Shown: positions 1-64,000, numbered from the stretch's first letter. The stretch is DNA of 64,000 nt from Lytechinus pictus (GCF_037042905.1 NC_087260.1:1860001-1924000); one strand, 5' to 3'. Program-made: numbers and translations. Notes: generated by a model not told the origin, from the sequence alone.

Positions 1-743
1 GGTAAATCTTATAAATATATTCTAACTTTTAAGTAAAAATAAAAAATGCATGCAGTAGATGGCAAGCATTTTGCCATGAGCAGTACGTGCCATCGATCGT
101 CGGTATCGATTTGTGATGTGCCTTAGACGACTTCGCACAACGAATATTCTGTACCCAGGCATAGGGATTTGGCTCCTATGCAATTCGAATTACTCAATCA
201 CGAAACTGTGTTATCCCTATTGACTATACTATGTGTACATGGGATGTGCGCGGGAGGAGATCGAATGGCAGCGCAATGTACATGCAGTAGGAATTATGTC
301 GACATAAAAATCTTTAATTTAATTTGAACATAACATTCACCAGAAGAGTTGATGGCAATATAACTTCTGGAATAGGCGAATTCTATGTAAAGAAAATTCG
401 ATATCTAATGAAACATGAACTTACAAAGTATGCTGATGAAACCGATTATATGACGGCACGGAGATCAGTTGGCAGTCAGTAGCAATGGCAATGCAAACCA
501 ATGTTTACAAATATATTTTATTTTGAAACGGATTTATTTATGTTTATATAGTGTACGTCGTTCAAGACTGTTGGATAATTTTTTTTTAAAGGAGCAATTC
601 TCTTTATATCAGATTTACTCAAGTTCAAGTTTATTTCGATTCTGCTAAACATGTCATCAATTAAAGAAGAAACAGTAATGCAGAACTGAGGTGATCTATT
701 AAAAAGCACAGCTTATTGAGAGACAGATCACCTGTATATATAC

Positions 744-1133
744 NNNNNNNNNNNNNNNNNNNNNNNNNNNNNNNNNNNNNNNNNNNNNNNNNNNNNNNNN
801 NNNNNNNNNNNNNNNNNNNNNNNNNNNNNNNNNNNNNNNNNNNNNNNNNNNNNNNNNNNNNNNNNNNNNNNNNNNNNNNNNNNNNNNNNNNNNNNNNNNN
901 NNNNNNNNNNNNNNNNNNNNNNNNNNNNNNNNNNNNNNNNNNNNNNNNNNNNTGCTCGGAGTTGGTCCAATGAACAGTCGGANNNNNNNNNNNNNNNNNN
1001 NNNNNNNNNNNNNNNNNNNNNNNNNNNNNNNNNNNNNNNNNNNNNNNNNNNNNNNNNNNNNNNNNNNNNNNNNNNNNNNNNNNNNNNNNNNNNNNNNNNN
1101 NNNNNNNNNNNNNNNNNNNNNNNNNNNNNNNNN
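744..1133. other. Assembly gaps (N runs 744-952 and 983-1133)
   Basis: Runs of n flanking a 30-bp island; further gaps at 12787-12926 and 34266-34436. ORFs crossing them are artefacts. Confidence 0.99.
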
Positions 1134-1961
1134 AGACAGAAAAAACATACGAAACACATACAAACACGCGCCCAAAAAGTTGTAGAAAAGTACAATCTAC
1201 AGTACGTAGGCCTAAATATCCTGCTAGCATTAAGGAGGACTGCATACTTCACTGTTGATAATTTACCGGTAGATGCAATTTACAAATAATGCATGCAGCC
1301 GAGTGCAAGTCGCGATGCTTGAAATAATACACCTATTTTACAACAAAATTTATGACATATTAAATACAGGGGCCATGCACTGTGACGAATAGAATTCAAA
1401 CAATTTTTTTTTCTTCTTCAAAGTGGAATTTCTGAGAGGTGATCGGGTATTATATGCATGAAAATTTGAGTTAAAGTCAAACAGTCCAGGGATATTCATT
1501 CATGTCAGGGAGTAAATTATTCAATTTGCGAAATTAACATTCAAGTTCAAGTTCGTCTTTATTCATCCATATTGGAATTTTTTGTTCACAATTTTAATTT
1601 ACAAAAAAAAAATACATCAAAATATCATACATTTTATGTCATGATTATATTTATAAAATTATATGAAAGTGAATACCCGTCATAGAGATATACCCGTTCA
1701 GTGTATAAAGGCTACAAACAAAATACACATAAAGCCTCCATTTGACAAAAGATGAACAAAATATACTAGTATAGAAATAAATAGTGATCAACAATCGGTT
1801 ACAAATTAAAAAATCCATTTCAATGACAATACATGTATAATTCAAAGAGTTACTGTTTAGAAATATCTAGAAATCAATATGTCTCAGTACCAAAAATTCC
1901 GAATTTCATTCCAATAGAAAAATTATTTTAAATTATGAATTATTAACATATTAATTTCAAA

Positions 1962-2000
<39 letters not shown>

Positions 2001-2670
2001 CTGTTTTTATTGAAAAAAATCACAATATTTACAAAAATTAATGCATGATCAAAATGCAAAATCAAGGGGAAAAAAGAAAAATGAAATAAATAAAATAATG
2101 AAACATTGCAGAACAAAGATTGAAGAAAAATCTCTTATTCAAGGATGAATTCCGTATTGGATTTAAACACTAAAGAAATACACTTCCCTTTCTTTGGTGT
2201 GCACTACCTCTTTGAAACAGATTATGGACTAAAATAGCTGAGGCAATTACTGTACTGCCTCCGAAGAGGTTTAAGATACATGTGTGTAATAAAATATTTG
2301 ATTACACACAATTGAAAATTTCATTCCAATAATAAATGCATGTAGTATTAACGTATTAATTCAAAGAGTTGTTTAAAAAGTTATATACAAATAACTTGTA
2401 ATTAATATTTCAGTACGGAAAAAAAAAAATCTAAAATTTCATTCCAATAATAAATGCATGAAGTATTAACATAAAGAGCTACTGTCTGAGAGAGTCAGGC
2501 AGATTTGAAAAAAAGGTCAGAAGATGGGGGTCGGCAGATTTCATTCATATTCTGAGGTTTAAGTACATAGAGGGTATGTACTACGAAAATGAGGTTAAAA
2601 TTTTCTAATCATTATTCTATTCATAGTGACCCCCCCAAAAAAAAAAAAAAAAATCGATCATAATTTGTAT

Positions 2671-5600
2671 ATCAAATAAACTTCGAATACGTTCCTAGAC
2701 AAAGTTGATCTTATTCTCTACTTTTAATGATCGGTGCTTCAGTGCACTTTATATCCTTGAATGTGAGAGGGCTTCGGGATCATCTGAAGCGAAGTAAGAT
2801 TTTTCTTTGGTTAAATCAACAGAAAAGTGATATCGTGTTTTTACAAGAAACGTACTGGACAAGTGATCTAGAACCTAAAATTAGAAATGAATGGAAAGGC
2901 CAATGTTATTTTAATCATGGAACGAACCATTCGAAAGGGGTTGCAGTTCTGATTAAAAATAAGCTTCACATTGAAAACATATGTAGCAAAGCTAAAGGAG
3001 ATGGTAGAATACTTAATTTGTCTTTCACATGTCAAGGTGAATGTTTTAATTGTATTAACATTTATGCACCCACCAAACGATCTGATAAATGTTCATTTTA
3101 TAAAAATTTTATGAGTTGGATTAAAAACGTTGTAAATCCAAATGAGAAAATGATTTTTGGTGGAGATTGGAATTATGCTCAAAACAAAAAATTAGACACA
3201 CAAGGAATTTTATATACATATGGTGCAGATGATTATATCTCAAAGCTAAAAAAACAATACTTATTGTTAGATATCTGGAGAAAGTTATATCCAGCATGTA
3301 AGCAATATACATGGAGGCAAAATTCCCTCAATTTATTTTCTCGTTTGGATTATTGGCTTATTTCAAGAGACCTTAGCCAATATGTTCTCTCTACGGATAT
3401 CAGACCATGTCTCAATTGTGACCACAATGCTATTTCATTGAAATTAAAACTTTTTAACGACGTGCGAGGAAGGGGTTACTGGAAATTTAATAGTGACCTA
3501 CTTAAAGATGATATATATAGGTTGAATATCGGAAATGTAATATATAAATGTAAATTGAAATATGAGAACCTTGATGCTCAAGGAAAGTGGGAAATGTGTA
3601 AAGTTAGAATAAAAGAATATACAATTAAATATGCTACAGATGTACAACGAAAAAAGAGAGAAAAACTTGTTCAATTGGAAAAGCAATATTTTTTATTGAA
3701 CAAAGAAATGGACAGTAGTCCTAATGATAGAAATGTCGAAGAAATCAATAAAATAAGGAAAGATATCGATGATTTGTATAATTATAAATGTAAAGGAGCT
3801 TACATAAGATCGAGAGAGAAGTGGATGGAGGAAGGTGAAAAATCAACAAAGTACTTTCTTGGCCTTGAAAAAAGAAACGGAAAAAAGAAAGAAGTTGATT
3901 GCCTAGAACACAACGGTAAAACCATCACTGATAAGGTGAAAATATTACAGAGATTACGTAAATATTATGATGATTTATATAAAAACCTTAATTCTATTAG
4001 TGATTTGGAGTACGAAAAATATTTATTTCATACAAATATACAAATCCTAAATGAAAATGAAGCATCGAGTTGTGAAGGTGATATAACCGAAAAGGAATGT
4101 GCTGAGGCTCTGTCAAGAATGCAGAATAATAAATCACCAGGTAGCGACGGCCTCACAGCCGAGTTTTATAAATGCTTTTGGAGCAAGCTAAAAGAAATGT
4201 TAATGAACAGTTTAAATGAAGGACATAGAAAGCAGCAATTATCTCCAAGTCAAAACATGGCCATGTTGGCGTTATTGTTTAAAAAAGGAAATAAAAACAT
4301 CATTCATAACTGGAGACCAATATCAATCCTAAATGTGGATTACAAAATTCTTGCACAAGTTCTTGCCAAACGACTACAAAATGTAATAACGAGCATTGTA
4401 TCTCCCGATCAAAGTGGTTTTATTAGAGAAAGGTCTTCAGCCGAAAATATACGTCTAGTGCAAGATATAATTGATTATTATCAGGGCATAAAAGCCCCGG
4501 GCATAATTATGTTTCTGGATTTTGAAAAAGCCTATGACAACATAAGTCATAATTTTCTATTTTACCTTTTAAAAAGATTAAATTTTGGAAATTCATTCAT
4601 TCGGTGGATTCAATCGATGTATAAAAACGCAAAAGGCCGTGTGCTAAATCATGGCTGGATCTCTGAATCTTTTCAAATTAAAAGAGGTGTAAGGCAGGGG
4701 TGCCCCCTCTCATCACTACTTTTTATTATTGTTGCAGAAGTTTTGGCGACGAAAATTAAACAGAATCATAAAATTGAAGGTCTCAGTTTACCGATTTCGC
4801 AGTTGAATGATGATCAAGTAGAAGTAAAAATATCCCAATTTGCAGATGATACAACTATATTTATGAAAAATAAAAATTCTCTTTCTAATTTGATGGAAGA
4901 ATTAATACTATTTGGTTCAAATGCTGGGCCAAGGATTAATTTGCAAAAAACCAAGCTGCTGAAGCTTAATATTGATATTGTCCCCGGACAAATAGAATGT
5001 ACTGAAGAACCGATAAAATATTTAGGTATATATGTTGGGAAAAATGAGAAAGATGTTGAAGATTATAATTGGCAAAATAAACTAGATAAGATACAAAATA
5101 TTATTAGAGTATGGAAACTAAGAAATCTAACATTTTTCGGAAAAATTATTATCATCAAAACTTTGTTGGTGTCTCAAATTGTGTATCCTGCAAAAGTGAT
5201 TAGAGTTCCCCAGAAAGTAATCAAATCTCTAAATAAAATGTTATATACTTTTATTTGGAATTCTTCAAAAGAAAAGGTTAAAAGAAATGTTTGTATAAAT
5301 AAAACAAACGAAGGTGGTCTTGGTATGGTCCACTTGGAATCGAAAATTGAATCGCTTAAGATTTCGTGGATAAGCAAGTTGTTAGAGCAAGGCGAACGTA
5401 GTTGGAAATTTCTTTTTAATTATTGGTTATCAAAGATTGGTGAAATTCCTTTATGTTTTGAATACAATATATCAACAAAAGATATGAATTTTCTTTGTAC
5501 AAAAGCAAATATACCTAGTTTTTACCATGATTTTTTTTGTAGCTGGTCTAAGTTAAGATATATTGGTATATTTGGAGTAAAAAACATTGAAAATGAAATC

Positions 5601-6617
5601 ATTTGGAATAACAGCAATATTACTTTTAATAAACGTATGTTGGTATATAAGAAATGGAAGCATGCAGGTATAATTAGGGTTAAAGATGTTATAAGAAATC
5701 GTCAATGGTTAGCACCAAATATTTTAAATAAATCTGTCTATTCTTCTCAGCTTTTATTTGATTTAGAATATGCTAAATTAAAAAAGTCTTTCCCTGTTTA
5801 TTGGTTGAATAAGTTGTTTAAGGAAAAGTATCCACTCGAATTAAAAAAAAGTGAACGAATCTTAATTTCATTAAAAAGTGGAGAACAAATAACTCTAGAT
5901 TATCTACCAACAAGAAAGATATATTCTTTATTATGTTCGGAGGTATCGGAAGAACCAGGCATTGTTTCTTTTTGGTCTAATCTTTTTTCATTACCAGTTT
6001 CCTTTAGTTGGAACCATGTATTTTATTTTAAGTTGCATTTAATTGTGGATAATAGAATTAGACAATTTAGTTTTAAATTTTTGAACAAGATTTTACCCTC
6101 AAGAGACAATTTATTTAAGTGGCATGTAGTAGAAAACAACTCATGTAACATTTGCGGAGAAGTTGATACCACTTTTCATTTCATACTGTATTGTAAATAT
6201 GTTCGATTTTTTTGGAAAATTATAGAAAGGTTGGTATTTTATATTTTCAAGATTACTATTTCTATAGATGAAAAAACATTAATCATAGGTTATGATCTGC
6301 AAAGTTCCAGCAATGTTATGTGTAATTTATTTTGTGTTATTGCTCAATTTGTTATTTATCGAAATTACATAAAAAGCATATTCAAAGGAAAAAGATATGA
6401 TGCGAATTCTTTATGGATTGAATTCAAGCTTACTATGATTATTTATTTAGAAAGTTTATGTAAACAAAAAAGCAAGTTCGGAATTTTGAAAAAATGTGAT
6501 ATTCAAAAAATTATTGCATTATTGAAGTGAATTGATTTTTTTTTTATTGTTTGTATATATATGTACATGTTATTGTGAATAAATACCTCGATTAAGAGGA
6601 TAAAAGAAAAAAAAAAA
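2671..6617 (+). mobile_element. L1/Tx1-type LINE insertion lacking ORF1
   Basis: AATAAA at 6578-6583 and A-rich tail at ~6602-6617. Candidate TSD aatttgtat at 2662-2670 and 6616-6624, extending to 13 bp with one mismatch (aatttgtatAtca / aatttgtatGtca). Confidence 0.85.
2727..6530 (+). CDS. L1/Tx1-clade non-LTR retrotransposon ORF2 (APE endonuclease + reverse transcriptase + C-terminal CCHC zinc knuckle), 1267 aa, uninterrupted
   Basis: APE motifs SLNVRGL, FLQET, NIYAP, GGDWN, SRLDYWL, CDHNAI; GYWKFN; EGEKSTKYF; RT motifs KSPGSDG, WRPISILNVDYKILA, LDFEKAYD, GVRQGCPLS, QFADD, KYLGI; EGGLG; C-terminal CNICGEVDTTFHFILYC. Confidence 0.97.
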   Translation: MIGASVHFISLNVRGLRDHLKRSKIFLWLNQQKSDIVFLQETYWTSDLEPKIRNEWKGQCYFNHGTNHSKGVAVLIKNKLHIENICSKAKGDGRILNLSFTCQGECFNCINIYAPTKRSDKCSFYKNFMSWIKNVVNPNEKMIFGGDWNYAQNKKLDTQGILYTYGADDYISKLKKQYLLLDIWRKLYPACKQYTWRQNSLNLFSRLDYWLISRDLSQYVLSTDIRPCLNCDHNAISLKLKLFNDVRGRGYWKFNSDLLKDDIYRLNIGNVIYKCKLKYENLDAQGKWEMCKVRIKEYTIKYATDVQRKKREKLVQLEKQYFLLNKEMDSSPNDRNVEEINKIRKDIDDLYNYKCKGAYIRSREKWMEEGEKSTKYFLGLEKRNGKKKEVDCLEHNGKTITDKVKILQRLRKYYDDLYKNLNSISDLEYEKYLFHTNIQILNENEASSCEGDITEKECAEALSRMQNNKSPGSDGLTAEFYKCFWSKLKEMLMNSLNEGHRKQQLSPSQNMAMLALLFKKGNKNIIHNWRPISILNVDYKILAQVLAKRLQNVITSIVSPDQSGFIRERSSAENIRLVQDIIDYYQGIKAPGIIMFLDFEKAYDNISHNFLFYLLKRLNFGNSFIRWIQSMYKNAKGRVLNHGWISESFQIKRGVRQGCPLSSLLFIIVAEVLATKIKQNHKIEGLSLPISQLNDDQVEVKISQFADDTTIFMKNKNSLSNLMEELILFGSNAGPRINLQKTKLLKLNIDIVPGQIECTEEPIKYLGIYVGKNEKDVEDYNWQNKLDKIQNIIRVWKLRNLTFFGKIIIIKTLLVSQIVYPAKVIRVPQKVIKSLNKMLYTFIWNSSKEKVKRNVCINKTNEGGLGMVHLESKIESLKISWISKLLEQGERSWKFLFNYWLSKIGEIPLCFEYNISTKDMNFLCTKANIPSFYHDFFCSWSKLRYIGIFGVKNIENEIIWNNSNITFNKRMLVYKKWKHAGIIRVKDVIRNRQWLAPNILNKSVYSSQLLFDLEYAKLKKSFPVYWLNKLFKEKYPLELKKSERILISLKSGEQITLDYLPTRKIYSLLCSEVSEEPGIVSFWSNLFSLPVSFSWNHVFYFKLHLIVDNRIRQFSFKFLNKILPSRDNLFKWHVVENNSCNICGEVDTTFHFILYCKYVRFFWKIIERLVFYIFKITISIDEKTLIIGYDLQSSSNVMCNLFCVIAQFVIYRNYIKSIFKGKRYDANSLWIEFKLTMIIYLESLCKQKSKFGILKKCDIQKIIALLK

Positions 6618-6948
6618 TTTGTATGTCACCGTACCATAAGATCATTCGTTTTGGCAATCTTCGCAGTGGCGTAGTATACGGGGGTCCAGGGGGGCACGTG
6701 CCCCTCGCTGAGATTTGGTTTGCCCCCCCCCCCCCGAAAAAATTGACGGAGCAAAAAAAGAAATAAATAAATAAAAAAGGAAGGGGAAAGATAAAATAAA
6801 AAAAAGAAGAGGAAAATGAGAGGAGGGAGATGAGTGAATAATATAAGGTGAAGAGAAGACTTTCTTTTTATGTCACTATATGAAATTTTCGCTCACGCTT
6901 CCCGGCGCTCGCATTGCCTTTTCGATGAGATTCATATCTTGCTCAATA

Positions 6949-8328
6949 CAATGCGTATAAAAAAAACAGGACAGATTTAAAAAGTCAATAAAACTTTTGT
7001 TTCAAATTATACTGTCTTTATTTTGGTGTTAATAGGTGCTCTAAGGTCTTATCTTTCAAATGCTATTAAAAAAAATTAGTTTCGTTCATGCTTGAGCGAA
7101 CACGGATTGATTTTGTCTGGGGTTAAAAAGGAGGCTTGCGCCAAAAAGGCCTAAACTTATAAATATGACGATCGCACTTCTTGCTAATTAGCAGACTTCC
7201 TCTTAACCTTTTCATTATCTTTGCCATAATTTTCAAATCATGCGGTCAAAATTAATTTTTGATCTATTTATTTGCTTGAATTGCTCTGTTGTTGTTTCTT
7301 TTTAATATGCTCTCTGTTATAGCTTAGAATATTCCTTCTTCAAGCTAAAACAATTTTGTTTCAACCGAAGTATGGGAGAGCGTGGTTTTTTTTTCAAATC
7401 CTTTCATTGTGTGCTACAAAGGTTATGGTGCCTTTTGAATAGTGCCACATAGATGGGCGGGGGCTTGGGATGCTCCCCCCCCCCCTCAGTTAAAAAAATA
7501 TCATGACCAAGAAAAAAAGTGGACAGGAAATAAAAGGAAAGATACAAAGTAAAATATAATATTATTTTCTGAATATTATGTCAAAATCTATCACAAAATT
7601 TGATATTGTAATAAAAAAAGTGGGAATATTTGCGTGCTCACTTCGCTCGCTCACAACTTTTTAATACATTTTACCCATTGTGCCATATCTACAAGTAGCT
7701 TCTTCAAAATTGACTCAATACACCATTGTCATTGAAAGACTTGAAACCCTTCCTGTGTTTCCCGTCAAGCAATTAAACTTGGTCAAGGAATCGATGACCC
7801 CTTGAAAAATAGATTCATGTCTTTTAAAGGTACATAACATAATTTGTTTCACATAATAAAAGGATTTGAATAATCACAAGTTTTCCAAATTAATAATGCA
7901 AATTTTCTTGCTTAATTGGGTTGACAAAAATCTTCTTTTCTCAGTTACTTTTGAAGGAAAATTAAAAGGTAAGAGAAGTTTAAATGAAAAAAAAATAATT
8001 CAAGTAAATAAATAAATTTGTAAATAAAATTTGACAGCATAATTCGAAAATTGTGGCACAGATAATGAAAAGGTCACGAGGAAGTCTCCTGATTAGCAAG
8101 AAGTCTGATCATCATATTACTCATATTCTGCAATTCTGGCGCAAGCCTCTTTTTGAACCCCCAACAAAAACGTTCCGTGTTCGCTCAAGCATGAACAATT
8201 TTTTTTTTTAATTTGCATTCCAAAGATAAGACATGAGAGCACCTATTTACACCAAAATATAGACATCATAATTTGAAACAAAAAATGTATAGACTTTTCA
8301 AATCTGTCCCGTTTTTTTATACGCACTG
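6949..8328. mobile_element. Tc1/mariner-type MITE (long imperfect TIRs, TA flanks) with nested repeat sequence
   Basis: TA|caatgcgtataaaa...ttttatacgcactg|TA; ~6949-7205 is inversely similar to ~8085-8328 (e.g. gttcatgcttgagcgaacacgga / tccgtgttcgctcaagcatgaac). Confidence 0.75.
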
Positions 8329-8949
8329 TATAGGCTGATATGAAGTTATGAAGTCAATATACGAAACATATTTCATCTCGGATATCGAGCTTTCATTATT
8401 TTTTCAATTTACAAATTGTTTTTTTCAAGTGCTCTGTAAAATGTCCGTTTTATAGTCTAAATATTAATATTTTCAGTCGCACTATTTGATTTGCATAGGC
8501 CTACTTCTTTATAAAGTCTTACAAACCGTCCTTAAAATGCACCTTAAACGAATCGTATATACTATCATGATTGCCAATTTGTATAGAAAAAACACTGTAT
8601 TTGATTGTCATATTGTTAACAATTTAGTAATTTTGGTACTTAATAATTGTGTTCAATTGTTCTATGAAAACTTAGTATGAGGGCCAGTTCGCACATTTTC
8701 TGATGTATATATGCATAGCCAAACGGAAGGTTTCGGGTGCAAGCCCCCCCCCCTCCCCCATTTTTCATGATTCAGAATGCGCCTCTAAGAAAGTGAGAGA
8801 ACAGGAGAAAGAACAATATAAAACAGAAAGTAAAATTTATTAACGTAAGATAAAGTAGAAAATATTTCGAAAACCTGTGCCACCGACCAAAATTTACAAT
8901 GGGTCCCGCTTAATTCTAACATTGATACTGGAGAGAAGGGGGGATTTTC

Positions 8950-9117
8950 TGGGTAATTGTCCGGGGGGGGGCTAATTGTCCTGGGGTAAATAGTCCGGGG
9001 GTAATTGTCCTCGGGGGGGGGGGGGGGTAATTGTCCGGGGGGTAATTGTCCTCGTGGGGTAATTGTCCGGGGGTAGTTGTCCTGGGGGTAATTGTCCGGG
9101 GGTAATTGTCCTAGAAC
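8950..9117. repeat. ~15-bp tandem repeat (ggggtaattgtcc), probably the subterminal array of a DNA element
   Basis: About ten imperfect copies of gggggtaattgtcc(t/g). Confidence 0.85.
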
Positions 9118-9207
9118 CAGATCAACCATACCAAGACCACCTTCAACTATCGGTCTGACACAAATATTACGCATAACTTTCTCACGCTTTGTATTCCATA
9201 AAAAGGG
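9118..9207 (-). mobile_element. Short fragment of a second, diverged L1/Tx1 ORF2
   Basis: Translates FLWNTKREKVMRNICVRPIVEGGLGMVDL, homologous to FIWNSSKEKVKRNVCINKTNEGGLGMVHL in the 2727-6530 ORF. Confidence 0.8.
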
Positions 9208-9282
9208 CTTGTACGGTCGTCTGCGTTCGCAGAGCGGGGATGGAGCTGGGGTGCATGGCCGCACCCTTTTGAGAAAACCGGG

Positions 9283-10475
9283 CAGTGGCGTACCGTGGGT
9301 CGCGGCATTGGAGGGGGGGGCACCAGCAAAAATTTTGAGTCCCTTAGTGAGCGCGCGAAGCGTGCTCAGTTGCCAGGTATACTGACCTAATAGAGACATT
9401 TTAAGGACAGTGCTATTAAACGGATATGTATCTCACTGATCAAAAAATGCGAGCGCGAAGCGCGAGCTGAAAATTTTTGATATTTAGACCTAAAATGGGA
9501 CATTATAAGCAAATTTTTTTAATCATGATACGTACCTGTCTCGCTAAATAAACAATACGAAGCGCGAGTTGAAATTTTTGTAAAGACCCCAAACATATAA
9601 GGACTATAATATAGTCCTTAAAATGTCCCTGCTGTTTGGGGTATATTATGTTTCAGGAATCCATTAAGAGTATACATCTCTCACCATAGTCATCTCATGC
9701 GAGTGCCAAGTATTTGCTGATTTTGTTACAATTACAAATTAATTTAAACACAGGGAACACTTGTGGTCATTGTAATCATGATTAACATACGCATCTCACT
9801 AATCAAATATTGCAAGCGCAAAGCGCGAGCTGAAAATTTAGGAAATTCAGACCTGAAGAGCATTCTAAGGTTTGTTTGTAGGAATTCACTATTAGACCAC
9901 ACGTATTTCACTACCCAAATTATGTGAGCGCGAAGCGCGAGCTGAAAATTTTTGATATTCAGATAAAAAGGACGTTTTCAAGGACTGATTTTAGGAATTC
10001 ATGAAGAGCAGACATATCTCACCAACCCACTAATGCGAACGTAAGCACGTACAGGGAATGTTTTATATTAAGACCTTAAAATGGGGCAATCACTTTAAGT
10101 AGTCATGAAAAAGAAGCAAATGCAATTACATAAAACAATGATAACTCGAAGTGCGAGGAAATATATTTGGTGTGTATAGACTTAAAATGGGAGGTTTTAT
10201 TACAACATGATTTTATATCTCGTTAAATAGAAAGTGCGAGCACCAGGAACAATGAAGATAGGCCCTGAGCAAATTATTTTTCATAAAGTTATGAAGAAAA
10301 AATTCTTATAATTATAATATTGCATAACATTATAATAAACAATATATTATTCTTTCCCACTATGTTTCTCTTCCTTTCTCCTTCTTTTTCTTCTTTTCCC
10401 CGTTTTTTTTTTTTAGGTCAGCCGATGGGGGGGGGGGGCACGTGCCCCCCATGTCCCCCCGTAGTTACGCCACTG
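9283..10475. mobile_element. hAT-type non-autonomous DNA transposon (1193 bp)
   Basis: Termini cagtggcgta...tacgccactg; perfect 8-bp TSD aaaccggg (9275-9282, 10476-10483); repeated internal gcgagcgcgaagcgcgagctgaaa motifs. Confidence 0.88.
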
Positions 10476-10765
10476 AAACCGGGGGAGCTTTTCTCGAAAG
10501 GGTGGGTTGAGGGAGGGGAGTCAACATAATGCACCTTTTTTTAAACAACCGAGGAGCTTTTCTCGAAAGGGTGGGTTGAGGGGAGTCAAAATAATGCACC
10601 TGTTTTAGACAACCGAGGAGCTTTTCTCGAAAAAGTGGGTTGAGGGAGGGGATTTAAAATAATGCACCCTTTTTAGACAACCGAGGAGCTTTTCTAGAAA
10701 GGGTGGGTTGAGGGAGGGGAGTCAAAATAATGCACCTTTTTTAGACAACCGGGGGAGCTTTCCAC
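10476..10765. repeat. ~60-bp minisatellite, about 5 copies
   Basis: Unit aaccgaggagctttctcgaaagggtgggttgagggaggggagtcaaaataatgcacctttttagac; a related partial unit at 9261-9282 is separated from the array by the hAT insertion. Confidence 0.9.
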
Positions 10766-10789
10766 GAAATGTAGACCTCTGAATCGTCT

Positions 10790-12148
10790 GGGATCCCGAA
10801 CATGGCCTATCGACCCCTGAAAATTCCCAACAGATAGGCTTCACTAAATGCGGTGCTCGCAAATGTTGCATTCCCCATTCATCTAGGAATCTATGGTCAT
10901 TTTACAAGCACAATCACATGCCATATAGGTTTCCCCAGTATACCCAACACATTCACTTTTTTGTGATGTACCTGGTAACTTGCAAGAAATTCAAGATGCA
11001 ATATGTGGGGGGAAACCACAACCACCCTACACACAAGGATGAGCAACACAAAATCTGATATATTGGCCTTTTTTAAAAAAGTCCAACACCAACGGAAGAA
11101 AGGACATCCCCAGTGCCTCCCACTTCAACAAAGAAGGCCACTCCATATAACATAAATATGCAAGTCACTGGTATAGAATTAATCCGCAATAAAGATGACA
11201 TACACTAAAGAAAGGAATCATTCGGATTCTTAAGTTAAAAAAACACCCTTAAACCCAACGGTATATTTACACGAATAAGACCGAAATATGTTTCTTTTCC
11301 TTCTCTCCTTTCTTTCTTTCTTTCTTTCTGTATTTCTTTCTGCATGTCTTTCTTTCCTTTATCTTAATTCTTCTTTTCTTCTACAAATACCTATTCTTCT
11401 TCTTCTTTCCCTCCTTCTTTCCATCTATCATATCCGTCTTTTTTAATGTTTCTGGTATAGACCTTTATAACGTTTTGATAATTAAATATACATGCTACAA
11501 TTTTACCTTTTGCCGTCTGAGCTTATACATGCATCTGTCCTTTAATTATTTTATGAATACATCAAAATAGATAGTAATATATTTTGTTTACCTTATACCG
11601 TATGTGTCCTACGTTAAGCCATTTTTACCTTGTATTGTTCATCAGTTCTGCTCAAATGCACTCATTTTACTTCAATTTTCTCACTTTGCTCTCTTTACTC
11701 GCCTATATACATTTTACTTTGTAAACAACACACACGGTACCATAACACCACTTCAAATGTGATTTAATTTTTTCATTTTATTTACTTTTTTTAATTTCTG
11801 TTGGGTATGATCCTTGTTAAATAATTACCATATAAATTTTTTCACATTTGTTTTGGTTTTGCTTTAATTAGCTGTTATTCACCATCATATTCTTTCTGTT
11901 GCTTATTCTACATTTCAAATTATATGCAATAATTAATTAATTCCATCTACATATCCAACTCTAATTTAGGAAAATTGATGAAGTGTTTTTTTTTTCAACG
12001 TGATATCAACAACAGCTTTAACTGATTATTTTCCTGCATTTATGTTACTCTAAATAATTTTCTATATTGGTACGTGTTACTTGTTTTATAATCCATGCAT
12101 TGACCTGCCATTATTTTGTTTGGAATGGAACGATTGACCTGGTCTCTT

Positions 12149-12187
<39 letters not shown>

Positions 12188-12310
12188 TATATCAGTGTCT
12201 TTAAACTTTTATAAAGTAATGATGAAACAACATTTGCCATGTTTATTTCTAGCTGATCAATACTGAAGAAGGCCACGTGCCGAAAGCTTTGCAACCCAGT
12301 GTATTAATTT
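10790..12310 (+). mobile_element. Decayed Penelope-like retroelement 3' part (GIY-YIG endonuclease remnant, T-rich 3' region, hammerhead-like core)
   Basis: Frameshifted peptides GFTKCGARKCC, MYLVTCKKFKMQYVGG (~10966-11013; GIY-YIG type YLITC..C..QYVGET), SHFNKEGHS, MQVTGIELI; CTGAAGA...GAAA at 12263-12285. Boundaries approximate. Confidence 0.72.
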
Positions 12311-12456
12311 GCTTCATTCTTGACCACCATCCTCTTCACAAAAACACATGTACTTAGAATAATGGAGAGAACTGGTGGTTGCTTCATGAGAGAAAGGTTT
12401 TCGTCTTTTTAATTAAGTTTTATGTTTTTATTGTCACCGTCGTTATCATTTCATCT

Positions 12457-12687
12457 CTACTTAGCCGGAAGTTTGCAAATGAAATAGGGCACGTTTTGGC
12501 ATCCTGCGTCATTCCACAAGTTGTTTCCATAATCGCTTCTCATCTGCCCACAATCCTCCAATGTCCTCCAGTTATCTGGTTGTCCTGGTGACCACTTGGT
12601 GAAGTCCATCGGAGTCCCGTCTGTCCATTCGAATTCACCTTCAGTTGATGTATCGTGTAGTCCAAGCCACATGGCCGTCGGTGCAGT
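12457..12687 (-). CDS. Echinoidin-like C-type lectin, exon 4 (terminal): TAPTAMWLGLHD...QPDN...EDC...WND..C...ICKLPAK*
   Basis: Acceptor ttctgtcag|ACT (phase 0); CTLD motifs WLGL, WTDG, QPD, EDC, WND, FICK; AATAAA on the minus strand at 12432-12427. Confidence 0.95.
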   Translation of the reverse strand, partial: TAPTAMWLGLHDTSTEGEFEWTDGTPMDFTKWSPGQPDNWRTLEDCGQMRSDYGNNLWNDAGCQNVPYFICKLPAK

Positions 12688-13109
12688 CTGACAGAATTAT
12701 GCAAAGGATAATAATAAATATTGATATCATTCATTATAATGATAATTATAATAATAATAATAAAATAATAAAACCAATGATAGTAANNNNNNNNNNNNNN
12801 NNNNNNNNNNNNNNNNNNNNNNNNNNNNNNNNNNNNNNNNNNNNNNNNNNNNNNNNNNNNNNNNNNNNNNNNNNNNNNNNNNNNNNNNNNNNNNNNNNNN
12901 NNNNNNNNNNNNNNNNNNNNNNNNNNCGATATAGCGCTTTCTCTAAGTACTTTAGAGGAACTGATATATCTTGTTAGAAGTTATGCTTTGGGGCCCGTTG
13001 CAGAAAGAGTTTAAACGCAAGTCAAAAAATCAATCGCAAGTCCAAAATGCGCGCTGTTGATTGGTTGAAAATCAAGTTGCGCGTGATTTTTAGAGTTGCG
13101 TTTGATATT

Positions 13110-14393
13110 TTACTCATAGATCACAATTACGTGCATTTATGGTGCTCACTCATGTGAAAATTTACTTCCTAGTTCGCATTGTCTATACAATCAATGTCTA
13201 TGGCGGCCATTTTGAAAGTCAAAATACAGCATGAAGCACAAACTTAAAACCTGAATGATATATTTCTTTAGAAATTATGATTTTTAGACAGTATCCCATT
13301 TATTTATCACAAATAAATGCATTTCAGTGCTCACTCTGATTTCTTTGGTCCTCTTTCTCATTGTACATAATACTGTTAGGGCCTTTGGCGGCCATTTTTT
13401 AATATCAAAATACAGTATTTATCATAATTTGTACATAATATTTCGTTAGCAATCGTGATTTTAGTCAGTATTCCACTCGATTCTCTTAATAATTTGCATT
13501 TTAGTGCTCAATCTTGCGATGTTTGTTGGCCCCTTTGCCATAGAAAATAATACTATATGGCACAGTGGAAGCTATTTTAAATATTAAATACAACAATTTT
13601 CCCATACATGACATAATAAATGATATAATCATGTTAGCACTGATGACTTTCATATATTACTTCGTCCATAGACCACAATTATTTGCATTTTAGTGATAAT
13701 TTTTGTGAAAAATTAATGTTCCCTATTTATTTGTACATAATAGGATATACAGAGGTCTGTGGTGGCCATTTTGATTTGATTTGATTTGATTTGATTTGAA
13801 TTTATTTTTCTTCTACATAACAATATAATATAACATAAATGTAACAAACATACATTGACAATAAATCAGGTATAAATCATTTAGCATAAAATTATTAGCA
13901 ATTACGTGCATTTATGGTGCTCACTCGTGTGAAAATTTACTTCCTAGTTCGCATTGTATATACAATCAATGTCTATGGCGGCCATTTTGAAAGTCAAAAT
14001 ACAGTATTAAACACAAACTTAAAACCTGAATGATATATTTCTTTAGAAATTATGTTTTTTAATTATTAATTATCCAATTAATTTTGGATATCAAGAAATA
14101 AATATTTTGTCAAAAAATGTTTGTTTTTTCTTCAGAGAGTATTTCACTCCTGCAACACAATTACATACATTTTATAGCCAATTTGCTGGCAATTTTATGA
14201 TTTTCATGGGTAATATGCATATTTTGGCGGCCATATTAGATTTTGCCAATTTGCGGAAAATGCTCAAGGTTACACGAGTGGCATCATTCAGATTCATAAT
14301 CAGCACCCTCGAATTGACAAGAAAATAAAGAAATATATGGTATATATGAAAAAACAAGGTTTGGTCAATTTTCTATTGCGCCTATCCTGGACT
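13110..14393. mobile_element. Truncated DNA-transposon-like element with internal tandem subrepeats
   Basis: Recurrent ggcggccattttg motif; near-identical ~160-bp direct repeat at ~13123-13283 and ~13899-14060; ends in ...cctggacta (reverse complement TAGTCCAG, the same terminus type as at 51783 and 52112). Confidence 0.6.
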
Positions 14394-14916
14394 ATATGAG
14401 CTGGGAAGAATTACACTAGATACGCTAAAAGAGTAGACACGTCGCCATGTTAATGCTCCTGTTACTGTGCAAGAAGAGGGAAACGTAAGAAAAAAAGATA
14501 TGCTGTTCAATAGAAAAAGACAATACAAGTTTAAAGGAAGAAGAGTAAAATGGGAAGAGAAGAGATAAGAAACCGGAACCAGACCAGATAAGAAAACAAC
14601 CATTACTACTCATGGTGTAGGATAGAAGAGGGGGAAACGAAAAACGATTGAAACAAACAAGAGAAAACATGAAATAAAAAGAAATACATATAAAAAAATA
14701 AATACGAACTTAAAAAAAATGAAAAACACAAAACCAAACCCCGGATAATTGATGATATAGACTAACCCACGTGATAAGGGATAAATAAGAATATTTTGCA
14801 TTTCTCCCTTTAGGGAAATATAAAATCGTTGATTATACCTTTATGAAAACGATAACAATTCAGCAGATGTTCGATGAACAGTTAAAAAAACATTTGCTTT
14901 AACAATGGAAACGTAC

Positions 14917-14936
14917 CCCACTATTTTTGCGCGACG
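14917..14936 (-). CDS. Echinoidin-like C-type lectin, exon 3 (20-nt microexon, (A)SRKNSG)
   Basis: ggacag|CGTCGCGCAAAAATAGTGGG|gtacgt exactly bridges the phase-1 end of exon 2 to the phase-0 start of exon 4. Confidence 0.8.
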
Positions 14937-16864
14937 CTGTCCACCACAAGAGCCCCACAGTATTAACTTTTTTTAGTATATGAAATCTTAAAGAACAAAA
15001 TTTACTTTTTTTTATATTTATCAACAAACAACCAATGGCAAGAAATTTAAAATAGTATGTAATAATATATATAAATAAATAGTTTTGGATACAATGTCAC
15101 CAAAGCGATGATAACTCAAACCAGATTTGTTTTCGGGGGGGGGGGGGGTTCTCATCCAGTTACTAAACGCTTTCCAGTCGCTGTCGTGTTATGCAGGATC
15201 GAATTCAACCTTTCCGCCGTTATGCAACTGCAACTATAGTCAGAAATTAGGCTGTTGAATTCCAAACTACAGAGTGAATCAATAATGATTGTAAGTTAAA
15301 CAGTATATGGGCTACTACTGTCATGATAATGCAATATGGTAATTGGTGAATGCTGCAGCTGACACAATGTCAAATATGCTTGAGAATCTGGAGCAAGGCA
15401 AGGTACCCAAGAAAATTGCCATCTCTCAAGAAACATGGTGAAAGCGAATTCAAAGGTTCATTTATCGAAATTGTAAGCATTGTAATAAGATGCAAGAAAA
15501 GCATGCAACATTGGGAGCTGACACATTCATCCAAGAAACCATCTGCACCTCATGATTTACTTTCAACCGTTTGTCTAAAAAGAATAAGGGCACACGGAAA
15601 GCATTCAGCTGACTCGATCTGATATTGCGATTAAAACTCAAGTATTTGGTATATTGTTCAAGTAATTGCATACATTAGACGGATGGGTACATTGTTATCA
15701 TAACAGAAGGATACACGGCCTAAAAAGTTGACACCCAGAAAGGGGCCATTCTTGATTTAAAAAACCAAAATGTTTGCTAGCACCAAGTTAAGATTGTCAT
15801 TGGTTATGCAATAAGATGTACAAAATTTAAACCTACATTATGAATGTTGAGTCGTTGATCGAGGATCAAGCGTTGCGTGTCGAGAACTGTTCGCTATATG
15901 TACAATTTGAAATACTCATGAGTTAAATTGTGCACTTCAGGAAATTAAGACACGCAATAGTGTGTGTGTGTGTGGGGGGGGGGGGGGGTATCCGCAAAGA
16001 GTGCGATACATGAGTTTGCATAACTAATATTGTAAATATATAGATTTGGAAAACAGAGACAAAAATAAACTACTAGTATGTTGCCAGGTGAAGTCAAATA
16101 TCATTATCTGCTCTGTCTATTACGAATCATTAAAATGAAACTAAGCAGTTGCAAACAATGTAAGCCAAAATGCGCTAATAATATAGAAGCATGGCCAATG
16201 ACATGTGTTAAAGACCTTAGATCTTAACGGATGATTCAATCGTATACACTGGGTTTACATTAATATCAAATCGCAAAAAAATGCAAAAAAGAGGGAAAAT
16301 TAATGTCTTAATGATAAACAAACTGTCATGCAAGAAGTACGTCGTTGTAATACAAGAAGTAATTCGTTGTAAGAAAGGTCGATAAACTTTATCAGCTAAT
16401 AATCAACCAGTTGACCTCAGAGGTATCGTCTCATTTCATTAATTAGGTATAATAGAATGTCAAATTACAGTATATGCTACCTGAGCTGAAGAGATAAATA
16501 AGCTCTAGGATTTGCAAGCGTTGCCATCTTGCATGCTAATATAAGGCATGCATGTCCTAATCTACGTATAATATAGTTCCTTGTAATAGAATAATAAGAG
16601 CTTTGGTTTCATTTGCAACCAGTTGACTACTGGTATAGTCAATTTGACTGATTTGTTTTAAGAGTGTGGCCGGATAGAGAGTATCGGGCAAAATTTTCGA
16701 CATATTAAGTTCAAAAGTCAAATTTTGTGATGGATTTTGAGATATTTTCAGAAAATATTCCACCATTCACTATTTCATTTTCTTTCCCTTTCTCCCCCCC
16801 CCCTTGATCTTGATTTTTGTTTTGTTTTCTGGGTGGGGCAAGCGACCCCCCCCCCTTTACCTAC

Positions 16865-17025
16865 CTCTGAAAACTGTTGAGACGAAGTTTTGTTCTTCCT
16901 CAGAATGAATAGAGACAAGATGCCCAACACTGTCGATAATTGTCCCTCCACTGCCAAGAGAGGGCACACTATACGACTGGCAGGAGTTTTCTGCGTCCTC
17001 CCAGGATTTGTTGGAGGCGAAAAAC
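16865..17025 (-). CDS. Echinoidin-like C-type lectin, exon 2 (FFASNKSWEDAENSCQSYSVPSLGSGGTIIDSVGHLVSIHSEEEQNFVSTVFR)
   Basis: catttag|G...AGAG|gtaggt, 161 nt; CTLD pattern W..A...C...HLVSIHSEEEQNFV, closely resembling echinoidin as recalled. Confidence 0.93.
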
Positions 17026-17515
17026 CTAAATGACCGGATCGGAAAGAGGGCGGAGACCCAAGGACGAATTATATTATAATTTCAATACAGAATTTACATT
17101 AAAATCTGCTATCAGGGGATCACTCGATCATCTTTAAAAACAAAAGAGTTAAAATATGAAAAACTGCAAATAATGCCAGAGTTTACTGGGTGAGATAGCC
17201 AATAGTCTTACACAAAGTGAAAATGTTAAAGAATACATGAAAGTAAGCGAGCAAAGTGAACTAGCTGATTTACATCGTTTTATGAGATAGGGTAATGACG
17301 CTTGTCACTGATAATAGTGTTGAGCTAATTCTCATTGAATTAATTCATGTAAAATCGATAGACATATAGGCCTATTCATGTCCACGTTTGCCTATGTTGC
17401 TTTAAAAAGTCTGAAAAACTGATCTATTTCATTTATCCGATACTTCAAATTCAAATGCAATGTCACAGCCACTTAACAAATTAAAAGAACGACTTTGTTG
17501 ATAATTTTGATTTAC

Positions 17516-17652
17516 CTGTAGCAGTTTTGTCCGAAAGCAGACCAGTATGTAGGACAACAACATCCCGCTAGTACCCCGGTCGAACACGCAGCAACGATGA
17601 TGACCAAAGAGAAAAAGAACAGCATCTTCCCCTGAGCATTCATCATGTTCAT
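17516..17652 (-). CDS. Echinoidin-like C-type lectin, exon 1 (signal peptide + GCCCPTYWSAFGQNCYR)
   Basis: ATG at 17652 (in-frame Mets follow); hydrophobic LFFFSLVIIVAACSTGVLA; long-form CTLD start CP..W..F..NCY; donor TACAG|gtaaat. Four exons total 549 nt = 182 aa + stop. Confidence 0.93.
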
Positions 17653-18164
17653 CTTGTCTTAGATATTCTACAGGTTTAGGGCAAACACAGGGCTAAGATT
17701 AGTAAAACCTCTGCAAATTGGTGTTTTTGTTTAGTAGAACACCGTGAATTACAGTTTCGGAAGTAGCAAGTAGAATCCGGTTTAAATCACATTTCCGCTT
17801 TAATTGTAACCATGGTAACAGGGGGTGGATCCAGAATTGACCGCGGGCGATTTCTGCCAAGCCCCTGCCCCGCGTTGCAAACACAGGTTTCATGTGATAT
17901 TTGAAAGAGACATGTCGTCGAAAGTTCTCACAAAATAACGGTATTTTCAGAACAATGCGTATCTACAATGAGTTCTTCGATATTTGATTGAGTGGATGAC
18001 GGACGTTTGTTTTTAAAATTGAATATTAATATTTTTTTTTACATGTTTCTGTTTGGTATTTCTCTCATATTCTACATTAAATATTACCAAGAGGCCTACC
18101 ACTTTGATACTATTCATTATTACCTATTGTTGTATCATTCTTCTTATTTGTATCATTATAATGA

Positions 18165-18443
18165 TTAATAATAATAATATATGGTATTTATATTGCGCAC
18201 ATATTCACCTTGTTAGGTGCTCAAGGCGCTCCTATATTACCCGGCTAAGCTAGGCGTTCATAGCGCACACAGCTTTTTAAGGAATTACTTCCTACCGGTA
18301 CCCATTTACCTCACATGGGTTGAGTGCAGCACGTACACTATGGATCAGTTTCTTGCTGAGGGAAATTACGCCATGGCTGGGATTCAAACCCACGACCCTC
18401 TGTTTCAAAGTCCGAAGACTAATCCACTGAGCCACAACGCTCC
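18165..18443 (-). mobile_element. tRNA-derived SINE
   Basis: Minus strand starts ggagcgttgTGGCTCAGTGG (A box)...GGTTTGAATCC (B box) and ends in a (TAT)n tail; second copy at 49735-50022. Confidence 0.85.
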
Positions 18444-18492
18444 ACATTACATTTATTGTCATCATGATTATCATCATCATCATCAACAACAA

Positions 18493-20090
18493 CCAGGGAC
18501 GGATCCAGCTTTCGTCAATGGGGGGGGGGGGGGGGGGGGGCGAAAAAAAAATCACCCACATTTTCCGTGATCGGCCGCTCAAACAACCGCGTAGGAAATA
18601 GGCCCCATTCCTTTCCGCGAATGGCGTCGAAGCGCTGAATTTGAGAAATTTCTCTGAAACTTTAACCTGTTATAATTTTGACATTTCTTAGACTTTAACT
18701 CGCTTAAGAAGAAAAATGAGCTCAAAATGTGAAAGGGATGATGCAAGCTAGAAGAGGGACTTAATCGCGAAGCACGGAAACCGTTCTCATTTATTTTAGA
18801 AGAAAAAAAATTGTGCAATTTCGCTCATATTAAAACATGTATTAAGCGCTTCCTTATATTTGATTAAGAAACTTCAGTGATATTAAAATTTTGAAATCAA
18901 TGCCACAAAACAAGACAGGAGATGGATGTGCAGCAATAATAGTAAAAAGTTTCATATCATACATACTTTAGCATATAACAAGGCACGAATTTAATGCCTC
19001 CCTCTTTGAGCAGATATACTTTGCCAAAAAACTACTTGCTGAACAATAGCGAAAGAAATTTGGGGAGTCGGGAAGTGACGGTAAGGTTTACCCGCTCCGA
19101 ACAGAAGAGCGGACCTTTTGTGTCAATGCAATGAAAAAATAATTGTCATACTCTTATACACCAAGGTATAATTTATGATTTCTGGCGAGAATATACAATT
19201 CCCACAGCCGGGAAGGGGAAAAACGGAGTAGAAAGAATTGTGGGATGCAAAAGGGAAAGGCGCTTTTGATATATTTCCCGCGCGGAGCGCGGAAGCAAAA
19301 TTTTGTTTGAAGAGAGAAGACCAACCTTTCGTTTATGTTTTTATTCTTTTGACAAAAAAGAAGGAATGGCAACAAAGCTATATCTTTCTTCGTCCCATTT
19401 CTCCTATCGCTTTTTTTTTCCTTTTCCTTTTTTTTTCTCTTTGGGGGCGTTTCGGGGGCGAACTTTCTGTAATTTTCAACGGGACAGGTATATAACTAAA
19501 CAATGCGTGCGCGAAGCTTGAGCGGAAAAAACGAGATTCAGACCAAAAAACGGGACACTCTATGAATGTTTTGTTTTAATCATGAAATGGATGGGTAACT
19601 CGGCCTTCCTATATATAATGCGAGCGCGAAGCACGAGCAAAAAAAATTGATATTGTGGTCTGAAATTTGATAACTTTGCACGTTTTAAATGATGAACCAG
19701 CTGCGCCTCTTAAAAAAAATGCGTGCGCATGTTTTATATTTAAACCTAGTATCTGGGCATTCGGAATATTTTTTTTTATCATGAAAATCAATAATGCGAG
19801 TGCGAAGCGCGAGCTGAAAATATTTGATATTCCGATCTGTGAAGGGAACAAATTAAGCATTATTTCAAGCACTATGTAGAAAAATTGTGAAGTGGATGTT
19901 GATCGCAATTAAGAAATGATGCAAGCGGGAAGTGCAAGCTGATTATTTTTACCTAGGACCGGGACATTCAAAGGACATTTTGTCATCATATGAAAATGAT
20001 GTCTTTCTTCCTATCCCTCTTTCTAAGCGCGAGATATTCCATTCTGAAAAGTAGGCCTATGGGGGTCGGCCCGGCCGTTACGAGGCCGTA
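18493..20090. mobile_element. Degenerate non-autonomous DNA transposon(s), hAT-like family
   Basis: Starts cagggacggatcc plus a G run; shares gcgagcgcgaagcgcgagctgaaaa motifs with 9283-10475 and ~61000-61940. Boundaries uncertain. Confidence 0.5.
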
Positions 20091-21316
20091 AATTAAACAC
20101 GGGTATAAATACCTCCTCCTTACTTTTCTTTCTGTTTTTCAGCGTTATTCTCAAGTTAAAAAGGACACTTTGTTAACATCATCGTCGTCATCATTAGCAA
20201 CATCGTCATCATCATGATGATCATCATCAACATCATCAGGGGCGGATCGATGATTTTTCAAAGGGGGACATTTTGTACAGGGAATTTTCGACAACCCCCC
20301 CACCCCCCCAAAAAGTAGGTTCTCACTTGATTATGCATGACATACATATTTGACTAAATATATTTTGGTGCCCCTCAAGGCGGGGGGGGGGGAGGGGGGC
20401 ACTGCATGGTCGGATATAACCACAATCAGAATCAGAGAAAAACCACAAAACATTAAGTATTCGAGATTCATTACTCATTTCACGCCCATTCAAACGTTAT
20501 TGGCTAGATGCCTGATCACTCGTTTCAAATATTGAATGCGTTGAAGCGATAGCCAGGCAGACTCAAGGCAAATAATTTTTGGAAAGCGTATGACAGTAAT
20601 ATGTAACCAATATGAACGAAAAGAAAATTCAAATTATTTTCCACGTTCCTTTTCGTCTCTTTACTTTTCTCTTTTCCTTCTCTTCCTTCTCCTTTTCTCT
20701 ATTTTACCTATCATTTTCTATTTTTTTCCCTTTCCCTTATCCTTTTATTTTTAAATTTACTTTATTTTGGAGGATATGGGGGGGGGGCAATAAAACTTCG
20801 CACCCGCTCCCTCACTTCATTGATTTGTTCATTATCTCGAGACCTCTCCATATCAGTAATTGTTGTTATTGCATCAGATTGGTCAAAGTGTTGTGCCCAC
20901 TGGCATACAGATGGAAGGAAGAGCCCCCTCCCCCATTTTTCTACAACAAAACAGAGAGAATAGAACAGAAAAGGAAAGGTGAAATATGGTATCATTTTCT
21001 CAATATTACGTCAAAATCTATCTCAAAATTTGATTTTTGTTATAATTTTAAAGTTTTTTCGCTTGCAACTTTTTATCAATTTTATAGGCAATATGCCATA
21101 TCTAGCCACTTCAAAATTGTTGGGTCATTATTCCACTGATCTGTGTTACATAGGATACCATTCAGGGAAAATAACAAATACATTAAGCCATTTCCTGGCT
21201 GAGTTCTAGAAAGTTAGGGTTTACCTAAAAAGGAAGAGGATGATTGGCAGCTTAGAACTAAACACGACTCCAACATGTCCGAGGAGAAGAAGAAAAAGAA
21301 GGAAATTTGCCAATAA

Positions 21317-21896
21317 AGGACAAGTCCACCCCAACAGAAAGTTAATTTGGATAAAAAGAGAAAAATCCAACAAGCATAAGGCTGAAAATTTCATCAAAAT
21401 TGGATGTAAAATAAAGTTTCGCTTAATTTCACAAAACAGTTATATGCACATCCCGGTCGGTATGCAAAATGGGAACTGATGACATCACTCACTCACTATT
21501 TCTTTTGTATTTTATTATATGAAATATTCTAATTTTCTTCCCATTGTCCTTTGAAAGAAATTTTTATTTCTCCCTGAACATGTGGAATTACCATTACTTA
21601 TAATTAACATTAAATGGTTCAGTCAAGTTGGTCCTTGTTGTCAAATCTGTAAACAATGAAATATTGTGTAATTCAAACAATCAAAAAACAAATGAAATAG
21701 TGAATGAGGGACATCACCGATTCTCTCAATTGCATGTAACTAAATCGTGTATATAACTATTTTGTGAAAACTAAGCAAAACTTTAAAATATCATAACTTT
21801 ATTTTACATCAGATTTAAATGAAATTTTCAGCATTATCCTTGTCTGATTTTTCTCTATTGATTTAACTCAACGTTTTTCTGAGGTGGACTTGACCT
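21317..21896. mobile_element. MITE with TTAA-type target (aggacaagtccacc...ggtggacttgacct)
   Basis: Long imperfect TIRs, ATAA/TTAA flanks; same family as 57385-57987. Confidence 0.85.
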
Positions 21897-22594
21897 TTAA
21901 TGACCAGGTACTGGCGTTATGCATTTTTGTTTCAAATTTCAGCCTGGGATATTCGCTTGCTTGCTGGAAAAAATCCAGCAAAACAAATCAATAAAATAAA
22001 TATAAGAAATAAAAATAAATGAAATAATAATTAAACAACAGTAAATCGTTCAAATTGACAATTGCAGATATAACAAACAAGTTTGAGAGAAGTTTGGTTT
22101 TATTTCTTTGATTTCTTTCACAAATAAATACCGTTAGGTATAGATGCCTGTTCGTTATCATAATCAGGTTTCATCAAAATCTGTATAACTTTTCACACCC
22201 CATAACCAATAAAAGTTCGAAATTCAAATCATGGTCATGTATACATAATCTGTAAAATATTTTTTTCTTGAACAGCGAACATTTTGTTCATAAATGAACT
22301 CCAATCATGTATGTATAGCTCATGTTGAAGGAAACAAATATCATACCAGACTGTCTAAGCATCGGAAAGGACTTAATTATGTGCATTTCATTGATTTATT
22401 ATAGAATTACCTTATTACGATATAAATTTCAGAAACCCCTTTCCAATGACTGCTTTTTCAAACCTGGATTTCTCTGTTGATAAGATTAAACCTTCTTCTT
22501 CGATAATCCCGAATAAGACCCTTTAAACATCAACCTCAAGTGTTTGCGTATGAGAGAGATCATATCTGAAAATCTCGCCAAATCCAACACTTAA

Positions 22595-23191
22595 AGGGGA
22601 ATCCAACCCAAATAAAAACTTGTTTTTATAAGAAAAAGAAAAATCAGACAAGTTGATTGGTGAAAGTTTGAAAAATATTGGACAAACAACAAGAAAGTTA
22701 TGATTATTTAAAAGTTGTAAATATTGGTAATCACTATACCCATGGAGACTTCAAATTGGCCGCATATGGGATGTCATAGTGATGTAAGGCAAGGACTACT
22801 CTTCCGTGTACTCCAATACATATTATGGCTAAAATGTCATTTTTCCCAATAGTTTTATTTTAAATTATATTTTTCTTTCATGAGGACATAAAACAATATA
22901 TACTACCTGGATTATATTTAGATTACTGCCCAAAGGGAATGGGTACTTAGGAGAAAACCACAAATCCCTGATAATAAAGTACATGGCCTATGGGAAAGTT
23001 GTCCTTGCCCCTTGTCATAATTTACTTACCCAGTTGCCAATTTGAAATCTACATACTATTAGTGATCTCAATTTAAAAGCAGCTATAACTTTCTTATTGC
23101 TTGTCCGATTTCTTTCAAACTTTCGCCATTCTGTTTAATTTATTTTTCTCCTTCCCAACAGAACATTTTATGGCCAAGGCTGGATTCCCCT
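22595..23191. mobile_element. MITE with TTAA TSD (aggggaatcca...tggattcccct)
   Basis: TTAA at 22591-22594 and 23192-23195; terminal inverted repeats. Confidence 0.85.
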
Positions 23192-23866
23192 TTAAAAATA
23201 GTTTCATTGAAACAAAAAAACGTTTTTACCATTGATTAGTTGATGTATTCATTACTTTTTTGTTAACTGGAAATAAAAACGTGACCTCTCAAGTTTAAAC
23301 ATTTTGAAAATTGATTTTATCCCGAAATGTAAGATCTCTGATTCCACCTTTAACGTGACTTTTGCTTTGTGATTTAATTTCCATTAAATTAGTTGACAAT
23401 GAATTCAGACTTTGGATTGACTAGTCTTTAGATTTACCAAATCTCAAACAGATTTCAAAACCATCCCATTTTTATTAATGGTCAGAATATACTTGTTTGG
23501 AATTTTTAAAACTAACCTACCATTGGTTTTGCCATTGCTGTTCTCAATATTATTATTTACAACTTATACCTCAACCTACCATTTCCTCGTCTATTTCTGT
23601 ATAATTTATGTTTCAAATCTTAATTCCAATGTTTGACTTCAACAGATTCCGGCAATGGGCATGATGGGGGTATTCTTCTTACTCTGAAGCCATTGTTATT
23701 GACGTCACAATTTAATATACATGATAAAGATTATTTACAAATATCATAATTACACGATTATATACACATCACTTAAATAAATATTCCATGATTTACAACC
23801 CACAAACCTCACACATCCCCAAAACAGACAGACATACAAACATACAAATAAAATGTATTATAGGCC

Positions 23867-24133
23867 TATCCTACATAGATTAAATCCTGTAATGTGATTG
23901 GTTCAAATAGCATCATGTGACCAAATACATTTTAAATATGATGTTGCGTAACGTCAGTCATCGATATATTTTTCGCTGTACCAATATTCTGACGTCATTA
24001 TTTCAGATAACTGGATATTTAGTTAAACTCTCGGTTGGATTGGCAAAACTACTAAAAATTTCATAGTAAATGCGAGACCCACCTCGGATAAACAATTCCA
24101 CTATACTTTCTCAAAGCCTGATATATTTGTGTA
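23867..24133 (+). mobile_element. Older, internally deleted copy of the 516-bp hairpin element
   Basis: Matches both ends of the 28997-29512 unit (tatcctacatag... and ...caaagcctgatatatttg) but lacks the central part and the hairpin apex. Confidence 0.85.
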
Positions 24134-24738
24134 TTATCTTTTACCTACTGCAGCTTTTTCGTTATTTTGCAAAGAACATTATCACCGAAGGCGCCACTTA
24201 AATATTACGTGATCCACATTAGGCGCGAGGAGTTTGAACCATAAAGTTCGCAACTGCACGCGGCTCACGTCGGCGTATATATCACCAAATCTTTGCGCAC
24301 ACAACACGATCCAACTGCGATCCGATTTTGGAAAACATCTAGAATTCATGATAGCAATTGGTTTTACCATTCTAACTTGTAAAATCTTAACGGTCAATGA
24401 TGGAATATCGAAATCGAAATATAGGGATATCAAAATCAAAATTCTAGGATTTTACAAAGCCTCCTTGTTTAATGAAAGGGGGGGGGGGGGGGAGGAATCG
24501 CACATTAAATTCTAAATCTTAATGACGCCCAGGATTTTTTTTTTTCATCGACAGCGATATGAAAAAGATTCTTTGGATCTTCCATATTCAATGCAAAATG
24601 CGACTCCTAAGAAAATCGGGTCGGAGCCAATCCGTGTAGTGTGCGGCGGGTTCATAAATACTCCGATCCACAATGACCTTCACCACCTCCATCAACAAAT
24701 CTTCAATGCTTGTCGTTTGCAACTGTAACATCCACATT

Positions 24739-25081
24739 CATGGGCGGAAATCTCTCCTAAAAGGTAGGGGGGACAAGGGGCTGGAGAATTTGACAAGCAA
24801 AAAAAAAAAAGGTTATCACCCCAAATTTCCCAAATTTATGGTCATTTCGACGAAAATAAATTTGACAAGCAAAAAAAAAAAAAAAAAAAAAAAAAAAGGT
24901 TATCATCCCAAAAGTAAGGTCATCTCGTCCTAAAATACATGTTTATTTCGATTTTGAATGATGTATTTCTTACCATCATAAAAGACCACAAATAGTAGGG
25001 GGGGCATTCGCTATTGTGTCCCCCCTACTATTTTGAGTAGGGGGACACGCCCCCCTGTCCCCCCTGGGATTTCCGCCCATG
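24739..25081. mobile_element. hAT-type MITE
   Basis: catgggcggaaatc...gatttccgcccatg; 8-bp TSD tccacatt / tccgcatt (7/8). Confidence 0.85.
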
Positions 25082-25412
25082 TCCGCATTGATATAAGAGT
25101 TAACAAATACTTTTATACAGCAATCACATTCTGGTCGGCAACAACATGATCAATATCCTTCACGTCAACATTAACGAGTATAAATGGAAAGGGAAGTATT
25201 GTGGCATGAAAACAAGAACATCCAAAGGGGAGCCAAGCTCTTTTGAAATGTCTGAGAAAAACCGTCTCAAGTCAAGAACAGTTCACATAATTCCAATTGG
25301 GGTATGATCCCTAGGGAATAAGACCCCAAACACAATAGAAATTGCGCTTTCTTCTACTGGGCAGCACTGTTACCTCCGTAGCACTCAAATCTATTCACGT
25401 CCTTGTTATTTT

Positions 25413-26339
25413 CTAATAAGCCTGGCCCTCGACTTGTGCAAACTGTACGTGAGCCGCAGGGACAGTTTGTACTCCTTCCTTGACTACCGCTTGACTCGGA
25501 GGGACCTGCTGCACTGAGGGAATCGATTGGATCAGTTGCTGGGCAACTACGTTCTCCACATCAGAGTAGACCACATTCTGCTGTAGAGATGGGCCGCTGA
25601 AATACACAGGCTGATTGGTCGCTACCGCCTCCTGTTGCTGCTGCTGTAAATCATGGACACCTAATGCTGGGTATTGTACGTTACTGCATACATTAACCTC
25701 CTGCGGTTGTTGCTGAATTCCTGGCACTGCTTCGGACGTCGGACCAGGCACGTTGATACCCTGCTGCCGAAGCGCGTTCTCGATCCGGTTCAAGTTGTCA
25801 AAGAATCCGTTAAGGAGTTGATTAAATCCTGCATTGCTGCTGTGTTCTTTTCGGTAATACGATCTTCCGCTCCCGTGCCGACCCCGTCCCGTGCTGCTGG
25901 ATCCAACGGTTCGTCCAGATCCGGATCTATAATGCCAGTTGGATCCTGCATGCCAGTTACTACGATAGTTTGGACGATGAGAAGAAGAGTATGCCGAAAC
26001 GAAAGGCGGCGCAGAGCTATTTAGTCTGCTACTGCGTGTGTCCCTTGTTCCAACAACCCGTTTTTGTTGCCACGGTCTCTCCGAACCATTTGGACCTTTG
26101 ACTGTGGTCTGGGACAAGGGGGATCCTGGGTAGTTGTTGCAAGCAAAACTATCAACTACTTGCTGCCTCTCTGCCGTCATCCCTTGCAAGAGAGTTGCAC
26201 TATTCTCATCGGTTGCCAAGGTTCCCGAGCTAGTAGGACCACTCATGACCTCATTACTGTGTTGGGACCATCTGTTCACACTCTCCAATGTCTGATCCTG
26301 TTCTGCCTTCGTTAAAGAATTTCGCTGCACCAGCGAATC
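25413..26339 (-). CDS. Uncharacterised disordered/coiled-coil protein, terminal exon (PAM2-like motif, RG/RS-rich, Q/V/P-rich tail)
   Basis: Acceptor tttacccctcag|GAT (phase 0); 927 nt open to the stop; GC-rich and coding-like against the AT-rich flanks. Confidence 0.85.
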   Translation of the reverse strand, partial: DSLVQRNSLTKAEQDQTLESVNRWSQHSNEVMSGPTSSGTLATDENSATLLQGMTAERQQVVDSFACNNYPGSPLSQTTVKGPNGSERPWQQKRVVGTRDTRSSRLNSSAPPFVSAYSSSHRPNYRSNWHAGSNWHYRSGSGRTVGSSSTGRGRHGSGRSYYRKEHSSNAGFNQLLNGFFDNLNRIENALRQQGINVPGPTSEAVPGIQQQPQEVNVCSNVQYPALGVHDLQQQQQEAVATNQPVYFSGPSLQQNVVYSDVENVVAQQLIQSIPSVQQVPPSQAVVKEGVQTVPAAHVQFAQVEGQAY

Positions 26340-27234
26340 CTGAGGGGTAAAGATGAAGAAACAAACCTTTATGTTCCAATATTCCATTAAATGGATTCTA
26401 ATAAACTCGAAGTAACCCAGCCGATAATTTCAATTTGCAGTATATTCAATCTCTGGCTTTCATTTTTGCATGGTAGGCGCATTTGCAGGTTATACCACTT
26501 CATAACGACCAGCTGTTGACTCATCCAATGGTAGCTGATCTTGATTTTATGCTTATATTACGTATTGGCATTAGAAGTTCAAAAAGAAATGAGCATATTG
26601 ATAAAACTCAACCCTTCTTCCCCTCATTGTGCTCTTCATCATCCTTTTTATGGGTGTATTTGTTTCTTATCCAATCCCGTTAAAACTTTTCTCAAGTGCA
26701 GATCGAGGGGTCGATTCAGAGGGGGGGGGGGGGGATCCCCCCAATGAAAATTTGGAAGGGGACTATTCGCCCATCGATAATTTTAACAACTTGAAAAATG
26801 TGTAATATGCAATGCAAACATAATGTTTCAAAAACCACTGCAACGCACTGATAAACCTTTACACCTGGCTTAAAAATACTATTAAACCTGCAAAATTGAC
26901 ACTTTTTGGCGCGCTATGCTAAACGCTAATTCTGTATCATAAATTAGCACGCCGAAAAGTTAATCATCTTTTTTCACTTTTGCCCCCCCCCCTTCGAAAC
27001 ATGGATGGATCGATCGGCGTCCCTGCCGGAGGGGGTAAACAAAAAAGGGGTTCTTGGTAACAAAAACGGTCGACTATACATAAGAATTGATCGATCAACA
27101 TATTTTGCCTCCTGGAAAGATTTTGTCAAGCCCCTATCTCCCAGGAAAAGTCCAAAACCTGTCGATATTTTTGTTACCTTTTTATGTACTTTTCCAGGAG
27201 AAGTAGGGGGTGCACCCTGATATCTTCAGTTTAC

Positions 27235-27524
27235 CTTAATCCGTCTCTCCTCGCCAAGGAGGTGGCGCAGGTGCCTTTCGCGTGATTTAGATTCGTGAAC
27301 TTCCTGGGTGACGCGACAGAGCTGCTGTCCGGCGCTATCGATACAGGCCTGCCATTGGTTGATCTGAACGCCCAACGACCCCTGACTATCCAGGGCAGCC
27401 TGGAGTGACCGCTGAAGAGATTCGTTCTCTGCTCGGAGAACCTCCAATTGACTCTCGTACTTCCTCATCTGCTCGTTCGTCAAGGGAAGGTCATGTTCGT
27501 CTGGGAGAGAATCGGGCAGCCAAG
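27235..27524 (-). CDS. Uncharacterised protein, coiled-coil exon
   Basis: aatgtag|CT (phase 1)...ATTAAG|gtaaac (phase 0); heptad-like YESQLEVLRAENESLQRSLQAAL. Confidence 0.8.
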
Positions 27525-28166
27525 CTACATTAATCGGGAGAGGATCAGATAACAAAACAAGTAGAGAAATGGAATTAACAATTGTGCATACATTTCATTT
27601 TTAAACCCATGAATGACACAGCCGTGGATACTGGCACTTGTCATGGAATGCTTTTCTTCATATCAGAATGATAAAACTTCAGTTCATAGCATATTTCATT
27701 GCCATCCTTGGCTAGAGAAAAAAAAACCCATAATATTGGCAGTCGTCATTGTGGTATTTTTTTATCAAGAATAAAGTTCAATTGTTCGACAATTATGTTT
27801 GTGCGCATCATGATCTGCGCATAATGATCTGCGCATATTTTACACTGCGCACTCACAATGAATGAAGTGATTAATCAGCTGTATGTATCAGCTGCATGTA
27901 TTTTTCTCAACTGCAGATTTTATGAAGCTAATAAACTGGAATTATTCCATGGACCATATTTCTGAATTTCTCAACAATTTCAAAATACTTTACATTGTAG
28001 TGCTGCAAAGCATGACGAATATTACCCGAGTTGGAATAATTGGTAAAGTGGTTTTAGAATTTTTCCTCCACATATTGTAGATACAAAGCTTTTGATGCGT
28101 TATCTTTCGCGCAATATCTAAGAACTGAGAGTGCTGTTAGACTTGGAATAGCAAACAATTAAATAG

Positions 28167-30036
28167 TAAACAAATATATCAGGCTTTGAGAAAGTATAGT
28201 GGAATTATTTATCCGAGGTTGGTCTGGCAATTACTATTTTTCCCGAGGGGCGAAGCCCCGAGGGAAATATAGTAGTTTTGCCAGTCCAACCGAGAATTTC
28301 CACTATGCTTTCGAATAAAACGCCTGATATATTTGTTTTATATCCTACTTTCAATAATTTATAACCAAAATCTATGCGCTGAGCATGCAAAGTCCTGTTA
28401 CTTGCGTTGAATTACCTACTTTTCTCCGAGCCACCGCGCTCAGCGGAACGCAGATTAGTGTCTGCGCTGACGCATCGCGCTGGACTTGCGCGCCCGGGAG
28501 AGAGAGCGCGCAAGCCGGTGCGCCGAAATATCCAGTTTTGTGAAATAATGACGTCAGAATATTGGTATATCCAAAAATATATCGAGGTCTGACGTCACGC
28601 AACATCATAGTTGAAATATATTAGGTCACATGATGCTACTTGAACCAATCACTATACAGGATTTACTCTATGTAGGATATAATAAACAAATATATCAGGC
28701 TTTGAGAAAGTATAGTGGAATTATTTATCCGAGGTTGGTCTGGCAATTACTATTTTTCCCGAGGGGCGAAGCCCCGAGGGAAATATAGTAGTTTTGCCAG
28801 TCCAACCGAGAATTTCCACTATGCTTTCGAATGAAACGCCTGATATATTTGTTTTATATCCTACTTTCAATAATTTATAACCAAAATCTATGCGCTGAGC
28901 ATGCAAAGTCCTGTTACTTGCGTTGAATTACCTACTTTTCTCCGAGCCACCACAGGATTTACTCTATGTAGGATATAATCCCTAATATATATATTGTTAT
29001 ATCCTACATAGATTGAATCCTGTATAGTGATTGGTTCAAGTAGCATCATGTGACCGAATATATTTCAACTATGATGTTGCGTGACGTCAGACCTCGATAT
29101 ATTTTTGGATATACCAATATTCTGACGTCATTATTTCACAAAACTGGATATTTCGGCGCACCGGCTTGCGCGCTCTCTCTCCCGGGCGCGCAAGTCCAGC
29201 GCGATGCGTCAGCGCAGACACTAATCTGCGTTCCGCTGAGCGCGGTGGCTCGGAGAAAAGTAGGTAATTCAACGCAAGTAACAGGACTTTGCATGCTCAG
29301 CACATAGATTTTGGTTATAAATTATTGAAAGTAGGATATAAAACAAATATATCAGGCGTTTCATTCGAAAGCATAGTGGAAATTCTCGGTTGGACTGGCA
29401 AAACTACTATATTTCCCTCGGGGCTTCGCCCCTCGGGAAAAATAGTAATTGCCAGACCAACCTCGGATAAATAATTCCACTATACTTTCTCAAAGCCTGA
29501 TATATTTGTTTATTATATCCTACATAGAGTAAATCCTGTATAGTGATTGGTTCAAGTAGCATCATGTGACCTAATATATTTCAACTATGATGTTGCGTGA
29601 CGTCAGACCTCGATATATTTTTGGATATACCAATATTATGACGTCATTATTTCACAAAACTGGATATCTCGGCGCACCGGTTTGCGCGCTCTCTCTCCCG
29701 GGCGCGCAAGTCCAGCGCGATGCGTCAGCGCAGACACTAATCTGCGTTCCGCTGAGCGCGGTGGCTCGGAGAAAAGTAGGTAATTCAACGCAAGTAACAG
29801 GACTTTGCATGCTCAGCGCATAGATTATGGTTATAAATTATTAAAAGTAGGATATAAAACAAATATATCAGGTGTTTCATTCGAAAGCATAGTGGGAATT
29901 ATTAATCCTCGGTTGGACTGGCAAAACTACTATATTTCCCTCGGGGCTTCGCCCCTCGGGGAAAAATAGTAATTGCCAGACCAACCTCAGATAAATAATT
30001 CCACTATACTTTCTCAAAGCCTGATATATTTGTTTA
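28167..30036. repeat. 1.87-kb palindromic array of four copies of a 516-bp non-coding element (two head-to-tail pairs in opposite orientation)
   Basis: Copy 1 28167-28682; copy 2 28683-28978 (220-bp internal deletion); 18-bp spacer 28979-28996; inverted copy 3 28997-29512; copy 4 29513-30036. The duplicated small ORFs in the track mirror this. Confidence 0.96.
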
Positions 30037-31246
30037 ATATTCATTATATTGCGAAATTTGATGATTTTTTATTGTTTTTTTTACTGAGTAATCATGGTAA
30101 CAGAGCTTTAAACTCAATGTTGTGATCTCGTGATGTCTAAAAATGCCAAATTCTTTTGAATGCGCAATTCTTAAGAACATCTATTTGGGTTAACTTTGAA
30201 GCTCTATAGCAAACAATCAAGCACATAGACCTATGTTAATTTGTGCATATTTGGAATATTCAGGTGCTAAAGTATTTATGTGCAAAGTATAATGAAAATG
30301 ACATGGATTTTCAATGTTTGGGAGCAAGACAATGGAACCATTCGCACTTTAGAAGGTATTATCAGACTTTTGCACGTTTTCGGCGCATTTTCGGCTGTTT
30401 CAAGCCAACTCGCAACACTTTAGACACTGATAGCACATGGACCCCATATTTTTAACTTCCCTAAGCCTTTGTAAAGCATTCTTCTACAATTTTATCGAAT
30501 ATGATGAAAATGACATGGATTTTTAATAAATTGCAGCTTGAATTATACTTTTAAAATTTTTGAGTAGATTTGTCCCTTAAGGAATCTTTTTTTTTTTTTT
30601 TTTTGGGGGGGGGGGGAGTTTATGCATCATTTTTGTCAAATGAGGGCCTGCTGACTCCAAATAGATTTATTTTGCCTATTAAAAGATATTCTCTTACTTT
30701 GGTATCCAGTTAGTTAGATATCCTGAAAGTTTGATGCGATATCGACAGAGTAAAGAGGCCATTTAAACTCATTTGGGGAATTCGTGAGGTCCAAGAGAGG
30801 CATAGTTATCTTGATTGCGCAACATTTCATATCATTCAAATACGGCTACTTTGAAGTCCCGTACAAAATAAGCACACCAAAGAAACTCTGCAAAATTTGA
30901 TGAAAAGGAAATGGACTTCATTTTAACTGGAACGTCCTTATCGCATTCATTACATATTCGTTCAAACTTTGATATAAATTTATTTTGACATTTTGATTTT
31001 TTTTTCTTGGGGGAATCTATTGGTCATTTTTATTATTAATTTCGTCACTCTTCTTTTAACTCATCAACACTCCCTTCGTCCTGCCTTCTTATCGATTTCA
31101 AAATAATTCACATTAATTGCTGAAATTTACATTTCTTGGGGAATGAAACCCAGCGTACACTAGAGGTGCATGGCACGATCGCACTAAGATCCGATTGCAA
31201 GAAAATCGACTGCGATCGGATTTGTCGCAGAAGAATCGCTGACCAG

Positions 31247-31402
31247 TGGCCTATTGCATACAACTTTTTACCTGAGAAAACTCTGGTAAAAACTGAAAAC
31301 TAAGGTTAGTCTGATATCTGCCATTGACTTTAACACAGGGCAAAAACTCCAGTAAAAACAACCTGAGTTTTCTCAGGTAAAAAGTTTTATGCAACGGGCC
31401 CC
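31247..31402. mobile_element. Small MITE nested in a larger decayed repeat
   Basis: ttgcatacaactttttacctgagaaaactc ... gagttttctcaggtaaaaagttttatgcaa inverted repeat. Confidence 0.75.
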
Positions 31403-31629
31403 ATATCTCAAAAGTTTTCCATGTCAAATCTTCCTACGATTCCTCTGCAATTTTTATAATGTCAGCCAACCAGACGATGACCTTACGACCAATTTTCTGA
31501 GCTCCTGCAGCGCAGACGATATGCGCGCCATGGAATTACAGCGCTGTGCAGAATTGTTGCAATGTGTGCGCTGGCTTGCGATATTAGCGAGTTTTCGCAA
31601 ACTTCGGGGACGCGTCATTAGGGTCCGGG

Positions 31630-31976
31630 TAGAACACCTCCATTGACGAGTGGATACCATGAGCGCGACCATGGGGTCTAGAAAAGCACCCTAAACAAGG
31701 AAGGCAAGTCTTTTCCAGATTATGAAAATGCATCCCTTAACAAGTATTTGGCGTGTGAAACCCTACCCTTAAAAAGTTTTGGAAATAAGACCTAAAATAC
31801 GTAGATTTTCTAACGAAATGTATCCCTTTTCAGTATTTTAAATATCGTTTTGACACCCATATAACGTTACATAATATACAGTACGTAACGTTCCCACTCT
31901 TGAAAAGGAAATCCCTTTTTACACGTGGTCGCGTCTGGTATCCATTTGTCAATGGAAGTGCACCCCCCCCCCCCTC
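31630..31976. mobile_element. MITE nested in a larger decayed repeat (~31141-32830)
   Basis: ccattgacgagtggatacca..gcgcgacca is inversely similar to tggtcgcg..tggtatccatttgtcaatgg. Confidence 0.7.
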
Positions 31977-33000
31977 TCGAGCTCTGGGAGGAACCAAATG
32001 TGGTCTGGAAGCTCGTCCTAAGTCGGATATATCGCTGTTACCATAGTAGCAACCATAATTTTGCACACGAAACGCAGATCTAATGTTTCCGTTGCGGATG
32101 CGAAACGTAAAAAAATTCTCAGGTCACACAATTTGCATTGCAAGACAGTGTTTTGCGACGGGCCCAAAAGTCTTTTTCAAAATCATCAATATACCGTCGT
32201 AAATTCCGCCCGCGTTGCACAGCGAATAGTGGGTATTGGCAACTTGTTGCCTTCGGATACTCGTGCAATTGCATCGCATATAGTTTGCGCTGGGCTTAAG
32301 GTACTTACAATTGATATCATTGCTCATGACATCCTCATCGCACGTCGTCCACGTGTGGTCCGTTGTAGAAAGCTTGATAGCCGAGTTCAAACGAAAGTTC
32401 TGAAGGGGAATCTACAAACGGTAAGAAAAATATAGCGTACTTAATGAGTAATGAATCTTCCGAAAGGCTTTGCGTGTGACTTCGTGTGACTATTTTTACC
32501 AATAGCTCGCCCGCATTGACATTATCTCGCCAGTATCTCACACGCAATTTCCCGCATTAGCTCACGCAAGTCTGATTTGCACGCAGAAAAGTTTCGAACA
32601 TGCTCAAAACTTTTCCGCGAGTGATTGCCCGCAACTCACCCGTAATGCTTGCACGGAAGGATGCGATCACATATTGACGGTTAAGATAACGGTTAATTCG
32701 CGATGGTTTTCCACAAAGGTGAATACAACGTCAACCAAAACTTGCAAGAATGCACCAGAATGGCACAAATAGGGTGAGTGGGAAGTATGACAATTAAGGG
32801 GAAATGTCACTGCGCAATGTGATGGGGACGGGAAGGGGTTCCTATTACCCCTTTAGCAACACTTGATCATGATATAACTGCATGAATCGGTCTCTCGCTT
32901 ACCAGATTTCCAATGTGATCCGTCACGGCTCCGACACCCATATGCTCAAGCGATCTAACAAGGATCTCCACCATGCCGTCCATCCGTTTGTTACGCTCAC

Positions 33001-33114
33001 CGAGCCAACAAGACAATCCTCGTAGCCGAGCCACCCGACGAACGATGGAATCGTGCCACTCCTTGGCCTGGGCGAGGGTGTCCGATTCTTCCGGTTGAGT
33101 CTGCACACCTGCTC
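33001..33114 (-). CDS. Uncharacterised protein, internal exon (GAGVQTQPEESDTLAQAKEWHDSIVRRVARLRGLSCWL)
   Basis: Acceptor ggctgcag|GA (phase 1). Donor CTCG|gtgagc at 33001 keeps frame with the next exon; an alternative donor CTG|gtaagc at 32903 is phase 0 and would need an unseen exon. Confidence 0.65.
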
Positions 33115-33520
33115 CTGCAGCCAAGATTATAATCAAATTGTAACAAGTGTAAGCATTACATTCTGTAAATTATAAACATATTCAAATTTCAACTAACCTC
33201 TGGCCACATTTAATTTTGATGGGCAAGCTTGGGACACGCACTGATTACTCCTAGCTTGAGAAAGTAATAGGGGTGATGGTGGATATTTGCCTACTAAAAC
33301 TACATCTTGGGAAATGAGCTCGGTTGATCCAATGTTTTTTTTTTTGCAACAAGTATCATAATGTACGCCAACACGACTGTCCAAAGTCGATCCAAGCCCC
33401 TTAGAGCTGGGCCCAGAAAAATAACCGGTCTTTCCTTTGGCCATGAACTGACGGAAAGGGTGTCATATCTGAAAATACTTTTGTTCGAACCGAGTTCATT
33501 TGAAGAGATTGTAGGGACAT

Positions 33521-33526
33521 GATAGT

Positions 33527-33558
<32 letters not shown>
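33521..33558. repeat. (GATA)n microsatellite
   Basis: gatagttagatagatagata... Confidence 0.95.
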
Positions 33559-33559
<1 letters not shown>

Positions 33560-33675
33560 GAGATCTTTTATGGAAAGATATATCAATGAAGCTATTCACT
33601 ATCTGAGGATGATAAAGATAAACCAACTGGAGCTATGTGCTTGAAGTCATTGAAAGATATTGCAAAGTAGCATAC

Positions 33676-34104
33676 CTGAGCTATCAGTCTGTGAGTCGAC
33701 CTTCTCTGGCTGTTCACCAGCAGAGATGATATCGGACAGTCTTCTAGTAGTATCTTCTTGCTCTGTGCTCTCAGCCCCGGCATCCTCGTCGTTGCAAACA
33801 CCTTCGGGCGAGGTTTTGGGGTTTTCCTTGTAACTGGGCCCAACGAATGTGGAGTTAGTCTTTGCATCGTTGCTAGATGCCGTCTCAGCCGAAATTCCGG
33901 CACCTTCTTGGTTGCTGGGTGTTTCAACCAAGTTTTCATCACCTTCCTGAGCATCAGTCCGTCCATTTGGCTCAACCGCTGCGCTCTCCGTGTTATCGGT
34001 TCCCTCGTACGACTGGTCAGTCTTCTGTGTTTTTGTTTCACCCTGATCCAGATCATTAGCTTTTTCCAAAACATTACCGCCTGTGGATTCTTCAACAGGA
34101 TCAT
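33676..34104 (-). CDS. Uncharacterised protein, acidic disordered exon 3
   Basis: tcaaatcag|AT...TCAG|gtatg; 429 nt, symmetric phase 1; E/D/T/S-rich. Confidence 0.8.
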
Positions 34105-34746
34105 CTGATTTGACGTGGTTGGGAAGATATTTGGAAGAAAGATAATCATGAGCAGGAAGGAGAAGGGGAAGATGGAGTGAGAAGGAGAAGAAAAGGAAGG
34201 AAATGAAGGAGAAGAAAAGAGTGACATTAGCTCAGATAGTAGTAGGTGTAGGAGTTGTAGTAGAANNNNNNNNNNNNNNNNNNNNNNNNNNNNNNNNNNN
34301 NNNNNNNNNNNNNNNNNNNNNNNNNNNNNNNNNNNNNNNNNNNNNNNNNNNNNNNNNNNNNNNNNNNNNNNNNNNNNNNNNNNNNNNNNNNNNNNNNNNN
34401 NNNNNNNNNNNNNNNNNNNNNNNNNNNNNNNNNNNNTTTAAGCAAAAGATGAATGTAGATTTGGAAATTTCGTTTGCACACAAGAGCAGCGGTCTGGGAA
34501 GCGTTTCATCAACATTCTCGTCCGACAGGTTGTCAGATCTGACATTCCCTGATTTTGATTGGCTGAGAAGCAGTTACTTCGTTAACTGTCCCACAATCCT
34601 TTTAAAACGCTCCCCGAAGAAAAAAAAAGAATGCAAACATGACGAGTAAAATAAATAGCAAAAATACGTGGAGGCAAAGTAGTTAACGTATCTATCAAGA
34701 CAACAATTAATTGAAGTAAACTTCATTTTCATTCTTGATTAGCTAC

Positions 34747-35112
34747 CTGTTTGAATCTGCTCTCTTTTATGTTCGTCGACATGGGTTGCCTCTTCATGCT
34801 TGCGCGATTCAATGGCATTTCGGATATTCTTTTCAAACACGTTCGGTCCCGGTGTGACTTCTCTGTGGTCTTCGATGTAAGGGGAGTACACCCGGATAAC
34901 CGGACCCTGCACATGCTCTATCATAGGTGTCATCAATTCCGATGTCGAGATAGTCGTCGTCGACACATCCTGTTCTCCCAGAGTGGCGGACGGTGATGAC
35001 GAAGATGCCATTGAAAGCGACTGTGATGGAGTAGTGGAAGTAGGTGGGATGTTCGGTTCATCGATTTCGGTGACGATGTCCGGCTGACCATCAGTGATGT
35101 TGATAGAGTCTG
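34747..35112 (-). CDS. Uncharacterised protein, S/T-rich exon 2
   Basis: ttggccag|CA...ACAG|gtagc; 366 nt, symmetric phase 1. Confidence 0.78.
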
Positions 35113-35371
35113 CTGGCCAAATGTACACATTAAAAAAAAATGATAATCATTATTGTTGATAAGCGTGATTCATATGAAGAAAATACGACAAAATTATTAT
35201 GATTGTAATCCGAAACAAATGAGCTTAAAAAAAACAAATTCATGTTCAGTCTACCCTGTATGATCGAATCAGTACATATCATGCCAAAATTGCATTTCTG
35301 TGACAAATTTACAGATGCTGTCTGAGAGAATGGTTCATTATCAAACATTATGTTTGATAATACCTCATTAG

Positions 35372-36613
35372 AACCTTACACCAAATTTCTTGGAATAACA
35401 GTTGACAGTAAACTTTCTTGGAAAATCATATTGAAAATATATCCAAAATGATTTCACGAAATATAGGTATCATTAATAGGCTAAAATTTTGCATTCCCTC
35501 CACATCATTAATCATGCTCTACTCATCCTTAATCTTGCCTTATTTAAACTACGTGATTCTTATTTGGGGTGATACCCGTCAATACTTATTAGATAAATTG
35601 TTGCTTTTGCAAAAGAAAGCACTTCGTATTATTTATAGTACATGTTTCCGTTCTCATACGGACCCACTTTTTCTAGAAAGTAAACTGTTGAAAGTCAAAG
35701 ACCTGTATTTACTACAGTTAGGGCACTTCATGTATAGTTATAATAATAATGCACTTCCCCATATTTTTGATGCCATGTTCCCTAAAAATCAATTTTATCA
35801 TAACTACCCCACGAGACACTCTGACGAACTTCACATTCCACTTTACAGAACTTTACTGGCCAAAACGGTCCTAAATTCTGGAACTCACTAGCTAATAATG
35901 TTAAAGACAGTGTCTCCTTAAATTCATTCAAACGTAAACTCAAACTTATCCTGCTTAATTCCTATAATTCTTCGCAACGAAACTAACACTTCATTATCTT
36001 GATTATAATCATTACATTTTTCACTTTTATTGTTTTATCTTTTTTCATCTGATATTGTCCAGTTATATCATATTTTGTTATTTCACCAGATCAAGCTGGT
36101 TCGTGGTCAGCCCTTTCCCATTCTTAGTTTTCCTCCTTTTAAAAAAATAGTTATCTTGTCTTGTACTGTCCTGTCTCTTGTTTTGCCTTGTCTTCTATGT
36201 CTTGTCATCCCCTCTCTCTTTCTGTTTTTTTTTCTTCTGTCTTGCGCAACATATCCTTTACAACGGAGACCTCTTTGTGTGAAAAGCTTTGCATTTGTTC
36301 AGTAATTATGTTTGCATCAATATTATTTCTTTTGTTCTTTTTCTTTTTCTTTCCTGTAATACATATATGTACGCATATAAGAATAAGTCGACTATACTTT
36401 CTTCATTTCCAAGGGGATCCACACTATGCAAGCTTTGCTTTTTAGTGGATCCCCCTCATTTCCATTTTGCTCTATATTATACTGTTTTTTTTTTTTTACG
36501 AAGTAAGAATGCCCTTCTGTAAAATTGTACTTGATTTGTATTACTTTATATAACTTTGTATTATGTTTTGAATGGAAATGAAATAAAAGAATTGAATTGA
36601 ATTGAAAATTGAA
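35372..36613 (+). mobile_element. 5'-truncated CR1/L2-type LINE (RT C-terminus, 3' UTR and tail)
   Basis: KFLGITVDSKLSW, LYSSLILPYLNY...WG, LQKKALRII, HNYPTR; frameshifts; tail aataaaagaattgaattgaattga. Confidence 0.85.
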
Positions 36614-37538
36614 TTTGTGTCTTTTCTTTGCTCGCAGTGCCATCAAGTTAAACGTAGTGCATGGATGGTTTGCTACAACCAAACAACGTCGAGAGCTAAG
36701 GAAGCAGCGTGTTTGTGTTGAACCCAGAAGTAAGACTACAAGAATTGAAAACAGCCCCGTTCCTGACTGAAGAACAAGATAAAACATAGACATCTTTCTT
36801 CATAAAACTTTATAAAACTTTGTGATAAATTGTATATTTTTGGCTTAAAATGATACCTTTAAAACTGTAATCCGTCCTTATTTAAAATGAAAGTAATTTA
36901 CTTCAGGTTCGCTTTTTCTTTGCATATCTACCGGTTTTAGGTTGAATGACTTTACAATGTATCTTAGATTTGTTTTCTTTTTGATAAAGGTTTGTTTCAC
37001 ATACGAATTAATATAACTTTGTTTAATTACCAATCATGTTTAGTTAGACCCTGGCTCATCTGGATTTTCCATCTCTGAGCCTCTCCTTTTCATATGTTTT
37101 TGTTTTGTTATGTTTTACCCTGTTGTCAAGATATTCTAGTGCAGTTAGCGTTCATAATTAATTTTGTAGAACTAATGCTACGTATTCGTTCATATTCAAT
37201 GTTTACGGTTACTTTTGTTATTTATTTTTCTAAAGAATTTTGATCGTTTTATTAGTTGTTGAATGGATGCTTCAGTTTTGATTATTACATGCATGATTGA
37301 ATGATAAAATTTCATGTAAAGTATTTTTTGGTCATTTTCGAGGTAATATGCCTTTTTGATGAATATATTAAGGTTTATGTACCCCCTCTTGGGTGTCTGG
37401 ATACTCGAGTGACCTCGGAAGTGGCCTTTTGATTTAAAATGTTACTTGTAATACATGTATGTGATGTTTATTTTTATTTGTAATTCATGTTAAAGTTAGT
37501 TTTGTACAGATAGACGTGATGTTTTTAATAAAATCCAT

Positions 37539-37540
<2 letters not shown>

Positions 37541-37605
<65 letters not shown>
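37541..37605. repeat. (ATCT)n microsatellite
   Basis: About 16 perfect units, shortly after an AATAAA. Confidence 0.97.
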
Positions 37606-37606
<1 letters not shown>

Positions 37607-38380
37607 GGCGTATTTCAGGACCCATTTTGAAGACACTTTCTTCACCGTTCAGAATCTATTGAAAATGCCAGCCCGTCAAGTCACAATTTACATATTAGAA
37701 AGATGGTGGACCGGGACAGCACATCGTCTTTATACGATTATAGCGGACCAAAAATTGCAAATATGTCGTTCGTCCAGTATCTACGATGACACTTGTTTTG
37801 ATTCATCGATTTTCGACAAAGACTGCTTTGTTGTGAATGGCTTTAAAAAAGAGATTATCTGTGTTATAGAAAGTGTCTGCAAAGTGCTTGCTAAAATGCC
37901 CTAAATTAATGCCTGGCACACTATGCTTTTCGAAAATTTTCAGCGTGCTGTTTAAGCCCCTTCGTACTACAACTAATGCTTAAAAGTTGTAGCAAGATGT
38001 TTAAAAAATGAAACCAATTCCAAAATAAGTTTAAACAACGTGTTTCAAACTTTTTAAACAGCGTGGCAAAGAAAATTAACAGATTAGTTTACATTACCTT
38101 AATGATTTTTTAGAAGAAAAATGTTTTAAAATCCAATTCCCACTTTCTTTTTAAATGATAAATGAATATAGGTTAATATTTTTAAAACATTTGGTGATCT
38201 TTAATTAATCAACACCTTTCGTCCGACAGATTGTCGGATTTGACAACTTTGCTTGATTTTGATTGGCTGAGAAGCACTGTTACTATGGAAACTATCCGAT
38301 CAATCGTCCGACAATTCCTTTCAGGAAACGCTTCCGTGGAATAGATATCTCATCATAAAACAATTAAATATTAAACGAAT

Positions 38381-39282
38381 AACAAGTGGAATGCCTCTGG
38401 CCGTCTCACCTGCATCACGCGATTCAATATAGCAGCAGTGCTGATTTTGAAAACTACTATAACTCGCACAAGATGTTCAGTGATACTTGGTTACTCTTAT
38501 TTCCACGTTTTATGAACTAGACCAATACACTTATAGAGATATGATGACCTTACATGACCTTTGACCTTGATCATGTGACCTGAAACTCGCACAGGATGTT
38601 CAGTGATACTTGATTACTATTATGTCCAAGTTTTATGAACTAGACCAACACACTTTCAAATTTATGGCTGTAATTCAACAAATACCCCAATTTGGCCAAA
38701 GTTCATTGACCCTAAATGACCTTTGACCTTGATCATGTGACCTGAAACTTGCACAGGATGTTCAGTAATACTTGATTACTATTATGTCCAAGTTTCATGA
38801 ATCAGATCCATAAACTTTCAAAGTTATGATGGTAATTCAACAGATACCCCCAATTCGGCCAAAGTTCATTGACCCTTGGTCATGTGATGTGAAACTCATG
38901 CAGGATGTTCAGTGATACTTGATTAACCTTATGTATAAGTTTCATGAACTAGGTCCATATATTTTCTAAGTTATGATGACATTTCAAAAACTTAACCTTA
39001 GGTTAAGATTTTGATGTTGATTCCCCCAACATGGTCTAAGTTCATTGACCCTAAATGACCTTTGACCTTGGTCATGTGACATGAAACTCAGGCAGGATGT
39101 TCAGTAATACTTGATTAACCTTATGGCCAAGTTTCATGAACTAGGTCCATATACTTTCTAAGTTATGCTGTCATTTCAAAAACTTAACCTCAGGTTAAGA
39201 TTTGGTGTTGACGCCGCCGCCGCCGTCGCCGTCGGAAAAGCGACGCCTATAGTCTCACTCTGCTATGCAGGTGAGACAAAAA
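38381..39282 (-). mobile_element. Helentron/HINE-type (DINE-1/pearl-like) non-autonomous element
   Basis: Subterminal inverted repeats gtctcacctgcat (38403-38415) / atgcaggtgagac (39265-39277); terminal hairpin gtctcac...gtgagac; (GCC)n microsatellite ~39213-39231; internal tandem repeats with tgacctttgacctt; A/T-run insertion site, no TSD. Confidence 0.8.
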
Positions 39283-39615
39283 TATGAAATTAATATCTAG
39301 ATTTCAATTAAAGATTTTAAGAAAGCAGAATTCATTCATATTTGGCCTTTTTCCTAAACTTAAATTAAAAGTAGGACTAATAATTGAAAATGCTTCCCAT
39401 TCTGCAAACGATTTGGCGTCAAAACACCCATTTTAATTTTAGAGGAAATAATAATTCTTATTTCATCTTCGTGATAGGCTGCTGAGCCCTTTAAAGATTA
39501 CAGCAGATGAGATGGATGATGAAACTAAGATAGATCTAACTTTAGACCGAATGTTAGTATAGGCCTAGATTCTAAATCTTTTTTGTTTTTTTATAACGAT
39601 CATAAAGATCATAAT

Positions 39616-39934
39616 AGCCCATAGTCTGATAGCAGGTTTAACTTAAACTCAGGTTTAAAGTTGTGGTTTAAGTATGGATAAGCCAAGTTACATAAATCAC
39701 TAACAGTAAAGATATCATACTTCAGCTCATTTGGCTCCCAAATCGTTCATAATTGTCTAGGAAGTAGGCCTATAAATAGATGATTGTCTTCAACACCGAT
39801 GAACCAGGAAAGAGCACAGTAAACATAAGAAACATACAACTTAATATTAAAAAATTGATACTTTTGGCTTCCCATACTTAAAACACAACTTTAAACATGA
39901 GTTTAAGTTAAACCTACTATCAGAATACGGGCCA
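39616..39934. mobile_element. MITE (same family as 41027-41339)
   Basis: caggtttaacttaaactcaggtttaaag ... ctttaaacatgagtttaagttaaacc..gaatacgggcca. Confidence 0.85.
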
Positions 39935-40299
39935 ATATGTCTAAAGATAATTCTAACGTTAGACTATCTTCTTCAATCCCAATTAATCGCAAGGAAGTTG
40001 ATCTAGATATAGGCCTACTGCATATTATTGTTTCCATTTATGTTTTACCCTATACCCAGTGGTTGTGTGTCCGGACGGGTTGGGTGTCCGGACACATGAC
40101 TTTTACTGTCAATTTTGAAAAGTTTACAAGCAATGTCTTTAATTCTTTTTAGCACAGAATATAAGAAAATATTATAAAGAACAAATATTGATGGTGAAAA
40201 AAAACTATTCAACCTAGGCCTATATTTTTGGTTTATTCCTGAGATAAAAACAAGGCTTCATTTCTGTTACGTGTCCGGACACCCAACCCCCCATCCTAC

Positions 40300-40450
40300 C
40301 TGTTATATCAACACTTTCAATAGTAACGGACTCCTCTAATCTCTCTTCTGTCCTTCCATTTGACTGGTCATCATTTCCACTATCCACTTGATTCACAGTC
40401 GGCAAAGTTCCTTCCTCACCCAAATTATTTGTTTCATTGATTAGCGACAT
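40300..40450 (-). CDS. Uncharacterised protein, probable first coding exon (MSLINETNNLGEEG...VDIT)
   Basis: ATG at 40450; donor ACAG|gtagg (phase 1) matches exon 2; same acidic composition. The six exons total 2277 nt = 758 aa + stop. Confidence 0.65.
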
Positions 40451-41026
40451 GATTATGAGCTGATTTTCTTGAAGAAAATGAGAAGCGTTGCTAGAAATAC
40501 CCCAATATAGAACGAGATATAAAGCAAGAACTGCACTGATGTAAGTTGAAAAGAGTCTTCGGTTTGCTCCGTCATTTGCCTCAAGAATGTCAGATGATGT
40601 AAAAATGACTTGTCAACAAAAGATGCATGATTTTTGGCATTGTCGTGCGACAGGTGCGCGTTTCCATGGTGCGTTACTATGATAAAAGTGAACCGCGTAA
40701 TGGGAGCAATTATTTAGATGACATCACAATCCAACTTTTGCGTATTTAGCTCATGGTACCAGTTGTAGATTGTGACGTCATATCAAATCTGCGCAGGACG
40801 CGCGTTGCGCATCCAGACGGCATTATGGGAAAGGGGAAGGAGATAGGGGCCGGTGGGAGGGATCCAGGTGGTCCCATAATTTTCACCAAAGTGATTTTGT
40901 GTTCAATAATTTTGTAACTTAAGTTTCTGAATCAAATCAAGACATTTTTTTTTACAAAATCAATCATTGATCAAGCCTGGGTATCACTGGATCATTATAT
41001 TCAACTTAGGAACAAGCATCCTTCTA

Positions 41027-41339
41027 TGGCCCGTATTCTGAAGTCAGGTTTAACTTAAACTCAGGTTTAAAGATGTGGTTTAAGTATGGACGGCCAATTG
41101 TTACATAATCACTAACAGTAGAGATATCATACGTCAGCTCATTCGGCTCTCAAAATCATTCATAATTGTGTAGGAAGTATAAATAGATGATTGTCTTCAC
41201 CATTGATGAATCAGGAAAGAGCACAGTAAACATAAAAAACATACAACTTAATAAAAAATTTGATACTTTTGGCTTCCCATACTTAAACCACAACTTTAAA
41301 CCAGAGTTTAAGTAAAACCCGACTTCAGAATACGGGCCA
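41027..41339. mobile_element. MITE (tggcccgtattctgaagtc...gacttcagaatacgggcca)
   Basis: Near-perfect TIRs; direct-orientation homolog at 39616-39934. Confidence 0.88.
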
Positions 41340-41959
41340 TACAAATTCATGTTAATGCTTGTCAATAACTTGAACCTTGAAACTGCTCATATCGTTGGAA
41401 TAATGATACTGTTCATAGTTTAGATTTTAATCTATATATTAATCCATACTTATGTCAGCTTGATATACATGTAGGTATTCCCGTCCAATTTCATAAAGAA
41501 GTGACTTAAATTTACTAATATGCATTTAAATTCACGCGTTTTCGTTTTCCCGGAGATATAATATAATTTCAAAATCAGACAATGGAATTAATGTAAAGAC
41601 GCTATAATTTATTTATAATCATTCAAATAAATTTACGGTCAAGACTATTTCAAATTTGATAATTTCAATATTTGTCATGTGCTTTAGATTTCGTTCTAAG
41701 GCAAAGAGGTTCGTTAATGGTCTAACAAGTTAACGAATTTGCTTTTTCGTCTTAATTTTGGGCAATGAAATTCATGAATTGCGCATTTAATTTAATCAAC
41801 AATGACCGATAGGATTGAGCATCCAGTTAATTCATTAGAGTTCAAATTAATGATGTGGAATTCGTTTGTTTTGCATGGTATCTATATCTATTATGTAATT
41901 GTCTAAACAAATTTGTGATAACATTAGAATTGTTATGCATTGTGGCTAAATTTGTTTAA

Positions 41960-42650
41960 AGCCCCCTCACACCGAACCGAATGTAGGCGGACGAAGGGTG
42001 ACGAATGGGAAAAATGAACAAAATGACCGCGAATTCAACGAATTCAAATACAATTTCAGTCAAATCATGCGATCAGTAACTATTGTCAAATTTTATCAAC
42101 GAACGGTAAGCGAAGGATAAATATGACATGCGAAGGATATCGATTTTTCGGTTAGAGAAAATTGCGGCCGAAGGCGAGCGAAGGGTTGATATAACCCAAT
42201 GAGACGAACGAAAAGTTAGCAATGGTTTGATATGGCATGCGGTTAGAAACAAAGACGAGGGAATAAATCGGGCAATCTTGTTCGTTGGGTCATCGTGTTG
42301 CTTCGTTACAGGTTCTTTCGATATCGGCCCACTTTGACAAAAGCGCGAAGTGGGGCATTGCGCGACAAAAACACACGAACGATAAATGAACGATTTCCGC
42401 AGACTAAATAAGAGATGCGAATTAAAACAGATGACCAACGATTTTTCAATTCGTCGGGAAATTTTAAACATTTTCAAAATTTCCGCTCGAATTTGAATAA
42501 TCGCAGCTGTTAGTTCAGAAGATGTACGAACGCCAAAACGAAGGGTAAATATAATTTACTATCAGATACCATTGAAAACGAAAAAAAAAATGCCTTTCCC
42601 CAGCCATCGCAAGGCATATTTCAGGCAATTCGGTTAGGTGTGAGGGGGCT
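41960..42650. mobile_element. MITE (agccccctcacacc...ggtgtgagggggct)
   Basis: 14-bp perfect TIR, TAA flanks (PIF/Harbinger-like TSD). Confidence 0.8.
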
Positions 42651-44494
42651 TAAGGACAATTCTATATTTCTCATTTTCACCCGACAATGCTGAGTGTGTG
42701 GGCATTTTCATTAATGTTTACTTTTTTTTTTCTTCTTTTCAACTTTCTTACAAGTCTCAAGAGCGGATCTCGGATTTTCAAGGAGGGGGGGGGGGGCATT
42801 TTGTTCAGAAAAATGTTGACAACCTAGAAGAAAAAGATTTTCACTGCAAAATCGAGGTACAGGTAATTTGTTCAAGGAAAAAAGGGTCCCCAAATGCCTA
42901 TGCATGACACATTCCAGTAGAAAAAAAATATTTTTGTGCCTCTCAAAAGTGGGTCCACCACTGACATGTCGTTTTTCATACAAATTTTCAACTTTATTCA
43001 ATTTCAAGGGTGATCCTCTGTATGTCAAGCATGGTGGATTTGGAAGGGATGGCTCCATACCATCAACCGATGCCTTTATTCTGACTTTATCTTAGAAAAA
43101 ACATTATTATTGTAGTACATTTTATAACATTATATCAAAATATTACTAACAGGAAGAGTAGGCCTACACATGAAATAGAATCGCCGAATAATCAACATAT
43201 TTTAAGTGAATCGTTGCTTAACATCTTAAAATGCTTGCCTATACGAGAATTCGTTTGACTAAACAGCTACCACGCCATGCAACATCTGATTTCGAATGCC
43301 CATTTCTTAATATCCGTGCACCTGCTTAACACATAAATAACACACTTGAAAAAGATTTTGCAAATACAATGAATTCCCATGTGGAAAAGATGACTTTAAA
43401 TGCCTATTCCTGAAATCGCATGCTCTTTGTAAGAACTCAGTTGATTCACTTGAAGAATGATGTTTTGCAGAGATAATCAACCCACATGCGGAAAATGGTT
43501 ATGCTCGCGTATTCATTAGATTGCATGCTGCTTAATCTAAATTCTTGTGACTTGATTTGATAATTGTTTTGCGCGGAAAATACATTCAAGTGACAAATAA
43601 TGAAATACAATTAATGACAAAGTAATCGAGATTGATGGTCATAACATTGAATTAAATGATTTAAATGAGAAATTTAGCTGGAAAACCTATAGTAACGAAA
43701 AACTTGAGAATAAATTTAGGCTACTTATTGCATTAGGGGAAAGTATATTCGCCAGTAACGACTTACTGCAGGAGTTTTGACTCTTGTTATAATTTTGAAA
43801 CGCAAGTCGACTTCGATTCCATCGTGACGAGTGAGCGAGCGAGTGAGCACAAAAATAATTCCATTCCATTCAATTGCTTCTCCTTTCTCTCCTCTTTTCC
43901 GTCCCCCATTTTTTTCACGTTTCCCCCCCCCCCACTCCCTTTTTTTATTTTTTTCCTTTTCCCCCTTTCCTCTTTTTTCTCCCCCTTGCTTTCATTTTCT
44001 CTGTCTTCCTTTCCCTCATTCCCTTTCTTTAACTTTCTTCATTCGTTTAGCTTTAATTACGTGTTTTGGGTTTTTTTGTTGCTCTATTCGCGGTAGATTT
44101 GTTGATGTTAATATTGAAATCCTGCGAGGGAGACGGGGGGGGGGGGGTGGGGGTCAGTTGCCATCTCAGTTCAGTTCAGTTGCCCCCGGGGGGTGGGGGA
44201 CAGGATCAACTTGGTGGTGTTCAGCAATATGACAATATTTTACTTTTAATCCGAACATTGGTATTATAATGCACCATAAACGATTTTACGTCATAGCAAC
44301 ATTTTTTTGGCATACTAAATTTATATGGTGAACTGAAGGGCCTTCTTATTGACTTGTAAAGTGATTTGGTACTGGAAACGATACACCCAGGGTACAAATA
44401 AGAGGATAAATGAATAGTATATACATAATTAATCTTAGCAAACGTTAAAAGGTCGCATATTAAAATCCAAGACCAAAGCCATCTTATAATATGA

Positions 44495-45033
44495 TGATGC
44501 ATAGCGTCTATATAGCGTCATATATCTGTCAGAGACATTCAAAGGCGCATTTTTGAGAAGCCAGCCAGGGTTGCAAGTCTCTCCTCCCGTTATGGGGAAT
44601 AACGGGTTGACGACTTTACCGGAGGTTTCCCCTACTCTTAATCGAATAGTGCAGTGGGCTCTAAGCAGGGGCCGCGGAACGGTTTTCAAAGTGGGGGGGG
44701 GGGGGGGCTGACCATGCAAAAAATCACAATCGTATGGTCATTTTTGCGTATTTGTACACGGTTTTAGAAAAAAAAATTGGGGGAGGGGGCTGAAGCCCCC
44801 CCCCCCCCCGCTTCCGTGGCCCCTGCTTATACGTGCAAAGGTGGTGACTCTCCTCTACACGGGGCATCCATTTTAATCCTATCCGAGGAACGGAGTGTTT
44901 TATACTGTAACATAGCCTGCATCTATGAAACAGGGGAGAGACGTTTACACACAAAGCACTGGCTTCAGCCATCCGCCCGGGGTGGACTCGAACCCACGAT
45001 CTTTGGCTCGACAGGCAGACACTTTACCGACTA
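44495..45033 (-). mobile_element. Second tRNA-derived SINE family, interrupted by a small hAT-like MITE (44666-44825)
   Basis: Minus strand tagtcggtaaagtg...GGTTCGAGTCC (B box); MITE caggggcc(g)cggaa...ttccgtggcccctg. Confidence 0.65.
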
Positions 45034-46884
45034 ATATAATATAACACTAATAATCGAATGAATTTATTTTAATGATCATGATCTGACCGTCTACACAGTG
45101 GTGGTTCCAGGGGGGGGGGGCGGCACATCCGGCCCTTGCCCTCCCCCCTTTGAGAGACCTATTCAAAATTTATAATGTAAATATGCAATTCTTACACAAG
45201 TAAGAACTGTATTTCTGCTTTTTGTATTTCTGTATTTTCTAACTTTTGAAAGTTAGAACTGTATTTCTGCTTGTCAAATTTTCGAGGACGAAATAACCAT
45301 TTTTTGTGTGAAAACCTTTTTAGTGGTTGTCAAATTGCCCCACCCTTTGAAAAATTCTGGATCCGCCCATATATAGATTATAAATAAGTTAATAACCACC
45401 GCGAAAGAGACAAGATCGAAAGTTCGATACTTTTTTCCAACAAAATTTATTCAAGTCCAAAAATTCTCGACGAAAACATGTCGGCTTCATCGAGACATAG
45501 TGAATGACAAAAATAGTTAGTTGTATGGACTTCATGGACTTGGAAACGCTTAAGACCACCGCACACAAATATACGATTGGTCTGCGACCCAATTTGGAAT
45601 AAAACGTAGTAAAACTTGAAGTGAATATTGAGATATTGAATATCTTACTTTAACTTGGGCATTCATGGGATTATTTAAAATCATCGTACAAATGCCCCTG
45701 TTCAAATATGTGACTGTACTATAATCAATTTTAGAATAAAAGCGAATTGAATATCTAGTGGTAATGAATTCAGAGCAATCGCACGATTGGCTGCAATTTA
45801 AAACTATTTTGGCCTTTACTCCAAAATAAAGGAATGTAATCGCCCCAAATTGTGAGTATTCTTACAGTTCATTTGAGCCTCAAATAAAAGACACATATTC
45901 AGAAAATAAGCAAATGCGATTTGTTCCTAAACCGGAAAGTAGATGTATGTGTTGTGGCTGGTGTTTTTGTTGTCACAACACCAACGCCAGACCGTTGCAT
46001 AAAACTTTTGCCATAAAAAACTATGGAAAATAAACAAAACCTCTGGCAAACAAAATTACGCCATGTGGACCTTTCTTACTTGCTAAATAATCCCCAGTGA
46101 ACATTTAATTGTTAATATCATTTACCTCAAGAAAGGATCAATTAAAGCCACACTTAACTTTCGAACAGCTTGATGAAACGGCCCATTTCACAAAGAATTA
46201 CAATTATCGTAACTTTGCCATTATCAATTATGGTAACTACCATGGTGACCCTTGTTGTTTATCGGCTGCTGAGCCCTGTTGTAACTCTTTATGAAACGGG
46301 ATTCAGATTCAAGCACCGTACTTGAAATCACCCTATGAGCTAGTCGGAGCCACACTGTGGCGTTATTATGTAGAGGAATGACGTTCCATGATATCCTTAT
46401 GACGTCATGTCACAATGTCACAATGGAAAACATAATGATTACGGAAATAACAATAATACCAATACTAAAGTACAATTTGCCAGTTAGGCGACTACTAATT
46501 CTTGAGTTATCATTAAAAAAAATCTTATTAATTTTATCCTAGGTCAAAATATGGATCTCAGTTGCATCATAATAGAAGTTAAGTAAAGTATACCATTCTC
46601 TTATTTCCGCGAAGTCAAATTTGACAAAGAAAATTGCCAGGTGGGATATATCCATATTTTGGGTGAAAGTAACTCTGTTTTCGAATGAGTTTTACTCGGA
46701 ATGGTATGGCATCAGCTGAAAAATTACTCTAGGAAAGGAGTCGATTTGACTCGAAACAGAGTTGATTTCTTTTACGCCATATCGATCCTAGTCAAATATT
46801 ATGTCGCATTAAAAGAAGAGCCGACGTATAAGGCCACTTGAAAATATTTCGTCTCTATTTTCAAAAGAGACCGTGCTATAGGGG

Positions 46885-48213
46885 TCATCGCCATATTGAC
46901 CAGTTTTCAAATTTGAAAAAGTTTCTAGTTTCCTCTCTGCTCATATCGAATACTTTATTGTTTGGTGTTACCCTGCAACCTTTAAACCACGGGGAATCGT
47001 TGAGATATTTATAAGCTTTCACATCACGTTTATCCTGGAGATGGGGTAGTGCCTTACAGAAGATTGTAGGTCGCGTTGGGAAGGTGAGGACCACTTCTCC
47101 TTTAGTACGCCAGTCATAAAATTTACGATACGCTTCATCGTCTTTGTCGAGACGCTTCAGGAACGCTACAAAGTTGCCAACTGAGTCGTAGTCGCTGAAG
47201 TGAATGTAGGAGTTAGGAGGTGCCACTGCCTCGTAAGATTCTTTCTTGGAACCAAGCACAATTGGCACCGTGCCATAAGACAGCGACTGCAGCCAAAACT
47301 TCTCGGTGATGTAGTCTTTGCACTCTGAATTGGGAATAGCGAAATAAAACTTATAGCGCGCCATGAGTTTGTTGCATTCGTCAGATCGTCTTGGGAGACA
47401 CTCTTTCCGACCGCAGAGTCCGTAGTCCTCAAGCGGGAGAACGTCTCGCATGCGCTTGATGAATTCAACACGTGGCCAGAATCCATGGCAGTTGCTTGAC
47501 ATCCACGATACCATTCCTTCCTTGCCCAGGAGTGGATCCGGGAGCCGACGTGTCTCCAAAGCTTGTTTGGAGCTCACATTAAGAGCTTCTGTTGACTCAT
47601 CAAACGACCGGTAGTAACCAAAAGGAACCACGATGTCCGAATCTAAATCATAGGTCATTAAGAGATGATATTTAAGACGCATCACATCGAAATCTCGCGT
47701 CCACTTCAGGACACGCAATGGCGTTTCAGTGCTGAAGTATATCCACGTCTGACCTGGACTGGGCTCCCACTCCATCAGCCTCTTGAGTTGTTCTCTTCCT
47801 TCGCCTCGGAATTCGGTGGGAACCAGTCCAAAGACGATGACATCTTTCCCCTCAAGGTAGTCCACATTACCCCCTCTGGTGAGGACGATGTCGCAGTCAT
47901 ATCCCTCAGAAACACAATCGACATCTGCAGCGTCCAGGGGTTGATTACTCCTTTGAAATAGGTCCATATATCTATGCAGTTCCGGGATGTGGCGCATTTC
48001 TCTGTCGCTGCCAAATATGTGCACATGTTTCACACAACCCGCTTTGGCAAACAGAGACTGGGAGACCGACTCCTCACCCTCGACAGGATCATTTTCAGAT
48101 AGTGACATCTCGGCTTTTCTGTGACCGTAGTTACGCTGGGACGTAATCCTCCATCCTGCTAATATTCCGATGAAAGTCAAGATACCCAGGGCAATCGCCA
48201 GGATCAGAGATTT
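46885..48213 (-). CDS. Alpha-1,3/4-fucosyltransferase (GT10), main coding exon
   Basis: Acceptor tttttcag|AAA (phase 0) gives KSLILAIALGILTFIGILAGWR (type II TM anchor); GT10 motifs QTWIYFSTETP, MTY..DSDIVVPFG, SWMSSNC...R, YGLCG, YKFYFAIPNS..DYITEKFW..L..GTVPIVLG, PPNSYIHFSDY, YRKFYDWR. Confidence 0.95.
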   Translation of the reverse strand, partial: KSLILAIALGILTFIGILAGWRITSQRNYGHRKAEMSLSENDPVEGEESVSQSLFAKAGCVKHVHIFGSDREMRHIPELHRYMDLFQRSNQPLDAADVDCVSEGYDCDIVLTRGGNVDYLEGKDVIVFGLVPTEFRGEGREQLKRLMEWEPSPGQTWIYFSTETPLRVLKWTRDFDVMRLKYHLLMTYDLDSDIVVPFGYYRSFDESTEALNVSSKQALETRRLPDPLLGKEGMVSWMSSNCHGFWPRVEFIKRMRDVLPLEDYGLCGRKECLPRRSDECNKLMARYKFYFAIPNSECKDYITEKFWLQSLSYGTVPIVLGSKKESYEAVAPPNSYIHFSDYDSVGNFVAFLKRLDKDDEAYRKFYDWRTKGEVVLTFPTRPTIFCKALPHLQDKRDVKAYKYLNDSPWFKGCRVTPNNKVFDMSREETRNFFKFENWSIWR

Positions 48214-49734
48214 CTGAAAAAAGACGGAGAATACAATTTTGTAATCGCTATTTTCTATAAAAATGAGCCTCTTGATTTACATGGTCCTTGGAAGCGGGGT
48301 GCTAGACAAAGTGTTTTCAACAAAAAGGCATTTCCTCCTTCAAATCGTTCCCAGGCCCCTGGGTTGTTAACTGCTCAAACCAAACAGATGCCAAAACTCC
48401 TTGTGTAATCTTAATCTATTAATAGTAAACCTCCGTTTCACATAGAACAAGACCTCTGAAAGACCATGAAACGTGCTTGAACTTTAAAAGATCTCTGATC
48501 GTCTCCGACGATTCCTGATTAATACTGATTATTTAGCAGTACAGTGATCTTCTGAGTGTCCGTTGGCTCCGCAACTTGATAAAAAAGTTTTTAAGTTTTC
48601 TTTATTTCATTTCGACTCAACATATTACACAAAATATGGAATAATAACCATACAAATCCATACAAGGGAATATACTTTGTAATCAATATGACCACACAAA
48701 GGAAATAGATAAATATTTTCGGTAAGCAATAAGCCAAAATTATTATCATACAATTATGATAATACAAAGAGAGTAAAACAGATGTTCATAACACTCTTTC
48801 AGTCATGTGCCAGTGGCTTATAAAGGAACTTTAAAGGTCTTGTTAGTTTTTCCATGATCCTTCGACTGTCTCTCATTCGTCTTTTTTTATATGGAGGAGA
48901 AGGGGCAATAAAAGACTTCTGAGAGATCCTTGTAAGATCATTGAAAAGCCTAGATAAATTCGCCGTAGGTAATTTGCCGAAAGTCTTTGTTGTATAAAAG
49001 GTATCTGATGAAGGATCATTGAAATACGTAAAATACCATTGACAGTCATTGTCAGACTGTGTGACTAGTCGTAGCATATTAGTCAGACATTCAGTTTCCT
49101 CGTATCGGGGGTCTTGGTAAGTTCTTTAAGTGGTCTCTGCAAGTATTTAAGAGATATTGAAAGATCTTTCAATGATTTTGAAGATCTCTGGCAGTGTACG
49201 TCAGATGGACTTACGTTGATCTCTCACTAGTCTGATAGCTCTGTTCAATGTCCTCAGGTTATCCTTCTGGAAATTTTTGTTTAGTCTTTCAAAGGTATTT
49301 CAGGGGGTTTCAGAGATGTCAGAGCCGTTCCACAGAAACCAGACATTTCAGTGAAGTTCGGTCTTTCAATGGCCATTCAGTATTAGAAAAAATGTTCAAA
49401 TTAAAACCCTTTTTGTCTCATAATTTGTAACCATCGAGACAAACGGTTTCCGAAAAGTTCTTTACGTGCAACAAACCAAATGATTTCAAAGAACCTACAA
49501 ATGTTAGGTTCCAAAGTTGCTGTTTAATGGTATTTGTTCCGTTGGCATGACAAGACCCTGAATGGTCAATGTTAGCCCGTTATAGATTTTAAGCAATAAG
49601 CAGTGTACAAAGAACAAGAAATGTTACAGTATTCAATCTAAAAGAAAATATTAGGCATACATCCAAGTGCTGAAAGCCTCTGTATGCATCCTTGTGAATG
49701 ACGTTGCTAATTAAGTTTTTTTAATAACTCTTTA

Positions 49735-50022
49735 TTAATAATAATAACGCAGATCTTGTATAGCGCACATCGCATTATGTCATAACGTCCCTATGCGCTT
49801 CCAAAGTACTTGTATATTATTAAACTGGCCTTAATTAGCCCCCCAACTTTTTACAGCGCGGTGGTTTTTCAAGGAATAAATTCCTGCCATTCACCTAACC
49901 TTGGTTGAGCAGCGCAATATGGATGAATTTCTAGCTGAAGGAAACTCCGCCATGGCTTGGATTCGAACCCACGACCCTCTGTTTGAAAGTCAGAAGGCTA
50001 ATCAACTGGGCCACAACGCTCC
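49735..50022 (-). mobile_element. tRNA-derived SINE (family of 18165-18443)
   Basis: ggagcgttgtggcccagttg...GGTTCGAATCC; (TAT)n tail. Confidence 0.85.
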
Positions 50023-50206
50023 ACACAAATCTTTACATAATCCCACCTTGCTTTTGGCTCTTCGAAAATGTGGATAAATTATCTTCCACCCCGATCCCTC
50101 ATTGGAAAATGTCGAATCCGCCAACTTAGAAAGAAACACTGTGGAATAATTTCTTGCGATAAAGTAAGATGAGATACGTGTGGTATTTTTTTAAATTTGT
50201 ATTTAC

Positions 50207-50305
50207 CATGTTGTTCAGGATTAATTTCTTGAATGCACCGAGCGCTGATATAATGAAGCGACAACTCGAGGCAAAACGGGGCAATAAAAGTTTATCTTTT
50301 TTATC
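50207..50305 (-). CDS. Probable fucosyltransferase leader exon ending in the start codon (ATG 50209-50207)
   Basis: ttttgtctag|GAT...AACAACATG|gtaaat; a phase-0 join gives MKSLILAIALG (443 aa total); a further upstream donor AG|gtaag lies at 50464/50463. Confidence 0.6.
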
Positions 50306-51449
50306 CTAGACAAAATGCGCCACATAATTCCAATTGTTATTTTATTATATCAAATTGCAGAGCTATTTGAAGGTTGAGGGTGGGGTATGAAGCATTATTT
50401 AAGAAAAATACAACTATTTTGTGAGATTTTGTGAAAATTTGCGTTGGTGCTATATTATCTTACCTACCGTGCATATTCGGCTAAATCGCCATTGTTATGT
50501 CATTGTCAGACCGGCGATACCTGACCAACACTGTAACGCTATTTTCAATGACAGAAAACCGTTGGGTTTTCTTATTGTGACTGCAGCATTTGTGAGGTGA
50601 GCCCCTTATTTGTTTATCAGCCTATACTGTGTATGTTTTGTGAATTACACTCCACAACATAGGAGTACCAGAATGCCTTCTTTTCTTTTAATGTTTGTCT
50701 TTCTGTTAACCACAATGAGTGATTTGTAGGGGAAAGTTGTTCAGTCATACATTCTTGCAAACTACAATCGTATCACATGGGACTATGATCTATTTGAGAT
50801 GGATGGGGGAGGGGGGGGGGGGTCGCACTACGAGTGCGTCAGTGGAGTGCATGTGCAAGTTCTGATACTGATTGCCCCCCCCCCCCCCAATTTCCGTCGA
50901 GGGGCGAATGGCCAAGCAAGTTTTAAGTTTATTTTATTGATTTCAAATCCAAACATAAAGGATTACAATCAAAATAAAATGCACATTACTTTTCCTTACA
51001 AATTATCGAACATACTTACAATGATAATTTAACATTTCTAACCAAATATAGAGTCACAAATTAAACGAAACGAAAACCAAAGGAAAAACATGACAAAACA
51101 AATCAAATGCAGGAAAAAAATCCAACTATATGCTATCAGAAACTGATTCATCAGGGCATAATTATTCCTACCAAAACAATAAATCATCAGGTACTAATAC
51201 GTCGTTCTAATTTATCAACTGCAAAATGATATGATTTGTCAAATATTTGTTATTGCTTTAATTTAGAAATAGACAGACAATGAGAGAGAGAGAGAGAGAA
51301 GAGAGGGTGAGGGGGCAGAGGAAGAGAGGGAGAGAGTGTGTAATGAAATCCTTATTTTTTTCAAAATAGGCCTATTAAGATACCACTTTGTCACATATAT
51401 TTCTTTATGATTTATTTTCATTGAAGTGAACTTAATTATTGGTTAGATC

Positions 51450-51710
51450 CAGTGGCGTACCTAGGATTTTCCACAGGGGGGCAAGCAAAAAAAAAGGTCT
51501 TCAATCACTAATAAAGGATTTCGTACCAGAAAAAAAATTGACAAGCAAAAACAAAAAAAAAGGTCTTCAAGCTCGTCAGGGAGGGGGAGGGGGCAATAAA
51601 GGTCTTCAATCTCGTCAGGGGGGGGGGGCAGGGATACGTCCTTTGCATGGGTTGTGGTTCGTCAGGGGGGGGGGGCAGACTGCCTCCCCCCCCCCGTAGG
51701 TACGCTAGTG
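51450..51710. mobile_element. hAT-type MITE
   Basis: cagtggcgtaccta...taggtacgctagtg; perfect 8-bp TSD gttagatc (51442-51449, 51711-51718). Confidence 0.9.
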
Positions 51711-52010
51711 GTTAGATCTATTTTTCAGAACACTTAAATACGTTATATCGTGTCTCACTAACAATTTTCCTGCATATACCTATAGTCCAGTCAATCTAGC
51801 CAGAATAGGGGGGTAACCCACCACTAATTGCAACACGAGATATTCCACTGAAATGCTTTCCAGGAAGGTCCCCTAAACAACATACTAAAAGTCCCAAGAA
51901 ATCCAAGCAGTGGAAATTTATGAAATTTGCATATTATGCAAATCAGCCATGAAAAATTAGAAAAAGAAGGGAAATAATCCAAAGATTACAAATTAAATGT
52001 CCATTAAATG

Positions 52011-55000
52011 TACAATTTTATCATGAAAATGTATATAAAACAAGAAATAAACAGGTACAAATTATTTTGACTGGGATCGCGATACTGACCAAAGATAGAA
52101 TAACTGACTAGTAGTCCAGTCAATATAGGGTTTGACCCACCACTAATTGCAACACGAGATATTCCACTGCAATGCTTTCAAGGAAGGTCCCCTAAACAAC
52201 ATACTAAAAGTCCCAAGAAATCCAAGCAGTGGAAATTTATGAAATTTGCATATTATGCAAATTAGCCTTAAAAATCTAGAAAAAATAAGGAACATAGCCC
52301 AAAGATTACAAATTGAGTGTCCAAAACAATTTAATTTGAATGGAAATTCATGATAAATAACTGAATTTAATGTTTTTAATCAAGAGTGCAAAAATTTCTA
52401 CCTCATTTGCATATTATGCATATAAGCATCCTTATATAGAAAAAATGTCAAGATATTGTGATTTTTCTCATATAGACTGCTTGAAAACGTTTCATTAATG
52501 TTGACATATGCTACTATATCACTAAGCATGATAATTCATCTCAATGCCTGAAAATTAATTTGCATATTATGCAAATTAGCCATTAAAAAAAATAGAAAAT
52601 GAGGAAATCAAGCAAAAGATTACAAATTAAATGTCCACAGCAAGTAATTTTGAACAAAAGTTCATGATGAATAAATAAGTTCAATATCTTTATTCAAAAA
52701 AGCTAGCAAATCTGCCTCATTTGCATATTATGCAAATAAGTATCCTTATATGGAAAATGTCAAGAAATTTTGATTTTTATCACATTGACTGCAGTGAAAA
52801 CATTTCAGTTTTTTCAAATTAATATGCTGCTATCACTAAGCATTCAAATCTATCCTAATATGATTTATATTCAAGGAAAAATACTGGAAATATGTTCTTC
52901 GCTTCCTAAGCCGCGTTGTTACTCTGACAAGATGATGGGATTGGCAAGAACAAAGCACAGTATTTGAATTGGTGTGTAGTTTGTTAGAGTTGACAACCCT
53001 TTCTTATATGGATGGGAACGACTCAGACTTTCTTGAAATTTCACCGTATAATCATGATAAAGGGAGGAAAAGCAAACTTATGGCAGGTAGGATCTGATAG
53101 GTAGGATCTGGTGAGTAGTCTCATTAAGAAATGTAGCAGAGATTCCGTCTAGCCTAGTAGCTTCATGCAGGTTTTTTTCTTTAACAATTTCTTCAGTAGT
53201 CTGGCTACACCTGCTTGACTAAACAATACGTTATCTGCATGGCCATATCTGGGTCAGGACTGGGTCCCAGGACTTGTAGATCAGCGTCATCATTATCATG
53301 ATCAGTGGTGAATACTAAGACTAAAAATATTTGCCTTCCTTTAATAATGATATTCCAATGTAGTCATAGCTATTGATATTAAGGGCTCCCAACATGCTAA
53401 TTGTTACAGCCTGGATCATTGTCAATCCGGTCAACAAATTATGTATTGTATGCTTGTCTACAAACCCTCTTATGGTCCTCTTTAATGCATTGTAGCAATT
53501 CTTAGCTTTACCTTACTGATGCTTTTGGAGCTCTAAAATGTGCAAGCCTTCCTAGCCTTTCTCTAAAACTCTTGACATCTTCCGACACAACTTATGTCCA
53601 TTGTCTCATTGAGGCAACTTGTGTCGGAAGAAGACATGGTCAACGGTGTGTTCTTGTTAAAGTCCTCGTGATTGGCATTCAGTCTCCTATGCTCGACTTG
53701 TCGGATTTCAGTACAGAGAGTTGTATGATTGTCCAAAGTACATCTGCATGACACTATTAAAGTCAGCATTCCTCCAGAAGAACATCCTTAGTCGCGTACC
53801 ATAATTACTAAAAGGTTTATTCCTCTGGATAACATCACAGTATACCCATGAGTAACACATTGTGGCAAATAAATCCTGGAAGTGGTACACACTGTCTAAT
53901 CAATGTTGGATGGTATTTGATGGTGATGTTAAGGGTGTTCCATTACGTTGTGTCCTCTTGTTGGAAAGGCAATAATCTGGCTTAGTCCTCCTTCTGGTTT
54001 GTTCATTGTCTCACTGAGGAATTTCCGTTTACCATAGATATCAGGAAATTAATATTATTTGCATACGACTTACTTACAAACTATAGCTTTAATATTTGGA
54101 GACGGTTGCCATAGGAGATTTATCAAAGAGGAAAGAACAGAAAATGGATGCTTCATCATGAAGCAGCAACTGGATTCAGCAAGAACGTCTAATCACGATT
54201 CCTGTATCTGAGAAAGATGCCTATAGCCTTCATCATGAATTTATGAATGGCTTTCATGTCACTCGTATAGGAAAATGCCCATTGTTACTCTTATTAAGCA
54301 TGCCCAGAGATCTTGTGATCCAAGCAAGTTCTCATATTCACCACCAAGACAAGTGATGATGATGATGACGGGTTCTTGTAAAGCGCCGGTATCCGCCTCA
54401 GCTGGGCGCTCATGGCGCTTGCTCAAAAATAGGAAATATCTCACAAATTTCAATGTCTTCAAACAGTGGAGGTTATAAATATTTAAGAAAACACACTGGT
54501 GATGCATCCCTCAAAAATTGCAAGTAGATTATCTATTCAAATTGGAATATGGCAATACCTTACATATGTTAGATACTTTTCTTTGCATAATATGCAAATT
54601 ACACTACAGACACTAAGCTGAATACAAATGTATTCAACGTCCTTAGTGATAGCAGCATGTAAATTTCAACATAAATGAAATTTTCAAGCAGTTAATGAGA
54701 GAAAATAACAATACCTTGACATTTTTCCATATAAGGATGCTTATTAGCATATTATGCAAATGAGGTAGATTTTTTTGCACTTTTGACAAAAAACATTGAA
54801 TACAGTCATTTATAATGAATTTTCACTCAAATTAAATTGTTTTGGACACTCAATTTGTAATCTTTGGGCTATGTTCCTTATTTTTTCTAGATTTTTAAGG
54901 CTAATTTGCATAATATGCAAATTTCATAAATTTCCACTGCTTGGATTTCTTGGGACTTTTAGTATGTTGTTTAGGGGACCTTCCTTGAAAGCATTGCAGT

Positions 55001-55155
55001 GGAATATCTCGTGTTGCAATTAGTGGTGGGTCAAACCCTATATTGACTGGACTACTAGTCAGTTATTCTATCTTTGGTCAGTATCGCGATCCCAGTCAAA
55101 ATAATTTGTACCTGTTTATTTCTTGTTTTATATACATTTTCATGATAAAATTGTA
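52011..55155. mobile_element. 3.1-kb long-TIR (foldback-like) DNA element with a decayed coding-like core; superfamily uncertain
   Basis: Perfect 329-bp inverted repeat 52011-52339 / 54827-55155, continuing imperfectly inward; ~313-bp internal tandem repeat; related short copy at ~51783-52110; no intact ORF inside. Confidence 0.85.
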
Positions 55156-57384
55156 TCTGTTATTACTCTATTCTATCATTAATTTTGTATTGATTTTTAA
55201 TGGAATTGAATAAAACATTAATTGTTCATTTTTTTATATTATATTCAATTGTTTTCATTTCTGTATATTATATTTTTTGTGTTTTGCTATACATTGTAAC
55301 TTTTGCTAAATTTTGGAATGAAAAAGAATAAATGCGATCGATCAACTGAATTTAATTGAAAAATTGAATATAAAAATCACTAAATACATCCGATTGAACA
55401 TGCACGTCATTATTTCAACTCATACACACTCTAACGGTTAATTGCCATTATGTTAATAATTTGGAAGTGTCTGGCACTTTTATTTTTTTTATTTTTTTTT
55501 TTGGGGGGGGGGGGGGAGTTACACAAACTTTGAAAAGGTCTATTACGCGGGTAAAAAATGTTTATTCAAGTTCGAGAAACCTCCTTAGATTTTTTTTACT
55601 AATTAGCATTCTTCTTACTTTCGAATTTGGTCAACACTTGTAAGTCTATCTACTTCAACCGTATAATATGGCAGAAAGTATTTTGGTAATCAATATTGAA
55701 GATGAAAAGTGATTGGTTTTACTTACCTTAATTCGAACGACGGTCATGTTGCTTTCGCTCATCATAGCTCACGTGACATCAGTCCATTAGTCTCATATCT
55801 GTGATATATCGTACTGTAATAATCTTTCAGTTTTCAACAGGAATATTTCGATAGCCGCTTAGAGCAATAAATAGACCACGTAGAGAGAAAGTGGATTATA
55901 ATAGGTTGATAATAAGTGCTATCTAGACCAAGCCCTCTACTTGCCGGACTATGCATTCGTTGGCCAAAATGTTTGACTACGTATACAAAATGGTGTTTAC
56001 TTTTCGTGTTACTGTTAGGTCAGTAAGGAAACAAACAGAGGGCTGGATTGTAGTCTGCTGTACAAACCCCTTCACTCGAGTCTGGATGTGCAGCCTATAA
56101 TGCTTTGTGTACGACGGCGATCCTGTCGCTCATATTATTAACTGTTCAAATAGGCAGGAAATTGAGGTCTTCAGTGTGCTTTATCATCCTCCTTTACAAA
56201 ATGGGAATGATGCATATAGACCGTTCTTGTGTAGACTTTCACGCTGATTCCCAATATGTCAGTCTTAATGACCCCATTTAACAGATTATGGTCATTCTGG
56301 CCACTTTTTGGCCCCCAAGTGACCAATACCATCTGTTCAATACTTCAATTTATCAACAACAAAAAATATATATATATAAAATAAAATATTTAGGACCACA
56401 CAGTGACCAAAGGGGCCACAGAAGACAGTCACAAGAAATTTGGCACAAATTTTACTCAAGGTGAGCCTTTAATATTTCCCACCAAAAGGGATTGAACGCA
56501 TTTCATCATATTCGTAGACCTACAATTGCTGCTCAGTCATGTTTATTTCAAAATTCACACATTGGATAAACGGTCAAAGTAGCCAAAATGGTCACATTTT
56601 GATTATGTACTGTTAGTAATATCATATTGAATTAAATGATTTGTCACTGATTATGATTGATAAACAAATCTTACAAAAATACACAGCAACAACATTTGAA
56701 TACTTTTGATACATGCAATTGTCATTGCTAACTGTATAGGGACCAAAAGTGACCAAAAATGACCACTAAATAGTCATTAAGACTGATATATTTGAAATCA
56801 TTTGATTCAGAAAGTTTTTGTAATATGTCATATCTGACATTAAATGATGCTAATAATATCTCATTCCTGAATTTGTTTCCATGAATATTTACAAAATGGT
56901 CAATGTGCCTAAAATCATGAAAATGACCAAAGTGCATGGTCAAACAACCTTATGTATACTTGATGTGAAGGTTTTTATCACATTTATTAAACTCTTGATT
57001 ATTGGTGTAGTAGCTCACGCTGATAATAATATTATGCAGCATTTTAGCCCTTTTTAAATCAAATAATGTGTGGTCACTAGACATTATTGAGGAAAAGTGA
57101 TCAAACTGACCACAAGATCCAATAGTTCGGCCAATAACACTGGTTTATATGGAATCATTGCATTGATTTTCACCCAAAAGCTTTCAAACTTCCCCATTTA
57201 ACAATAATTGATGCTAGTATTAAAACAATCCTGAATTGTCCCTTCATGTTCGATACAGGCTGATTTAGTATACACATTGGGCAGGGGACAATGTGGCCAA
57301 ATGACCAAGGTGGTTAAAATATTTTGGGGACACTCAATTTAAAGGATTAATACACCAGTGTTAGGTGTCACAGCACACCCTTAA

Positions 57385-57987
57385 AGGCCAAGTCCACCAC
57401 AGAAAAAAGTTGTGTTGAAATAACAGAGAAAAATCAGACAAGCATAATGCTGAAAATTTCATCAAAATCAGATGTAAAATAAGAAAGTTATGACATTTTT
57501 AAATTTCGCTTATTTTTCACAAAATAGTTATATGCACAATTTACCCACATGCATATGAGAGAATTGATGATGTCCCTCACTCACTATTTCTTTTGTTTTT
57601 TATTGTTTGAATTATACAATAATTCAATTTTTACAGATTTGACAATAGTGACCAACTTGACTGAACCATATAATGTTTAGCAATGGTAACTCCACATGTT
57701 CAGTGAGAAATAAAACTGTATTTCACAGGACAGTGAGGAGAAAATTAAAATATTTCATATTTCAAATAATAAGATGCAAAAGAAAAAGTGAGTGAGTGAT
57801 GTCATCAGTTCCCTCATTTGCATACCGACCAGGATGTGCATATAACTATTATGTGAAATCAAGCGAAACTTAAAAATGTCATAACTTTCTTATTTTACAT
57901 CCGATTTTGATGAAATTTTCAGTGTTATACTCGTTGGATTTTTCTCTTTTTAATCAAATCAACTTTTTGTTGGGGTGGACTTGTCCT
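57385..57987. mobile_element. MITE with TTAA TSD (family of 21317-21896)
   Basis: TTAA at 57381-57384 and 57988-57991; long TIRs. Confidence 0.88.
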
Positions 57988-58019
57988 TTAACGATTATAG
58001 TAACATTTAATTAAAGTAT

Positions 58020-58700
58020 TTTTTCAATTTTTTCAATTCAATTTTATTTCAATCATAAAATAAATACAAAGTAACATGCAACAATTGAGATTTAATCTAA
58101 TGAATGAAATTCGAGACTAATATGAAAGTTAAAAAAAATTGTAAGTCATAGTCCCCCAAAACAGGGAAAAGAAACACATGTTACGATATAATACAAACAC
58201 ACACACACACACACCTACACCCGGACACGCATGATACATAGGTACTTAAAATAGAGTTACAAGGAATAGGAAGAGACGAGTTGTCAATAAAAACCTTAAA
58301 AGATGACAATGTAGTGCATGACATAAAATTATTAGGTAGATTGTTCCATATACGGGGACCGTTGTGTCTAAAAGAGTTGAGTAAGGACTGAGACGAAACC
58401 TTTGGATAATGGTATTTTATACATGAGCAGGTATTATGAGAATGGATAGATTTATTAAGAGTAAACATTTGACAATTTATTTTAGGTGCAATACTATTAT
58501 TATTACATATGAAACATCATTATGGCAATTTCATTCATTTTACCATTTTTTTTTTGGTACAGTGCTTCAGAAACCTCACATTGGCATGATTGATGAGCAG
58601 CAAATTTACCCTTTATTCTTTTGAAGACGTACTGGGTAATAAAACACATTCTATATGAGATTAGTCTCTGTGCCGATTTTTTGTCACTCTTCAACAATTT
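58020..58700 (-). mobile_element. Decayed CR1/L2-type LINE 3' fragment
   Basis: HSHNT...SFRHNGPRIWNNLP......TLSSFK; minus-strand aataaaattgaattga tail near 58030-58050. Confidence 0.75.
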
Positions 58701-59702
58701 AGGGCAAGATTTCCACTTAAAACTTTAACAATCATGCTAAAGTGAGGTTTGTGAAACATTATACAAAATGGCAAAATTAATAAAAATACATCATGGTCAA
58801 ATCTATTCGTGAAATTCACTTTAACCAATTGCTTTGTAATGACGCACCTTTGAATTGAGGATTATGCCTTGCTCTGGAACATAGTTCCTGTATAATTTAG
58901 ATTAAAAAGGAAGGAATGATGTAATAGCTATTCAAGGACCATACAATGACCAATTGGGCCAAATTGGGCCAAATTAGACAGTGGTGATGTATTTGGCACA
59001 ATTTTTTATTCAAGGTGAGCTTGTAATATTTCCTCCAATCGAAAGGGATTGAACGCATTTCCACAATTGCTCCTGTCATGTTTATTTACAAAAGTCATAC
59101 ATGCGATAAATGGTCAAAATGACCAAAACGGTTACAACAATTTTGATTATGTACTATTAGTCATATTATATTGAAATCAATAATTGATGTAATAAATCTT
59201 ATTAACAATACGGAGCGACAACAACATTTGAATCCTTTTTTATACATGCAAATGAGATTGGTCATTGTCGGGATCAAAAGCGACCAAAATTACCACTCGC
59301 TCAAGACTGATATATCATTAATCTACATTAATCTAGAAAAAATGTCCTAACATTACATGGAAATGATGCTAAAATATCTCATTCCTAAATTTGCTGCCCC
59401 ATATATGAGAGGTTTCCATAAATATTTACTGTGTGGTCAAGGTGGCTAAAATCATGTAAATGACCACAGCGTGCATGGTCAAACAACCTTATGTATGCTC
59501 GACGTAATGAATTTTATCACAATTATCAACACTTTTCACCGATTATGGTAGCTCATGCTGATAATGATACTGACCAACATTTGAGCCCTCGGCTTTTTGA
59601 ATCATCAAAGCATGCATGTGTGGTCTCTCTCTTAGCTTGACCCCTCCACTCAAGGTGGCCAAAATGACCAAGGTAATCAACTTTGGGGATGCTCAATTTT
59701 AA

Positions 59703-60282
59703 AGGGATGGTCCGGGCTGAAAATATTTATATCTTAATACATAGAGTAGATTTCACTGAGCAAAATGCCGAAAATTTCATCAAAATCGGATAACAAATAA
59801 TAAAGTTATTGAAGTTTAAAGTTCAGCAATATTTTGCGAATATTTTGCGTCATGAATATTCATTAGGTGGGCTGATGATGTCACATCTCCACTTTCTGTT
59901 TTCTTATGTTATTACATAAAATCATTTTTTTTTTATTCCATACTTGTGTGAATAATATGTATCCCTTATAATGAAATAAGTTGCAGCAATAAATACCTAA
60001 TGCACTAAATCAGTTGTCAATCCAATTTTTCTAGTTTTTGGAGGAAAATTTTTGGATAAACCTAATTTCATATAATAAAATACAAAAGAACAAGTGGAGA
60101 TGTGACATCATCAGCCCACCTAATGAATATTCATGACGACTGTTTTCACAAAATATTGCTAAACTTTAAAATTCAATAACTTTGTTATTTGTTATCCGAT
60201 TTCGATGAAATTTTCGGCATTTTGCTCAGTGAATTCTACTCTATTTATTAAGCTATAAATACGTTCAGCCCGGACCATCCCT
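59703..60282. mobile_element. MITE with TTAA TSD (agggatggtccgggctga...tcagcccggaccatccct)
   Basis: TTAA at 59699-59702 and 60283-60286; ~200-bp TIRs. Confidence 0.9.
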
Positions 60283-62588
60283 TTAAGGATTCATTCACCA
60301 GTGTTGGGTGTCACAGCACACCCTTGTTACGATTCTGGTAACATTCGAAGTATTTTTGGATAAATTGAACTGATATTATTGGCCATTTTAAGGGCCATAA
60401 GTGGCCAAAAAGCCCTTAAGCTGTTAAATACGGTCATTAAGACTGATATATTTGAAATCAGCATAAAATTTTACACAAGAAGGACATTTGAATGCATTCT
60501 CATTTTATAAGGGAAGAAGATAAAACATGCTAATGACTTCAATTTCCTAACTATTTGAACAGTTAATAATGCAAAAGTGCGCGAATGGTCAGTTATGTCT
60601 AAAGTACCCAATTAAAATGACCTTCACAGGTCAAAACTGACGGAATAAATTACATGAGGTTGATTGTTGTGATCCAGCGCATATTTGGAAAATAAATGTG
60701 GATTTCTAAAGACATTCATGCAATCGTAGCTCTGATCAATATTTGTAACACATTTCGGACAAAAAAAATCATGAAAATTGTCAGTTTTGGCCAAAATATG
60801 GCCAAAATGACCACTTCAATTGTAATTGGGCAAATGAAACCACTTTATTTGGAATCTGCATGGGTGCATAATTGCATGTGGCTACAAAAGCAGTCTGTTA
60901 AGGGACCATTTTCCATAGAGTGGCCAAAATGGTGTGAGTACGTACGGTGAATAAGAGTGACATTTTTGGAATCAGCGCACAATTTTACCCCAGATAAGCT
61001 TGTCAAACCTTCCCCACCAAAAAATCTGAATAAAGCCCCCTATCTCCTAGACTATTAATAAAGAGCTGATGTTTTTCATTATAATTACTTAGAGTTTTGA
61101 CGTAGGACCGGGACATCCTTATGATAGTCATCATAATTATGAAAATGATGACTGTTTTCCTATTCCTCTTGCTAAGCGTGAGATGAAACAAAAGGGACAA
61201 TTTAATTATTGAATTAATATCTTATTCATTATAATGTCTAATGAGGGCGCGGAATCTGATGATATTATAATGGCCTGGAAACTGGACATTTCAAGCACTT
61301 TTGTAATTATAAATAGTGATGCATCAGTTAATATATTTTTAACCATTAATGCGAGCGCAAATTGCGAGCCTAAATTTTCTATACACTGTTATGAAAAGGG
61401 GATTTTAACTAGTTTGTTGTATAATCAGTACATACATAACTCGCCAATCAAAATGCGAGCGTGCAGCGCAAGCTGATACGTTTTGATAATCAGACCTGAA
61501 AAGGGATATTTTGAAAACTTTATGGAGTACACGAATATAATAGGTACCTGATAAATCAAAATTTGCGAGCAGAACATTTTAATATTCAGACCATAAAACT
61601 GACATTTTTACAGAGCACTTTTCAAAAATCGATTTGTAAATCACACAAAATAATGAAATTTCGATTTCCGTGATTAAATATGTTTTGTATTGTCTTCCAA
61701 ACTTGATATTTAAACTCCATATTGAACAAGATATGAAAATCACATAACAGGCAATGCGATCGAGCGCGAAGTGCAAGCGAAAATTTTATATAGTGATCGA
61801 CATAAGATACTTTTGATTTTCCAAGTCTTCCCCTCATCTAATTTTATTCACTCGTCTTCCTCTTCTTTGCTCCGCCAGTAGGGGGGGGGGGAGTAGGGGG
61901 CGGGCCCCTCGGGCCCCCCTGGATCCGGGGATCCGCCTATGCTATACCCACGGAATTAAAACTTTCTTCTCGTCCATGACCATGGCAGTAACATACGTGG
62001 GATTGATCGAAGGACGAAGTTGGGGATTCCCCAGCATGAACAAGGCTGTGATTGCGCATGCGCCATAGCTAAACGAATCTTTGCATTGATTTTAGAGGTA
62101 GGAAAGATGGCCTGAAAAGATGTTACTCCCTTCTACTTTTCTAGCTTCTTGAGCCTGAATAACGAGGTTCGTATTGAATCGTCCGTATGTAATTATAGGT
62201 TAGGTTATTTGATTCTGTTTCACGAGCTTATGATTATGGATCACCTTTATTAATTTGATAGAAATGACAAAAATATTCAGAAAATGACAAAGGGTGTGTC
62301 AGCTCATGCTCATCCTCATCAGACCTCGTAACCAACCCAGGCCAGGGAACTGCGGGCCGGAGCTCACTGGGTTACAGACCTCGGTGAAGAACAGGGCAAA
62401 GCCAAAGGCACCCACGGGTACATTACCGCCGCCCTGCACAGGATAACCACTGGCATGGCACTTGCAATAAGTTTATTCCTCTTTTGTAAAAATTAGAAAA
62501 ATATCTACATTTTAAATCAAGTAAGCTTTGGATATGAAACTTACCAAACGATATGAAGCTAATTTCATTTCCTCTCTGTCTTTCTGGT

Positions 62589-63229
62589 ATGATGGGGTGT
62601 CCAAACTTCGCGCACTTTTCAAAAATATTCATCAGGCTTATTTTTGTTCACAAAATATTCATAATTTATACAAAACCAATTCAAGAAATAGTTACCACAT
62701 TGACGACAAGATCGTAAACTATAAAATCATGGACGAAAATGTAAAGTAGGTCAAGGGGTTTCGCCGGTATCGCGATCTCAAAATTCTATTCCGATCGGCG
62801 AATGCGCGCTGTGCTGGAAAACCGTTCAGAAAAAGTGTGACCTAACTTCGCGCACCAAAGCTTTTGTGGAGATTTAAACAAAAAATCAAGCTAAAAAAGT
62901 GAAATATTTATATCAGATTGATGGCAAAATGCTATGGAATCGGTTAGTACCACATTTAACTCACATTTTTTATGATTTCTGCTTGCAAAATGGTGATATC
63001 GTGATGCTTGTTGATTTCTTCAAAACGGGCGCTAGCGGTGGCAAATTTGCCGATCTTTTGCCAATATTTTCATGAATACTGAACTCATCCTAAAGAAATT
63101 TTCACTATAGGGTACTTTTAGGTCGCTTTTCACGTTGATGATGTCAGATTTTAAGGATATTGGCTAGTTTTTTAGATAATGACCGTCCGCGAAGTATGGA
63201 CACGCGCGAAGTTTGGACACACTGCCATA
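62589..63229. mobile_element. MITE (gtgtccaaacttcgcgc...gcgcgaagtttggacac)
   Basis: Subterminal 17-bp inverted repeat, TA flanks. Confidence 0.7.
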
Positions 63230-64000
63230 CTTTATATCGATGATTTTTCTTGATGTCGAAGCAGGCAGGGAGCTAATTCGCTGGTTTTCTCTATACGCAC
63301 AGAGAGGGCGCGCGATATTATTTAATAAACTTGCTTGTTTACGTTAGATCAGCTGTACTGCTGGTTGCGTTCTAGGCGCTTCGCATTTTTTTTCGCTGTT
63401 CAGCATTATTTTATGATGTAGCGCCATCAGCGATTATATGTGAGATGCAACCTGTTGATTTTTTTGGTACGATTTCCTATTATGCGCCGACGACTTGAAT
63501 CTAGACTGTTCGATAGGAAAAATTCGCATTTCGATTGTTGTTTGCGTAAATCCACCGGAGTATTACTATTAGGATCAAACGGAGTGTCTTGGCTGAGATT
63601 TGGAGGTAAGCGTTTAAAATCCCTTTTTATAAATACGTTCGAGCACATTTTAAAAATTAAATTAAATGATAAGATTTAAATGAATAAATTTAGTATATTG
63701 AGAAGATTTTGGCGTGTTTCATTCTTTCACATTCGTGTGATGAATGAAAACGTCAAAATTCATTATGAAATGACATGCGTTGATGCTTGTGTGAGTGGGC
63801 AAAGGCGCGCGCGTCTCCTTCTACGTTAATCAAGGACCAGCGCCAGCCTATCCAGGAGGCTCCTAACAGCCCTGGGCGCTAATGCAGTTTCGCACCGGTC
63901 AATGACTTACCAGCATACCTCACCACCAGTAACTGTTCACAAATGTCCTAGCAAGTCTCTCAGTCACATTTCGAGGTCAATTACCTCAGGCGATGTTCGT

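What the first reader, a model, noticed from the sequence alone, without database searches (positions are those of the whole stretch)
28167..28700. 516-bp non-coding element that carries an inverted internal copy of its own circle junction plus a ~170-nt terminal hairpin
Seen: the unit begins taaacaaatatatcaggc and ends gtaggatataa. The head-to-tail junction (28672-28700) reads, reverse-complemented, gcctgatatatttgtttATtatatcctac. The internal site 28322-28348 is gcctgatatatttgttttatatcctac, the same junction minus 2 nt. 28168-28340 folds as one long imperfect hairpin whose apex GGGGCGAAGCCCC (28247-28259) contains GCGAAGC. There is no TSD and no credible ORF. Known: d(GCGAAGC) is an exceptionally stable mini-hairpin; DIRS1 elements have an internal complementary region matching both ends, proposed to aid circularisation; tyrosine-recombinase elements (DIRS, Crypton) typically lack TSDs. 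Inference: this is a miniature non-autonomous element whose single strand could splint its own two ends into a circle, mobilised in trans by a YR or rolling-circle enzyme. It may correspond to an already catalogued Crypton-type family, but the self-splint geometry is a testable mechanism.
Basis: partly seen in the sequence, partly recalled or inferred. Interest (0 to 1): 0.8.

Follow-up and report, generated by a model that had tools for sequence, protein, structure and literature searches.

The report
Protein-less sea-urchin jumping element with self-pairing ends
This is a real, recently active 516-bp non-coding mobile element of the sea urchin Lytechinus pictus whose two ends pair with an internal site beside a long hairpin, a layout that best matches a known kind of rolling-circle transposon (Helitron2/Helentron type) rather than a new class.

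Summary
The 516-bp unit, the 172-nt hairpin with a GGGGCGAAGCCCC apex, and the internal site matching the inverted head-to-tail junction minus 2 nt are all present.

New evidence:
- The window is Lytechinus pictus.
- The L. variegatus orthologue has an empty site. The 1.87-kb block is therefore a lineage-specific insertion with exact ends (T1...A516), no target duplication and no host loss.
- The block is two head-to-tail dimers inserted 18 bp apart in opposite orientation. The 18 host bases between them are inverted.
- An older, internally deleted solo copy (23867-24133) has the same ends and is shared by both species.

The "junction copy" consists of an 11-nt (16/20) inverted repeat between one terminus and a subterminal site, followed by a stem-loop that runs to the other terminus. 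That is the defining layout of Helitron2/Helentron (HLE2) non-autonomous elements. Here the stem-loop is about ten times longer than usual, and the T^T target rule is not met.

DIRS1, Ngaro, DDE-MITE and ribozyme readings fail their tests. A tyrosine-recombinase helper remains the main rival. No helper gene and no genome-wide copy set could be obtained.

Other first readers noted similar junction-complement elements elsewhere in this genome; these notes are unverified.

The parts
28167..28682 (+). Unit U1, full 516-bp element (T1...A516)
   Evidence: the exact 5' boundary comes from the L. variegatus empty site
28168..28338 (+). Long imperfect hairpin (unit positions 2-172). The basal 17-18 bp are perfect and the apex is GGGGCGAAGCCCC at 28247-28259
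28322..28348 (+). Internal site equal to the inverted head-to-tail junction minus 2 nt. It is the last 17 nt of the hairpin plus the first 10 nt of the left asymmetric TIR
28338..28357 (+). Subterminal arm of the asymmetric TIR (TTATATCCTAC + 9 nt)
   Evidence: pair I2: 16/20 complementary, first 11 perfect
28663..28682 (+). Terminal arm of the asymmetric TIR (...GTAGGATATAA), the 3' end of the unit
   Evidence: pair I2
28672..28700 (+). Head-to-tail junction U1|U2 (A516|T1 at 28682|28683). An identical junction lies at 29512|29513 on the other strand
28485..28514 (+). GC-rich 9-bp stem hairpin CTTGCGCGC-N12-GCGCGCAAG inside the unit
   Evidence: pair I8
28549..28597 (+). Second internal hairpin TGACGTCAGA-N29-TCTGACGTCA (two CRE-like TGACGTCA palindromes)
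   Evidence: pair I6
28575..28625 (+). Two direct, degenerate copies of the 5'-terminal motif AAATATATCAGG (28575-28586 and 28614-28625). Possible binding-site repeats
   Evidence: families D1/D2
28683..28978 (+). Unit U2: positions 1-269 plus 490-516. A 220-bp deletion lies next to the palindrome centre
28979..28996 (.). 18-nt centre. It is host DNA, inverted relative to L. variegatus
   Evidence: the reverse-complement orientation scores 83, against 70 for the observed orientation and 67.6 +/- 3.3 for shuffles (0 of 2000 reach 83)
28997..29512 (-). Unit U3, full length, 5 differences from U1
29513..30036 (-). Unit U4, 524 bp, the most diverged unit (9 private substitutions plus 2 indels)
23867..24133 (-). 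Old solo copy (positions 1-71, 104-133, 360-513; about 87% identical to the units). It has the same 5' and 3' ends and is orthologously present in L. variegatus

Best explanation
A non-autonomous mobile element, recently active in Lytechinus pictus, built on the Helitron2/Helentron (HLE2, 'HINE') plan. One terminus carries an 11-20-nt repeat that is inverted at a subterminal site. A stem-loop fills the space between that site and the other terminus; here it is a 172-nt hairpin with a d(GCGAAGC)-type apex.

Inferred mechanism:
- A HUH Rep/helicase supplied in trans nicks between A516 and T1. In the folded single strand, or in a joined-end circle, that bond lies in a 2-nt bulge between two perfect helices.
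- The element moves as a single-stranded, end-joined intermediate.
- It is pasted, without target duplication, after a short ATA-N motif that mimics its own 3' end (..ATAA).
- The 3' end of a resident copy is therefore an ideal target, which gives exact head-to-tail dimers.
- Two nearby insertions in opposite orientation, followed by recombination between them (or one intramolecular replicative inversion), gave the 1.87-kb palindrome with the flipped 18-bp host segment.

Shown: the anatomy, the exact ends, the absence of a TSD, lineage-specific insertion, and reuse of the termini. Inferred: the enzyme class, the strand, the circle, and guide-like target choice.
For: - Anatomy: terminal/subterminal inverted repeat, 11/11 perfect and 16/20 overall. 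The hairpin runs from that repeat to the other terminus, and both helices appear in the MFE and centroid folds.
- Published HLE2 definition: short TIRs of 11-18 nt with a stem-loop after the right repeat, or before the left repeat in the 'HLE2-reverse' form (PMC11417382). Asymmetric TIRs plus hairpins, some with C-GAA-G loops, and joined-end circles in FoHeli (PMC5148889). HINE subTIRs of 12-15 bp plus a 3' palindrome (PMC4067079).
- Tandem Helitron insertions are reported in several taxa.
- Helentron proteins are reported in L. variegatus and S. purpuratus (supplementary file 8).
- The empty site in L. variegatus shows exact ends and no TSD.
- All three independent 5' flanks end in ATA-N, like the element's own 3' end ATAA.
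- U3 is closer to U1 (5 differences) than to its tandem neighbour U4 (12 differences plus 2 indels). This fits stepwise insertion at a resident end rather than one concatemer.
- GCGNAGC mini-hairpins are typical of single-strand DNA replication origins (PMC13037366).
Against: - No helper gene was found. No RepHel or recombinase domain occurs in the window.
- No longer copy with the same ends could be searched for.
- The HLE2 target rule (5' T, insertion upstream of T or within TT) fails at the best-defined site (G^C) and holds at only one of three sites.
- The stem-loop is about 172 nt and the subterminal repeat lies 172 nt from the end. Described HLE2 families have hairpin stems of 5-10 bp and repeats 20-60 nt from the end.
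- There are only five copies, four of them nearly identical, so there is no covariation or target logo.
- An ATA-N repeat at both junctions is also what a Crypton-type recombinase would leave.
Confidence: 0.45

Rival explanations
1. A tyrosine-recombinase element (a Crypton-type DNA element, or a stripped DIRS-like retroelement). A circle carrying the joined ends recombines with a target that shares a few bases with the junction. The inverted internal copy is a second recombination site, or it folds with the junction into a hairpin site, as in CTX phage attP or integron attC.
For: - No TIR+TSD ends, and an exact junction in the tandem copies.
- A short repeat of similar sequence at both junctions in all three insertions: ATA-N before T1, and the element ends in ATAA. 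This is the only structural hallmark given for Cryptons (PMC8969392; PMC13465315).
- The internal site reads as two imperfect 10-nt inverted arms (7/10) around a 7-nt spacer, the size class of YR core sites (PMC3212892).
- Inversion of the 18-bp host segment is what recombination between inverted sites would give.
- Earlier notes (unverified) report Crypton, Ngaro and ORF-less DIRS1-type families in this genome.
Against: - The shared core is only 3 nt, whereas canonical YR exchange needs 6-8 nt of overlap identity and Cryptons show 4-6 bp repeats.
- Animal Cryptons are reported to have no terminal repeats at all, yet this element has an 11-20-nt asymmetric repeat.
- The DIRS1 and Ngaro architectures both fail.
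- The real junction has a 9-nt spacer, not 7.
- A 172-nt hairpin with a mini-hairpin apex has no role in double-strand YR recombination.
Confidence: 0.22
2. A rolling-circle or HUH-type element that is not a Helitron2/Helentron relative, or an as yet undescribed helper class that uses the internal site as a guide for both end cleavage and target choice (IS200/IS605-like logic).
For: - The target rule differs from HLE2.
- The cleavage bond lies in a bulge at a hairpin foot, next to a sequence that pairs with the 3' end.
- The 5' flank of the solo copy matches the element's 3' end at 10 of 14 positions in register (pair I21).
Against: No such eukaryotic system is known. The flank similarity rests on one old copy in AT-rich DNA, and the other two flanks match only at ATA.
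Confidence: 0.15
3. A DDE-type foldback or MITE composite. The 1.87-kb palindrome is the real transposon, with long TIRs made of tandem units (like FB, Tetris or sea-urchin TU elements) and a TA or TAA duplication hidden in its AT-rich ends.
For: The block begins and ends with the same inverted 17-nt motif, and its arms are 97-99% complementary. A TA at both outer ends can be read as a TSD.
Against: - The centre is host DNA also present at the empty site, so the block did not arrive as one piece.
- The empty site shows no duplicated bases.
- The solo copy has asymmetric ends, one hairpin end and one non-hairpin end.
Confidence: 0.05

Closest known systems
Helitron2/Helentron-type elements and their non-autonomous derivatives (HLE2; HINE/DINE-1; FoHeli; the sea-urchin Tsp family as reclassified in PMC4067079)
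   Same: Short asymmetric terminal inverted repeat with one arm at the terminus and one subterminal. A stem-loop lies between the subterminal arm and the other terminus. No TSD, no coding capacity, and head-to-tail arrays. FoHeli also has hairpin loops of the C-GAA-G type. Helentron proteins are reported in Lytechinus.
   Different: The stem-loop is 172 nt (usual stems are 5-10 bp) and reaches the very last base, so the two termini abut. Insertion is not between T and T (G^C at the best-defined site). There is no sequence similarity to the Helentron-like element in the same window (about 38.4-39.3 kb). The helper is not identified.
DIRS1-type retrotransposons (ITRs plus internal complementary region)
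   Same: An internal segment is complementary to the two element ends in the order 5'-end complement then 3'-end complement, and so matches the circle junction.
   Different: There are no inverted terminal repeats at the two termini. The long inverted arms are adjacent and form a hairpin at one end, and the linear form is opened at the edge of the palindrome, not at its centre. The internal site lies near the 5' end, not at the 3' side of an internal region. There is no RT, MT or YR.
Crypton DNA transposons
   Same: No TIR/TSD ends. A short repeat of similar sequence (ATA-N) lies at both junctions. A circular intermediate is presumed.
   Different: Animal Cryptons are reported to lack terminal repeats. 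The core shared with the target is only 3 nt. No YR partner is known for this family.
IS200/IS605 (IS608) single-strand transposition; folded single-strand sites of CTX phage and integron attC (working analogies only)
   Same: Hairpins at the ends. The cleavage position is set by pairing with a short sequence next to the hairpin foot. There are unpaired bases at the site, no TSD, and a joined-end single-strand circle.
   Different: These are bacterial systems. No homology or enzyme link has been shown; the resemblance is geometric.

Membership tests
Helitron2/Helentron (HLE2) non-autonomous element | Short asymmetric TIRs (about 11-18 nt), one terminal and one subterminal | tested here: met
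   GTAGGATATAA at the 3' terminus against TTATATCCTAC at positions 172-182. The repeat is 11/11 perfect and 16/20 overall.
Helitron2/Helentron (HLE2) non-autonomous element | Stem-loop between the subterminal repeat and the nearby terminus | tested here: met
   The hairpin at positions 2-172 fills exactly that interval. Its size is atypical: 172 nt, where described families have stems of 5-10 bp within 20-60 nt of the end.
Helitron2/Helentron (HLE2) non-autonomous element | Terminal T and insertion upstream of a T or within TT | tested here: not met
   Both strands start with T. However, the empty site gives G^C at site 1. Site 2 is T^T in one orientation, and the solo copy is A^G/T. Only 1 of 3 sites fits.
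Helitron2/Helentron (HLE2) non-autonomous element | No target site duplication | tested here: met
   The L. variegatus empty site has the same host length and no repeated bases.
Helitron2/Helentron (HLE2) non-autonomous element | Termini shared with an autonomous Rep/helicase(/endonuclease) element | not testable with these tools
   No sea-urchin genome search is available. No RepHel domain occurs in the window. Collection scans found nothing related.
DIRS1-type retrotransposon | Inverted terminal repeats at the two termini | tested here: not met
   The only long inverted repeat has adjacent arms at one end. The opposite terminus shares only the 11-20-nt repeat with a subterminal site.
DIRS1-type retrotransposon | Internal complementary region matching both ends, at the 3' side of the internal region | tested here: inconclusive
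   The complementarity to both ends is real. However, the site is part of the hairpin near the 5' end and is missing from the old solo copy.
Ngaro/PAT-type (split direct repeats) | A1...B1-A2-B2 direct repeats of the termini | tested here: not met
   Within the unit the termini have no direct repeat beyond a degenerate 12-nt motif.
Crypton | Short direct repeat at both termini, similar across copies | tested here: inconclusive
   ATA-N precedes T1 in 3 of 3 insertions, and the element ends in ATAA. This is only 3 nt in AT-rich DNA from three sites.
Crypton | Tyrosine recombinase encoded by autonomous copies with the same ends | not testable with these tools
DDE MITE / foldback transposon | Terminal inverted repeats plus a fixed-length TSD | tested here: not met
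   The unit and solo ends are asymmetric. There is no TSD at the empty site, and the palindrome centre is host DNA.
Retrozyme / ribozyme-bearing tandem repeat, SINE | Self-cleaving ribozyme or tRNA-like Pol III module | tested here: not met
   The Rfam E-value scan gave only two far-sub-threshold chance hits. ARAGORN found none.

The most novel reading that the evidence does not exclude
The asymmetric repeat plus terminal hairpin is a working self-guide. In the single strand, one internal sequence holds the element's 3' end against the hairpin-borne 5' end and so presents the scissile bond in a 2-nt bulge. The same sequence also selects targets that mimic the 3' end, which would explain the exact tandem pile-ups. 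The 172-nt hairpin with its mini-hairpin apex would act as a second-strand origin. This would give Helitron2-type asymmetric TIRs a function (currently unknown). It would also be a eukaryotic parallel to IS608 guide logic.
Probability: 0.15. Interest if true: 0.7.

Novelty: new variant of a known kind. Interest (0 to 1): 0.4.

Why it matters
The role of the asymmetric terminal repeats of Helitron2/Helentron elements is not understood. This family shows the geometry in an extreme and clean form:
- The two termini abut on an internal complement, with the cleavage bond in a bulge.
- It has a dated, exact empty site.
- It was active recently in a laboratory sea-urchin species.

That makes two experiments practical: cleavage and strand-transfer assays with a Lytechinus Helentron Rep, and a search for joined-end circles. 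The palindromic block with a flipped host segment inside an intron also shows how such elements can build unstable inverted structures in genes.

Tried and rejected
- More copies. One exact-pattern scan of the metagenome collection gave two chance hits in an unrelated NACHT-like gene. Two scans of the viral collection and one of the prokaryotic genome collection gave nothing.
- Element ORFs. Exact look-ups of three ORFs in the element and one homology search found nothing.
- Earlier findings. Searches by sequence and by relatives were blank.
- Multi-copy TE proteins used to sample more Lytechinus DNA. The window's LINE ORF is not on record. The L. variegatus gypsy-like ORF has one place only.
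- Ribozyme/retrozyme and tRNA-SINE readings are rejected.
- Alignment of the S. purpuratus orthologous intron failed; it is too diverged and carries no copy.
- Reading the tandem dimers as one rolling-circle concatemer is disfavoured. U3 and U4 differ more from each other than U3 does from U1, and all variants are private.
- Fold-back (inverted) duplication of one dimer is rejected, because the flanks are not inverted copies and both outer ends stop exactly at T1.
- An assembly artefact is rejected. The arms differ by a 220-bp deletion, an 8-bp indel and SNPs, and both flanks align to L. variegatus.
- The Tsp paper (PMC367020) is not held, so relatedness to Tsp could not be checked.

Full report
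**What is there**

The stretch 28167-30036 consists of four copies of a 516-bp unit:
- U1, 28167-28682, plus strand, full length.
- U2, 28683-28978, plus strand. It holds unit positions 1-269 and then 490-516, so 220 bp are deleted.
- An 18-nt centre, 28979-28996.
- U3, 28997-29512, minus strand, full length.
- U4, 29513-30036, minus strand, 524 bp.

These form two head-to-tail dimers placed tail to tail. Both outer ends are the unit's 5' end. A fifth copy lies at 23867-24133 on the minus strand. It is older (34 differences in 270 aligned positions) and keeps positions 1-71, 104-133 and 360-513. It starts and ends at the same unit positions as the others.

**Check of the observation**

The reverse complement of the junction (28672-28700) equals the internal site (28322-28348) plus two bases.

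As single-stranded DNA the unit folds far better than shuffled controls (z = -11.7). Positions 2-172 form one imperfect hairpin. Its basal 17-18 bp and its apex GGGGCGAAGCCCC are perfect, and its middle is about 76% paired. Directly after the hairpin foot, TTATATCCTAC pairs with the last 11 nt of the unit, GTAGGATATAA. This helix appears in both the MFE and the centroid structure. It extends to 16/20 complementary positions. Chance expectation for it is about 6e-7.

Five A residues and T1 compete for four T residues at the three-way junction. Two bases at the nick are therefore unpaired (A516+T1 or T1+A2). It also means the nick is not a fully paired substrate for ligation.

ORFs in the block are at most 85 aa, and the look-ups and homology search run on them found no homologue. 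There is no ribozyme or other Rfam family and no tRNA-like module.

**Species and empty site**

An exon next to the block identified the gene: LOC129279016 of Lytechinus pictus, with orthologues in L. variegatus and S. purpuratus. Locus L004 is the window itself, so the window is L. pictus GCA_037042905.1. The block lies in the intron between the exons at 27232-27526 and 32304-32413.

In the L. variegatus orthologue (L005) both flanks align, but the whole block is missing. The empty site, read in the window's orientation, is ...GCAAACAATAAATAG / CAATAAAAAATAAGGATAAA / ATCAATCATATGGCG....

The 18-nt centre of the L. pictus block is the host segment between two insertion points, and it is inverted:
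- With the centre reverse-complemented, the reconstructed host sequence has the same length as in L. variegatus and aligns with score 83.
- The observed orientation scores 70.
- Shuffled centres score 67.6 +/- 3.3, and 0 of 2000 reach 83.

Four conclusions follow:
- The block arose in the L. pictus lineage. Units differ by 1-2%, whereas the flanks differ by 10-17% between the species.
- The element's ends are exactly T1 and A516.
- There is no target duplication and no loss of host bases.
- There were two insertion points 18 bp apart in opposite orientation.

The solo copy is present at the orthologous place in L. variegatus with essentially the same internal deletions. The family is therefore older than the species split and was active again afterwards.

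**How the block formed (inferred)**

All variants among U1-U4 are private. U4 carries 9 substitutions and 2 indels, U3 has 4 substitutions, and U1 and U2 have 1 each. U3 is closer to U1 than to its tandem neighbour U4. This argues against each dimer being a single rolling-circle concatemer. It fits stepwise insertion exactly at the end of a resident copy.

All three independent 5' flanks end in ATA-N (ATAG, ATAT, ATAA), like the element's own 3' end ATAA. The solo copy's flank matches the 3' end at 10 of 14 positions in register (pair I21). A target that mimics the element's 3' end would make a resident 3' end the best target, and this would explain the exact head-to-tail junctions.

The flipped centre has two possible origins. 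One is recombination between the two inverted arrays. The other is a single intramolecular replicative inversion. The data do not separate them. The 220-bp deletion in U2, 27 nt from the centre, is the kind of asymmetric deletion expected to stabilise a long palindrome.

**Classification**

- a short inverted repeat with one arm at a terminus;
- the other arm subterminal;
- a stem-loop filling the gap to the other terminus.

That is the published definition of Helitron2/Helentron-type elements (HLE2):
- TIRs of 11-18 nt with a stem-loop after the right repeat, or before the left one in "HLE2-reverse" (PMC11417382).
- Asymmetric TIRs with the 3' arm 20-40 bp from the end, hairpins (some with C-GAA-G loops) and joined-end products in Fusarium (PMC5148889).
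- SubTIRs of 12-15 bp plus a 3' palindrome in HINEs (PMC4067079).

Tandem insertions of Helitrons are reported in several taxa. Helentron proteins are listed for L. variegatus and S. purpuratus, and the sea-urchin Tsp family is treated as DINE-1-like. GCGNAGC mini-hairpins are characteristic of single-strand DNA replication origins (PMC13037366), which fits a single-strand phase.

Three points count against simple membership:
- The T^T target rule fails (G^C at site 1; 1 of 3 sites fits).
- The stem-loop is an order of magnitude longer than in described families.
- No helper with the same ends could be sought.

Other families were tested:
- DIRS1-type architecture fails. There are no ITRs at the two termini, and the palindrome is opened at its edge rather than its centre.
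- Ngaro-type split direct repeats are absent.
- A DDE MITE or foldback reading fails on the asymmetric solo ends, the missing TSD and the host-derived centre.
- A Crypton-type tyrosine recombinase remains possible. The ATA-N repeat at both junctions is its only structural hallmark. However, the shared core is only 3 nt, and animal Cryptons are described as lacking terminal repeats.

**Limits**

- No sea-urchin genome can be searched with these tools. Copy number, subfamilies, covariation between the internal site and the termini, a target logo and the helper all remain open.
- Only the single substitution in U4 at the edge of the internal site (G156 to A) bears on covariation, and it is uncompensated.
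- Earlier first-reader notes describe similar junction-complement elements of 479, 513 and 550 letters, and a near-intact Helentron polyprotein, elsewhere in this genome. These are leads, not evidence.

**Verdict**

The element is real, mobile and recently active. The "self-splint" geometry is real, but it is best read as the Helitron2/Helentron terminal layout in an exaggerated form rather than a DIRS- or Crypton-like novelty. The helper class is inferred, not shown.

Noticed in passing
window 38395-39280: A Helentron/DINE-like non-autonomous element of a different family. It has a 13-bp subterminal inverted repeat (GTCTCACCTGCAT ... ATGCAGGTGAGAC) and a short 3' hairpin (GTCTCAC/GTGAGAC). 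It also carries a (GCC)n tract and four to five ~162-bp tandem repeats rich in TGACCT direct repeats. It has no sequence similarity to the 516-bp unit.
   Followed up: partly
window 28979-28996 against L005 27260-27290: The 18-bp host segment between the two arrays is inverted relative to L. variegatus. This marks either recombination between the inverted arrays or an intramolecular replicative inversion.
   Followed up: yes
window 28951/28952 (U2): A 220-bp deletion (unit positions 270-489) lies 27 nt from the palindrome centre. It looks like a secondary deletion that makes a near-perfect ~1-kb palindrome asymmetric.
   Followed up: partly
window 2727-6530 (+): An uninterrupted 1267-aa ORF of a non-LTR retrotransposon (Exo_endo_phos + RVT_1 + zf-RVT), so possibly an active LINE copy. 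Its exact product is not on record in the gene-position collection.
   Followed up: partly
window 46885-48180 (-): A single-exon alpha-1,3-fucosyltransferase-like gene (Glyco_transf_10). It is annotated as a 455-aa product in L. pictus and L. variegatus.
   Followed up: partly
window 51809-55155: Another foldback-like structure, with 434-nt arms 97% complementary (52011-52444 / 54722-55155) and ~314-bp internal tandem repeats.
   Followed up: no
window 9424-9969, 19771-19841, 61430-61500: A dispersed ~71-nt repeat built around GAGCGCGAAGCGCGAGC, which is another GCGAAGC mini-hairpin core inside a palindrome. There are five copies in the window (family D7).
   Followed up: no
L005 3466-6333 (L. 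variegatus): An intact 955-aa gypsy-type RT-RNaseH-integrase ORF lies upstream of the orthologous gene in L. variegatus. That gene spans 24.8 kb there against 15.0 kb in L. pictus, so the locus differs by several lineage-specific insertions.
   Followed up: no
window 30583-30619 and 24478-24493: Long homopolymer runs: T16 directly followed by G11, and a G14 run near the solo copy.
   Followed up: no
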